A DNA stretch of 64,000 nt from Scyliorhinus canicula (taxonomy: Eukaryota): contig NC_052149.1 in assembly GCF_902713615.1 (NCBI RefSeq), positions 234,272,069-234,336,068 on the forward strand, in the 5' to 3' direction. Below the pieces are notes generated by a model, which searched no databases, had not been told where the DNA came from, and saw nothing but the letters and a program-made list of their open reading frames with translations. This document shows, in pieces, positions 1 through 64,000 of this stretch. The first letter of the stretch is position 1. Every line of letters begins with the position of its first letter. A program made the position numbers and the translations under genes.

Positions 1-189
1 ACAAATGTGTAGGCTTGTAAAATGGATCACTGAACTGTTATCCCTAGCTTTGACTGGAAATTGACTAATGATGGGGAGACCTGGCTCCGTCCAAACCCCC
101 CCCCCCTCCCAATAACACCCCCCCCCCCAAACTAGCTATTTTTTCACCTGGCCAAAATCCCACAGTTTTTAGAAATATATTTGTTAAGG

Positions 190-500
190 TGACGTGGGCG
201 TCGCTGGCTGGACCAGTATTTACTGCCCATTCTTAATTGCTCGGTCATTTAAGAGTCAACCACGTTCTGTGGGGTTGGAGTCGGATTTAGACCAGACCAG
301 CTATGGATAGGGACATTAGTGAACCACATGGGTTTTTATGACAATCGATTAATTAGACTTTTAATTCCAGATATTTATTGAATTCAAATTTCACCATTTG
401 CCGTGGTGGACCTTGCACAGGTCCCAATACCATGGGTCTCTGGATCACTAGACTTGTTTTTTAACCAGTCTAACAAACGACTAAGGCTACTGCCCTCAAT
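190..500 (-). mobile_element. Degenerate retroposon (LINE-3'-tail-related shark repeat)
   Basis: gacgtgggcgtcgctggctggaccagtatttactgcccat matches tails at 21140-21190, 31564, 44617, 57415. Confidence 0.55.
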
Positions 501-917
501 TTATGTATAAACCGCCAACCACTTCCTCATTTTTTCACCATTTTGCTCAAATCATCATTGTCAGTTGTACAGCCCTTTCCCTCCCGTTACCAGCACCCCC
601 CCCACCCAAATTCCACTCTTATTTTCTCCCAGACATATTCTCCTTTCCTGTGTGTCAACCTGTCGACTGTGACACTCATATTCAGTCATTTGAATGTGAA
701 TATAATTACCCCTTAGCTTCTCACCATTGACGTTTGGCCCTCCTGAAACACCTCACTGAACAATAACACACTTATATAGCATCTCTGCCACAGAAAAATG
801 CTCACACGTGTTGCAACAAAGAATAATCAGATTCAGAATTGCCACCAGCCAGAGGAAGATTTTGGAAGACATGACTTGCACGTTGTTTCAAAGAGGTAGG
901 TGTTGAGGAATTCTTAA

Positions 918-1270
918 GAATCACAGTATCACAGAAGAATACAGTGCAGAAGAGGCCCTTTGCCCCTTAAATCTGCACCAATGCATGATAGACACCTGAC
1001 CTGCCTACCTAATCCCATTTTCCAGCATCTGACCCATAACCTTGAATGTTATGACATGCCAAGTGCTCATCCAGGCACTCTTCCACCCTCCCAGGCAGTG
1101 CATTGCAGACCATCACTAGCCTCTGGGTAGAAAGGTTTTTCCTCAATCCCCCCATAACCACCTGCCCCTCACCTTGAACTTATGTCACCTCGTAACTGAT
1201 CCTTCCACTGAGGGGAAGAGCTGCTCTCTATCCAATCTCACCATGCCGCCCATAATCTTGTGCACCTCAA
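918..1270 (-). mobile_element. CR1-clade LINE 3' end fragment
   Basis: tacagtgcagaagaggccc tail and ccaggcagtgcatt...ctctgggtagaaa RT C-terminal sequence. Confidence 0.7.
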
Positions 1271-1274
1271 TCAG

Positions 1275-1920
1275 GTTGCTCCACTATTTTCTCTGGGGTG
1301 TGGGGGTGAGGATGCTGGGAGTGATGGCAAGTAGTGCAGGGTGGGGGTTCAGCGCCCTCCTGGTTGAGGGGGTTGGGTAACTGGTGTGTGGGATGGGGGT
1401 TGGTGCCAGGGGCACAGTGCTGCCTACTCACTCTGGCCACCCTGAGGAGGTTATACAGTTTTCTATGACACCGCAGGACCGTCCAGATGGTGTTACTCAT
1501 GCTGCTTACTGCCTCTGCCATGTGTGCCCAGGCATGGTGAATGGCGGCAGCTGGCAGCTTCCCGCCCAGGATCAAGGGTGGCCCAGGTCTCATCCAATGC
1601 ATCCAGGAGGGTCTCAAGCTCAGCGTTAGTGAATTTTGAGGCCGCTCTTCTGGTTGCTGTCTTGTTGGCTGGGATGGTGTGTGTGGGGAGTGTAGTGTGC
1701 AAATGCAGCTGCAGCTTGTAAGCCTCCTCAGTGTCAATTGTGAATCCAGTGAATATGGAAACATTTCTCATTGGAAATGATTGTGTTGCACGTGATGCCG
1801 GAGCTAGCCCCTCAAAGGTGGCTGAATCGGTCCAGGTGTGGTGCCAGTTTTTCTGTCATGGAAGTCCACAAATCATGCCCCATCGTCAACACTTAGTCTC
1901 AGGAACGGTCTTTCATCCCT
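1275..1920 (-). mobile_element. Harbinger/PIF transposon fragment with Myb/SANT-like ORF remnant
   Basis: RRAASKFTNAELETLLDAL...AWAHMAEAVSS...CHRKLYNLLR; right end (cacttagtctca) shared with the element at 4348-6203. Confidence 0.65.
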
Positions 1921-2002
1921 ATGGCTTTCTCAAACCAACTCCCAAGTTTAATCTTTCAAGTAGCAGACAAATAAACTAATATCATAGAATGGGGCATTCT
2001 AT

Positions 2003-2250
2003 GGGGCAGCACGGTAGCATTGTGGATAGCACAACTGCTCACAGCTCCAGGGTCCCAGATTCGATTCCAGCTTGGGTCACAGTCTGTGCGGAGTCTGCAC
2101 ATCCTCCCCGTGTGTGCGTGGGTTTCCTCCGGGTGCTCCGGTTTCCTCCCACAGTCCAAAGATGTGCAGGTTAGGTGGATTGGGCATGATAAATTGCCCT
2201 TAGTGTTGGGTGGGGTTACTGGGTTATGGGGATAGGCTGGAGGTGTTGAC
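2003..2250 (+). mobile_element. tRNA-derived V-SINE (HE1-like)
   Basis: ggcagcacggtagc A-box head, gtgggtttcctccgggtgctccggtttcctccc V-domain. Confidence 0.88.
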
Positions 2251-2255
2251 CTTCT

Positions 2256-2587
2256 ATGAATCATAGAATTTGCAGTGTAGAAAGAGGCCATTCAGCCCAT
2301 CTAGTCTTCATTGGCCCTTGAAAAGAGCACCCAACTTAAGCCCAAGCTTCCACCCTGTACCCGTAACCCAGTAACCCGACCTAACCTTTTTGACACTAAG
2401 GGGCTATTTAGCGTCGCCAATCCACCTTACCTGCACATCTTTTAACTGTGGGAGCAAACCGGAGCACTGGGAGGAAACTTGAGCAGACACGGGGAGAAAG
2501 TACAAATTCCACACAGACAGCCAATTGAACCTGGGACCCTAGAGCTGTGATGCAGCAGTGCTAATCATTGTGCCACCGTGCCGCCCT
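2256..2587 (-). mobile_element. V-SINE (HE1-like) with CR1-type tail
   Basis: Reverse-complement copy adjacent to the previous one. Confidence 0.85.
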
Positions 2588-3159
2588 AATGTGGAACACA
2601 ATTGGCTGAGCTAATTTGTGATATTTAACTTTCACACCCCAAGTTTATTGCTTTCTTCCAATAAAACTGATTTTTTGGAAATCCATGCTCATTTTGTGTA
2701 ACCCGAGTTGAAATCGCTCTGATCAGGTTTCCAGTCATCTTACAGCAACAAATGGGCCTATCCAAATATATGGACGGTATTCTCTGTTACTATGCATGTG
2801 ATGCATTACCCTTCCTTAATCTTTCTACAAACTTTCCAATATTTGGTCATATCATTTTCCTGCAACACATTTTGTTCTTTAAGCAGTTTGATGTGAGTGC
2901 CCTAGATTGTTGACATTATGACCTACCTGACCATGGCTGGAAAAACTCTAGCAATGGCTTATTTTTCCAATAAAACAATTATTTCTGGAGTTCCCAAGGA
3001 TCCATTTTAATTCCAACTCTTCCTCATCTACATGCTACTCATTGGCAGCATTGTTTGCCAATGTGGGGTCCACTTCAACAGGCACAATGATAATGCTCAG
3101 CTCTATCTCTCCAAAACCCTGCTGGAACCTCTCCTTTGCCGCGATTGGTTTTGGTGATC

Positions 3160-3710
3160 TTTCTTATATCTTATTTACTTTGTTCATCAAGGTTGGTGCA
3201 TTTTGGTCGATCGAATTGGGGCAGGACCTGCTCAGTTAATAACAGGGTGTTGAGGGGAGTTATAGAACAAGAAATCAGGGAGTACAGGTTCAAAGCTCCT
3301 TGAAAGTTGAGGCACAGATGGACAGATTTCTGAAGAAGACATTTGGCATGCTTGGATTCATTGGTCAGGATATCGAATACAGGGGCAGCACGGTGGCACA
3401 GTGGGTTAGCTCTGCTGCCGAGGTCCCAGGTTCGATCCCGGCTCTGGGTCACTGTCCGTGTGGAATTTGCACATTCTGCCCCACAACCCAAAGATATGCA
3501 GGCTAGGTGGATTGGCCACGTTAAATTGCCCCTTAATCCACTCCTGAATACACTCAACAAATTTCTCTCCATCCAAGCCCCTAATACGGCTGTCCCAGTT
3601 GGAAAAGTTAAAGTCCTCAACTACTTTTACCCTATTTTTCTTGCAGCCTTCTGTAATCTCCTTACACATTTGCTCTGAATTGTTCGAATAGTCTATGAGA
3701 TTGCTCTTCC
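3160..3710. mobile_element. CR1 fragments (+ RT, - endonuclease) around a short V-SINE (3382-3537)
   Basis: FGMLGFIGQDIEY; VVEDFNFSNWD; ggggcagcacggtggcacagtgg. Confidence 0.65.
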
Positions 3711-4347
3711 ATTTTTGCCACACGTTCCAAGATGATGTTAGGGAGGATTATGATCTGCAATTTCTGGTGCTGAGGCATATGCGGTTGTTCCATCCGATTG
3801 TATTCCTTTTCAAAAGCGGTTTGGTGCAAACATTTCAGGTAAAGGCAACACATTTTGTACCGACAGTTCTTTAATGAATCTGATCTATTTCACAACAATC
3901 GATAGTTTTATGGTCAGCTTCACTGAAACGCGCTTTTGATTCCAATTGTAGTAAACAATTGAATTGAAATGTCACTTATCTGCGGTGGTGGGATTTCAAC
4001 AGGTGTCCCAACAGCTTTAGTCTGGGCCATTAGATTACTAGTCTGGTAACATTACCATTATGCCAACTTCTCCATCTCAACCATGCACTTGTTTTGAATC
4101 GCAACTACTGCAAAACAAAATACTTGAAAGTTCCACAAGAGGCAATGAGAAGAATGACTACTGCCTGAGAGAAGAATACTTTGCAAGGGAAGTTAGCATT
4201 CCCTGCATTTTAAACAAAAGGATGCGGATGTTTTCAAGGAAAGTCTCAACAGCAGCCTTGTGTTGGTTTCACAACTCTCCCAACAGATGGCGTAGTTTTA
4301 AATACATCATTGCTGCTTAGAAATTATTGTACAGAATGTCAGACGAT

Positions 4348-6203
4348 GGGTGGGATTTTCGGTTTGCCGACGGCGAAATCGTGAAATGCGATTGGGCGGA
4401 GAATAGCTTCTGACACCAAAATCAAGGTAGGTGCCAGTTTGACGCCAAATTGGGATGCTCCGGCACCTCGAAAATGGCATCAATGCGCCGCTCGCAGTGT
4501 AGGGTAAAAGTACAGTGGGCATATCATGAGCGGGCCTGACGCCCTCTGCTCTGTGGCCTCCGTGATTCACCGCCTCTGATAGGCTGAATTCCCGACAGCG
4601 CCAATCACTTGTGGTTTTACAAATTGTGGACCGGGTATGCTGGCTGCTGAGTGAGAGAGAGGAGATAGGAAATGGCTGGAGTGACTGCCAGGCCAGAAAC
4701 CGGCGTGCTAGCTGTAGTGGGAGGGGTCCCTGCCAGAGACGGGGGAGGGAAGTGGGTGAGAGGGCGGAGGCTGGCCAAGTGCCAGTGCGCCTCTTCCATG
4801 GGACTGGAGTGGCGCCTGGACAATGACCGCCATTACACCAGCCACCTTGCTGACCACCCACCCTGGTCCCTGCTTCCACACAGTGACACTGGCCATATGG
4901 GTGCGCCTCCCCTAGCACCCGACCCTCCATCACAGCACACCCCCTCCCCCTGGTGCTGAACACCCCAGCCAACCGGCAGCCACCCACCAGTGGACAACCC
5001 AGGGGCACACCCACGGCAGCCCCCAGTAAGGGCAGTGTTAGCCAACCGTGCCCCTGGCAGCAGGTAGGATGACAGGATTGGGGACAATGATGGGGTTGGA
5101 TACCGATGTGGGAGGTGTGCGCGGGGTGGGGGGGGGGGGAATATGCGTGTGTGGGGCCCGCAGTGCCACCGTGTAGCCATGGAAACTGGCTGGGCCTTCC
5201 ACCCCCTTCAGACAATGGCATTTGGATGTCAACCTGCAATACTGGCTGCTGTGGTGATGGCTACAGCCCTGCGAGATTCCCTGTGGCCGCGTGAGTTCGG
5301 GTCGCTCAGAGAGGAGGAGGAAGCTGAAGCAGTGGAACGGGCTGCAGAGGGGTGGGTGGTGGTTGCATAGGCTGGAGGGTCGGCCACCCAACAGACCGAG
5401 GGGGAGGAGGAGGTTCCATGGAGGCGCGTGTACTGGCACCGCATGCCATTCAAGGACTTGCCGGACCGGGCATGCCGTCAGATATTGCAGATGCAGAGAG
5501 ACAGTGCGACACACCTGCCAGATTATGGCACACCTGGCACCATAGGGGTATGGGGGGGGGGGGGTGGGGGAGGGGGATATCCGCTCCTGGTGACGGGGTC
5601 CATCCAGTTGGTGAGTGGGGACCTGTCTGGTGCATTGGTGCATAGGTGCATCCACGCTATCACGGACGCCCTATATGCCCAGGTGGATCAGTACATCGAG
5701 TTTCATGTGGACCAAGCCCACCATGATGCCCGGGCAGCGGGTTTCGCTGCCATTGCTGGGCTGCCCCGGGGTCAGGGGGCAATAGATGGGATGCATGTCG
5801 CACTATGGGCATTGGCGGATGAAAGGCCCCTGTACACTAACTGAAAAGGGTTTCACTCGATGAATATCCAGTTGCACTGTGATCACCAGCTGCACATCGT
5901 GCACGCCTGTGCCCGATACCCATGCAGTGTGCACAACCCCTTCACTTTGGCAAACTCGGTGATCCCCGACATTTTCGAGGGGCACTCAACCCCAGCTGCG
6001 GGGTTGGCTCATGTGCATCAGCCATGGACCCAGCAAATATGGCGCCGTTTTGCATGCAACTGGTTGTGTTCCACATGGAAATGGTGCGAGCCCATTTGGA
6101 GTTGCTGAATCGGTGCAGCTGTTGCACCATTTTTCCTGTCATAAAACACTACTGTTCCCACACCGTCATCAGCACTTAGTCTCAAAATTGGAGAATCCAG
6201 CCA
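4348..6203 (+). mobile_element. Harbinger/PIF DNA transposon, internally deleted, decayed HARBI1-like DDE transposase (~5180-5985)
   Basis: GFAAIAGLPRGQGAIDGMHVAL...N*KGFHSMNIQLHCDHQLHIVHACARYPCSVHN; imperfect TIRs ggtgggattttc / gagaatccagcc. Confidence 0.85.
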
Positions 6204-6349
6204 GACATTTTTCTGCTCTGATTCTGGATTTTCAGATGAGCACGCTAAATTCTGAATCAATAGGCAAAATGTTAATATATAAACCATTCTTGCACATAAC
6301 TTTGCACGAGTGCTAACTGTTACCATAATGGTCATTGTGAAATCAAAGT

Positions 6350-6620
6350 ATAATCAGATACCACCCGACCACCCCCCCCAACTGTCCCACCAGCCCCTGC
6401 CGAAGACCCCCTGTAGTGGAACGCCTCCCCACCCCCCCCCAACTTTGGCAGCGCTGGACACAATCCGCAGCCGCCAGTTCAGGTTCACGAAAGTTGAGAG
6501 GACATCCTCGAGAACGGCGTTTTCGAGGGGCCGAGCATCCAAAAAACGGCGCCGCCAGAGTAAAAACGGATTCTCCGGCCGATCGATGAACGATGGCAGC
6601 AATCGGAGAATTCTGCCGAC
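6350..6620. mobile_element. Non-autonomous Harbinger-like end fragment
   Basis: CpG-rich, ends in cggagaattctgcc resembling the TIR at 6190. Confidence 0.45.
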
Positions 6621-8419
6621 ACTTTCTGGAATAGTGACTAAATTGATACGTGTACACATGTCAGCATTTTCCTTGGTCTAGTCGTGCACTTCTTAACTTT
6701 TCCATTTGTTCTTCCTCCCACAACTTTGCGAGTGATACATTTTTGGCCAGTACGAAAGCTAGGTAGATTTACAATTTATTAAATTAGATGGATTGAATTA
6801 GTTTCAAATTTTATCCACAAGGGTGAACATGCTCAAGTGGGTGGTCTAAAGTTCACATATGCTCTACTTCTTAACTATAGCATCTCTTATTCCAAGTTTA
6901 ACTTTACTTTATTCTGTGTGGAGTTCTTGCTATTTTGACTTAACAAGATTATTTATTTATTTATTTAAATTGTGCTTCCTTTGGCCCCACGTGCGTTTTC
7001 TAAACTTATGTAATTCCAATTGTCTCTTAAATTATCCACCAGCTATAATCATCCAAGTGACCAGGCTCAGTATAATTTCCAATATGACATGCGATTGCGA
7101 CCTCCTCGCCTATGTTAAATATCGTTTCGATTTTGTAATTGAGCACTTTGCTGTCCATTCGCCATGGACCTCATCCCATGCGCTTGAAAATTGAGACTTC
7201 ATTGACTTCTGTCAAAGTTACATTGATGGCTGTCAGGTCTCGGTAATCCTTATCCTATGACTTATTCAGAAATCTTCAAAGTTGCATTATTTCTCCTTGC
7301 CCTGTCCGAACTTTCTTTCCATCGTCCTAATCTATCCCATCTTGTCACAATGGACTGTGTACCTGTCAGTTTTCTTTGGATTTATACTTCTACACTAACT
7401 AGAAACTTCCGCTTGTTTGATCGTGCGACAGGGAAATAGGTCTTGATTTTTTCCATATTCATCCATTGGGCAAAGGGCGTCGAACTTTAATTTTAGGAAG
7501 ACTGATGTCTTCATCTCTGCTGCAAGTCGAAGGAACAGGCATCTTTGATGACACACACTTAAAAACATTGCGAGTGTATCTTCACCACATGGACTACAGA
7601 GATTCAAGAATGTGGTTAACCAGCACCTTATGATGTGCAATTAGAGAAGGACAATAAATGCTGATCTTTCCATGGACGTCAAGCCCAATGAGGAAAGGAA
7701 TATAAAAGGAAACTGTTTATTTCACTTGATTATGCCTTGGCTCACTGGGTTCAAAGAATGTTTCAAATTTAGTTACAGTGCTACCACAGCATTCCCGAAG
7801 ATTGCTTTCTTCTTCGTTTCTGAATAATGCTTTGCATTCCAATAATTCTCAATTCTCTAAAGAACTTAATTCTGTTTAAAATTTGAACAGTGCTCTCGAA
7901 TCTTCTATGTCACAGCCGGGAAATTCCAATCACTCCTCGGTACGGTGAAATGAGTAACCTTTAGTTTCATGTGACATGTTTATCATTCAATATCTCTCCA
8001 GTATTACTCTTCCTGCTCGTCGATGTCAATATCCTGAATTATGTAAAGAATTTTGACATTTCGCTCTTGTTATGTTGCATAAATAGAATGGAGATATTAT
8101 ACTCGCTCTTGCGAACTTCATTGTAAACTCACTGTCTCGCTCATTCTTTACTTCCCGCTGTGGTCTATTGGTTTTTGAGTCGTAAACTTCGTCAACATTA
8201 CCTTTTAATCTAACGGGAACTGCAAGTCTCGCCTCTTTATAACCATATTTTGAGCTTTGGCTCTTCACCTAGATTTGTTGATTGAAATATAAGGAAAGAA
8301 CTGGAAATTAGAAAATGAGGTGACAATTTGCAATTTTTAAATCAGTTTTTAAAACGCTTCAATCCAAACGAATTAATTTCAATGAATCATTGAAGCAAAC
8401 GCCGTTCACTGTCCAGAGT

Positions 8420-8960
8420 CAAAGTCCAAAGACTTTGGTTCAGTGGATTGGCCATGGTAAATTGCCCCTACTGCCAAAAAATGTTAGGAGGGGTTATTAG
8501 GTTACGGGAAACGGTGGAAGTGTGGGCTTAACTGGGTCGGTGCGGACTCGATAGGCCGAATGACCTCCTTCTGCACTGTATGTTCTATGTTCGTCCTTGC
8601 ATGGAGTAGTCATGGCACGGTAGCATTGTGGATAGCACAATTGCTTCACAGCTCCAGGGTCCCAGGTTAGATTCCCAGCTTGGGTCGCTGTCTGTGTGGA
8701 GTCTGCACATTCTCCCGGTGCGTGGGTTTCCTCAGGGTGCTCCCGTTTCCTTCCACAGTCCAAAGATGTGCCGGTTAATTGGATTGGCCATGCTAAATTG
8801 CCCATAGTGTCCAAAATTGCCCTTAGTGTTGGGTGGATTACTGGGTTGTGGGGATACGGCGGAGGTGTGGACCTTGGGTAGGATGCTCTTTCGAAGAGTG
8901 GTGCAGAATCGATGGGCTGAAAGGCCTCCTTCTGCACTGTAAATTCTATGAAATTCTATG
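8420..8960 (+). mobile_element. Two V-SINEs (3' fragment 8420-8590; full copy 8612-8960)
   Basis: V-domain and ggcctccttctgcactgtaaattctatga tail. Confidence 0.85.
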
Positions 8961-9506
8961 ACCTGCACTACTCTTCCTCAAATCTTCAACTCTCTGTGGG
9001 AAATTAGACTGAAATAATATAACTTATATAACGATATTGGGAATATGGAGCGAACGTGGGGGAATGGAGTTTTATTAATGTCCTTGAATGGTGGAGTAAG
9101 ATCGAAGGGATCAGTGGTTTCTACGTTTATAAACGTTGGACTTGATTTTGAAATCCTCAAAATATGAAAATCATGAATAATCATTCATAGATGCAGGTTG
9201 TTACCTTTGGAGATCATGATGTCCTAAATTTTACCTCGCGAAAAAGTGCTCATGTTGCGACCAGTACTAACAAAAGTGCCTGAAGTATATTTGCCGTTGA
9301 TTGCTTTGGAAATGAAAGCAGAACATTGAAATACCAATCAAGAACATTCCAAACTTTGCGGCGTTTAGAAAGTGTGAAAAATTATTTTTAACACGCAATG
9401 CAGCTACTTATGTTGCCTGCGTATGCTGATTGTGCAGCAATAAATCGCTTTTCCATGGAACAATGCAACTTTAAGAATTGTAATGTGTAGTTATTGGCAG
9501 CGAATT

Positions 9507-9529
9507 GTTGTGTCGCTGTGTACCAAAAA
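9507..9529 (+). promoter_or_regulatory. CSE-like (CGCT-core) promoter element of the pseudogene
   Basis: gttgtgtcgctgtgtaccaaaaa, ~235 bp upstream of the pseudogene ATG; variant of the element at G1-G4. Confidence 0.75.
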
Positions 9530-10167
9530 GGAACCCTGGTGTAGACAGAGACCCATTGTCCCTCCCGAACAGAGGACCAGAACAGGCTGAAGGAGAGTCG
9601 TCAGTTGCATTCATTGAGATTCTTTTGGGAGGGGAAGAGGGCGACTATTTGTATATTTGGCACTGACATATATCGATTGTGTGGTCGAGCTAGTTCTTAC
9701 GTAGAAATATTTTGTAAATTTCTACAACAATCCGGGCGGATACAATGGCGATTTCACAGAACTGCAACGCCTTGATGTATATGATTATTATTTTCCTGCT
9801 TTGTGCAATTAACCTGGGATTTGGAGACCCGAGGAACTGAAATATGGCGCCTCTGTTGGGAGTGTTGCTAAAGATTTTGGTCCAAACATTTGGCGACTGT
9901 CAGCTCGAGAATGTGTTGTCACCATTGGTGGAAGGCAGTATTTGGATGTAAATATGGAGAGTGGCGTCTTATTTATTTCCAAAAGAATGGACAGGGATCA
10001 GCTCCGTCCAGAAACCCGTCCTTGCTTTCCAAATGATAATAGATAACCCTATCGAAATGTACGTCGGTGAACTGGTGATTATAGATATAAATGATAATTC
10101 GCCTCGTTTCCCAAAGAGTGCCATTCTCTGACAACTGGCTGAATCTATTGCACCAGGCTCGAGTTTT

Positions 10168-10181
10168 CCGCTAGAGGGCGC
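10168..10181 (+). promoter_or_regulatory. Exonic CTCF-site-like motif (eCBS-like), consensus match
   Basis: CCGCTAGAGGGCGC in the FPLEGA codons of EC2; one-mismatch copies CCGCTAGAGAGCGC at 28731, 40381, 54574, 62425. Confidence 0.65.
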
Positions 10182-10737
10182 GCTCGATCGATCGAGACGT
10201 GGGGACAAATCCAGTCACCAGTTGCAACCCTCAGCCCCAGTGAGCGCTTCAGTCGAAACGTGCAAACCAGAGAGGATAATAGTAAAATTGCAGAGTTGTT
10301 GTTAGAGAAACCCTTGGAGGGCGAACGGCAAACATCCAATCAGCTTGTACTTGCCGTTGATGGTGTAATCCCTCGAAGGTCTGGGACAATTCAAATCAAC
10401 ATTAATGACAGTGCGCCTATATTCGAGCATGAAGTGTACATGGCGAGCTTGATGGGAACCCCCCCACCGTACCTTGGTAATTAAAATCAACGCTGCCGAT
10501 CAGGAATAAGGAACGAATGCGGAACTGAAATATTATTTCAGCAATCTTGACTCCCGCAGTGCGGGTGAAAATTTAAACTCCAATCCTCTTAGATTTATCA
10601 TGATACGTTGATTACGAGTGGCTTGTTCGACCGCGAAATTACGCGTCTATACAACATACATATCTTAGCCTGAGATTCAGGGTCGCGCCCACCATCATCA
10701 AATAAAACATCAGATAGCGGTGTCTGATATAAACGAT

Positions 10738-10955
10738 GTGAAGATGCCGGCGTTGGACTGGGGTGAGCACCGTAAGAAGTCTTACAACACCAGGTTAAAG
10801 TCCAACAGGTGTGTTTGAAATACTAGCTTTCGGAGCACTGCTCCTTCCTCAGTGATTAAACTTCACCTTTACCCGAGGAAGGAGCTGTGCTCTGAAAGCC
10901 AGTGTTTGAAACAAACCTGTTGGACTTTAAGCTGGTGTTGTAAGACTTCTTCCTG
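10738..10955. mobile_element. Miniature palindromic Penelope-end derivative with two inverted hammerhead-like motifs, 13-bp TSD
   Basis: Arms aagaagtcttacaacaccaggttaaagtccaacagg / cctgttggactttaagctggtgttgtaagacttctt; TSD tgatataaacgat at 10725-10737 and 10956-10968. Confidence 0.85.
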
Positions 10956-11539
10956 TGATATAAACGATAACGCCCCAAGGTTTGCTCGACCCATGGACCA
11001 CAGTGTATGTGACGGAGAAAAACGCTCCCGGTGCTTCTATTTTCGCAGTGACAGCTTTCGATCCTGACCAGGGTCAGAATTCCTACGTCACTTACTCTTT
11101 CATAGACAGCTGATTCAAGATTTACCATTGTCAAATTACCTCAATCTTAATTTGACGAACGGGATTACGCGCTACTCTCTTTTTGACTACGAGCGAGTGA
11201 AAAATTTCCAGATTAAAGTCCAAGCCCGAGACGCTGGCGTTCCCCCTCTGAGCAGCAGCGCAACATTGAATGTGATCATCCTGGATCAGAATGACAACGC
11301 TCCGGTAATTGTTTCAGCTTGAGCACAGAGCGGATCAGCAGGAGTGGAGGTTGTGCCTCAGTCAGCGGGCCAGGGGTACTTGGTCACCAAGATTATCGCA
11401 ACTGATGCTGATTCTGGTCAGAACGCACGGCTCCTCTATCAGATAGTTGAATCAACTGATCCCACTCTGTTCTCTGTTGGGGCAATTCGGCGGACATCAG
11501 AATAAAGCAAAGCGTTTTGGAGCAAGATGGCCCAACTTT

Positions 11540-14150
11540 CACCATAAGGTCTTTGCTCTCAGTCTACCTTAGCTAGCTCTTCTCTCATCTCATTGTAATC
11601 TCCTTTGTTTAAGCACAAAACTCTAGTGTTCGATTTTACCTTCTGACCCTCCATCTGTATTTTAAATTCCACCATATGTTGATCGCTCCTTCAGAGAGGA
11701 TCCCTAACTCTGAGATCATTAATCAATCCTGTCTCATTACACAGGACTAGATGCCAGGACCACTTTTTCCCTTGTAGGTTCCATTACATACTGTTCTAGG
11801 AAACTATCGCGGAAACGTTCTATAAACTCCTCCTCAAGGCTGCCTTGACCGACGTGGTTAAACCAATCGACATGTAGATTAAAATCCCCCATGATAACTG
11901 CTGTACCATTTCTACATGCATCAGTTATTTCTTTGTTTATTGCCTGCCCCACCATGTTACTATTTGGTGGCCTATAGACTACACCTATCAGTGACTTTTT
12001 CACCTTACTATTCCTGATTTCCACCCAAATGGATTCAACATTATCCTACATAGCACCAGTGTCATCTCTTACTATTGTCCTGATGTCATCCTTAAATAAC
12101 AGAGCTACACCACCTTCCTTCCCATCCACTCTGTCCTTCTGAATAGTTTGATATACTTGGATATTTAACTACCAGTCCTGAGCATTCTTTAATCATGTTT
12201 CAGTAATGGCCACTAAATCATAGTCATTCACGATGATTTGGGGCATCAACTCATTTACCTTATTTTGAATACTACGAGCATTCAGGTAAAGTACACTTAC
12301 GTTGGCTTTTATACCTCTGTTTTGAATCTTAACACCTCGATCAGTAACCTCTCCTAAGTTATATTTCCTCTTAGCTTTTCTCCTAATTTTCCTTGTCGTT
12401 GAACCCATATCTTCATTTAACAACCTGCCGTGTCGCTTCCATTTTTTTTATTGCTTCCCGTTTTATTCCTGTTAGTATTAATGGGCCTATTCACTGAGCT
12501 TCCCTCAATCACTGTACCTTGTACTGTCGCCCTTTTTGATTTTTGACTATGGCTCCTGTGCCTTACACTTTCCCCTTTACTGCCTTTTGTTTCTGTCTCT
12601 GATTTACTACCTTCTGACCTCCTGCATTAGTTCCCATCCCCCTGTCACATTAGTTCAAACCCTCCCCAACAACTCTAGCAACCCCCCCCCCCCCCCGGCA
12701 AGGACATCTTTGCAGCCCTGCCCAGGTGTTGACCGTCCGGTTTATCCTGGTCCCGCTTCCCCCAGAACCGGTTCCAATGCCCCAGGAATTTGAATCCCTC
12801 CCTCATGCACCATATCTCGAGCCACGCATTCATCCTATCCATCCTGACATTCCTACTCTGACTAGTTCGTGGCACAGGTAGCAATCCAATACCTTTGAGG
12901 TCCTACTTTTTAGTTTAACTCCTAACTCCCTGAATTCAGCTTGCAGGACCTCGTCCCGTTTTTTTAAACCTATATCGTTGGTGCCTATGTGCACCACGAA
13001 AGCTGGCTGTTCACCCTACGCCCCCCCCACCCCCAGAACGTCCTGAAGCCGCTCTGAGACATCCTTGACCCTTGCACCAGCGAGGCAACATACCATCCTG
13101 GAGTCTTGATTGCGTCCGCAGAACCGTCTGTCTATTCCCCTTACGATTGAGTCCCCTATCACTGTAGCCCTGTCATTCTTCTTCCTGCCCTGCTGCGCAG
13201 CAGAGCCAGCCACAGTGCCATGAGCCTGGCTGCTGCTGCCTTCCTCTGGTGAGGCATCTCCCTCAACAGTATCCAAAGCGGTATATCTGTTTTGCAGGGA
13301 GATAACCGCAGTGGACAGCTGCACTGCCTTCTTACTTTTACTCTGTCTTTTGGCCACCCATTGTCTATCTCCCTCAGTAACTTTCACCTGCGGTGTGACC
13401 AACTCCCTATACGTGCTATCCACGATGTCCTCAGCATCGCGGATGCTCCAAAGTGAGTCCATCCACAGCTGCAGAGCCATCAAGCGGTCTAACAGGAGCT
13501 GCAGCTGGACACAGTTCTTACATGTGAAGGGGCCAGGGACAGTGGAGGTGTCCCTGAGCTCCCACATCGCACACGAAGAGCATGACACGGGTCTGGGATC
13601 TCCTGCCATGTCTTAAACCTTTGGCTAACTTCCACAACTACAATTTAAAAAAAACACGAAGAAAAAATAAATATACCAATGAAAATAAAAATAAAAAAGG
13701 AAAACTACTTACCAGTCACTTACCAGGGATAAGAAGCACCTCCTCCCCACCCAGCTTCGAATTCCCACCTAGCTTCAAATTTCCAAACTCACTCTTAGCT
13801 GTGTCTCTCTCTGGCTGTGTCTTCTCTAGCTCACTGGGAGAACTCACTGAGTGAGTTACAGGTTGCTCTTTTAAAATGTTCTGAGTTGACTCCCTTCCCC
13901 CACCTGCTTTTCGATCAAAGTAGATTAAGGTGACTGACACTTAACTGCCAGCCAGTTATGTGAGTGGGTGTGGCAGCCCTTGTTAACGTTCACTCCATAA
14001 TTCTAGATTAATTTAAATTCTTTAAATTTAAAAAGGAAAAGTGTTACCGATTGAATTCAATTCAATTCCCACTTGGCTTCAAATTCCCAAACTCACTCTC
14101 AGCTGTGTCTCACTCTGGCTGTGTCTTCTCTGGCTCACTGGGAGAATTGC
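11540..14150 (-). mobile_element. CR1 LINE 5' half: 5'UTR with ~95-bp direct repeat, ORF1 (Zn-finger + SGNH esterase), APE endonuclease; RT half missing
   Basis: MAGDPRPVSCSSCAMWE...VIGDSIVRG; YLNARSIQNK...AITET; GVVYRPPNS...MGDFN; repeat at ~13755-13850 and ~14060-14150. Confidence 0.9.
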
Positions 14151-15890
14151 TCCGAGAAAGGATTGGAACTTCGGCAGAGGTGCCTTGGGACATTGGTGGA
14201 TGGTAATTGTACCCTATACGAGATCAGGACAGGGCCAAAGCCAGCACCAGACACACCACACTCTGTTTGTCCTGAAATCACTCCCGGACCACGAAGTGGA
14301 TTTGTCCAAAAACGCACAGGAAACAAATCCTGTGTGATAACATTCACCAGGAATGTTTGCCTTTGGTTGTGGACATAGCTGGAACTCAACTGCCAGAGTT
14401 CTGCTCTCCCCAACTTAAAAGACTTTATATTCACCTGACCCACCGACTGTTAGAAAGGAAGGTAGGAATGGACGAGAGGCAGGACTGAGTTAAAACGGAT
14501 TAGTGAATGATGTAGCAACAGCATACAGAGGAGTATCGACTATAAATTCCCTTGATTTGGCTAATTTGGACAATAAAGTTATATTCCTGACGCAGTTTAA
14601 ACAGGTTCTAAATTCCATCAATGAGGACAGTCGACAGGACGGAGAGGAAGAATTAACTGGAAATGCAAGTAACAACCATATGGTAGCTGTGTTAGAAGGA
14701 CATGCCATCCCAGGACATACAAAAGCAAATTTCTGAAATTAAAGTCACCAACTGGTGGGATAGTCTTTGGAACTGGGCCTCAAATATACAAGTACATCCA
14801 TTCATTCGATTCATGTCACATTTGGCTATCATCCTGATGCTGTTCACGTTAGCCTACCTCATCATTCTTACAGTCAAATTCCGCTGATGGCAAGCAAAGT
14901 CATTGAAAGTCAGGATATGGGACCCATGCTTGCACCACGGGTTTCTCTGATGACACCATCTTAAGGATCTTTGCGCCTCTCATGTATTTTTGAACTGTTT
15001 GTACCTATTGTACCTGCTGAAATAGCTTTTTGATGTTTCCGTGAATTTATATTTCATTGTAATAATATGTTATAAGTTGTAAGTTTACTTTTTTCATTAA
15101 TGTATCTGTATCCTTTTGTCGTTTATTAGCTATATATGTAATGTTATTTGTATTTTGTAAAAGGGTTAGGTTATTGGGTAGTTGTACCAAGCCTTACTTG
15201 ACTTGACAAGTCACTGGGGAGACTGGGCAGGTATTGTCCTTGAGTCTGTGATCCACCATACTTCGCATTCAGGATCAAGAGGAGGGATATGTGGCGATAT
15301 AAATCGGTGTCCAGCAAGGAATGCTGGGAAAAGTGGTCAGGTTTCATGGACAATCAGAGTGCAGGGCAGATCAAACAAAGTTGCAGCAAAGGTTTTGTAG
15401 ATTTCAAAAGATTTCACAGGTTGATGCGAAGAACATAAGAAAATGGCCATCTCCAGACCATGCCAGGAACAATAGAACTGTCCTGTCAATCACACTTGTT
15501 TACCAGGCACAGCGGCACCTAAGCTCCTTATTTGGAAGGGCCTACATGCCCCCAACACTTCCTGGCAGGGCCACTTAGTGCCCACCCCAAAATTGTTATG
15601 GCAGCCCCTAATTGGACTTGATCGATCAGGCTGATCCAACCCTGGTCAATTGATTGACAAATGATCCAGAGACCGCCACCAAAGGGGGCGGATTTCGAGC
15701 AGGTTTAAAAGGTGCTGTACAACTTTAGAAATCTCTCTCTGCAAGAGCAACCAACAACAGTGGCTTCCACCGGCCGGCCAAAGAGACGATCAGCAAACAA
15801 CTGAAGGAAGACCAGAGCCAGGAACATACCAGACCAAGGACTGAACATTGAGGACTACAAGATTCGGAATACAGATAAAAGCCAACATCT
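14150..15890 (+). mobile_element. Possible LTR-retroelement/ERV remnant: env-like 3' end, PPT and 3' LTR
   Basis: Cys-rich fragment, WWDSLWNW...HP...hydrophobic TM; PPT aagaggaggga then TGT at 15290; CCAAT-, GC- and TTTAAAA-like boxes at ~15610-15710. Confidence 0.5.
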
Positions 15891-15904
15891 GTCTGGTACT
15901 TTGC

Positions 15905-16094
15905 AGAACTGGTTGAGCTCAGTGGGCTAGATGGCTGGTTTGTAATGCAGAACAAGGCCAGCAGCGCGGGTGCAATTCCTGTGCCAGCTCTGTGTATCCA
16001 AACACACGTCGGAATATGGCAATGAGCGAGTTTTCACAGTAACTTCATTCCAGTCTTAATGTAAGCCTACTTGTGACAATAAAAGACTTTTATT
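15905..16094 (+). mobile_element. tRNA-derived SINE (second family); 5'-truncated relative at ~51929-52074 (-)
   Basis: gctcagtgggctaga / ggtgcaattcc Pol III-like boxes; ttttcacagtaacttcatt...cttgtgacaata tail. Confidence 0.7.
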
Positions 16095-19000
16095 TTTTTT
16101 AATAAAATAATTTTTATTTAAATTTTTGAAAAACGTATAACAACAAAACAATAATATTACCAATAATAACCCCCCCCCCCCCCCCGGACCCATAACAACG
16201 CATATAACGTGACCCCCACCCCCCCAAACCCGATGAACAACAAAATAAATTAAAAATAAATTAAATTAACATAAACAATACCCCCCTGAAACCCCCACCC
16301 TTCACCCTCCCCCCCCCGGGTTGCCGCTGCTGCTGACCTAGTTCCCTGTCGTTGAGCCAGAAAGTCGAGGAAAGGCTGCCACCGCCTAAAGAACCCTTGT
16401 ACCGACCCCCTCAGGGCGAATTTGACCTTCTCCAGCTTAATGAATCCTGCCATGTCACTAATCCAGGTCTCCACGCTTGGGGGTCTCGCATCTTTCCATT
16501 GCAACAAGATCCTCCGCCGGGCTACTAGGTACGCAAAGGCCAAAACACCGGCCTCTTTTGCCTCCTGCACTCCCAGCTCCACCACAACCCCAAATATCGT
16601 GTGTCCTCAGCCTGGCTTGACCCGGGACCCTACCACCCTCGACACCATCCTCACCACCCCCTGCCAGAATTTCCCCAGTGCCGGGCATGCACAAAACATA
16701 TGGGCATGGTTCGCTGGCTCTCCGGACACCTAATACACCTGTCCTCACCCCCACAAAACCTGCCCATCCTCGTCCCGGACATATGAGCCCTGTGCAGTAC
16801 CTTGAACTGGATGAGGCTAAGCCTCGCAAATGAAGAGGAGGAGTTCACCCTCTCCAGGGCGTTCGCCCATGTTGCCTCCTCAATCTGCTCCCGCAACTCC
16901 ACTTCCCACTTAGCCTTCAGCTCCTCTACCGATGCCTCCTCCACCTCCTGCATCACCTCGTAGATGTCAGACACCTTCCCATCCCCGACCCACACCTCCG
17001 AAAGCACCCTATCCCTTACCCCCCGCGGGGGCAGAAAAGGGAACCCCTCCACCTGCCGCCTAACAAAGTCCTTGACCTGAAGGTACCTGAACATATTCCC
17101 CGGGGGGAGCTCAAACTTCTCCTCCAGCTCACCCAGGCTCGCAAACCTCCCGTCAATGAACAGGTCTCCCAACTTCCTTATGCCCGCCCTGTACCACCGC
17201 TGGAACCCGCCATCAATGTTCCCTGGGACAAACCGGTGGTTCCCCCGCAGCGGGGCCTCTATCGAGTCCCCCACTTCCCCCCTGTGTCGCCTCCACTGCC
17301 CGCAAATCTTGAGGGTAGCCGCCACCACCGGGCTCGTAGTGTACCTTGTTGGAGGGAGCGGCAACGGCGCCATTACCAGTGCCTTCAGGCTCGTGCCTCC
17401 ACAGGACACCATCTCCATCCATTTCGATGCTGCCCCCTTCCCATCCATTACCCACTTGCGTACCATCGAGACATTAGCCGTCCAATAGTACCCAGAGAGG
17501 TTGGGCAGCGCCAGCCCCCCTCTATCCCCGCCCCACTCCAAAAAGACACTCCTCACCTTCGGAGTCCCGTGCGCCCAAACAAATCCCGTGATGCTGCTGT
17601 TCACCCTCCTGAAAAAGGCCCTCGGAATGAGAATGGGGAGGCACTGGAACAAAAACAAAAACCTCGGGAGCACCGTCATTTTAACGGACTGTACTTACCC
17701 ACCAACGACAGCGGCAGCGTGTCCCACCTTTTAAACTCCTCCTCCATCTGCTCCACCAACCTAGTAAAATTAAGCTTATGCAAAGTCCCCCAACTCCTAG
17801 CCACCCGAACCCCCCCCCCCAGGTGTCTAAAACTCCTCACTTCCCTTTTTAGTGGGAGCCGACCAATCCCCTCCTCCTGATCACCCGGGTGTACAACAAA
17901 CAGCTCTCTCTTGCCCAGTTTCAACTTGTAGCCCGAGAAACACCCAAACTCAGCAAGAATCTCCATCACCTCCGGCATTACCCCCAACAGGTCTGCTACA
18001 TACAGCAACAAGTCATCTGCATAATGTGACACTCGGTGCTCCTCCCCACCCCACACCAGACCCCTCCACCTCCCCTACTCCCTTAGCGCCATGGCCAGAG
18101 GCTCAATTGCCAATGCAAAAAGCAAGGGGGACAGGGGGCACCCCTGCCTCGTCCCACGGTAGAGCCTGAAGTAGTCGGACCTCCACCCATTTGTCGCTAC
18201 ACTCGCCATCAGGGCATCGTACAGCAACCTCACCCATTTAATAAACCCCTCCCCAAACCCGAACCTCTCTAACACTTCCGCCTTTCTGGTGGTCATTAAA
18301 TCAAACTTAGCCTGCAGGCTACGCCGCTCCCCCAACAATCCCTCCTCCGGGGCCTCCGCATACCTCCTATCTACACTCAGCAGCTCCCCCACCAGTCTCT
18401 CCCTCTCCCTCTTCTCCCCTCTCTCCCTATGGGCTCGGATGGAAATCCCCCTAATCACTGCCTTCAGAGCCTCCCACACCATCGTTACCAGGACCTCCCC
18501 AGTATCATTGGCCTCGGGGTACCTCTCAATACATCCCCGGACCCTCCTACACACCTCCACATCAGCCAACAATCCTACGTCCAGACGCCAAAGCGTGCGC
18601 TGGTACCGCACCTCCCCCATCTCTAGATCCACCCAATGCGGAGCATGGTCCGAAATCGCTATAGCCGAATATTAGGCATCTTCCATCCTCGGGACGAGCC
18701 CCCTGCTCAGGCAAAAAAATCAATACGGGAATAAACCATGAGCACGTGGAAGAAAAAAGAGTACTCCCAAGCCCTCGGCCTCCCAAACCTCCAGGGATCC
18801 ACCCCTCCCATCTGGTCCGTAAACCCCCTCAACACCTTGGCCACCGCCGGCCTCCTGCCCGTCCTAGAACTAGAACAATCCAGTGGGGGATCCAGCACCG
18901 TATTGAAATCCCCCCCCCCCATGATCAGGCCCCCCCCCCGCCTCCAGGTCAGGAATGCGGCCCAACATACGCCTCATGAAACCAGCATTATCCCAATTTG

Positions 19001-20914
19001 GGGCATATACATTGACCAACACCACCCTCTCCCCCTGCAGCTTACCGCTCACCATCACATATCTGCCGCCACTATCAACCACCACCTCAGATGCCTCAAA
19101 CGGCACCCTCTTCCCCCCCAGGATCGCCACCCCCGTTTCTTCGCGTTGAGCCCTGAATGGAAAACTTTCCCCACCCATCCCTTCCTCAGATGAACCTGGT
19201 CCGCCAACTTCAGGTGAGTCTCCTGAAGCATGGCCACGTCCGCCTTCAGCCCCATCAGATGCGAAAACATTCGGGCCCGTTTAACCGGCCCATTCAACCC
19301 CCTCACGTTCCATGGGATCAGCCGGATCAGGAGGCACCCCGCCACCCTCCCCCGCCGACTGGCCATAGCCCATCGACTGCTCGCCCCAGACCAGCACCCC
19401 CCACTCGGCCCATTTCCCATGGTGATAGAACCTCACCCCGACCCCCCCGACCCACACCAGCTCCTCCCTGGCCAATCCAGCAGCAACCCGGTATCCCCCT
19501 CCCAGGCTAGGACCCCTCCTAGCCACAACACTCCCTCCGTAGTACTCCCATGAGCCAGTTAACTTCTGCTGAACCCGGCAGCTCCCGCCCTAACTCCAAC
19601 CCCTCCCGATATGGAGTCACCCCCCCCCCCACCGCAGCAGCCCCTTGGCAATGCTCCAGCACGGGAAAACGGAACTGATATCCACGCCCCTTGCCTCCAG
19701 CTCCACCCCCTCGTCCCACAGTGCGGGAAACCAGAGGAAAGCCCACGCTTTCACACTTCCCCACCCCACCCCCTCAACACAGTTCCCAAATAGCAGTCCC
19801 AACCCATCCACCAACCCCGTACAAATCAAAACAGACCCCCAACACCCCCCTTAAAATACAAAACCATAACCAATACCATCCGAAAGCAGAAAAAAACCCA
19901 GAATAGCCAGCAACAGCATAAGCAGTGATACAAAAAACCCTACAGTCCCCAATCCCTAGTTCGAGTCCAACTTTTCAGCCTGCACATAGGCCCACGCCTC
20001 CTCTGGGGACTCAAAGTAGTGATGCCGGTCCTTGTAGGTGACCCTACAAGGTCATGCTGAATTTCACCTGCTTGCCATGGAGCACCGCCTTTGCCCGGTT
20101 GAACCCGGCCCTTCGTTTAGCCACTAGTCCAGTCCTGGTAGATGCGCACTACCGAATTCTCCTACTTGCTGCTCCTCACCTTCTTGGCCCATCGCAGCAC
20201 ACACTCCCGGTCACTGAACCGATGGAACCGCACCACCACCGCCCGCTGGGGTTCATTCGCCTTAGTCCTCCTGGCCAGTACTCTGTGGGGCCCCTCCAGC
20301 TCCAGGGACAGATGGAAAGATCCTGCCCCCACCAGCGAGTTCAGCATCACAGCCACATAAGCCGGCAGGTCCGACCCCTCCAGGATCCGCAAGTTCTTCC
20401 TCCTTGACCAAAACTCCATCTCCTCAAAATGATCTTGCCAGTTTTTGTGGAGCACCTCGTGCATCTCCACCGTCCCCACGAGGGCCGAGCCCTCATCCTC
20501 GCGCTCAGAGGCCTGCTGCTGCAACTCAAAGATTGCTGCACCCTGGGTTGTCTGGGTCTCCAGCAGCTTACTTGTAGTAACTTTCAAAGTGTCCAGCAAC
20601 TCCACTTTCAGCTCCGTAAAGTAGCGCAGAAGGGCTGCCTGCTGCTCCTGCGCCCACTGCCTCCACTCCTCGGGGGCTCCACCGGTCGCCATTTTGTCCA
20701 CCTTCCCCCGCTTTTCCAGTGGAGCTGCTGCCGGTTTTTTCCTCGCCTCACTCCGGGTCCGCACCATAAATCCCGGGGGGTATTACTCCGGACCCCTTCA
20801 CACACCGGGAACCGTTGAATCAGCACCGTTTGGGGCCCGTAAAAGAGCCTACAAGTCCTACGAAAGCGGGAGCTGCCGAACGTGCGGCTTAACTCCGCAT
20901 AGCCCAACCGGAAG
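16095..20914 (-). mobile_element. L1-clade LINE with both ends, decayed ORF1/ORF2 and internal deletions; 16-bp TSD
   Basis: ORF1 RRKNLRIL...HRVL...VRFHRF; APE WNVRGLN/QETHL/VYAPN/GDFN; RT GTRQGCPLSPLLF, YADD; TSD ataaaag(a/g)cttttatt at 16079-16094 and 20915-20930. Confidence 0.93.
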
Positions 20915-21019
20915 ATAAAAGGCTTTTATTATTAGTATTACTTGTTACCCACTCTGAAGTTAAGTTAAAGTATTGTGCATAATCCACCTCCATATTACAT
21001 GTCTACTCGACATTCAACT

Positions 21020-21200
21020 ATTCCTTCACTGCCACTGGGTTAAATCCCTCGACACCCTCCCTAACAGCATCGTGGCTGTTCACAGAACATATGGACTGCA
21101 GTGATTCAAGAAGGAAGCACATATCACCCTCTCAAGGGCAATTAGAGATGGACAATAAATGCTGGTCTAGCCAGCGATGCCCGTATCCCACTGATGAGAA
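21020..21200 (+). mobile_element. LINE 3' tail fragment
   Basis: ggactgcagtgattcaagaagg...ctcaagggcaattagagatggacaataaatgctgg. Confidence 0.65.
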
Positions 21201-21479
21201 ACAAAACTATGACTGCTAACTTGCTGTGCCCCCAGTACTTCATTAAGTATCCTAATGATGCGCTGGGGAAAACCTCTCGGAAGTTCCCACATAAGGGTTT
21301 ACAGGGCAATTGTCCAGAACGTTAACTTCCTCTGGACAATTGCGCTGGGCTGTGAACTACGCGACAGGAATGATTTAAATGGCTAACTTTGGACGGTTCT
21401 GTCAGTTTTAGCGAGACAATTAAACTGAAAGACCTGGAAGGAAATATATTAGTTCTGACTCCACAGTAACTATTTATAA

Positions 21480-21960
21480 ACCCAGACCGAGCTTTGCACG
21501 GGTCACCCCGCACGCATACGACTCACGCACCCCAGTGGTTCCCCCACAGGACCACCATCCACAACCCAACAACCCCCTTCCCTCCCCGTCTCGACCTAAA
21601 CCGACCCTCCCTCCCGCGCTCCGGCCGATCCACTCCCACGGTCCGCCAACACCCGCCCCCCCCCCCCCACCATGGCTCGACCCGATCCCCGCCACCCACG
21701 CCTGACGAGCCCCCGCCCACACCCCTGTTCTAACTTGACCACCCCGCCCCTCACACGCACTCTGGCCCGACCCGCCTCCCCCCACACGGCAACCCCGCTC
21801 TGCCCCCTACTCTATTCCGATCTCTACCTACCTAAATGCCTCCCCCCTCTCTCTCATTTACCCTCCGCCCCTGCCCCCAACCCCCCCCCCCCCCCCCCCC
21901 CCCCCCGCCATCCCTCCAGCTCTCTCATCTCCCTCCCGGTCTCAATCCCTCACTCACGGT
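21480..21960. repeat. C-rich low-complexity tract
   Basis: Long poly-C runs and ccc-rich repeats. Confidence 0.6.
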
Positions 21961-22424
21961 CTTCCCTCGCCGATTGTCTGGACCACCGTCCTTTAAAACC
22001 TACGTTCTCCCTTCAAATTGCCCCTTTAAACAGCTCTTTTAGGTCAGATAGATGCTCAAAAAACTTCCTTTCTTCCCTGTATCCCTCCTCGCCGATGCGC
22101 CCGGAGGTGCGCTTTACTGGCCCTGTTTCACCAGGAAGGTTGGACGAGACGGGGCTTTGGAATTTCAATGTGGCTAAATCCACCAGAGTGGCCATCCGCC
22201 AGCGCTGGCCACTCTGAGAAAGTTGCGGGCCTTAGTTACACTGTCCAATCATTGATGTTATTCCTTCAATTACGAAAACAAGGATGGGCAAGCTTGGTGC
22301 TCCATTTATACTTTTTTGTTTCTAGCTGCTTTTCTATTGTATCTTTCGTAAATATTTATTTAGTTTTACTACCACAGTGTTAGCACGACTGTATATAATA
22401 CACCGAAATTATCCAAACATAGAG

Positions 22425-23385
22425 TTTTAGAATCATAGAGGTTTGCAGCACAGAAAAGGCCGTTTGGCCCACCGCGTCAATGCCGGTTAAAAACAATCAC
22501 CTAAATTATTCTAACTCTATTTTCCAACACTTGACCAATAGCTTTGTATCTCTTGGCGTCGCAAATACACATGTAAATACTTACATGCGATGAAGGCCTC
22601 TGCCTCCGCCAGTCTTTCAGGCTGTGTGTTCCAGACTCCATCACCCTCTGGATGAAAAGGCTTATCCTCACAAGCCCTCTAAACCTCCTGGCCCTTATCT
22701 TAAATCCATGCCCCTTGGTCATTCCTATCAACTCCATCAATGCCCCTCATAATTTTATATACCTCAATCCTGTCCTCCTTCCCTCTGTCTCCTCTGATCC
22801 AGGAAAATATTCCAAGTCTGTCCAATCTCTCTTCATAGCTGAAAATCCCCAGCACAGGCAACATCCCGGTAAATCTCCTCTGCACCCTTTCCAGTGCTAT
22901 CACATCCCTCCTTTAATGTGGATTCCAGAATGGCACACACCACTCTAGCTGTGGCCTAACCAACGTTTTATACAGTTCCAACATAATCACCCTGCCCTTA
23001 AACTCTATTGCTTCGCTAAAAAAGGCAAGTGTACCATCTGCCTTCTGAAAGACTTTATCCACCTGCCCTGCTCCCTGAAGGAACCGATGAACGTGCACAC
23101 CAAGTTCCCTCTGATTCTCGGTGCTTCCAAGGGTCCTGCCACTTATTGTGTATTTGCTTGCCTTGTTAACCCTGACCAAGTGCATCATCTCACAGTTCGC
23201 TGGATTGAATACTATTTGCCATTGATCAGCCCGTCTGAATCCTCGTCGAATCTAAGGCTATCTTCCTCACTATTTATCACTCCACCAAGTTTTGTATCAT
23301 CTAAGAACTTACTGATAAATCCTCCTATATTCATATCTGAAACATTTTTGTAAACCATAGAACAGTAAGGGCCCCAAAACTGAAC
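22425..23385 (-). mobile_element. CR1 RT 3' fragment; truncated homologues at ~33050-33365, ~46110-46420, ~58900-59220
   Basis: LYKTLVRPQLEWCVPFWNP, ALERVQRRFT, IEVYKIMRG. Confidence 0.88.
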
Positions 23386-25413
23386 ACTCTTTTTAAATAC
23401 AGGATAAAATCAACCTCCTCCAATGCCTTTAGCAGTGTTTCCTTTTAAATCCATTTTTAAAGGTATGTAATTGTGCTCCTTCCGTCCCCTCTAACTGATT
23501 AAATTAGCACTGAATAGGCAATTCATTCGGAATAGAGGCATTACTCTCTCTAAGTTTGGTTATTCTTTCAAGTGTCCCTTTTACTTCCATGTTAAATGTC
23601 TTTTATTTCTTCTCATGTGCTGGCACTGTCTAAATGACACAATGTAAACCCTCCCTAGTAAATAAGTAACTGAAAAGTAACAACTAAATGTTTCTACCAT
23701 TAACTGTGCTTTTATTTACAAAAACACAGAGGCTGAAGGCATCACTGACAAGCCCAGCATATATTACCCATCTCTAATTGTCCTTGAGTGACTTGTTAGG
23801 GCATTTCAGAGTCACCCTCAGAGTCAACCCTTTGCAGTGGGTCTACAGCCAAACATTGGCCATAAGAGGAAGAAGGACGGTATATATATTTTATCCCTTT
23901 AGTTTCTGACTACCATTATATTTGCTCAAGTATTATTCCTGGTGTGATTAATTATTGGAATTTAAATTCCCCAGCCAGAGTGAGATTCGTATCCTGGTAA
24001 AATACCAACAGTGCTTCAGTTCCTTTATGCATTCCTTAGCAACCCTGTTAGCAACCGTGCCCCGATCTTCAGTTCTCTTCTGCTCTGCATCTTTCTGCGT
24101 ATACATTATTCATTTATATGTTCATTGATAATTTACGTTTGCAGGTAATTTTTGTTTTCCGTCTTTTTTGACAAATTCTTCTTTTACCTGTCCACGTTTC
24201 TGTTGACTGTTTTCTCCTGGTTGCCTCTGTACTTAATGTATGCCTTTGTTTAGCGTTTCAGTTTTGCATATATTTCACCCAATCTTTTATTTTAGCCTCT
24301 GTCTCACTAATATATTTCTTCATCATTTATTTACACCTTATTATTCTATCGTTGCTTTTGCTGGGATGCTCCTCGATTTTTGTTTTTCTTAACTGTTCAG
24401 GTTTATTTTGTCTTACTGCATCCAGTAATGCCCCCCCCCCCCCCCTCTTGAACTGGGTACGAAGAGTCCCAGGCATTCACTTTTCTACCTTCTTGCCAAA
24501 TTGTTTGGCTGTGATTACAATCGATCATTCATACATCTGTATAACTTTTCCTCATTCATTAAATTTACTGACATATTTAACCTGCGCCTCACTTCCACGA
24601 TTTGGAAGTCGGTTATAACGACCTTGTTTTAACATACACTCCTGGTCGACTGATCCACTTTCAGCTCTGTTTGTGGTCATGGTACTTGGCGAGTAATACA
24701 TCATAAATAATTAGACTTTTTCAGTACCGACACTTAAGTGAGAATATGATGCCAAACTAACAGCATAAGTTCCCCTGACAATATAGTTTTAAAAAAACAT
24801 TTATCCAATTGAGGGGTATTTTTAATCTGGTCAATCCACCGATCATACCATCTTTGGGTTGCGGGGGTCAGCACCACGCAGACATGGGGAGAATGTGCAA
24901 TCTCCACACGCAGTGACCCGGTGCCGGGATCTAACCCAGGTCCTCGGCGCCTTGAGACAGGAGTGCAAACCAGTGCTTGCAATAGTGCGTTCCTGGTTTC
25001 TAAGTTTAGTTTCTGGTTCCTATGGAAATCATTTTAATCAGGAGAGAACACAATGTATGAACGCATGAATGTCCTTGTGCGTAATTCCACTAAATATTTC
25101 ACAGTACTGAATGAGAAGTTCCATTGGCAGTGGCTCCTGAAATATTATGGATGTGTTGTGAAGGAAGATGCCATTTCATGCCGTCAGCTGGGCACTGTCG
25201 AAATGAGATTCGGCGCCGCATTGGAATTGCATTCTGTGAGGTGTCAAACACAAATGGTGCGACAAATGCCACTTAAGGTATTTAAGTGCTGCCCTCCACA
25301 GTCAAATTGGGTCTTCCCACTTGACTATTACTACCAACTATATAAAGCGGAAACGAAATTATTGGCCTCAAAATATCAAAGGGATTCTCCAAATACTCGC
25401 TCACAAACATACC

Positions 25414-27562
25414 AGGAAGTCTTACAACACCAAGTTAAAGTCCAACAGATTTGTTTCAAATCACTAACTTTTGGAGCACTGCTCCTTCCTCAGGTGAATG
25501 ATGAGGTAGGTTTCAGAAACATATATATGGACAAAATCAAAGATGTAAGACAATACTTTGAATGCAAGCATTTGCAGGTAATGAAGTCTTTACAGATCTT
25601 GAGAGAGGATAATCCCAGGTTAAAGAGGTATGAATGGTCTCAAGCCAGGACAGATGGTAGGATTTCACAAGCCCAGGTCAGATGGTGGGTGGTGAATGTA
25701 ATGCGACATGAATCCAAGTTCCCAGTTGAGGCCTTACTGATGTGTGCAGAACTTGGCTATAAGTTTCTGCTCGACGATTCGGCGCTGTCACGCGACCTGA
25801 AGGGGGCCTTGGAGAACGCTTACCCGAACATCAGAGGCTGAATGCCCTTGACTTCTGAAGTATTCCCCGACTGGAAGGGAACATTCCTGCCTGGCGAATG
25901 TTGTGCGATGTCCGTTCATTCGTTGTCGCAGCGTCTTCATCATGTCGCCAATCTACCATGCTTCAGGACATCCTTTCATTCAGCGAGTGAGGTAGACAAC
26001 ATTAGCCAAGTCACACAAGTATGTACCACGTACCTGGTGGGTGGTGCTCCCATGTGTAATTGTGGTGTCCATGCCAATGATCTAGCATGTCTTACAGAGA
26101 TTGCCATGGCAGGGTTGTGTGGTGTCGTGGTCGTTGTTCTGAAGGCTGAGTAATTTGCTGCAAACAATGGTTTGGTTGAGGTTGCGCGATTGTTTGAAGG
26201 CAAGTAGTGGGGGTGTGGGTATGACCTTGGCAAGATGTTCGTCTTCATCGATCATGTGTTGAAGGCTGCGAAGAAGATGTCATAGTTTCTCCATTCTGGG
26301 GAAGTACTGGACGACGAAGGGTCCTCTGTCGTTTGTGTGCCGTGTTTGTCTTCTGAGGAGATCAGTGCAGCTTTTTGCTGTGGTGCGTTGGAACTGTTGA
26401 CCGATAAGTCGAGCCCCATATCCTTCGCACCCACGGTGAAGAATAGCTGAAACAACTACATGATGACATCAATAAGTTCCATCGCACCATCAGATTCACC
26501 ATGGACTACTCTCCAAAATCGGTTGCATTCTTGGACACACACAGCTCCATCAAGAATGGTCACCTCAGCACTCCACATTACCACAAGCCCACGGATAACC
26601 TCACGATGCTCCACGTCTTCAGCTTCCACCCTAAATACATTAAAGAGACTATGACATCTTCTTCGCAGCCTTCAACACGTCATCGATGAAGATGAACATC
26701 TTGCCAAGGCCATCTCCATACTCGCACTACTTGCCTTCAAACAACTGCGCAACCTCAAACAAACCATTGTTTGCAGGAAACTACCCAGCCTTCAGAATAG
26801 CGATCACAACATGACACAACCCTGCCATGGCAATTGCTGCAAGATGTGCCAGATCTTCGACATGGGTACCACTATTACACATGGGAACAGCAGCCACCAG
26901 GTATGCGGTACATACTCGTGTGACACAGCCAACATTGTCTACCTCATACTCTGCAGGAAAGGATGGCCCAAAGCATGGTACATTCGCGAGACCATGCAGA
27001 TGCTGCGACAATGGATGAACGGACATCGCAGGACATTTGCCAGTCAGGAATGTTCCCTTCCAGTCGGGGAACACTTCAGCTGTCAAGGGAATTCAGCCTC
27101 TGATCTTTGGGTAAGCATTCTCCAAGGCAGCGTTCAGGATGCGCGAGAGCGCAGAATTGCTGCCCAGAAACCTATAGCCAGGTTCCGCACACACGAGTAC
27201 AGCCTCAACCGGGATATTGGCTTCATGTCGCATCACATTCACACCCCCTCCCACCATGTGGCCTGGCCTTGCGAAATCCTACCAACTGTCCTGGAATGAG
27301 ACAATTCACAGCTCTTTAACCTGGGATTACCCCTCTCTCTGGATCTGTAAAGAATTAATTACCTGCAAATGGTCACATTCAAAGTCTTACATCTTCAACT
27401 TTGTCTATATCTATGTTTCTGGAACCTACCTCTTCATTCAACTGAGGAAGGATCAGTGCTCCGAAAGCTAGTGATTTGAAACAAATCTGTTGGATTTTAA
27501 CCTGGTGTCGTAAGACTTCTTACTGTGCTCAAATGAGTCCAATGCCGGCAACTGGACATCAT
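25414..27562. mobile_element. Penelope-like retroelement remnant as an inverted pair (- arm 25414-~26420, + arm ~26420-27562): RT C-terminus, GIY-YIG endonuclease, pLTR
   Basis: SVAFLDTH...YHKPTDNLTMLH...HPK; PCHGNCCKMCQ...NIVYLILC...WYIRET...NGH; arms are reverse complements over ~0.85 kb; absent from the homologous site of G4 (~61245). Confidence 0.9.
27437..27475 (+). ncRNA. Minimal type I hammerhead ribozyme motif in Penelope pLTR (degenerate)
   Basis: UCAA-CUGAGGA-A-GGAUCAGUGCUCC-GAAA-GCUA-GUGA; further copies at 25461-25498 (-), 10821-10856 (-), 10868-10904 (+). Confidence 0.7.
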
Positions 27563-28006
27563 ACATACGAGGCGCAGAGGATGAACGCTGATTAGGTGAG
27601 CAAAGAATCGAGTTGAAAAACATACCACGATGCGCAATCAATGAACAGTTAGGGTTGTGGCACTTGTGGTTGAGAAAAAGGTGAACCCATGTAGGAAATA
27701 ATTAAGTGTTGTAACAGAGAGAGATTTTATTGTTGGTACTCAGAAGGAACGTATTAAATGCACATTATTTTAATATATGGGGTTGTCTTCTCATCTAGCG
27801 TGTAGGAAACGTCAAACGTTCAATAGAACTCACATTTCAAAGCATGGACAACTACTTTTCAGAAAAATTCTACAAAATAGATTGGGCACAGGCCTGGAAA
27901 ATGGTGTGGGTATTATAGTTGCACACCATTAAAAGGCACATCAAGATTACTCTCGTTCGAGGACCAGCTCAGCTTTAACAATTTATGGTGTCATTATTGA
28001 TAAGAA

Positions 28007-28032
28007 CGCGTTGTGTCGCTGTCCACCAATAA
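28007..28032 (+). promoter_or_regulatory. Protocadherin conserved sequence element (CSE / promoter CTCF site) of G1
   Basis: cgcgttgtgtcgctgtccaccaataa, identical before all four genes; CGCT core as in vertebrate cPcdh CSE. Confidence 0.85.
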
Positions 28033-28274
28033 GACTCAGAAATGGGCGAGAGATCCATTGCTCCACCCCCATCAAAGAAGGTGAGCAGAATCACAGAAAT
28101 CGGAATAGGTTGGCTGCGCTCAGATTGTGCGTGGACTTAACGTAGGTTAGAGCGAAATACTTGGTGAATTCGACCGTTCAAGATACCGGAAGGCTGATGA
28201 ACAGCACCAAGTGGTCAGAGTAACCGGCCGCAAACCGACATTGGTGCTTTTGTGAGCTTTCCAGCCAGGGAACA

Positions 28275-30671
28275 ATGGCGGATTCACAAAGCAACAACGC
28301 CTGGAAATTCATGGTGATGGTTTTTGTTGTATTCATTTGTGCACTGGATGTGGTTTCTGCGCAGATTCGTTATTCGGTTCCCGAGGAAATGAAGCAAGGA
28401 ACTGTAATTGGTAATATTGCTGAAGATTTGGGGCTGAATATTGCAACATTGTCAGGTCGGAAAGGTCGGCTGGTTGCTGACTACACAAAACACTATTTGG
28501 AAGTAAATTTGGAAAATGGCTTGTTACTTGCAAATGAAAGAATAGACAGAGACAAGCTTTGTGGACCAATCACTACATGTGTTCTTTCCTTCCAAATAGT
28601 GTTTGAAAATTCTCCAGAGATGTACCGCGGTGAAGTGGAGATTCTTGATATAAATGATAATTCGCCCAGTTTCCCGGAGAGTGTCACTCTCTTACAAATG
28701 GCCGAAAACATAGCGCCAGGCTCCATCTTTCCGCTAGAGAGCGCTCTCGATCCAGACGTAGGGACAAATGCAGTCACCGTTTACAAGATCAGCCCCAATG
28801 AACACTTCGGTATAAAAGTGGAGACTGCAGAGGGCGGTACTAAAATTGTCGAGTTGTTATTGGAGAAACCGTTGGATCGCGAACGGCAGTCATCCTTTCA
28901 GCTGATGCTGACGGCCACTGACGGAGGGAGTCCTCCCAGATCTGGGACCGCGCGGATTCTCATCACTGTGCTGGATATCAACGACAATGCGCCTGCGTTC
29001 GATAGCAAGACCTACAAGGGCAGCCTGATAGAAAACTCACCCAGAGGTACCTTGGTAATTTCAGTCCATGCCATTGATCCAGACGAAGGTTCGAACGGGC
29101 AGGTAACTTATTCTTTCAGTAACCGTGTTTCACAGAAAATGCAGGAACTGTTTAGTTTGGATCCTCGAACAGGAGAGATTCGTGTTCAGGGCATCATTGA
29201 TTATGAAGGAGCAAGCAGTTATTCACTTGATGTTCAAGCTGTAGACAATGGTTCACCGGCAATTGCAGGACATTCTAAAGTGTTTATTAACCTAATAGAT
29301 GTCAATGATAACGCCCCTGGGATAAAAGTGACCATCGTGTCTAGCAGAGTACCAGAGGATGCTGCTCCCGGGACTGTGACAGCACTCGTCAATGTAATCG
29401 ACCGAGATTCTGGGAAAAATGGGCAGGTGTACTGCGAGATCCAGAACAGCGTTCCCTTTAAACTTCAAACATCTTCGAGTGGTCATTACAAAGTGATAAC
29501 CAGTGACACGTTGGACCGTGAAACAACCCCTCTGTACAACATAGCTATTTTAGCCAGGGACTCGGGGTCTCCTCCACTGTCAACAAATAAAACCATTCAG
29601 ATAACGGTGTCTGATATAAACGATAACGCCCCAAGGTTTGCTCGACCCATGGACACAGTGTATGTGATGGAGAACAACGCTCCCGGTGCTTCCATTTTCG
29701 CAGTGACTGCTTTCGATCCTGACCAGGATCAGAATTCCTACGTCACTTACTCTTTCATAGACAAGCTGATTCAAGAGTTACCATTGTCAAATTACCTCAA
29801 TCTTAATTCGATGAACGGGACCTTTTACGCGCTACGCTCTTTTGACTACGAGCGAGTTAAAAACTTCCAGATACAAGTCCAAGCCCGAGACGCTGGCGTT
29901 CCCCCTCTGAGCAGCAGCGCAACATTGAATGTGATCATCCTGGATCAGAATGACAACGCTCCGGTAATTGTGTCACCTTCAGCACAGAGCGGATCAGCAG
30001 GAGTGGAGGTTGTGCCTCAGTCAGCGGGCCAGGGATACCTGGTCACCAAGATAATCGCAACTGATGCTGATTCCGGTCAGAACGCACGGCTCCTCCATCA
30101 GGTGTTGAAAGCCACTGATCCCAGTTTGTTCATCGTGGGGCTTCACTCTGGAGAAATCAGAACAGCCCGAGTAATTTTGGAGCAGGATTCTACCACCCAG
30201 AGCCTTGTGATCTTGGTGAAGGATAATGGACAGCCGAGTCGCTCCAGCACGGCTACAATCCACTTTTCAATCTCGGGCAATGTTACTGAAATCTTCTCCG
30301 AACGTAGCAACTTAGTGACAAATCCTGAATATGTCTCTGATACAAATCTTTATTTAATTGTCATTTTAGGCTCAACTTCCTTTATATTTCTTGTAACCAT
30401 CATTTTGCTGATTGGCATCAAGTGTAAACAGGACAGAAATACTCCTGAAGACTACAACTCCCCCGGTATGTGCTATGGACTGGACGATTCTAAAAATTCC
30501 TTTAATCTGAGACCCACACTGAAAGAATCTTTAAATTATACTGGAGCTGGAGAAAATATTCGCATCCCGGACGCGCATCATTATTCAGTTTGTCTGTCTC
30601 CTGAATCAGCAAAGAGCGATTTTCTGTTTTTGAAGCCCTACACACCGCCCATGTATCAGGACGAATGTTAA
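28275..30671 (+). CDS. Clustered protocadherin variable-type gene G1 (798 aa; signal peptide, EC1-EC6, TM, short cytoplasmic tail); intact single-exon ORF
   Basis: QIRYSVPEE mature N-terminus, EC1 C-X5-C (CGPITTC), repeated DxNDNxP/LDRE/AxDxG cadherin motifs, TM YLIVILGSTSFIFLVTIILLIGI, tail motif YSVCLSPESAKSDFLFLKP; Kozak-like ACAATGG. Confidence 0.96.
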   Translation: MADSQSNNAWKFMVMVFVVFICALDVVSAQIRYSVPEEMKQGTVIGNIAEDLGLNIATLSGRKGRLVADYTKHYLEVNLENGLLLANERIDRDKLCGPITTCVLSFQIVFENSPEMYRGEVEILDINDNSPSFPESVTLLQMAENIAPGSIFPLESALDPDVGTNAVTVYKISPNEHFGIKVETAEGGTKIVELLLEKPLDRERQSSFQLMLTATDGGSPPRSGTARILITVLDINDNAPAFDSKTYKGSLIENSPRGTLVISVHAIDPDEGSNGQVTYSFSNRVSQKMQELFSLDPRTGEIRVQGIIDYEGASSYSLDVQAVDNGSPAIAGHSKVFINLIDVNDNAPGIKVTIVSSRVPEDAAPGTVTALVNVIDRDSGKNGQVYCEIQNSVPFKLQTSSSGHYKVITSDTLDRETTPLYNIAILARDSGSPPLSTNKTIQITVSDINDNAPRFARPMDTVYVMENNAPGASIFAVTAFDPDQDQNSYVTYSFIDKLIQELPLSNYLNLNSMNGTFYALRSFDYERVKNFQIQVQARDAGVPPLSSSATLNVIILDQNDNAPVIVSPSAQSGSAGVEVVPQSAGQGYLVTKIIATDADSGQNARLLHQVLKATDPSLFIVGLHSGEIRTARVILEQDSTTQSLVILVKDNGQPSRSSTATIHFSISGNVTEIFSERSNLVTNPEYVSDTNLYLIVILGSTSFIFLVTIILLIGIKCKQDRNTPEDYNSPGMCYGLDDSKNSFNLRPTLKESLNYTGAGENIRIPDAHHYSVCLSPESAKSDFLFLKPYTPPMYQDEC

Positions 30672-30848
30672 ATTGTAAAGGTTTCACAACACTGAAGCAG
30701 GGTGAAATTAATGGCCATCTCTGTTAACTGTCTCTGCCGGTTGAATTCCTGAAACTATTTTCCTACCTTGACGATCTCTATCATAAAATGAAAGGATCGT
30801 TCTTGTCCTGTAACTGACAAATGTTTTTCATCAAAAGATATGGTCTAA

Positions 30849-30854
30849 AATAAA
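30849..30854 (+). terminator. Putative polyadenylation signal of G1 (equivalents at 42501-42506 and 56690-56695)
   Basis: AATAAA ~180 nt after the stop at the homologous position in all three complete genes. Confidence 0.5.
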
Positions 30855-31563
30855 AGGCTACATGATACTAAAGCGATGTGTCTGAAACTGTCGTCTATTA
30901 ACTAGGAAGGGAACCCGACAGACGAGACATTTTCCGAGCTACACAACCAGGATTGTTGTTAGGTCCGCTCCAAAATTGATCACGAGGCATTGATACCTGA
31001 ATGTATCGGATAATTTCCCTTCACGGTTTACAATTTGAAATCCGAGCTTAAACGATTGGACGTACCTTAACCCCTCACAACGTCGAAAAGGGTAATGGGC
31101 GAGCTTTACATTTCATAGCTTTTTCAATCGATTCTTGTGGTGACTTCCACACAGATGCTCGACTGAAGGTATTTCATAATGACGCGCGGAATTGGAAATT
31201 GGCGCAAATCTACTTTCACAGTGCCGCATATTAGTTTGATAAAGTATAATACATTTACGGACCCTGCATACACGAATGTAACAGCCGAGAGAAGAAGTAA
31301 GCGCCGAAAAATACTGTTTGATCTGCATGATTCACTCCATTTCTATAAGTGCGAAAATATTGTCTGCACTTAAAGAATTACATAATTTACATGGAATGTA
31401 CTATACAGAAAACTTGCTTCTGGTCCAGTAGGTCCATATCAGTTCCCCCCGCCTTCAGTTTTCAAACTTAATCTGGAATACTTTTTCATAATTACTGCTG
31501 GGATGTCCTTTGGTTTAGAACTGACATTATCCTGATCCTAATTTTAAAAGAACTAATTTCAGC

Positions 31564-32030
31564 GATGTGGGCGTCGCTGGTTAGGCCAGCAGTTATTGCC
31601 CCTCCCTAGTTGCCCTTCAGAAGGTGGTGGTGAGTTGCATTCTTGAACCACTGCAGTCCTTCAGTAGTATTATTATTATTATTATTATTATTCAGATGTA
31701 TGTACACTCACAGTGCTGTTAGAGGGGGAGTTCCAGGATTTTGGCATTGTGACAGCGAAGGAACGGCGATATATTTCCAAGACTGATTTCCCTGAGTGAC
31801 TTTGAGGGGAACCTCCTGGCGGTGGCGTCCCCAGGCATCTTCTGCTCTTCTAGATGGTAGTGGTCATGGGTTTGGAAGGTGCTGTCTCAGGAACCTTGGT
31901 GAGTTACTGCAGTGCATCTTGCATGGCTGCCACTGTTCGTCGGCGGTGGAGTGTTTGAATGTTTGTGGAAGGGGGAGCAATAAAGCGTGAGTTTTGGCCT
32001 GGATGGTGTCGAACTTCTTGAGTGTCGGGG
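31564..32030 (-). mobile_element. LINE 3' fragment with internal (ATT)n; homologues at ~44617-45080 and ~57415-57860
   Basis: gatgtgggcgtcgctggttaggccagc tail; minus-strand IQTLQHRRTVAAVYTIYNMHCSNSP in the third copy. Confidence 0.7.
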
Positions 32031-32329
32031 TCTACGACAGGCCCTCAGCAAAGAGAAACAGACTTACCCTATAAAAAAGATGATTTTAAAAAGAATCTGA
32101 GCTATTTTTGTCAGAACAAAGCTCAGGGTTGAGGCTTTGCTGTCCAGCCCGCGATTTTCGACCCAGAATAATGAGTTGGACCAAAATCACGCTAATTGGA
32201 CAAAGCAGAGTATCTATGGTTCAGAGATTATGAAAATGTTCACAATCCACTGGTCTGAACGCACGATTCATAACTTGTAACTGAGCTTTACTTGTCGTTG
32301 ACAGTTGTTGGGACATTCATCTTTTTATT

Positions 32330-33050
32330 ACCTTTGTGGCGGTGTTATCTGGCTCCTTCACTTACAAGAAATGTCTCCAGCCGCAGCTCCCATTGGACTG
32401 CTTAACGGTTCTGGAGCTGTGGATGCATCCACGATACTGAGGGATTCATGGTTAGCACATTTAGCGGGTTGGTCACACCGCAGATAAAGAGTTACGAGGG
32501 AGATAGGAAATTGGACACGACCAGACAGAGGAAGAGTAGGGACGCATCGCAGGCATCCCCTGCAGTCATCTCCCTCTAAAACAGGTATACTGCTTTGGTT
32601 ACAGTTGAGGGAAATGACTCACCAGTGGAAGGCAGCAGTTCATGGCACCATGGCTGGCTCTGCTGCGCAGGAGGGCAGGAAAAAGTGTGGTAGAGCTATT
32701 GTGTTAAGGGATTTATTGTAAGGGGGAAGACAGGCGTTTCTGCAGACGCAAACGAGGCTTCAGGAAGGTATGTTGTCTCCCGGGTGCAAGGGTTCTGGAT
32801 ATCTCAGAGGGGCTGCAGGACATCCGAAAGGGGGTGGGTGAACAGGCAGCTTTCGTGGTGCATATTGGCAACAACAATATAGGTAAAAAAACGGGATGAG
32901 GTCCTACAAACTGAATTTAGGGAGTTAGGAAATAAGCGAAAAAGTAGGAGCCCTAAAGTAGTAATCTCAAGTTTGCCACCAGTGGCACGCGCTAGTCAGG
33001 GTAGGAATGACAGGATAGACAGGATGACTGCGTGGCTTGAGAGATGGTGC
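32330..33050 (+). mobile_element. CR1 ORF1 (SGNH esterase) fragment; homologues at ~45385-46110 and ~58165-58900
   Basis: VCCLPGARVLDVSERLQDILKGEGEQLAVVVHIGT in the third copy. Confidence 0.8.
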
Positions 33051-35421
33051 CCTGCTACCTTAAGTAACCGATGTACATGTACATCAAGGTCCCTTGATTC
33101 TGTATGCTTCCAGGGATCCTGCCTTTTATCGTTTGTCACTTGCCGTGTTACCCTGCCCAAGTGTTTCATCTGACACTTAACTGGATTGAATACTATTTGC
33201 TGCTGATCAGCCCATCTGAATTCTCGTCTGAACTAAATGTATCTTACTCCTATTTACCACTCCACCAATCTTTGTATAATCTACAACTTACTGATCAATC
33301 TTCCTACATTCATATCTGAAACATTTATGTAAACCACAAACAGAAAGGGCTCCAAAACTGAACACTCTTTTTAAATAAAGGATAGAATCAAACTCCCCCA
33401 AGGCCTTTGGCAATATTTCATTTTTTCCATACATTTCTAAAGGTATGTAATTGTGCTCCTTTCATCCCCTCTAACTGATTCAATTAGCACTGAATAGACA
33501 ATCCATTCGGAATAGGGGTAAAACTCTCACTAAGTTTGATTGTTTTTTTCAATTGTCCCTTTTGTGTCCATGTTAAATGGCTTTTACTTCTTCTCATGTG
33601 ATGGCACTATCTAAATGACACAATCTAAATGCTCCCCAGTAAATGAGTAACTGAAACGTAATTATTAAATATTTCTACCATCATTTGTGAGTTCATTTAC
33701 AAAAACACAGGGGCTGTAGGCATCTTTGACAGGCCCAGCATTTATTACTCATCCATAACTGGCCTTTAGCGACTTGTTAAGACATTTCAGAGTAACCCTC
33801 AGGGTCAAGCCATTGCAATGGCCCTGCAGCCAAACATAGGCCATAAGGGGAAGGAAGGCAGTGTCCTTGAAGATGGGAAACACAACGTTTTTATATTGTA
33901 ACCACTTAGTTTTATGACTACCATTATAGATAGTAACGTATTATTCCAGGTGTGATGAATTATTTGAATTTAAATTCACCTGCCAGAGTGAGATTATTAT
34001 CCTGCTAAAACAACAACAGTTCCTTTGTGCATCTGTCAGCAACCCTGTCCCCGTCTTCAGTTTTCTTCTGCTCTGTATCTTTCTGCCGTATACATTATTG
34101 ATTTGTATTTTCATTAATAATTTAAGTTTGCAATTATTTTTTGTTTTCTGTCTTTTTGACTAATTCTTCTTTTACCTGTTCATGTTTCTATTGACTGCTT
34201 TCTCCTGGTTTTCTGTGTACTTAGTGCATGCCTTTGTCTAGTGTTTCAGTTTTACTTGTATTTCATCCAGTCTATTATTTTAGTCTTTGTCTCACTTACA
34301 TATTTATTCATCATTTATTTACACCTTATTATTTTACCGTTGCTTTTGCTGGGATGGTCCTCGATTTTTGTTTTTCTCAACTGTTCAGATTAATTTTCGA
34401 TTACTACATCCAGAAATGGTCCCTCTCTTGTACAGGGTAAAAAGAGTCCTACGCATTCCCTTTTCTACTTTCTTGCCAATTTGTTTGGCTGTGATTAAAA
34501 TCGATCATACATAGATATCTATAACTTTTACGCATTCATTAAATTTACTTACCTATTTCACCCTCCGCCTCCCTTCAACGATTTGGAAGTCGGTTGAAAT
34601 GACCTTGTTTTACCAAACGACCCTTGGTCGACTGATCCACCTTCAGCTATGTTTGTAATACTGGTGCTTCGTTATTAATAAGCCATAAATAATTTTATCT
34701 TTTTTAAAGAAGGGTCATTTAGGGCACAGATCGATTTTATATTCAGTACCGACACTTAGGTGAGAATAAACCTACAGTATAAGTTGCCCTGACATATCGT
34801 TTGCTTGTTTTTAAAAAATATTTTACCAAATAAAGGACAATTTCAACGTGGCCAATCCACCTGCCAGACACATTTTTGGGTTGTGCGGGTGAGACCCAGG
34901 CAGACATGAGGCTGGGACCGAATCCAGGTTCGCAGCGGCGTGAGGCAGCAGTGTTAACCGCTGCGCCACCATGTCGCCGGACAACACCGCTTGTAATACT
35001 GCTTTCCTGCTTCATGGTTCATATGGAAATGATTTTAGTCAGGAGAGAACACGATGTATGAACGTATGAATGGTCCTGTGCATAATTACACCAAATAGTT
35101 TACAGTACAGAATGAACAGTCCCATTAGCAATGCATCCTGAAATATTATGGATGTGCTATGAAGGAAGATGAGATTTCATGTGGTCCTCATAAAAAAGAC
35201 CACATCAGAATTACATTCTAATTACATTCAAACATAAATGGTGCGACAAATATCACTTAAGGAGGTCCCATAGTTCTGCCCTCCACGGCCAAATGTAGAC
35301 TTCCCACTTGACTGTTAATACCAACTATATCAGGCAGAAACTAATTTAATTGCCTCGAAAAGTCAAACACTCGATCATATATATACTCGACGCAGAATAT
35401 AAAAGCTTATTCTGTGATCGA

Positions 35422-38400
35422 AGAACATAGAACATAGAACAGTACAGAACAGTACAGACCTGCCGGCCCACGATGTTTTGGCAAACATTTATCCTAATCT
35501 AAGATCAACCTAACTACACCCCTTCAATTTACTGCTGCCCATGTACCTGTCCACGAGCCTCTACCACCTCCCCTGGCAGTGCATTCCACACACCCACTAC
35601 TCTCGATGAAAAGAACCTACCTCTGACACCTCCTCTATAACTTCCTCCAATCACCTTCAAATTATGTCCCCTCATGACAGCCATTTCCGCATTGGGGAAA
35701 AGTCTCTGCCTGTTCACTCTATCCATGCCTCTCATCACCTTGAAAACCTCTATCATGTCACCTCTCTTCCTTCTTCGCTCCAGTGAGAAAACCCCTAGTG
35801 CCCTCATCCTTTGTTCATAAGACATGACCTCCAGTCCAGGCAGCATCCTGGTAAATCGCCTCTGCACCCTCTCCAAAGCATCCACATCCTTTCGATAATG
35901 AGGCGACTAGAACTGACACAATATTCCAAGTGTGGTCGAACCAGGGTTTTATGAAGCTGCAGCAAAACATCGCCACTCTTAAACTCAATCCCCCTATTAA
36001 TGAAAGCAAACACACTATTCGCCTTCTTTTATTTTTAATTTAGCTTACGCAATTCATTGTTTCCAATGAAGGGGCAGTTGCGCATAGCCAATCCACCTAC
36101 CATACACATTTTTAGATTGTGGGGGCGAAACCTACGCAAACACGGGGAGAATGTGCAAACTCCATGTGGACAGTAACCCAAAGCCGAAATCGAACCTGGG
36201 ACCTCAGCACCATGAGGCAGCAGTGCTATTCACTGCACCACTGTGCTGCCCTACCATATCCTTCTGAACAACCTTATCAACCTGGGTGGCAACTTTGAGG
36301 GATCTTTCTACGTGGACCCAAAGATCCCTCAGTTCCATCCACACTTCCAAGATTCCTGCCTTTAATCCTGTATTCAGCATTTTCTGATTGGAGGGCTGTG
36401 ACAGGTGGTGTTCCACAGGGATCAGTGCTGGGACCTTTGCTGTTCGTAGTATATATAAGTGATTTGGAGGAAAATGCAACTATTCTGATTAGTACGTTTG
36501 CAGATGACACAAAGGTTGGTTGAATTGCGGATAGGAATGAGGTCTGTCAGCGGATACAGCACGATTTAGACTGTTTGTAGACTTGGGTAGGGAGATGGCA
36601 GATGGAGTTTAATCCAGACAAATGTGAGGTAATTCATTTTGGAAGGTCTAATGAAGGTAGGGAATAGACAGTGAATGGTAGAACCATCAAGAGTATTGAA
36701 ACGCAGAGAGATCTAGATGTACAGGTGCACAGGTCACTGAAAGGGGCAACACAGGTGGAGAAGGCAGTCAAGAAGGCATACTGCATGCTTGCCTTCATTG
36801 GCCGGGGCATTGAATATAAGAATTGGCAAGTCATGTTGCAGCTGTATAGAACATTAGTTAGGCCATACTTGGTGTATCGTGTTCAATTCTGGTCGCCACA
36901 CTACCAGTAGAATGTAGAGGCTTTAGAGAGGGTGTATAAGTGATTTACCAGAATGTTGCCTGGTATGGAGGGCATTAACTATGAGGAGTGGTTGAATAAA
37001 TTTGGTTTGTTCTCACTGGAACACCGAAGATTGAGGGGCGACCGGATAGAGGTCTACAAAATAATGAGGGGCATAGACAGAATGGATAGTCAGAGGCTCT
37101 TTCCCACGGTAGAGGGGTCAATTACTAGGGGGGATAGGTTTAAGGTGCGAGGGGAAAGGTTGAGAGGAGATGTATGAGGCAAGTTTTTTACACAGAGGTT
37201 AGTGCGTGCCTGGAACTCGCTGCGGAGGAGATGGTGGAAGCAGGGACGATCGTGACATTTAAGAGGCATCTTGAGAAATACATGAATAAGATGGGAATAG
37301 AGGGATATGGACCCAGGAAGTGTAGAAGATTTTAGTTTAGGCGGACAGCATCATCGGCACAGGCTTGGGCGGCCAAAGGGCCTGTTCCTGTGCTGTACTT
37401 TTCCTTCTTCTTTGTTCTTTCTTCTATTCAAGTTTGACATTCCAAAATGAATCACTTCACTTTTATCTAGGTTGAACTCCATCTGCCACTTCTCAGCCCA
37501 GTTCTGCATCCTGTCATGTCCTGTTGTAACCTGCTCCAGCCCTCAACACTATCAACAACTCTACCAAGTTTCGTGTCACCGGCAAACTTACTAACCCATC
37601 CTTCCACTTCCTCATCCAAGTCATTTATAAAAACCAGAAAGTGCAGCGGTCCCAGAACAGATCCATGTGGGACATCACTGGCCAGCGACCTCCAGGCAGA
37701 ATATTTTCCATCCACTACCACTCGCTGTCTTCTTTCTGCCAGCCAATTCTGCATACAGACAGCCGGATCTCCCTGTGTCCTATGCCCCTAACTTTCTGAA
37801 CGAGCCTGCCATGAGGAACCTTCTCAAATGCCTTTCTGAAATCCATATACACCACATCCACTGCCCAACCTTCATAAATGTGTCTCGTCACATCCTCAAA
37901 GAATTCAATGAGGCTCGTGAGGCATGACCTGCCACTCAGAAAACCATGCTACCTTTAATCCAACTATGATTTTCTTAATAATGATAAATCCTATCTCTCA
38001 GACACCTTTCCAATATTTTGCTCACCAGAGACGTAAGACTGACTGTTTTGTTACTCTGGGGATTCCCCTTTTCCCTTTCTTGAACAGGGGAACAACATTT
38101 GCCTCCCTCCATTTATCCAGTACTACTCCAGTGCAGAGTGAGGACGCAAGGAAAATCGCCAATGGCGCGGCAATATCCTCCCTTGCTTCCCGTACTAACC
38201 TTTGGTATATCCCATCAGGCCCAGCGGACTTATCTATCCTGAGGCTTTTCAAAATTTCCAGCACATCCTCTTTCTTAATATCTAACTGTTCGAACCTATT
38301 AACCTGGTTCACAGTGTTCTCACGAGCAACAAGGTCACTCTTTCTCGTAAATTCTGTAGCAAAGTATTTATTTAGGGCCTCCCCTACCTCCTCAGACTTT

Positions 38401-39258
38401 AGGCACATAACTTCCCTCCTCTATCCCTGATCGTTCCTACGCTCACTCTGATCATCCTCATATGTCTCACATTAGTTCGAACGCATTGGGGTTTCCCTAA
38501 TCCTTCCCGCTAGGGCTTTTTCATGTCCCCTTTTAGCTCTCCTAATTCCATATTTGAATTTCTTCCTGGCTACCTTGTTACCCTCTGGAGCCGTACCAGA
38601 TTCTTGCTTCCTCAACCTTACATAAGCTTCCTTCTTCCTCTTGACTAGAAACTCCACTTCTCTTGTTATCCAAGGCTCCTTCCTTTCGTCATTTCCTCCT
38701 TGATTCAGTCGGGAAAAACTATCCAGCACTCGCAGCAAGTGCTCCTTAAACTATCCCACATTACTGTTGTGCTTGTCCCCGAGAACAACTGTTCCAAATC
38801 TATGCTCCTCAGCTTCTGTCTACCAGCAGTATAATTTCTCTTCCCCAATATAAATCCCTTCCCACATTGTCTGCTCCTATCCCTCTCCATTACTATGGTA
38901 AAAGCCAAGCAGTTATGATCACTGTCACCCAAATGCTCTCCAACCGAGATATCTGACACCTGGCCTGGTTCGCTGCCAAGCATGAAATCCAATATGGCCT
39001 CCACCCTACTCGGCCTATCTACATTTTGAATCAGGAATCCTTCCTGTGCACACCTGACAAAACCTGCTCCACCCAAACCATTTGCACCAATGAGGCTCCA
39101 GTCAATATTAGGGAAGGTGAGGACCCCCATGACAACAACTCTGTTACTTTTACGCCTTTCCGAGATCTGCCGCCAAATCTGTTCCTCCATCTCTCTGCTG
39201 CTATTGGTTGGTCGACAGAAAACTCCCAATAAAGTGACTGCTCCTGTCTTGTTTTCTA
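35422..39258 (-). mobile_element. Nested CR1 complex: - strand CR1 interrupted by a V-SINE (~36030-36250) and a + strand CR1 (~36380-37420)
   Basis: agaacatagaacatag tail; RT and endonuclease fragments on both strands. Confidence 0.88.
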
Positions 39259-39668
39259 AATGGAGTTAGAAAACATAACTCTATGCAGAAGAAATCAGCA
39301 GTTAGTGTTGTTGCAACAGTGATTGAGGAAAAGATATTAAAGTGAACGCATGTCGGAAACAATTACGTGTTGCAACAGAGAGTGATTGTATTGTTGGTAT
39401 TCAGAAGGAACATATTAAATGGACATTATTTTAAAATATGGGGTTGCATTATTATCTATCGGGTAGGAAACGTCAAAAGTTCAAGTGAACTCACATTTCA
39501 AAGCATGGACAATAACCTGAAAGAGAAATTCTATAAAATAGATTGAGCAGAGGCCTGGAAAATAGTGTGGATATTATAGTTGCACACCATTAAAAGTCTC
39601 ATTACGATGACTACCATTCCAGGAACAGCTCAGCTTTAAGGATTTCTGGTGTCGTTATTGACAGGATC

Positions 39669-39694
39669 CGCGTTGTGTCGCTGTCCACCAATAA
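39669..39694 (+). promoter_or_regulatory. CSE of G2
   Basis: Identical 26-mer, 256 bp upstream of ATG. Confidence 0.85.
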
Positions 39695-39924
39695 AAATCA
39701 GAAATGGGCGAGAGATCCATCTTTGAAGGGGAGCACAATCACAGAAAATCGGAATAGGTTGGCTGCGCTCAGATAGTGCGTCCACTTAACGAAGGCCAGA
39801 GCGAAATAGTTCGTAAATTCGACAGTACAAGATACTGGAAGGCTGATTAACAGCACGAAAGTGGTCAGAGTCACCGACTGCAAACCGATATTTGTGCTTT
39901 TGTGAGCTTTCCCGTCCGGTAACA

Positions 39925-42321
39925 ATGGCTGACTCACAAAGCAACAACGCCTGGAAATTCATGGTGATGGTTTCTGTTGTATTGATTTGTGCACTGGATG
40001 TGGTTTCTGCGCAGATTCGTTATTCGGTTCCCGAGGAAATGGAGCAAGGTGCTGTAATTGGTAATATTGCTGAAGATTTGGGGCTGAATATTGCAACATT
40101 GTCAGGTCAGAAAGGTCGGCTGGTCACTGACTACACAGAACGCTATTTGGAAGTAGATTTGGAAAATGGCTTGTTGTTTGCCAATGAGAGAATAGACAGG
40201 GACAAGCTTTGTGGACCAATCACCACATGTGTTCTCTCCTTCCAAATAGTGTTTGAAAATTCTCCAGAGATGTACCGCGGTGAAGTGGAGATTCTTGATA
40301 TAAATGATAATTCGCCCAGTTTCCCGGAGAGCGTCAATCTCTTACGAATGGCCGAAACCATGGCGCCAGGCTCCAGCTTTCCGCTAGAGAGCGCTCTCGA
40401 TCCAGACGTTGGAACAAATGCAGTCGCTGATTACAATATCAGCCCCAATGAGCACTTCGGTCTAAAAGTGGAGATTGCAGAGGACGGTACTAAAATTGTC
40501 GAGTTGTTATTGGAGAAACCGTTGGATCGCGAAGTGCACTCATCCTTTCAGCTGATGCTGACGGCCACTGACGGAGGGAGTCCTCCCAGATCTGGGACCG
40601 CTCGGATTCTCATCACTGTGCTGGACAGCAACGACAATGCCCCTGCGTTCGATAGCAAGACCTACAAGGTCAGCCTGATAGAAAACTCACCCAGAGGTAC
40701 CTTGGTGGTTTCAGTCCATGCCACTGATCCAGACGAAGGTTCGAACGCGGAGGTAACTTATTCTTTCAGAAACCGCGTTTCACGAAAAATGCAGGAACTG
40801 TTTAGTTTGGATCCTCGAACAGGAGAGATTCGTGTTCAGGGCATAATTGATTATGAAGGAGCAAGCACTTATTCACTTGATGTTCAAGCTGTAGACAATG
40901 GTTCACCGGCAATTGCAGGACATTCTAAAGTGTTTATTAACGTAATAGATGTCAATGATAACGCCCCTGGGATAAAAGTGACCATAGTGTCTAGCAGGGT
41001 ACCAGAGAATGCTGCCCCCGGGACTGTGACAGCACTCGTCAATGTAATCGACCGAGATTCTGGGAAAAATGGGCAGGTGTACTGCGAAATCCAGAACAGC
41101 GTTCCCTTTAAACTTCAAACATCTTCGAGTGGTCATTACAAAGTGATAACCAGTGACACGTTGGACCGTGAAACCACCCCTCTGTACAACATAGCTATTT
41201 TAGCCAGGGACTCGGGGTTACCTCCACTATCAACAAATAAAACAATTCAGATAACGGTTTCTGATATAAACGATAACGCCCCAAGGTTTGCTCGACCCAT
41301 GGACACAGTGTATGTGATGGAGAACAACGCTCCCGGTGCTTCCATTTTCGCAGTGACTGCTTTCGACCCTGATCAGGATCAGAACTCCTACGTCTCTTAC
41401 TCTTTCATAGACAACCTTATTCAAGAGTTAACATTGTCAAATTACCTCATTCTTAATTCGATGAACGGGACCATTTACGCGCTACGCTCTTTTGACTACG
41501 AGCGAGTTAAAAACTTCCAGATTCAAGTCCAAGCCCGAGACGCTGGCGTTCCCCCTCTGAGCAGCAGCGCAACATTGAATGTGATCATCCTGGATCAGAA
41601 TGACAACGCTCCGGTAATTGTTTCTCCTTCAGTACAGAGCGGATCAGCAGGAGTGGAAGTTGTGCCTCAGTCAGCGGGCCAGGGGTACTTGGCCACCAAG
41701 ATAATCGCAACTGATGCTGATTCCGGTCAGAATGCACGGCTCCTCTATCAGATGCTGAAAGCCACTGACCCCAGTTTGTTCATCGTGGGGCTTAATTCTG
41801 GAGAAATCAGAACAGCCCGAGGAATTTTGGAGCAGGATTCTACCACCCAGAGCCTTGTGATCTTGGTGAAGGATAATGGACAGCCGAGTCTTTCCAGCAC
41901 GGCTACAATCCACTTTTCAATCTCGGGCAATGTTACTGAAATCTTCTCCGAACGTAGCAACTTAGTGACAAATCCTGAATATGTCTCTGATACAAATCTT
42001 TATTTAATTGTCATTTTAGGCTCAACTTCCTTTATATTTCTTGTAACCATCATTTTGCTGATTGGCATCAAGTGTAAACAGGACAGAAATACTCCTGAAG
42101 ACTACAACTCCCCAAGTTGTTGCTCTGGACTGGACGATTCTAAAAATTCCTTTAATCTGAGACCCACACTGAAAGAATCTTTAAATTATACTGGAGCTGG
42201 AGAAAATATTCGCATCCCCGACGCGCATCATTATTCAGTTTGTCTGTCTCCTGAATCAGCAAAAAGCGATTTTCTGTTTTTGAAACCCTACACACCGCCC
42301 ATGTCTCAGGACCAATATTAA
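39925..42321 (+). CDS. Clustered protocadherin gene G2 (798 aa), probable G3/G1 chimera
   Basis: Same architecture as G1; true ATG at 39925 (track start 39892 is a TTG). Confidence 0.96.
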   Translation: MADSQSNNAWKFMVMVSVVLICALDVVSAQIRYSVPEEMEQGAVIGNIAEDLGLNIATLSGQKGRLVTDYTERYLEVDLENGLLFANERIDRDKLCGPITTCVLSFQIVFENSPEMYRGEVEILDINDNSPSFPESVNLLRMAETMAPGSSFPLESALDPDVGTNAVADYNISPNEHFGLKVEIAEDGTKIVELLLEKPLDREVHSSFQLMLTATDGGSPPRSGTARILITVLDSNDNAPAFDSKTYKVSLIENSPRGTLVVSVHATDPDEGSNAEVTYSFRNRVSRKMQELFSLDPRTGEIRVQGIIDYEGASTYSLDVQAVDNGSPAIAGHSKVFINVIDVNDNAPGIKVTIVSSRVPENAAPGTVTALVNVIDRDSGKNGQVYCEIQNSVPFKLQTSSSGHYKVITSDTLDRETTPLYNIAILARDSGLPPLSTNKTIQITVSDINDNAPRFARPMDTVYVMENNAPGASIFAVTAFDPDQDQNSYVSYSFIDNLIQELTLSNYLILNSMNGTIYALRSFDYERVKNFQIQVQARDAGVPPLSSSATLNVIILDQNDNAPVIVSPSVQSGSAGVEVVPQSAGQGYLATKIIATDADSGQNARLLYQMLKATDPSLFIVGLNSGEIRTARGILEQDSTTQSLVILVKDNGQPSLSSTATIHFSISGNVTEIFSERSNLVTNPEYVSDTNLYLIVILGSTSFIFLVTIILLIGIKCKQDRNTPEDYNSPSCCSGLDDSKNSFNLRPTLKESLNYTGAGENIRIPDAHHYSVCLSPESAKSDFLFLKPYTPPMSQDQY

Positions 42322-43011
42322 ATTGTAAAGGTTTCACAACACTGAAACAGGGTGAAATTCATGGCCATCTCTGTTAACTCCGTCCCTGCCGGTTGAATTA
42401 CTGAAACTATTTCCCGACCTTGAAGATCTCTATCATAGAATGAAAGGATCGTTCTTGTCTTGCAACTGTCAAGTGTTGTTCATCAAAAGATATGGTCTAA
42501 AATAAAAGGTTGCATGATACTATCGCGATGTGTCTGAAACTGTCGTCTATTAACTAGGAAGGGAACCCGACAGACGAGTCATTCTCCGAGCTACATAATC
42601 AGGATTGTTTTTAAGGTCCGCTCCAGAATTGATCACGAGACATTGATACCTGAATGTATTCGGATAATTTCCATTCACGGTTTACAATTTGAAATCCCAG
42701 CTTAAGCAATTGGACGGACCTTAACCCCTCATAACGTCGAAAGGGTTAATGGGCGAGCTTTACATTTCATAGCTGGCTCAATCGATTCTTGTGCTGACTT
42801 CCACACAGATGCTCGACTGAAGGTATTTCATAGTGACGCGCGGAATTGGAAATTGGCGCAAAACTACTTTCAAAGTGCCGCATATTAATCTGATAAAGTA
42901 TAATACATTTTCGGACCCTGCATGCACGCATGCAATAGCCGAGAGAAGTAAGCGCCGAAAAATACTGTTTGATCTGCATGATTCACTCCTTTTCTATAAG
43001 TGCGCTAATAT

Positions 43012-44403
43012 AAGAACATAAGAACTAGGAGCAGGAGTCGGCCCTCTGGCCCCTCGAGCCTGCTCCGCCATTCAATGAGATCATGGCTGATCTTTTGTGG
43101 ACTCATCTCCACTTTCCGAACCGAACACCATAACCCTTAATCCCTTCTATCTTTAATGAAGGAGCCTCAAGTGCTTCACTTGGCAAGGAATTCCATAGAT
43201 TCACAACCCTTTGGGTGAAGAAGTTCCTCCTAAACCCAGTCCTAAATCTACTTCCCCTGAAATTGAGGCTATTCCCCCGAGTTCTGCTTTCACCCGCCAG
43301 TGGAAACAACCTGCCTATATCTATCCTATCTATTCCCTTCATAATATTAAATGTTTCTAAGAGACCCCCCCTCAACCTTCTAAATTCCAACGAGTGCAGT
43401 GCCAGTCTACTCAACCTGTCCTCATAATCCAACCCCTTCAGCTCTGGGATTAACCTAGTGAATCTCCTCTGCACACCCTCCAGTGCCAGTACGTCCTTTC
43501 TCAAGTAAGGAGACCAAAATTGAACACAATACTCCAGGTGTAGCCTCACCTTATACAATTGCAACATAACGTCCCTAGTCTTAAACTCCATCCCTCTCGC
43601 AATGAAGGACAAAATTCCATTTGCCTTCTTAATCACCTGTTGCACCTGTAAACCAACTTTCTGTGACTCATGCACTAGCACACCCAGGTTTCTCTGCACA
43701 GCAGCATACTTTAATATTTTATCGTTTAAATAATAATCCCGTTTGCTGTTCTTCCAAACAAAATAGATAACCTCACATTTGTCAACATTGTGTTCCATCT
43801 GCCAGACCCTAGCCCATTCACTTAACCAATCCAAATCCCTCTGCAGACTTACAGTATCCTCTGCACCTTTTGCTTTACCACTCATTTTAGCATGATCTGC
43901 AAACTTGGACACATTGCCCTTGGTCCCCAACTCCAAATAATCTATTTAAATTGTGAACAATTGTGGGCCCAACACGGATCCCTGAGGGACACAACTAGCT
44001 ACTGATTGCCAACCAGAGAAAAACCCATTAAACCCCACTCTTTGCTTTCTATTAATTAAACAACCCTCTATCCATGCTACTACTTTACCCTGAATGCCAT
44101 GCATCTTTATCTTATGCGGCAACCTTTTGTGTGCCACCTTGTCAAAGGCTTTCTGGAAATCCAGATATACCACATCCATTGGCTCCCCGTTATCTACTGC
44201 ACTGGTAATGTCCTCAAAAAATTCCACTAAATTAGTTAGGCACGACCTGCCCTTTATGAACCCATGCTGCGTCTGCCCAATGGGACAATTTCTATCCAGA
44301 TGCCTCGCTATTTCTTCCGTGATGATTGATTCCAGCATCTTCCCTACTACCGAAGTTAAGCTCACTGGCCTATAATTTCCTGCTCTCTGCCTACCTCCTT
44401 TTT
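43012..44403 (-). mobile_element. Relatively young 5'-truncated CR1 (RT)
   Basis: QHGFIKGRSCLTNL, YLDFQKAFDKV, VPQGSVLGP, SKFADH; absent at the homologous site ~31360. Confidence 0.93.
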
Positions 44404-47400
44404 AAAAATATCGTCTGCACTTAAAGAATTTCATAATTTACAACGAATGTACAACACAAAAAACTTGCTTCTGGTCCAGTAGGTCCATATCAGTTTTCCC
44501 CGCCTTCAGTTTTCAAACTTAATCTGGAATACCTTTTCATAAGTACTGCTGGGATGTCCTTTGGTTTAGAACTGGCATTATCCTGATCCTAATTTTTAAA
44601 CAAAAATCATTTCCGGGATGTGGGCGTCGCTGGTTAGGCCAGCAGTTATTGTCCCTCCCTAGTTGCCCTTCAGAAGTTGGTGGTGAGTTGCATTCTTGAA
44701 TCACTGCAGTCCTTCTGTAGTATTATTATTATTATTCAGATGTAGGTACACTCACAGTGCTGTTGGAGGGGGAGTTCTAGGATTTTCGCACAGTGACAGC
44801 GAAGGAACGGCGATATATTTCCAAGAGTGATTTCCGTGAGTGACTTTGAGGGGAACCTCCTGATGGTAGTGTTCCCAGGCATCTTCTGCTCTTGTCCTTC
44901 TAGATGGTAGTGGTCATGGGTTTGGAAGGTGCTGTCTCAGGAACCTTGGTGAGTTACTGCAGTGCATCTTACACGGCTGCCACTGTTCGTCGGTGGTGGA
45001 GGGTTTGGATGTTTGTGGAAGGGGGAGCAATATAGCGTGTGCTTTGGCCTGGATGGTGTTGAGCTTCTTGAGTGTCGAGGTCTACGACAGGCCCTCAGCA
45101 AAGAGAAACAGACTTACCCCTTACAAAAGATGATTTTAAAAAGAATCTGAGCTATTTTTGTCAGAACAAAGCTCAGGGTTGAGGCTTTGCTGTCCATCCC
45201 GCGATTTTCTACCTAGAATAATGAGTTGGACCAAAACCACGCTAATTGGACAAAGCAGCGTATCTATGGTTCAGAGATTATGTAAATGTTTACAATTCAC
45301 TGGTCAGAACGCACGATTCATAACTTGTAACTGAGCTCTACTTGTCCTTGACAGTTGTTGGGACATTCATCTTTTTATTAGCTTTGTGGTGGTGTTATCT
45401 GGCTCCTTCACTTACAAGAAATGTCCCCAGCCGCAGCTCCCATTAGACTGCTTAACGGCTCTGGAGCTGTGGATGCATCCACGATACTGAGGGATTCGTG
45501 GTTAGCACATTTAGTGAGTTGGTCACACCGCAGATAAAGAGTTATGAGGGAGATACGAAATTGGACACTACCAGACAGAGGAAGAGTAAGAAAGCGTCGC
45601 TGGTGTTCCCTGCAGTCATCTCCCTCTAAAACAGGTATACTGCTTTGGTTACAGTTGAGGGAAATGACTCACCAGTGGAAGGCAGCAGTAGCTACGTTCA
45701 TGGCACCGTGGCTGTCTCTGCTGCCCAGGAGGGCAGGAAAAAGTGTGGTAGAGCTATCGTGATAGGGGATTCATTGTAAGGGGGTATACAGGCGTTTCTG
45801 CAGACGCAAACGAGGCTCCAGGAAGGTATGTAGTCTCCCGGGTGCAAGGGTTCTGGATATCTCAGAGGGGCTGCAGGACATCCGAAAGTGGGAGGATGAA
45901 CAGGCAGCTTTCGTTATGCATATTGGCAACAACAATATAGGTAAAAAAAACGGGATGATGTCCTACAAACTGAATTTAGGGAGTTAGGAAATAAACTAAA
46001 AAGTAGGAGCTCAAAAGTAGTAATCTCAGGATTGCCACAAGTGACACGTGCTAGTTACAGTAGGAATGACAGGTTAGATAGGATGACTGTGCGGATTGAG
46101 GAATGATGTCCTGCCACCTTAAGTAACCGATGTATATCAAGGTCCCTCTGATTCTCTGTGCTTCCGGGGGTCCTGCCTTTTATCGTTTGTCACTTGCCTT
46201 GTTACCCTGCCGAAGTGCTTCATCTGACACTTAACTGGATTGAATACTATTTGCCACTGATCAGCCCATCTGAATTCTCGTCTAAACTAAATGTATCTTA
46301 CTCCTATTTACCACTCCGCCAATGTGTGTATCATCTACGAACTTACTGATTAATCCTCCTGCATTCATATCTGAAACATTTATGTAAACCACAAACACAA
46401 AGGGCTCCAAAACTGAACACTCTTTTTAAATAAAGGATAAAATCAACCTCCCCCAAGTCCTTTGGCAATATTTCATTTATTCCATACATTTCTAAAGGTA
46501 TGTAATTGTACTCCTTCCATCCCCTCTAACTGATTAAACTGGCACTGAATACCAAATCCAATCGGAATACGGGTAAAACTCTCACTAAGTTTGATTGTTT
46601 TTTCAATTGTCCCTTTTGTGTCCATGTTAAATGGCTTTTATTTCTTCTCATGTGATGGCACTATCTAAATGACACAATGTCAACGCTCCCTAGTAAATGA
46701 GTAACTGAAACAAAATTATTAAATATTTCGACCATCATTTGTGATTTCATTTACAAAACCACAGGGGCTGTAGGCATCTTTGACAGGCCCAGCATTTATT
46801 ACTCATCCATAACTGGCCTTTAGCGACTTGTTAAGACATTTCAGAGTTCCCCTCAGAGTCAAGCCATTGCAATGGCTCTGCAGCCAAACATAGGCCATAA
46901 GAGGAAGGAAGGCAGTGTCCTTCATGAAGTGAAACACGACGTTTTTATATTGTAAACTCTTAGTTTTCTGACTAACATTATAGATAGTAACGTATTATTC
47001 CAGGTGTGATGAATTATTTGAATTTAAATTCACCTGCCAGAGTGAGATTATTATCCTGGTAAAACATCAACAGTTCCTTTGTGCATCTGTCAGCAACCCT
47101 GCCCCGGTCTTCTGTTTTCTTCTGCTCTGTATCTTTCTGTCAGATACATCATTTATTTGTATGTTCATGGATAATTTAAATTTGCAGTTATTTTTTGTTT
47201 TCAGTCATTTTTGACTAATTCTTTTTTTTACCTGTTCATGTTTCTGTTGACTGTTTTCTCCTGGTTTTCTGTGTACTTAGTGCATGCCTTTGTCTATTGT
47301 TTCAGTTTTACTTGTATTTCATCCAGTCTATTATTTTAGTCTTTGTCTCACTTATATATTTATTCATCCTTTATTTACACCTTATTATTTTATCGTTGTT

Positions 47401-47443
47401 TTTGCTGGGATGGTACTCGATTTTTGTTTTTCTTAACTATTCT

Positions 47444-47670
47444 TTTTTAAAAATAAATTTAGAGTACCCAATTCAATTTTCCAATTAAGGGGCAATTTAG
47501 CATGGCCAATCCACCTAGCCTACGCATCTTTGGGTTGTGGGGGCGAAACCCACGCAAACACGGGGAGAATGTGGAAAATTCACACGGACAGTTAGCCATA
47601 GCCGGGATCGAACCTCTGACCTCAGCGTCGTGAGGCAGCAGGGCTAACCCACTGCGCCACCTTGCTGCCC
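47444..47670 (-). mobile_element. Short V-SINE with A-rich tail and 17-bp TSD
   Basis: TSD tttttcttaactattct at 47427-47443 and 47671-47687; empty site at ~34372. Confidence 0.88.
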
Positions 47671-48705
47671 TTTTTCTTAACTATTCTGATTAATTGTCTA
47701 TTACTCCATCCGGAAATAGTCCCTCTCTTGTACAGGGTAAGAAGTGTCCTAAGCATTCCCTTTTCTACTTTCTTGCCAATTTGTTTGGCTGTGATTAAAA
47801 TCGATCATACATTGATCTCTATAACTTTCCCGCATTCATTAAATTTACTGACCTATTTCACCCTCCGCCTCCCTTCCACGATTTGGAAGTCGGTTTAAAC
47901 GACTTTGTTTTACCATTCGATGCATGGTCGAATGATCCACCTTCAGCTATGATTCTAATATTGGTGCTTCGTTAGTAATAAGCCATGAATAATTTTATCT
48001 TTTTTAAAGAAGGGTCATTTAGGGCACAGATCGATTTTATATTCAGTACCGACAATTAGGTGAGAATAAACCTACAGTACAAGTTGCCCTGACAATATCG
48101 TTTGCTTGTTTTTAAAAAAATATTTTCCCAAATAAAGGACAATTTTAATGTGGCCAATGCATCTACCCGACACATTTTTGGGTTGTGGGGTGAGAACCCG
48201 CAGACACGGGGCCGGGACCGAATCCAGGTTCTGGCGGCACAGTGACTGTGCCACTGTGCCGCCAGACGACATCGCTTGTAATACTGCTTTCCTGCTTCAT
48301 GGTTCATATGGAAATGATTTTAATCAGGACAGAACACTAGGTATGAACGTATGAATGCTCTTGTGCATAATTACACCAAATATTTTGCAGTACAGAATGA
48401 GCAGTCCCATTAGCAATGCATTCTGAAATATTATGGATGTGTTGTGAAGGAAGATGAGATTCCATGCTGTCTGCAGAAAAGTGACCGCATCAGAATTACA
48501 TTCTGATTACATTCAAACACAAATGGTTGGACAAATACCACTTAAGGAGGTCCCATAGTTCTGCCCTCCACGGCCAAATTGGGACTCACCACATGACTGT
48601 TACTACCAATTATATAAAGCAGAAACTAATTATTGGCCTCTAAAAATCAAACACTCGATCACATATATACTCGGCGCAGAGTATAAAAGCTTATTCTGTG
48701 ATCGA

Positions 48706-51700
48706 AAACATAGCACATAGAACGGTACAGCACAGTACAGACCCATTGGTCCACGATGTTGTGGCGACCATTTATCCTACTCTAAGATCAACCTAATCTA
48801 CACCCCTTCAATTTACTGCTGCCTATGTACCTGTCCACCAGCCTCTACCACCTCCCCTGGCAGTGCATTCCACACACCCACCACTCTCGGTGAAAATAAC
48901 CTACCTCTGACATCTCCCCTCTCGCTTCCTCCAATCACCTTCAAATTATGTCCCCTCGTGATAGCCATTTCCGCCTTTGGGAAAAGTCTCTGGCTGTCCA
49001 CTCTATCCATGCCTCTCATCACCTTGAACACCTCTATCATGTCACCTCTCTTCCTTCTTCGCTCCAGTGAGAAAACCCCTAGCTCCCTCAACCTTTATTC
49101 ATAAGACATGACCTCCAGTCCAGGCACCATCCTGGTAAATCGCCTCTGCACCCTCTCCAAAGCATCCACATCCTTTCTATGATGAGGCGACCAGAACTGA
49201 CACAATATTCCAAGTGTGGTCGAACTAGGGTTTTATGAAGCTGCAGCAAAACTCGCCACTCTTAAACTCCAATCCCCCTGTTAATGAACACGAACACACT
49301 ATTCGCCTTCCTTTGTTTATAATTTAGCTTACCCAATTCATTGTTTCCAATTAAGGGGCAGTTGAGCATGGCCAATCCACCTACCATGCACATTTTTAGA
49401 TTGTGGGGGCGAAACCTACTCAAACACGGGGAGAATGTGCAAACTCCACCTGGGCATTAACCCAGAGCTGTGATCAAACCTGGGACGTCAGCGCCGTGAG
49501 GCAGCAGTGCTATTCACTGTGTCACCGTGCTGCCCTACCATATACCTTCTGAACAACCTGAACAACCTGGGTGGCAACTTTGAGTGATCTTTCGACGTAG
49601 AACCCAAGATCCCTCAGTTCCTTCCACACTTCCAAGATTCCTGCCTTTAATCCTGTGTTCAGCATTTTCTGATTGGAGGGCTGTGACATGTGGTGTTCCA
49701 CAGGGATCAGTGCTGGAACCTTTGCTGTTCGCAGTATATATAAATGATTTGGAGGAAAATGTAAATGGTCTGATTAGTACGTTTGCAGACGACACAAGGG
49801 TGGGAGAATTGCGGATAGTGATGAGGACTGTCAGAGGATACAGCAGGATTTAGATTGTTTGGAGACTTGTGCAGAGACATAGCAGATGGAGTTTAATCCA
49901 GTCAGTCTAATCCGCGGCAGCACGGTAGCATAGTGGTTAGCATAAATGCTTCACAGCTCCAGGGTCCCCAGTTCGAATCCCGGCTTGGGTCACTGTCTGT
50001 GTGGAGTCTGCACGTTCTCCCCGTGTGTGCGTGGGTTTCCTCCGGGTGCTCTGGTTTCCTCCCACAGTCCAAAGATGTGCAGGTTAGGTGAATTGGCCAG
50101 GCTAAATTGCCCTCAGGGTCCAAATTGCCCTTAGTGTTAGGTGGGGTTACTGGGTTATGGGGATAGGGTGGAGGTATGGGCTTGGGTAGGGTGCTCATTC
50201 CAAGAGCTGGTGCAGACTCGATGGGCCGAATGGCCTCCTTCTGCACTGTAAATTCTATGAAATGTGAGGTAATGCATTTTGGAAAGTCTAATGAAGGTAG
50301 GGAATATACAGTGAATGGTAGAACCCTCAAGAGTATTGAAACTCAGAGAGATATAGATGTACAGGTGCACAGGTTACTGAAAGGTGCAATACAGGTGGAG
50401 AAGGTAGTCAAGAAGGCATACCGCGTGCTTGAATTCATTAGCTGGGGCATTGAGTATAAGAATTGGTAAGTCATGGTGCAGCTGTATAGAACTTTAGTTA
50501 GGCCACACTTGGAGTATAGTGTTCAATTCTGGTCGCCACACTACCAGAAGAATGTGGAGGCTTTAGAGAGGGTTTAGAAGAGATTTACCAAGATGTTGCC
50601 TGGTATGGAGCGCATTAACTATGAGGAGCGGTTGAATAAATTCGGTTTGTTCTCACTGGAACGACGGAGGTTGAGGGGCGACCTGATTGAGGTCTAAAAA
50701 ATTATGAGGGGCATAGACCGAATGGATAGTCAGAGGCTCCTTACCACGGTAGAGTGGTCAATTACCAGGGGGCATAGGCTTAAGGTGCGAGGGGCAAGGT
50801 TGAGAGGAGATGTACGAGGCACGTTTTTTACACAGAGGGTAATGAGTGCCTGGAACTCGCTGCCGGAGGAGGTGGTGGAAGCAGGGACGATCGTGACATT
50901 TAAGAGGCATTTTGATAAATACATGAATAGGATGGGAATAGACATAGAACAGTACAGCACAGAACAGGCCCTTCGGCCCTCGATGTTGTGCCGAGCAACG
51001 ATCACCCTACCCAAACCCACGTATCCACCCTATACCGCAACCCAACAACCCCCCCTTAACCTCACCCTTTTTAGGACACTACGGGCAATTTAGCATCTCC
51101 AATCCACCTAACCCGCACATCTTTGGACTGTGGGAGGAAACCGGAGCACCCGGAGGAAACCCACGCACACACGGGGAGGACGTGCAGACTCCGCACAGAC
51201 AGTGACCCAGCTGGGAACCGAACCTGGGACCCTGGAGCTGTGAAGCATTTATGCTAACCACCATGCTATCGTGCTGCTGTACAGAGGGATACGGACCCAG
51301 GAAGTGCAGAAGGTTTTAGTTTAGGCGGACAGCATGGTCGGCACATGTTTGATGGCCGAAGGTCCTCTTCCTGTGCTGTACTTTTTCTTGTTCTTTGTTC
51401 TTTGTTCTATTCAAGTTCGACATTCCAAAATGAATCACTTCACATTTATCGAGGTTGAACTCCATCTACCACTTCTCAGCCCAGCTCTGCATCCTGTCAA
51501 TATCCTGCTGTAACCTGCAACAGCCCTCAATACTATCTACAACTCTACCAACCTTTGTGTCATCGGGAAACTTCCTAACCCATCCTTCCACTTCCACATC
51601 CAAGTCATTTATAAAAACCACAAAGTGCACAGGTCCCAGAACAGATCCCTGTGGGACATCACTGGCCAGCGACCTCCAGGCAGAATATAATCCATCCACT

Positions 51701-53398
51701 ACCACTCGCTATCTTCTTTCGGCCAGCCAATTCTGAATACAGGCAGCCAGATCTCCCTGTATCCTATGCCTCTAACTTTCTGAATGAGCCTACCATGAAG
51801 AACCTTCTCAAATGCCTTTCTGAAATCCATATACACCACATCCACTGCCCGACCTTAATCAATGTGTCACATCACATCCTCAAAGAATTCAATGAGGCTT
51901 GTGAGGCATGACCTGCCACTCAGAAAACAATGAAAATAAAAATCGCTTATTGTCACGTGTAGGCTTCAAATGAAGTTACTGTGAAAAGCCCCTAGTCGCC
52001 ACATTCCGGCGCCTGTTCAGGGAGGCTGTTACGGGAATGGAACCGTGCTGCTGGCTTGCCTTGGTCTGCTTTCAATGCTACCTTTAATCAAACTATGATT
52101 TTCTATATAATCATAAATCCTATCACACAGAAACATTTCCAATATTGTGCTCACCAGAGACGTAAGACTGACTGTTTTGTAATTCTGGGGATTCCCCTTT
52201 TCCCTTACTTGAACAGGGGAACAACATTTGCCTCCCTTCATTTATCCACTACTGCTCCAGTGGAGATTAAGGACGCAAAGAGCATCGCCAATGGCGCGGC
52301 AATATCCTCCATTGCTTCCCGTATTAACCTTTGGTATATCCCATCAGGCCTAGGGGACTTATCTATCCTGAGGATTTTCAAAATTTCCAGCACATCCACT
52401 TTCTTAATAACTATCTGTTCGAGCCTATTAACCTGGTTCACTGTGTTCTCACGAGCAACAAGGTCACTCTTTCTCGTGAATACTGAAACAAAATATTTAT
52501 TTAGGGCTTCCCCTACCTCCTCCTACTCTAGGCACAAGTTCCCTCCTCTATCCCTGATCGGTCCTCCTCTCACTCTGATCATCCTCTTATGTCTCACATT
52601 AGTTTGAACGCATTGGGGTTTCCCTAATCCTTCCCGTCAGGGCTTTTTCATGCCCCCTTCTAGCTCTCCTAAGTTCATATTTGAATTCCTACCTGCATAA
52701 CTTGTAACCCTCTGGAGCCGTACCAGATCCTTGCTTCCTCAACCTGACATAAGCTTCCTTCTTCCTCTTGACTAGAAGCTCCACTTCTCTTGTCATCCAA
52801 GACTCCTTCACTTCGTCATTTCTTCCTTGTCTCAGCCGGGCAAAACTATCCAGCACCAGCAGCAAGTGATCCTTAAACAACTCCCACATTACTGTTGTGC
52901 TTTTCCCCGAGAACAACCGTTCCCAATTTATGCTCCTCAGCTTCTGTCTAATAGCAGTATAATTTTCGCTCCCCCAGTAAATACCTTCCCACATTGTCTG
53001 TTCCTATCCCTCTCCATTACTATGGTAAAAGCCAAGCAGTTATGATCACTGTCACCCAAATGCTCTCCAACCGAGATATCTGACACCTGGCCTGGTTCGC
53101 TGCCAAGCACCAAATCCAATATGACCTCCACCCTACTCGGCCTATCTACATATTGAATCAGGAATCCTTCCTGTACACAGCTGACAAAATCTGCTCCAAC
53201 CAAACCATTTGCACTAATGAGGCTCCAGTTAATATTAGGGAAGTTGAGGTCACCCATGACAACAACTCTGCTACTTTTACACCTTTCCGAGAGCTGCCGC
53301 CAAATCTGTTCCTCCATCTCTCTGCTGCTATTGGGGGAGGGGGGGGGGGGTCTACAGAAAACTCCCAATAAAGTGACTGCTCCTTTCTTGTTTTCTAA
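48706..53398 (-). mobile_element. Duplicate of the nested CR1 complex with extra SINEs (49913-50260 +, 50941-51278 -, 51929-52074 -)
   Basis: Colinear with 35422-39258. Confidence 0.88.
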
Positions 53399-53861
53399 AT
53401 GGAGTTAAAAAACATAACTCTGTGCAGAAGAAATCAGCAGTTAGTGTTAGTGGCACCAGTGTTTGTGGAAAAGGTATTAAAGTGAACGCATGTCGGAAAC
53501 AATTAAGTGTTGCAACAGAGAGTGATTACATTTTTGGTATTCAGAAGGAACATATTAAATGGATATTATTTTAATATATGGGGTTGTCTTATTATCTAGC
53601 GGGTAGGAAACTTCAAAAGTTCAAGCGAACTCACATTTCAAAGCATGGATAACAACCTGAAGGAGAAATTCTATAAAATAGATTGAGCAGAGGCCTGGAA
53701 AATAGTGTATTTTAGTATTATTATAGTATTATTATATCATTATTATACTAGAATGATATAGTATCATTATAGTTGCACACCTTTAAAAGGCTCATTACGA
53801 TTACTACCATTCCAGGAACAGCTCAGCTTTAAGAATTTCTGGTGTCATTATTGACAGGATC

Positions 53862-53887
53862 CGCGTTGTGTCGCTGTCCACCAATAA
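53862..53887 (+). promoter_or_regulatory. CSE of G3
   Basis: Identical 26-mer, 256 bp upstream of ATG. Confidence 0.85.
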
Positions 53888-54117
53888 AAATCAGAAATGG
53901 GCGAGAGATCCATCTCTGAAGGGGAGCACAATCACAGAAAATCGGAATAGGTTGGATGCGCTCAGATAGTGCGTCGACTTAACGAAGGCCAGAGCGAAAT
54001 AGTTGGTAAATTCGACAGTACAAGATACTGGAAGGCTGATTAACAGCACGAAAGTGGTCAGAGTCAGCGACTGCAAACCGATATTTGTGCTTTTGTGAGC
54101 TTTCCAGTCCGGTAACA

Positions 54118-56514
54118 ATGGAGGATTCACAAAGCAACAACGCCTGGAAATTCATGGTGATGGTTTCTGTTGTATTGATTTGTGCACTGGATATGGGTTC
54201 TGCACAGATTCGTTATTCGGTTCCCGAGGAAATGGAGCAAGGAGCTGTAATTGGTAATATTGCTGAAGATTTGGGGCTGAATATTGCAACATTGTCAGGT
54301 CGGAAAGGTCGGCTGGTCACTGACTACACAGAACGCTATTTGGAAGTAGATTTGGAAAATGGCTTGTTACTTGCCAATGGAAGAATAGACAGAGACAAGC
54401 TTTGTGGACCAATCACTACATGTGTTCTCTCCTTCCAAATAGTGTTTGAAAATTCACCAGAGATGTACCGCGGTGAAGTGGAGATTCTTGATGTAAATGA
54501 TAATTCGCCCAGTTTCCCGGAGAGTGTTATTCTCTTACAAATGGGCGAATTTATTGCGCCAGGCTCCAGCTTTCCGCTAGAGAGCGCTCTCGATCCAGAC
54601 ATGGGGACAAATGCAGTCTCTGTTTATAATATCAGCCCCAATGAGCACTTCGGTCTAATCGTGGAGACTACAGAAGACGGTACTAAAATTGTCGAGTTGT
54701 TATTGAAGAAACCTTTGGACCGCGAACTGCAGTCATCCTTTCAGCTGATGCTGACGGCCATTGACGGGGGGAGTCCTCCCAGATCTGGGACCGCTCGGAT
54801 TCTCATCACTGTGCTGGATAGCAACGACAATGCGCCTGCGTTCGATAGCAAGGTCTACAAGGTCAGCCTGATAGAAAACTCACCCAGAGGTACCTTGGTG
54901 GTTTCAGTCCATGCCACTGATCCAGACGAAGGTTCGAACGCGGAGGTAACATATTCTTTCAGTAACCGTGTTTCAACGAAAATACAGGAACTGTTTAGCT
55001 TGGATCCTCGAACAGGTGAGATTCGTGTTCTGGGCATAATTGATTATGAAGGAGCAAGCAGTTATTCACTTGATGTTCAAGCTCAAGACAATGGTTTACC
55101 GGCAATTGCAGGACATTCTAAAGTCTTGATTAAGGTAATAGACGTCAATGACAACGCCCCTGAGATAAAAGTGACCGTAGTGTCACGAATGGTCCCAGAA
55201 GATGCTGCTCCCGGGACTGTGACAGCTCTTGTCAATGTAAACGATCGTGATTCTGGAAAAAACGGACAGGCGCACTGCGAAATCCCGAATAACATTCCCT
55301 TTAAACTTGAAACATCTTCGAGTGGTCATTTCAAAATGATAACCAGTGACATGTTGGACCGTGAAACCACCCCTCTGTACAACATAGTTATTTTAGCCGG
55401 GGACTCAGGGTCTCCTCCGCTATCAACAAACAAAACCATTCAGATAACGGTATCTGATATAAACGATAACGCCCCAAGGTTTGCTCGACCCATTGACACT
55501 GTGTATGTGATGGAGAACAACGGTCCCGGCGCTTCTATTTTCGCAGTGACTGCTTTCGATCCTGACCAAGGTCAGAATTCCTACGTCACTTACTCTTTCA
55601 TAGACAACCTGATTCAAGATTTACCTCTCTCAAATTACCTCAATCTTAATTCGATGAACGGGACCATTTACGGGCTGCGCTCTTTTGACTACGAGCGAGT
55701 GAAAAACTTCCAAATTCAAGTCCAAGCCCGAGACGCTGGCGTTCCCCCTCTGAGCAGCAGCGCAACATTGAATGTGATCATCCTGGATCAGAATGACAAC
55801 GCTCCAGTAATTGCGTCACCTTCAGCACAGAGCGGATCAGCAGGAGTGGAGGTTGTGCCTCAGTCAGCGGGCCAGGGGTACTTGGTCACCAAGATAATCG
55901 CAACTGATGCTGATTCTGGTCAGAACGCACGGCTCCTCTATCAGGTGCTGGAATCCACTGATCCCAGTTTGTTCACCATGGGGCTTAATTCTGGAGAAAT
56001 CAGAACAGCCCGAGGAATTTTGGAGCAGGATTCTACCACACAGAGCCTTGTGATCTTGGTGAAGGATAATGGACAGCCGAGACTCTCCAGCACGGCTACA
56101 ATCCACTTTTCAATCCTGGGCAATGTTACTGAAATCTTCTCCGAACGTAGCAACTTGGTGACAAATCCTGAATATGCCTCTGATATAAATCTCTATTTAA
56201 TTATCATTTTAGGTTCAACTTCCTTCATATTTCTTGTAACCATCATTTTGCTGATTGGCATCAAGTGTAAACAGGACAGAAATTCTCCTGAACACTACAA
56301 CTCTCCCGGTATGTGCTATGGACTCGACGGTTCTAACAATGCCTTTAATCAGGGGCCAACACTGAAAGAATCTTTGAATTATACTGGGGCTGGAGAGATT
56401 ATCCGCATCCCTGACACACATCATTATTCAGTTTGTCTGTCTCCCGAATCCGCTAAGAGCGATTTTCTGTTTTTGAAGCCCTACACACCGCCCATGACTC
56501 AGGGCCAATGTTAA
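54118..56514 (+). CDS. Clustered protocadherin gene G3 (798 aa)
   Basis: Same architecture; ATG at 54118 (track start 54085 is a TTG). Confidence 0.96.
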   Translation: MEDSQSNNAWKFMVMVSVVLICALDMGSAQIRYSVPEEMEQGAVIGNIAEDLGLNIATLSGRKGRLVTDYTERYLEVDLENGLLLANGRIDRDKLCGPITTCVLSFQIVFENSPEMYRGEVEILDVNDNSPSFPESVILLQMGEFIAPGSSFPLESALDPDMGTNAVSVYNISPNEHFGLIVETTEDGTKIVELLLKKPLDRELQSSFQLMLTAIDGGSPPRSGTARILITVLDSNDNAPAFDSKVYKVSLIENSPRGTLVVSVHATDPDEGSNAEVTYSFSNRVSTKIQELFSLDPRTGEIRVLGIIDYEGASSYSLDVQAQDNGLPAIAGHSKVLIKVIDVNDNAPEIKVTVVSRMVPEDAAPGTVTALVNVNDRDSGKNGQAHCEIPNNIPFKLETSSSGHFKMITSDMLDRETTPLYNIVILAGDSGSPPLSTNKTIQITVSDINDNAPRFARPIDTVYVMENNGPGASIFAVTAFDPDQGQNSYVTYSFIDNLIQDLPLSNYLNLNSMNGTIYGLRSFDYERVKNFQIQVQARDAGVPPLSSSATLNVIILDQNDNAPVIASPSAQSGSAGVEVVPQSAGQGYLVTKIIATDADSGQNARLLYQVLESTDPSLFTMGLNSGEIRTARGILEQDSTTQSLVILVKDNGQPRLSSTATIHFSILGNVTEIFSERSNLVTNPEYASDINLYLIIILGSTSFIFLVTIILLIGIKCKQDRNSPEHYNSPGMCYGLDGSNNAFNQGPTLKESLNYTGAGEIIRIPDTHHYSVCLSPESAKSDFLFLKPYTPPMTQGQC

Positions 56515-59500
56515 ATTGTAATGATTTGACAACATTGAAGCAGGGTGAAAATAATGGCCATCCCTGTTGAATCCATCTCTGCTGGTTGAATCACTGAAAC
56601 TAGTTCCTACCTTGAGATCTTTGTCATAGAATGAAAGGATCGTTCTTGTCCTGCGACTGTCAAGTGGTGTTCCAAATGATGTGGTGAAAAATAAAATGCT
56701 GCATGATACTCCAGCGACGCGCGTATGTAACTGGCCTCTGTTAACTGGGAAGGGAAGGCCGCAGGCGAGTTATTGCACGAGCTACAGAATTAAGTTTGTT
56801 GTAATGTCCGCTTCGAAATTGAGCTCATTGATATCTGAAAGTATTTGGATAATATTCCTGCACGGTTTGCATTTGGAATACAAACATAAGCGTTTGGAAG
56901 GAAGGAACTTACTCCCTCGTAACATGGAAAGGGATAATGGGTGAGCTTTAACATTTCAAAGCTTTCTCAATGGATCACTATTCTGACTTCCACATAGATG
57001 CTCTCGTTAAGATATTTCACAATGACGCGAAATTGGCGTTAAACTACTTTCAAAGAACAGCATATTAGTCTGAGAAAGTATTATACATTTTCGAACCCTG
57101 CAGACTCGAATATAATAACTTAGATAAGAAGTAAGCGTCAAAAAAGTACTTGATTCGCACCATTTGTATGAGTACGCTATTGTTGTCTGCACTCATAATT
57201 TACAAAGAATTACATAATTTACACAGCATGTACAACACAAAAACATTGCTTCTGGCTCAATCGGTCATGAAGGTTTTGGTCCTGCATATCAGCCTCCTCC
57301 CGCCTTTATTTATCAAACCTAATCTGCATACTTTTTCATAAGTACTGCTGGGAAGTCCTTTGATTTGGAAGTGACATTTTCCTGAACCTAATTTAAACCG
57401 AATCAGTTCCGTAATGTCACCGTCGCTGGTTAGGCCAGCATTTATTGCTCATTCCAAGTTGCCCTTCAGAAGGCGGTGGTGAGTTGCTTTCTTGAACAAC
57501 TGCAGGCTTTCAAGTGTAGGTACATACACAGTGCTCTGAGAGAGGGCGTTTCAGGGTTTTGCCCCAGTTACAGCGAAGGAACAACGATATATTTCCAGGT
57601 CGGGATGATGAGTGACTTTGAGGGGCCTCCAGATGGCGGGGTTCCCAGGCATCTGCTGCCCTTGTCATTCTAGACGGTGGTGGGCGTGAGTTTGGAAGGT
57701 GCTGTCGAAGGAACCTTGGTGAGTTACTGCAATGCATATTGTAGATGGTATACACGGCTGCCACTGTTCGTCGGTGTTGGAGGGTTTGAATGTTTGTGGA
57801 AGGGGGAGCAATCAAGCGGGCTGCTTTGTCCCAGATGGTGTAGAGCGTCTTGAGTGTCTGGGTCTAAGACTGGCCTCAGCAAAGAGAAACAGACTTAGCT
57901 CCTCCAAAAGATGATTTAAAAAAGATTCTGAAGTATTTTTGCCAGAACAAAGCTAAGTGCTGGACAGGTTTTGCTGTCCAGCCCGCGATTTTCGACCCAG
58001 CATAATGAGGTGGACCAAAACCACGCTAATTGGACGAAGCAGAGAATCTACGGTTCAGAGATTATGACAATGTTTACAATCCGCAGGTCAGAACGCATGA
58101 TTCATAACTTGTAACTTAGCTGTACCTGTACTTGACAGTTGGTAGGACTTTCATCTTTTTATTATCTTTGCGGTAGTGTTATCTGGCTCCTTTACTTGCA
58201 AGAAGTGTGTCCAGCTGCAGGTCCTATTAGACCGCTTGACGGCTCTGGAGCTGTGGATGGGCACGTTGGAGCATCCACGATGCTGAGAGAGTCCTGGATA
58301 GCACGTTTAACGAGTTGGTTACACGGCAGATAAAGAGCTCTGAGGGAGATGGAAAATGGGTTACCATCAGACGGAGGAAGAGCAGGAAGGCAGGGGTCCC
58401 CTGCGGTCATCTCCCTCTAAAACAGGTAAACCATTTTGGATACAGTTGAGGGAGATGGCTCACCGGGGAAGGCAGCAGTAGCCCGGTTCATGGCACCGTG
58501 GCTGGCTGAACTGCGCACGAGGGCAGGATAAAGACTGGTAGAGGTATAGTGATAGGGCGTTCGATTGTGAGGGGAGTACACAGGCGTATCTGCGAACGCA
58601 AACGTAATTTCAGGAAGGTATGTTGCCTCCCGGGTGCAAGGGTCCTGGATGTCTCAGAGCGGCTGCAGGACATTCTAAAGGGGGAGGGTGAACAGCTAGC
58701 TGTCGTGGTGCATATAGGCACCAGCGGTATAGGTACAAAACGAGATGAGTTCCTACTTGCTGAATGTATGGAGTTAGGAAGTAAACTAAAACGTAGGACC
58801 TCAAGTGTAGTAATTTCAGGATTGCTCCTCGTGCCACGTGCTAGTCAAAGTAGGAATGACAGGATTTACACGATGAATGCGCGGATTGAGAGACAGTGGC
58901 CTACTACCTTAAGTAACCAATGTACATGCACATCAATGTCCCTCTGATTCTCGGTGCCTCCCGGGGTCCTTCCGTTTATCGTGTACCACTTGCCTTGTTA
59001 CCTTGCCCAAGTGCATCATCTCACACTTAACTGGATTGAATACTATTTGCCACTGATCAGCCCATCTCAATCCTCGTTTAAACTAAAGCTACCTTACTCC
59101 TATTTACCACTCCGCCAATGTGTGTATCATCTACGAACTTACTGATTAATCCTCCTGCATTCATATATGAAACGTTTATGTAAACCACAAACAGCATGGG
59201 CTCCAATACTGAACACCCTTTTTAAATACAGGATAAAAGCGACCTCCCCCAAGGTCTTTGGCAACATTTCATTTTTTCATACATTTATAAAGGTATGCAA
59301 TTGTGCTCCTTCCATCTCCTCTACTGATTATATTAGCACTGAATAGCCAATCCATTCGAAATAGAGGTATTACTCTTTCTAAGATTTATTATTTTTTCAA
59401 TTGTTCCTTTTGTTTTCATGTTAAATGTCTCTTATTTCTTCTCGTTCTGGCACTGTCGAAATGACACAATGTAAACTCTCACTAGTAAATGAGTAACTGA

Positions 59501-60669
59501 AACGTAACTTCCAAAATATTTCTACCACCATTTGTGATTTCACTTACAAAATCGCAGGGGCTGTAGGTATGTCTGACGAGCCCAACATTTATTACTCATT
59601 CATAACTGGCCTTTAGTGATTGGTTCGGACATTTCAGAGTCACCCTCAGAGTGAATCCATTGCAATGGGTCTGCAACCAAACATAGACCACAAGAGGAAG
59701 AAAGGTAGTGTCCTGCACAAAGGGAAAAACACGCTTTTCTATTTTCACCCCTCAGTTTTCTGACCAGCATTACAGTTGCTAACGTATTAATCCAGGTGTG
59801 ATTAATTATTTAAAGTTAAATTCCCCAGCCATAGTGAGATTATTATTCTGGTAAAACACCAAAAATGCTTCAGTTCCTTTGGTCATCTTTTAGCAACCAT
59901 GTTCCGATCTTCAGTTTTCTTCTCCTGTGCATCTTTCTGCCATATACATTATTTATTTGTATGTTCATTGATAATTTACCTTTGCAGTTATTTTTTATTT
60001 TCAGTGTTTTTGACTAATTCTTCTTATACCTTTCTGTTGACTGTGTTCACATGGTTTCCTGTGTACTTAATGCATGACTTTGTCTATCGTTTCATTTTTA
60101 CAGGTATTTCATCCAATCTATTATTTTAGTCTTTGTCTCATTTATCATTTATCTTTTATTTATTTATTTATTTACACCTTATTATTTTATCGGTTCTTAT
60201 TCTGGGATTGTCCTCGATTTTTGTTTTTCTTAACTGTTCAGATTAATTTTCTATCACTCGATCCAGAAATGGTCCCTCTCTTGTGCTGGGTGAGAAGAGT
60301 TCGAGGCATTCACTTTTCCACTTTCTTGCCAATTTGTTTGGCTGTGATTTCAATCGATCATACATACATCTCTATAACTTTCCCTGATTCATTAAATTTA
60401 CTGATATATTTCACCCTCCGCCTCCCTTCCACGATTTGGAGGTCGGTTATAACGACCTTGTTTTAACATACCACTCCTGGTCGACTGATCCACCTTCAGC
60501 TATGTTTTTAATCATGATACTTGGTTAATAATAAGCCACATCTAACTTGATTTTTTTTTAAAATAAGGGGTATTTAGGGCACATATCGATTATATTCAGT
60601 AGTGACACTTAAGTGAGAATAAACGTACAGTATAAGTTTCCATGACAATTTCGTTTGCTTGTTATTTAA

Positions 60670-60825
60670 ACACATTTTTCCAATTAAAGGCAATTTTAAC
60701 GTGGCCAATCCACCTACCCTACACACCTTTGGGGTCAGAACCATGTAAACACGGGGCCAGGATTGAATAGAGGTTCTCGGCGCCGTGATGTAGCAGTGCT
60801 AACCACTGAGCCAACCATGCCACCG
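60670..60825 (-). mobile_element. Old degenerate V-SINE shared by all four gene units (also ~24800-24980, ~34820-34980, ~48120-48262)
   Basis: ggccaatccacct...cagtgctaaccactg at homologous positions. Confidence 0.7.
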
Positions 60826-61699
60826 AAACAATATCACTTGTAATACTGCTTTCCAGGTTTCTGGTTCCTATGGCAATTATTTTAATCAGGAGAGAACACT
60901 ATGTATGAACGTATGAATGTTCTTGTGCATAATGCCACTAAATATTTTACAGTACAGAATGAACAGTCCCTTTAGCAACACATCTTGAAATATTATGGAT
61001 GTGTTGTAAAGGAAGATGAGATTTTGTGCGGTCTGCATAAAAGAGATTCGGCGCCGCATTTGAATTGCATTCTGTGTGATGTCAAACACAAATGGTGCTG
61101 CAAATACCACTTAAGGAGGCCTCATAGTGCTGCCCTCCACAATCAAATTGGGTCTTACCTCTTGACTGTTACTACCAACTATATTGAAAGGAAACGAAAT
61201 TATTGGCCTCCAAAATTCAAAGGGATTCTCCAAATTCTCGCTCATATACGTACTAGGTGCAGAGTGTAAAAACTTATTATGTCAGTGAATAATGGAGTTA
61301 GAAGCCATACCTCTATTCAGAAGAAATTAGCAGTTAGGGTTGTGGCATCAGTGGTTGATGAAAAGGTGCCAATGTAAACCCATCCAGGAAACAATTAAGT
61401 GTTGTAATAGAGAGCGATTGTATTGTTGGTACTCAGAAGGAACATATTACATGGACATTACTTTAATATATGGGGTGGTCTTATGATCTAGCGCGTATAA
61501 AACGTCAAACGTTCAAGCGAACTCGCATTTCAAAGCATGGACAATAACCTGAAAGAGAAATTCTATAAAATGGATTGAGCAGAGGCCTGGAAAATAGTGT
61601 GGGTATTAGAGTTGCACACGATTAAAAGGTTCATTACGATTACTATCAGAACAGGAATAGCTCAGCTTTAAGAATTTCTGGTGTCATTATTGAAAGGAA

Positions 61700-61725
61700 C
61701 GCGTTGTGTCGCTGTCCACCAATAA
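61700..61725 (+). promoter_or_regulatory. CSE of G4
   Basis: Identical 26-mer, 269 bp upstream of ATG. Confidence 0.85.
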
Positions 61726-61968
61726 AAATCAAAAAAGGGCGAGAGATCCATTGCTCCACCCCCATCACAGAAGGAGAGCAGAATCACTGAAAATCAGTAT
61801 AGGTTGACTGCGCGTCGATTGTGCGTCCACTTGACGAAGGGTAGAGCGAAATATTTGGTACATTCGACAGTTCAAAATATTGGAAGGCTGATTAACAGCA
61901 CCGAGCGGCCGGAGCAACCGGCTGAAAACCACCATTTGTGCTTTTGTGAGCTTTCCAGTCCGGCAACA

Positions 61969-64000
61969 ATGGCGGATTCACAAAGCAACAACGCCTGGAA
62001 ATTCATGATGATGGTTTTTGTTGTATTGATTTGTGCACTGTATGTGGTTTCTGCGCAGATTCGGTATTCTGTTCCCGAGGAAATGGAGCAAGGAGCTGTA
62101 ATTGGTAATATTGCTGAAGATTTGGGGCTGAATATTGCAACATTGTCAGGTCGGAAAGTTCGGCTGGTCGCTGACTACACAAAACGCTATTTGGAAGTCA
62201 ATTTGGAAAATGGCTTGTTACTTGCCAATGAAAGAATAGACAGAGACAAGCTTTGTGGACCAATCACGACATGTGTTCTTTCCTTCCAAATAGTGTTTGA
62301 AAATTCTCCAGAGATGTACCGCGGTGAAGTGGAGATTCTTGATATAAATGATAATTCTCCCAGTTTCCCGGAGAGTGTCATTCTCTTACGAATGGCCGAA
62401 ACCATGGCGCCAGGCTCCAGCTTTCCGCTAGAGAGCGCTCTCGATCCAGACGTGGGGACAAATGCAGTCTCTGATTATAACATCAGCCCCAATGAACACT
62501 TCTGTCTAAAAGAGAAATTTGTAGATGACGGTACTAAAATTGTCCAGTTGCTGTTGGAGAAACCGTTGGATCGCGAACGGCAGTCATCCTTTCAGCTGAT
62601 GCTGACGGCCACTGACGGAGGGAATCCTCCCAGATCTGGGACCGCTCGGATTCTCATCACTGTGCTGGACAGCAACGACAATGCGCCTACTTTCGCACGC
62701 GAGATCTACAAGGTCAGCCTGATAGAAAACTCACCCAGAGGTACCTTGGTGGTTTCAGTCCATGCCACTGATCTGGACGAAGGTTCGAACGCGGAGGTAA
62801 CTTATTCTTTCAGTAACCGTGTTTCACAGAAAATGCAGGAACTGTTTAGTTTGGATCCTCGAACAGGAGAGATTCGGGTGCAGGGTATAATTGATTATGA
62901 AGGAGCAAGCAGTTATTCACTTGATGTTCAAGCTGCTGATAACGGTTCCCCGGCAATAATAGGACATTCTAAAGTGTTGATTAAATTAATAGATGTCAAT
63001 GATAACGCCCCTGAGATAAAAGTGACCATAATATCAAGTATGGTCCCAGAAGACGCTGCTCCCGGGACTGTTGCAGCTCTGGTCAATGTAAATGATCGAG
63101 ATTCTGGGAACAATGGAAAGGTGCACTGCGAGATCCATAAGAACGTTCCGTTTAAACTTCAATCGACTAAGATAGGTAATTATAAACTGATAACCAGTGA
63201 CATGTTGGACCGTGAAAACACGCCCCTGTACAACATAGCTATTTTAGCCAGGGACTCGGCCTCTCCTTCACTATCAACAAATACAACCATTCTGATATCG
63301 GTGTCTGATGTAAACGATAACGCCCCAAGGTTTGCACGACCCATGGACACAGTGTATGTGACGGAGAACAACTCCCCCGGTGCTTCTATTTTCGCAGTGA
63401 CTGCTTTCGATCCTGACCAGGATCAGAATTCCTACGTCACTTACTCTTTCATAGACAACCTTATTCAAGTGTTACCATTGTCAAATTACCTCAATCTTAA
63501 TTCGATGAACGGGACCATTTACGCGCTGCGCTCTTTTGACTACGAGCGGGTGAAAAACTTCCAGATTCAAGTCCAAGCCCGAGACGCTGGCGTTCCCCCT
63601 CTGAGCAGCAGCGCAACATTGAATGTGATCATCCTGGATCAGAATGACAACGCTCCAGTAATTGTGTCACCTTCAGCACAGAGCGGATCAGCAGGAGTGG
63701 AAGTTGTGCCTCAGTCAGCGGGCCAGGGGTACTTGGTCACCAAGATAATCGCAACTGATGCTGATTCCGGTCAGAACGCACGGCTCCTCTATCAGGTGCT
63801 GAAAGCCACTGATCCCAGTCTGTTCATCGTGGGGCTTCACTCTGGAGAAATCAGAACAGCCCGAGGAATTTTGGAGCAGGATTCTACCACCCAGAGCCTT
63901 GTGATCTTGGTGAAGGATAATGGACAGCCGAGTCGCTCCAGCACGGCTACAATCCACTTTTCAATCCTGGGCAATGTTACTGAGATTTTCTCAGAAAGTA
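61969..64000 (+). CDS. Clustered protocadherin gene G4, 3'-incomplete at window edge (EC1-EC6)
   Basis: Not in ORF track (no stop in window). Manual translation MADSQSNNAWKFMMMVFVVLICALYVVSAQIRYSVPEE...; codon 676 (GAA at 63994) has the same +2025 offset as in G1, so no net frameshift. Confidence 0.93.
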   Translation, partial: MADSQSNNAWKFMMMVFVVLICALYVVSAQIRYSVPEEMEQGAVIGNIAEDLGLNIATLSGRKVRLVADYTKRYLEVNLENGLLLANERIDRDKLCGPITTCVLSFQIVFENSPEMYRGEVEILDINDNSPSFPESVILLRMAETMAPGSSFPLESALDPDVGTNAVSDYNISPNEHFCLKEKFVDDGTKIVQLLLEKPLDRERQSSFQLMLTATDGGNPPRSGTARILITVLDSNDNAPTFAREIYKVSLIENSPRGTLVVSVHATDLDEGSNAEVTYSFSNRVSQKMQELFSLDPRTGEIRVQGIIDYEGASSYSLDVQAADNGSPAIIGHSKVLIKLIDVNDNAPEIKVTIISSMVPEDAAPGTVAALVNVNDRDSGNNGKVHCEIHKNVPFKLQSTKIGNYKLITSDMLDRENTPLYNIAILARDSASPSLSTNTTILISVSDVNDNAPRFARPMDTVYVTENNSPGASIFAVTAFDPDQDQNSYVTYSFIDNLIQVLPLSNYLNLNSMNGTIYALRSFDYERVKNFQIQVQARDAGVPPLSSSATLNVIILDQNDNAPVIVSPSAQSGSAGVEVVPQSAGQGYLVTKIIATDADSGQNARLLYQVLKATDPSLFIVGLHSGEIRTARGILEQDSTTQSLVILVKDNGQPSRSSTATIHFSILGNVTEIFSES

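What the first reader, a model, noticed from the sequence alone, without database searches (positions are those of the whole stretch)
39600..42400. G2 is a chimeric protocadherin born by unequal crossing-over, recombining EC1 and EC4 specificity surfaces
Seen: G2 groups with G3 at the 5' end (14-nt promoter deletion, MVSVVL, VTDYTERYLEVD). It groups with G1 from late EC3 onward (QAVDNG, KVFIN, GIKVTIVSSRVP, QVYCEIQNSVPF, SISGN, DDSKNSFNLRP, 3' flank). The G1-G2 and G2-G3 spacers are duplicates sharing a 3.8-kb nested CR1 complex that is absent from the G3-G4 spacer. This is the product expected from one crossover between misaligned G3 and G1, with a breakpoint in EC2-EC3 (~40450-40890). Known: cPcdh homophilic specificity uses antiparallel EC1:EC4 and EC2:EC3 contacts. 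Inference: one event created a new gene with a novel EC1/EC4 pairing, i.e. domain shuffling as a source of new recognition codes.
Basis: partly seen in the sequence, partly recalled or inferred. Interest (0 to 1): 0.75.

Follow-up and report, generated by a model that had tools for sequence, protein, structure and literature searches.

The report
Hybrid protocadherin gene from unequal crossover
One of four neighbouring catshark protocadherin genes is a hybrid: its promoter and first adhesion domain come from the gene downstream and the rest from the gene upstream, which is the textbook product of a misaligned crossover that duplicated a ~12-kb unit, so it is real and datable but mechanistically ordinary.

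Summary
G2 (CDS 39925-42321) groups with G3 from 39259 to 40236 (5' flank, signal peptide, EC1). It groups with G1 from about 40661 through the 3' flank. MaxChi gives p<=2e-4, and AU tests reject the alternative topologies on both sides. The G1-G2 and G2-G3 spacers are duplicates at 7-8% divergence. Both carry a 3.84-kb CR1-like LINE block that the G3-G4 spacer lacks.

G2 has the 5' end of the downstream gene and the 3' end of the upstream gene, as the duplication product of one unequal crossover should (anti-Lepore type). Both halves and the spacer are about equally diverged. The sister species Scyliorhinus torazame is annotated with only one G1/G2-type gene, 10.8 kb upstream of its G3-type gene. 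G1 and G2 are co-orthologous to it (support 96).

- The switch lies between 40237 and 40660, most likely at the EC1/EC2 border, not 40450-40890.
- The middle zone is patchy, and short gene conversion also occurs in the array.
- The claim that the EC1/EC4 re-pairing created a new recognition code is untested and the literature disagrees. Amino-acid change since the duplication concentrates in EC2-EC3.

This is a new instance of a known mechanism, of moderate interest.

The parts
28275..30671 (+). G1, upstream parent: single-exon protocadherin gene (798 aa plus stop)
   Evidence: protein identical to P0123
39925..42321 (+). G2, the hybrid gene (798 aa from the first ATG): Cadherin_2 domain, five Cadherin domains and Cadherin_C_2
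   Evidence: intact ORF, pairwise dN/dS 0.2-0.3 against its parents
54118..56514 (+). G3, downstream parent (798 aa plus stop)
   Evidence: identical to P0004
61969..64000 (+). G4, the next paralog, cut by the window end; used as outgroup (full protein is P0005)
39259..40236 (+). G3-derived part of the G2 unit: 5' flank, promoter, signal peptide and most of EC1
   Evidence: 22 of 24 quartet-informative sites support (G2,G3|G1,G4). AU test rejects the other topologies, p about 1e-4. Three indels are shared by G2 and G3, including the 14-nt deletion. Derived residues S17, T68 and E72 are shared only by G2 and G3.
39669..39694 (+). Promoter block identical in all four genes: a CGCT-containing element followed by a CCAAT box. 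It looks like the protocadherin conserved sequence element (from memory, not scored against a consensus).
   Evidence: alignment; sequence
39724..39725 (+). Site of the 14-nt deletion shared by G2 and G3 (G1 at 28060 and G4 at 61753 keep the 14 nt)
40237..40660 (+). Switch zone (end of EC1 through EC2). The crossover lies here, most likely at 40237-40351. The signal is patchy.
   Evidence: ML breakpoint 40182/40187 with support interval 40156-40758. The last G3-type informative site is 40236 and the first G1-lineage diagnostic residue is A143 at 40351. The quartet tree is unresolved here.
40661..43011 (+). G1-derived part of the G2 unit: EC3 to the C-terminus plus the 3' flank
   Evidence: 13 of 14 informative sites at 40935-41159 support (G1,G2|G3,G4). 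AU test p=0.013 and 0.002. All 10 pre-speciation diagnostic residues from 289 to 767 are G1-type. 3' flank divergence is 6.9% to G1 against 19.7% to G3.
30672..39258 (.). Spacer copy 1 (G1 to G2), duplicate of the G2-G3 spacer
   Evidence: 7.5-8.4% divergence from copy 2
42322..53397 (.). Spacer copy 2 (G2 to G3). Same sequence plus later insertions at 43012-44405, 47443-47670, about 49905-50259, about 50943-51282 and 51933-52074.
35416..39258 (-). 3.84-kb CR1-like LINE block in spacer copy 1, absent from the G3-G4 spacer
   Evidence: APE endonuclease ORF at 38705-39229 on the minus strand. A (TTCTATG)n / (TGTACTGTTC)2 tail sits at 35422-35458, exactly at the boundary. Boundaries.
48700..53397 (-). 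The same LINE block in spacer copy 2, enlarged by later insertions
   Evidence: Endonuclease ORF at 52937-53368 on the minus strand, E=2e-9; alignment
30464..30475 (+). 12-bp patch in G1 identical to G3 56307-56318 and differing at 6 sites from G2 42114-42125: a short gene conversion into G1 after the duplication
   Evidence: The S. torazame ortholog has the G2 amino-acid state, SPSCCSG.

Best explanation
G2 is the junction gene of a tandem duplication made by one unequal (non-allelic homologous) crossover.

The ancestral array was G1, then a spacer carrying a CR1-like insert, then G3, then G4. Misaligned chromatids paired the G3 unit with the G1 unit and exchanged inside the coding exon, most likely near the EC1/EC2 border (40237-40351, possibly as far as 40660).

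The duplication product carries G1, a hybrid gene and G3. The hybrid has the G3 promoter, signal peptide and EC1, joined to G1's EC2-EC6, transmembrane segment and tail. The 9-kb spacer is present twice. This is the anti-Lepore configuration.

The event happened in the S. canicula lineage after its split from S. torazame. It is about 7-8% neutral divergence old.

Afterwards copy 2 gained LINE and SINE-like insertions, and short gene-conversion tracts touched the genes. G1 and G2 accumulated amino-acid replacements mainly in EC2 and EC3.

Shown: the mosaic, its orientation, the duplicated spacers, similar ages, and the outgroup annotation. Inferred: that the exchange was a single crossover at birth rather than duplication plus conversion, and that G2 is an expressed homophilic recognition protein (by homology only).
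For: 1. Opposite, significant topologies on the two sides. MaxChi chi2=111.8 with permutation p<=2e-4. Informative sites split 22/24 on the left and 13/14 on the right.

2. Only G2 has a young relationship on both sides. G1-G3 is old everywhere outside the homogenised exon parts.

3. The orientation is the one a duplication product must have: 5' end of the downstream gene, 3' end of the upstream gene.

4. The young block is continuous and of one age:
- G1-G2 3' flank 6.9%
- spacer 7.5% and 8.4%
- G2-G3 distal 5' flank 7.9%
The neighbouring old comparisons are 15.0% and 19.7%. Synonymous divergence agrees: dS is 0.095 for G2-G3 in EC1 and 0.089 for G1-G2 over codons 280-798.

5. Outgroup. In the S. 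torazame chromosome assembly one G1/G2-type gene (P0121) lies 10,821 bp upstream of the G3-type gene (P0122), and the next gene follows after 8,190 bp. No further gene is called within 10 kb upstream. Each of the two S. torazame assemblies contributes only one sequence to that 90% cluster.

6. Protein tree for residues 246-798 gives ((G1,G2),P0121) with support 96. The tree for residues 1-129 gives (G2,G3) with support 89. Differences over residues 280-798 are 24 for G1-G2, 40 for G1-P0121 and 42 for G2-P0121. S17, T68 and E72 are derived states found only in G2 and G3.

7. The one clear conversion tract seen is only 12-20 bp, much shorter than the blocks of 1 kb or more at issue.

8. It is not an assembly artefact. 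Contigs from four runs of four studies match G2-specific sequence exactly. Examples are X7 42267-42922 with 0 differences and X1 40540-41359 with 1 difference, spanning the run of G1-unique sites at 40670-40750 (where G2 matches G3 and G4) and G1-like sites.
Against: - The middle zone is not a clean switch. Informative sites at 40346-40661 read 3,3,1,2,3,2,3,1, and G2 shares R141 and D169 only with G4.
- The proximal promoter (39600-39924) is 2.8% diverged between G2 and G3, against about 8% for the rest of the block. This could mean a later G2-G3 exchange rather than constraint.
- EC1 is homogenised among all paralogs at synonymous sites. G1-G3 dS is 0.061, lower than G2-G3 at 0.095. Within the coding part, the G3 affinity therefore rests on 5 informative sites, 4 of them nonsynonymous.
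- In EC1 the two S. torazame genes cluster with each other (support 63), which hints at concerted evolution of this domain.
- No S. torazame DNA could be read, so the outgroup evidence is annotation and protein sequence only.
- No single long molecule spanning G1 to G3 was seen; the contigs are at most 820 bp.
Confidence: 0.7

Rival explanations
1. Duplication first, mosaic later. An unequal crossover outside the coding region (for example at the unit boundary or in the promoter) first made G2 a complete copy of G1's coding sequence. One or more later gene conversions from G3, and perhaps G4, then overwrote its promoter, signal peptide and EC1.
For: - Gene conversion is active here: a 12-bp G1/G3 patch and a possible G4-like patch at residues 141-171.
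- The proximal promoter is only 2.8% diverged between G2 and G3, against about 8% for the spacer.
- EC1 shows low dS among all paralogs and species-wise clustering in S. torazame.
- Gene conversion among clustered protocadherin paralogs is documented in teleosts and mammals (PMC2764143).
Against: - The distal 5' flank (39259-39599) is already G3-like at the spacer's own divergence (7.9%) and old relative to G1 (15%). The original exchange therefore lay 3' of 39599.
- dS of EC1 between G2 and G3 (0.095) is not younger than the duplication.
- A tract of about 1 kb is needed, whereas the documented tract here is 12-20 bp.
- It needs at least one more event than the crossover model.
- Elephant shark protocadherins are reported to show little conversion (PMC2764143).
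Confidence: 0.2
2. The three-gene array G1-G2-G3 is ancestral. S. torazame lost one unit by the reciprocal deletion crossover, and G1 and G2 look like sisters only because of concerted evolution.
For: - A deletion crossover between G1 and G2 would also leave one gene with a G1-type 5' end and a G1/G2-type 3' end, which is what P0121 looks like.
- G2 and P0121 share SPSCCSG.
Against: - ((G1,G2),P0121) has support 96 over 553 residues.
- G1-P0121 and G2-P0121 distances are equal (40 and 42) and larger than G1-G2 (24).
- S17, T68 and E72 of G2 and G3 are absent from both S. torazame genes.
- The spacers are uniformly 7-8% diverged over 8 kb of non-coding DNA, where concerted evolution is not expected.
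- SPSCCSG is explained by the micro-conversion into G1.
Confidence: 0.06
3. Assembly artefact: G2 and its spacer are a falsely duplicated or chimerically joined haplotype.
For: Tandem paralogs are hard to assemble. Two reference bases (40426 G and 41016 C) are read differently in all four runs laid.
Against: - The copies differ by 7-8% and by five insertions of 140-1,390 bp, far beyond allelic variation.
- G2-specific sequence is found at 99-100% identity in contigs of four runs from four studies. One 820-bp contig spans the run of G1-unique sites at 40670-40750 (where G2 matches G3 and G4) and the G1-like sites in the same molecule.
Confidence: 0.02

Closest known systems
Haemoglobin anti-Lepore hybrid genes (and Lepore, red/green opsin hybrids): junction genes of unequal crossover in tandem arrays
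   Same: The geometry is the same. The duplication product carries the upstream gene, a hybrid with the 5' end of the downstream gene and the 3' end of the upstream gene, and then the downstream gene, with the intergenic spacer duplicated. (Textbook knowledge; the geometry was tested here.)
   Different: Here the product appears common or fixed (present in four sampled runs). It is about 7-8% neutral divergence old and under purifying selection, and it sits in a recognition-molecule array, not a disease allele.
Lineage-specific tandem duplication in clustered protocadherin arrays
   Same: Tandem single-exon genes, each with its own promoter. Duplications in these clusters are attributed to unequal crossover (PMC4151104), and lineage-specific duplication and degeneration drive cluster evolution (PMC2764143).
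   Different: The library searches found no paper that resolves an intragenic crossover point with both parents preserved. Here the junction can be placed to within a few hundred bases, and a sister species shows the pre-duplication state.
Gene conversion among protocadherin paralogs (teleosts, mammals)
   Same: Mosaic similarity along the exon and unequal dS between ectodomains. G1-G3 dS ranges from 0.06 in EC1 to 0.34 in EC4. There is also one clear 12-bp tract.
   Different: The classical pattern homogenises EC5-EC6 and the cytoplasmic part and leaves EC1-EC3 diverse (PMC2764143). Here EC1 and EC6 are the most similar, and EC4 and the tail the most diverged. The large blocks continue into kilobases of duplicated non-coding spacer, which conversion does not explain.
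Elephant shark Pcdh-epsilon genes and vertebrate delta-2 protocadherin-10
   Same: The named Callorhinchus relatives include protocadherin epsilon14 and epsilon17 at 58-59% identity. The best solved structure is protocadherin-10 EC1-6 (6vg4, E=6e-200), ahead of gamma-B4. The domain set is six cadherin repeats plus Cadherin_C_2.
   Different: The catshark genes end in their own stop codon, with no sign of splicing to constant exons. Subcluster assignment was not tested.

Membership tests
Hybrid junction gene of an unequal-crossover tandem duplication (anti-Lepore type) | Tandem repeat whose period equals the spacing of two older paralogs, with no non-homologous junction | tested here: met
   Units are 27606-39258, 39259-53397 and 53398-61290. 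All three genes are intact. Copy 1 and copy 2 are collinear apart from later insertions.
Hybrid junction gene of an unequal-crossover tandem duplication (anti-Lepore type) | The middle gene has the 5' end of the downstream parent and the 3' end of the upstream parent, with significantly different trees on the two sides | tested here: met
Hybrid junction gene of an unequal-crossover tandem duplication (anti-Lepore type) | A single switch point | tested here: inconclusive
   One-, two- and three-breakpoint models have equal BIC (397.2, 396.5, 397.1). The zone 40237-40660 is patchy.
Hybrid junction gene of an unequal-crossover tandem duplication (anti-Lepore type) | Both halves of the hybrid and the duplicated spacer have the same age | tested here: met
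   Non-coding divergence is 6.9-8.4% throughout. dS is 0.095 in the 5' part (EC1) and 0.089 in the 3' part. The exception is the proximal promoter at 2.8%.
Hybrid junction gene of an unequal-crossover tandem duplication (anti-Lepore type) | The pre-duplication two-gene state exists in an outgroup, and the duplicates are co-orthologous to the single outgroup gene | tested here: met
   S. torazame has P0121, then P0122 after 10,821 bp, then the next gene after 8,190 bp. ((G1,G2),P0121) has support 96. This rests on annotation and protein only, because no outgroup DNA was available.
Clustered protocadherin | Signal peptide, six extracellular cadherin repeats, a transmembrane segment and a short cytoplasmic tail, all encoded by one large exon | tested here: met
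   Pfam finds Cadherin_2 (30-112), five Cadherin domains and Cadherin_C_2 (691-787). Five DxNDNxP linkers are present. The ORF is uninterrupted.
Clustered protocadherin | Tandem array of such exons, each with its own promoter carrying a conserved sequence element | tested here: inconclusive
   The array is shown. A 26-nt block with a CGCT core and a CCAAT box is identical in all four promoters. It was not scored against the published element, and promoter activity was not tested.
Clustered protocadherin | Splicing of variable exons to shared constant exons (alpha and gamma type), or none (beta type) | not tested
   The ORFs end in stop codons. No transcript structure was obtained. Run X5 covers only about 39671-42804, but its RNA nature is a guess.
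Clustered protocadherin | Homophilic antiparallel EC1-EC4 trans dimer | not testable with these tools
   Inferred from homology to solved protocadherins. The one complex prediction gave no verdict.

The most novel reading that the evidence does not exclude
The crossover itself, in one step, created a new self-recognition specificity by pairing a G3-type EC1 with a G1-type EC4. Under this reading, domain re-pairing by unequal crossover is a regular source of new protocadherin codes, and the EC2-EC3 substitutions only refine the specificity afterwards.
Probability: 0.2. Interest if true: 0.65.

Novelty: new member of a known kind. Interest (0 to 1): 0.45.

Why it matters
Protocadherin arrays are thought to grow by unequal crossover, but the junctions are normally erased by time and conversion. 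Here both parents, the hybrid, the duplicated spacer and a sister species with the pre-duplication arrangement are all available. The history of one new isoform can therefore be read step by step. G2 got a different promoter and EC1 at birth. G1 and G2 then diverged mostly in EC2-EC3 (12 and 10 derived residues), against 2 in EC4.

This gives a natural experiment for a disputed question: whether EC1/EC4 identity contributes to recognition specificity, or whether only EC2/EC3 does. It also asks whether a newborn isoform with a borrowed promoter is chosen independently of its parent. The mechanism itself is textbook, so the value is as a clean test case, not as a new principle.

Tried and rejected
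- S. torazame DNA could not be fetched. Four look-ups returned gene tables only, because the sample file was too large. The cross-species test therefore rests on proteins and annotation.
- Logan contigs are short here (at most 820 bp), so no single molecule spans promoter to EC4.
- A homodimer prediction of G2 EC1-EC4 gave 'no answer' (score 0.00, controls not run). It is not evidence either way.
- Key older papers were not held: Noonan 2004 on conversion, Noonan 2003 on the human 16.7-kb deletion, and Yu 2008 on elephant shark. The Xenopus cluster paper has nothing on crossover. Library searches found no description of catshark protocadherin clusters or of a mapped intragenic crossover.
- G1 or G3 as the recombinant was rejected, because neither has a young relative on both sides.
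- The run of G1-unique sites at 40670-40750 (where G2 matches G3 and G4) was considered as evidence for a late breakpoint near 40755. It was rejected because these are five G1-specific replacements. S. torazame P0121, G3 and G4 all carry the G2 state.
- Pfam found nothing in most ORFs of the LINE block. Its nested composition was not resolved.
- Findings look-ups by words gave nothing relevant.


Full report
WHAT IS THERE

The window carries a tandem array of single-exon protocadherin genes on the + strand:
- G1 28275-30671
- G2 39925-42321
- G3 54118-56514
- G4 from 61969 to the window end
- a pseudogene fragment at 9828-11528

The window has no N. Each gene encodes a 798-aa protein with a Cadherin_2 domain, five Cadherin domains and Cadherin_C_2. 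The proteins of the window lie on a 244-Mb contig. The closest named relatives are from Scyliorhinus canicula and S. torazame. Named Callorhinchus relatives include protocadherin epsilon14 and epsilon17 at 58-59% identity. The best solved structure is protocadherin-10 EC1-6 (6vg4), ahead of gamma-B4.

Self-comparison defines three repeat units: 27606-39258, 39259-53397 and 53398-61290.

CHECK OF THE OBSERVATION

The 14-nt deletion shared by G2 and G3 lies between 39724 and 39725.

Sliding-window identity changes sides along the unit:
- 5' flank: G2-G3 0.905-0.973 against G1-G2 0.815-0.880.
- 40788-41188: G1-G2 0.96-0.98 against G2-G3 0.86-0.925.
- 3' flank: G1-G2 0.92-0.94 against G2-G3 0.76-0.83.

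Sites informative for the four-gene quartet also switch. From 39348 to 40236, 22 of 24 support (G2,G3|G1,G4). From 40935 to 41159, 13 of 14 support (G1,G2|G3,G4).

The statistics agree:
- The maximum chi-square for the G1/G2/G3 triplet is 111.8, never reached in 5000 permutations.
- AU tests reject both alternative topologies on the left (p about 1e-4) and on the right (p=0.013 and 0.002). The middle (40237-40757) is unresolved.

The two spacers are collinear duplicates. Both contain a 3.84-kb block (35416-39258 and 48700-53397) that the G3-G4 spacer lacks. The block carries APE-endonuclease remnants on the minus strand. It ends exactly at the boundary in a short-repeat tail of the TTCTATG type, which fits a CR1-like LINE.

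WHICH GENE IS THE RECOMBINANT, AND HOW

Only G2 has a young relative on both sides. Divergences fall into two classes.

Young block:
- G1-G2 3' flank: 6.9%
- spacer: 7.5% and 8.4%
- G2-G3 distal 5' flank: 7.9%

Old comparisons next to it:
- G1-G2 5' flank: 15.0%
- G2-G3 3' flank: 19.7%

Synonymous divergence agrees. dS is 0.095 for G2-G3 in EC1 and 0.07-0.13 for G1-G2 in EC2-EC6.

G2 has the 5' end of the downstream gene and the 3' end of the upstream gene. The duplication product of one unequal crossover between a G3 unit and a G1 unit must have exactly this arrangement (anti-Lepore type). The opposite arrangement would belong to the deletion product.

A continuous young block of about 11.65 kb runs from inside G1 to the homologous point inside G2. 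It is repeated from G2 to G3. This is what a single non-allelic homologous exchange predicts.

OUTGROUP

The S. torazame chromosome assembly has one G1/G2-type gene (P0121, XP_072368870). The G3-type gene (P0122, XP_072368871) starts 10,821 bp after P0121's start, and another 798-aa gene starts 8,190 bp after that. No gene is called within 10 kb upstream.

The spacings match S. canicula G1-to-G2 (11,650 bp) and G3-to-G4 (7,851 bp). Each of the two S. torazame assemblies contributes one sequence to that 90% cluster.

Protein trees and distances date the event:
- For residues 246-798 the tree gives ((G1,G2),P0121) with support 96.
- For residues 1-129 it gives (G2,G3) with support 89.
- Over residues 280-798, G1-G2 differ at 24 sites, G1-P0121 at 40 and G2-P0121 at 42.
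- S17, T68 and E72 are derived states found only in G2 and G3. D78 is shared with the S. torazame G3 ortholog.

Both halves of G2 therefore coalesce with their parents after the species split. It rests on annotation and protein sequence only, because no S. torazame DNA could be fetched.

WHERE THE SWITCH IS

The evidence points earlier.
- The ML single breakpoint is 40182/40187, with a support interval of 40156-40758. Models with one to three breakpoints have equal BIC.
- The last G3-type informative site is 40236.
- At residue 143 (nt 40351), G3 and its S. torazame ortholog share the MGEFIAP motif. G2 instead has the MAETMAP state of the G1/G2 lineage.
- From residue 289 to residue 767, all ten pre-speciation diagnostic residues are G1-type.
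- Synonymous divergence puts EC2 and EC3 with G1: 0.095 and 0.070, against 0.158 and 0.137 to G3.
- The run of sites at 40670-40750 where G2 matches G3 is not G3 ancestry. These are five G1-specific replacements, and S. torazame P0121 and G4 carry the G2 state.

The likeliest exchange point is therefore 40237-40351, at the EC1/EC2 border. The domain limits come from the DxNDNxP linkers. Anything up to 40660 cannot be excluded.

At protein level G2 has a G3-type EC1 (6 of the 8 G1/G3 differences) and a G1-type EC4 (16 of 16).

WHAT DOES NOT FIT A SINGLE CLEAN EVENT

1. Informative sites between 40346 and 40661 are mixed, and G2 shares R141 and D169 only with G4. This may be a short G4-like patch, but the evidence is weak.
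2. The proximal promoter (39600-39924) is 2.8% diverged between G2 and G3, against about 8% elsewhere in the block. This is either constraint on the promoter and 5' UTR or a later exchange.
3. A 12-bp patch (G1 30464-30475, identical to G3 56307-56318) differs at six sites from G2. Here G2 has the S. torazame amino-acid state. It is a clear micro-conversion into G1 after the duplication.
4. Three sites in EC6 group G2 with G3.
5. EC1 is similar among all paralogs at synonymous sites (0.06-0.13). The two S. torazame genes cluster together in EC1. This domain may be subject to homogenisation.

For these reasons I give 0.2 to the rival of duplication followed by conversion. Against that rival:
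- The distal 5' flank is already G3-like at the spacer's own age, so the exchange lay 3' of 39599.
- EC1 dS is not younger than the duplication.
- The one clear conversion tract is 12-20 bp, not 1 kb.

NOT AN ARTEFACT

The copies differ by 7-8% and by five insertions in copy 2. One of these is a 1.39-kb CR1-like fragment with a reverse-transcriptase ORF at 43012-44405.

Contigs from four runs of four studies match G2-specific sequence:
- X7 42267-42922, with no difference.
- X1 40540-41359, with one difference. It carries the run of G1-unique sites at 40670-40750 (where G2 matches G3 and G4) and the G1-like sites together.

Reference bases 40426 and 41016 are read differently in all four runs. 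Run X5, guessed to be RNA, covers only about 39671-42804. This is compatible with transcription of G2 but does not show it.

FUNCTION

By homology G2 is a homophilic recognition protein using the antiparallel EC1-EC4 dimer. This is inferred. One complex prediction gave no verdict.

Whether the EC1/EC4 re-pairing changed specificity is open. Goodman et al. report that domain-shuffled mutants show specificity depends on the identity of EC1 and EC4 (PMC5106212). Nicoludis et al. conclude that EC1/EC4 gives non-selective affinity, that EC2/EC3 gives specificity, and that chimeras with EC1 and EC4 from different paralogs still aggregate (PMC5001838).

Polarising G1/G2 differences with S. torazame shows where the two copies diverged after birth. 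Counts are derived residues in G1 plus G2:
- EC2: 6+7
- EC3: 6+3
- EC4: 0+2
- EC5: 2+3
- EC6: 3+4

Most of these are states seen in no other paralog. Nonsynonymous against synonymous codon differences are 23:10 in EC2-EC3 and 20:25 from EC4 onward (Fisher p=0.038). The data therefore fit point substitution in EC2-EC3 as the main route to a distinct isoform. The EC1 swap is a possible but unproven contributor.

COMPARISON WITH WHAT IS KNOWN, AND VERDICT

Tandem duplication by unequal crossover is the accepted way protocadherin clusters grow (PMC4151104; PMC2764143). Hybrid junction genes are textbook (Lepore and anti-Lepore haemoglobins, opsins). I found no paper that maps such a junction in a protocadherin array or describes the catshark cluster, but the library is incomplete.

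This is a new, well-preserved member of a known kind. Confidence is 0.7 in the single intragenic crossover and 0.2 in duplication plus later conversion. Interest is 0.45, mainly as a natural test case for how new recognition isoforms arise and for the disputed role of EC1/EC4.

Noticed in passing
window 30464-30475 (G1), 42114-42125 (G2), 56307-56318 (G3): A 12-bp patch where G1 is identical to G3 and differs from G2 at 6 sites, flanked on both sides by sites where G1 and G2 agree against G3. S. torazame P0121 has the G2 amino-acid state (SPSCCSG). This is a short gene conversion into G1 after the duplication.
   Followed up: yes
window 40346-40475 (G2 residues 141-184): G2 shares R141 and D169, and nucleotides 40346, 40430, 40475 and 40626, only with G4. 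This may be a short G4-like conversion patch in the first half of EC2, or parallel change. The evidence is too thin to decide.
   Followed up: partly
window 39600-39924: The proximal promoter and 5' UTR of G2 and G3 differ by only 2.8%, while the rest of the duplicated block differs by 7-8%. Older paralog pairs are not comparably conserved here. This is either constraint or a later G2-G3 exchange.
   Followed up: partly
window 40426 and 41016: Reference G at 40426 and C at 41016 are read as A and T in contigs of all four runs laid. They are rare alleles of the sequenced animal or consensus errors. With A at 40426, residue 168 becomes T, the G1-lineage state.
   Followed up: no
window 43012-44405: A 1.39-kb insertion specific to the G2 unit: a 5'-truncated CR1-like LINE on the minus strand with a reverse-transcriptase ORF (43946-44365, RVT_1 E=5e-16). 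Contig word depth there is 50,000-270,000, so the family is extremely abundant.
   Followed up: partly
window 49917-50259 and 50943-51277 (also 8615-8954 and 2261-2585): Two copies of a repeat of about 340 bp, in opposite orientation, inserted into spacer copy 2 only (81% alike; 87% to the copy at 8615-8954). It looks SINE-like and inserted after the duplication.
   Followed up: no
window 53710-53762: A 53-bp AT-rich insertion in the G3 5' flank, absent from G1, G2 and G4.
   Followed up: no
window 39669-39694 and the homologous sites upstream of G1, G3 and G4: A 26-nt block with a CGCT core followed by CCAAT, identical in all four promoters, about 230-255 nt upstream of the ATG. It is likely the protocadherin conserved sequence element.
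   Followed up: partly
G1-G4 coding regions, by ectodomain: Synonymous divergence between the older paralogs is very uneven. G1-G3 dS is 0.06 in EC1, 0.17 in EC2, 0.12 in EC3, 0.34 in EC4, 0.15 in EC5, 0.09 in EC6 and 0.24 in the tail. EC1 and EC6 look homogenised, and EC4 and the tail do not. This is not the classical EC5-EC6 pattern.
   Followed up: partly
window 10956-11528 (pseudogene fragment): The EC5 part of the upstream pseudogene is 93.3% identical to G1 over 10956-11472 but 89-90% identical to G2-G4 over 10956-11528. Its EC1-EC3 part is only about 70% alike.
   Followed up: no
proteins P0007, P0009 (same species, outside the window) and S. torazame P0008, P0011, P0013: Other paralogs of the array share EC2-EC6 with G1-G4 at about 80% identity but have a quite different signal peptide and EC1 (branch length 0.6 in the N-terminal tree). 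EC1 swapping may therefore be recurrent in this cluster.
   Followed up: partly
G2 protein against solved structures: The best solved relative is the non-clustered delta-2 protocadherin-10 (6vg4, 669 bits) rather than alpha, beta or gamma isoforms (574 bits or less), although the genes sit in a tandem cluster.
   Followed up: no
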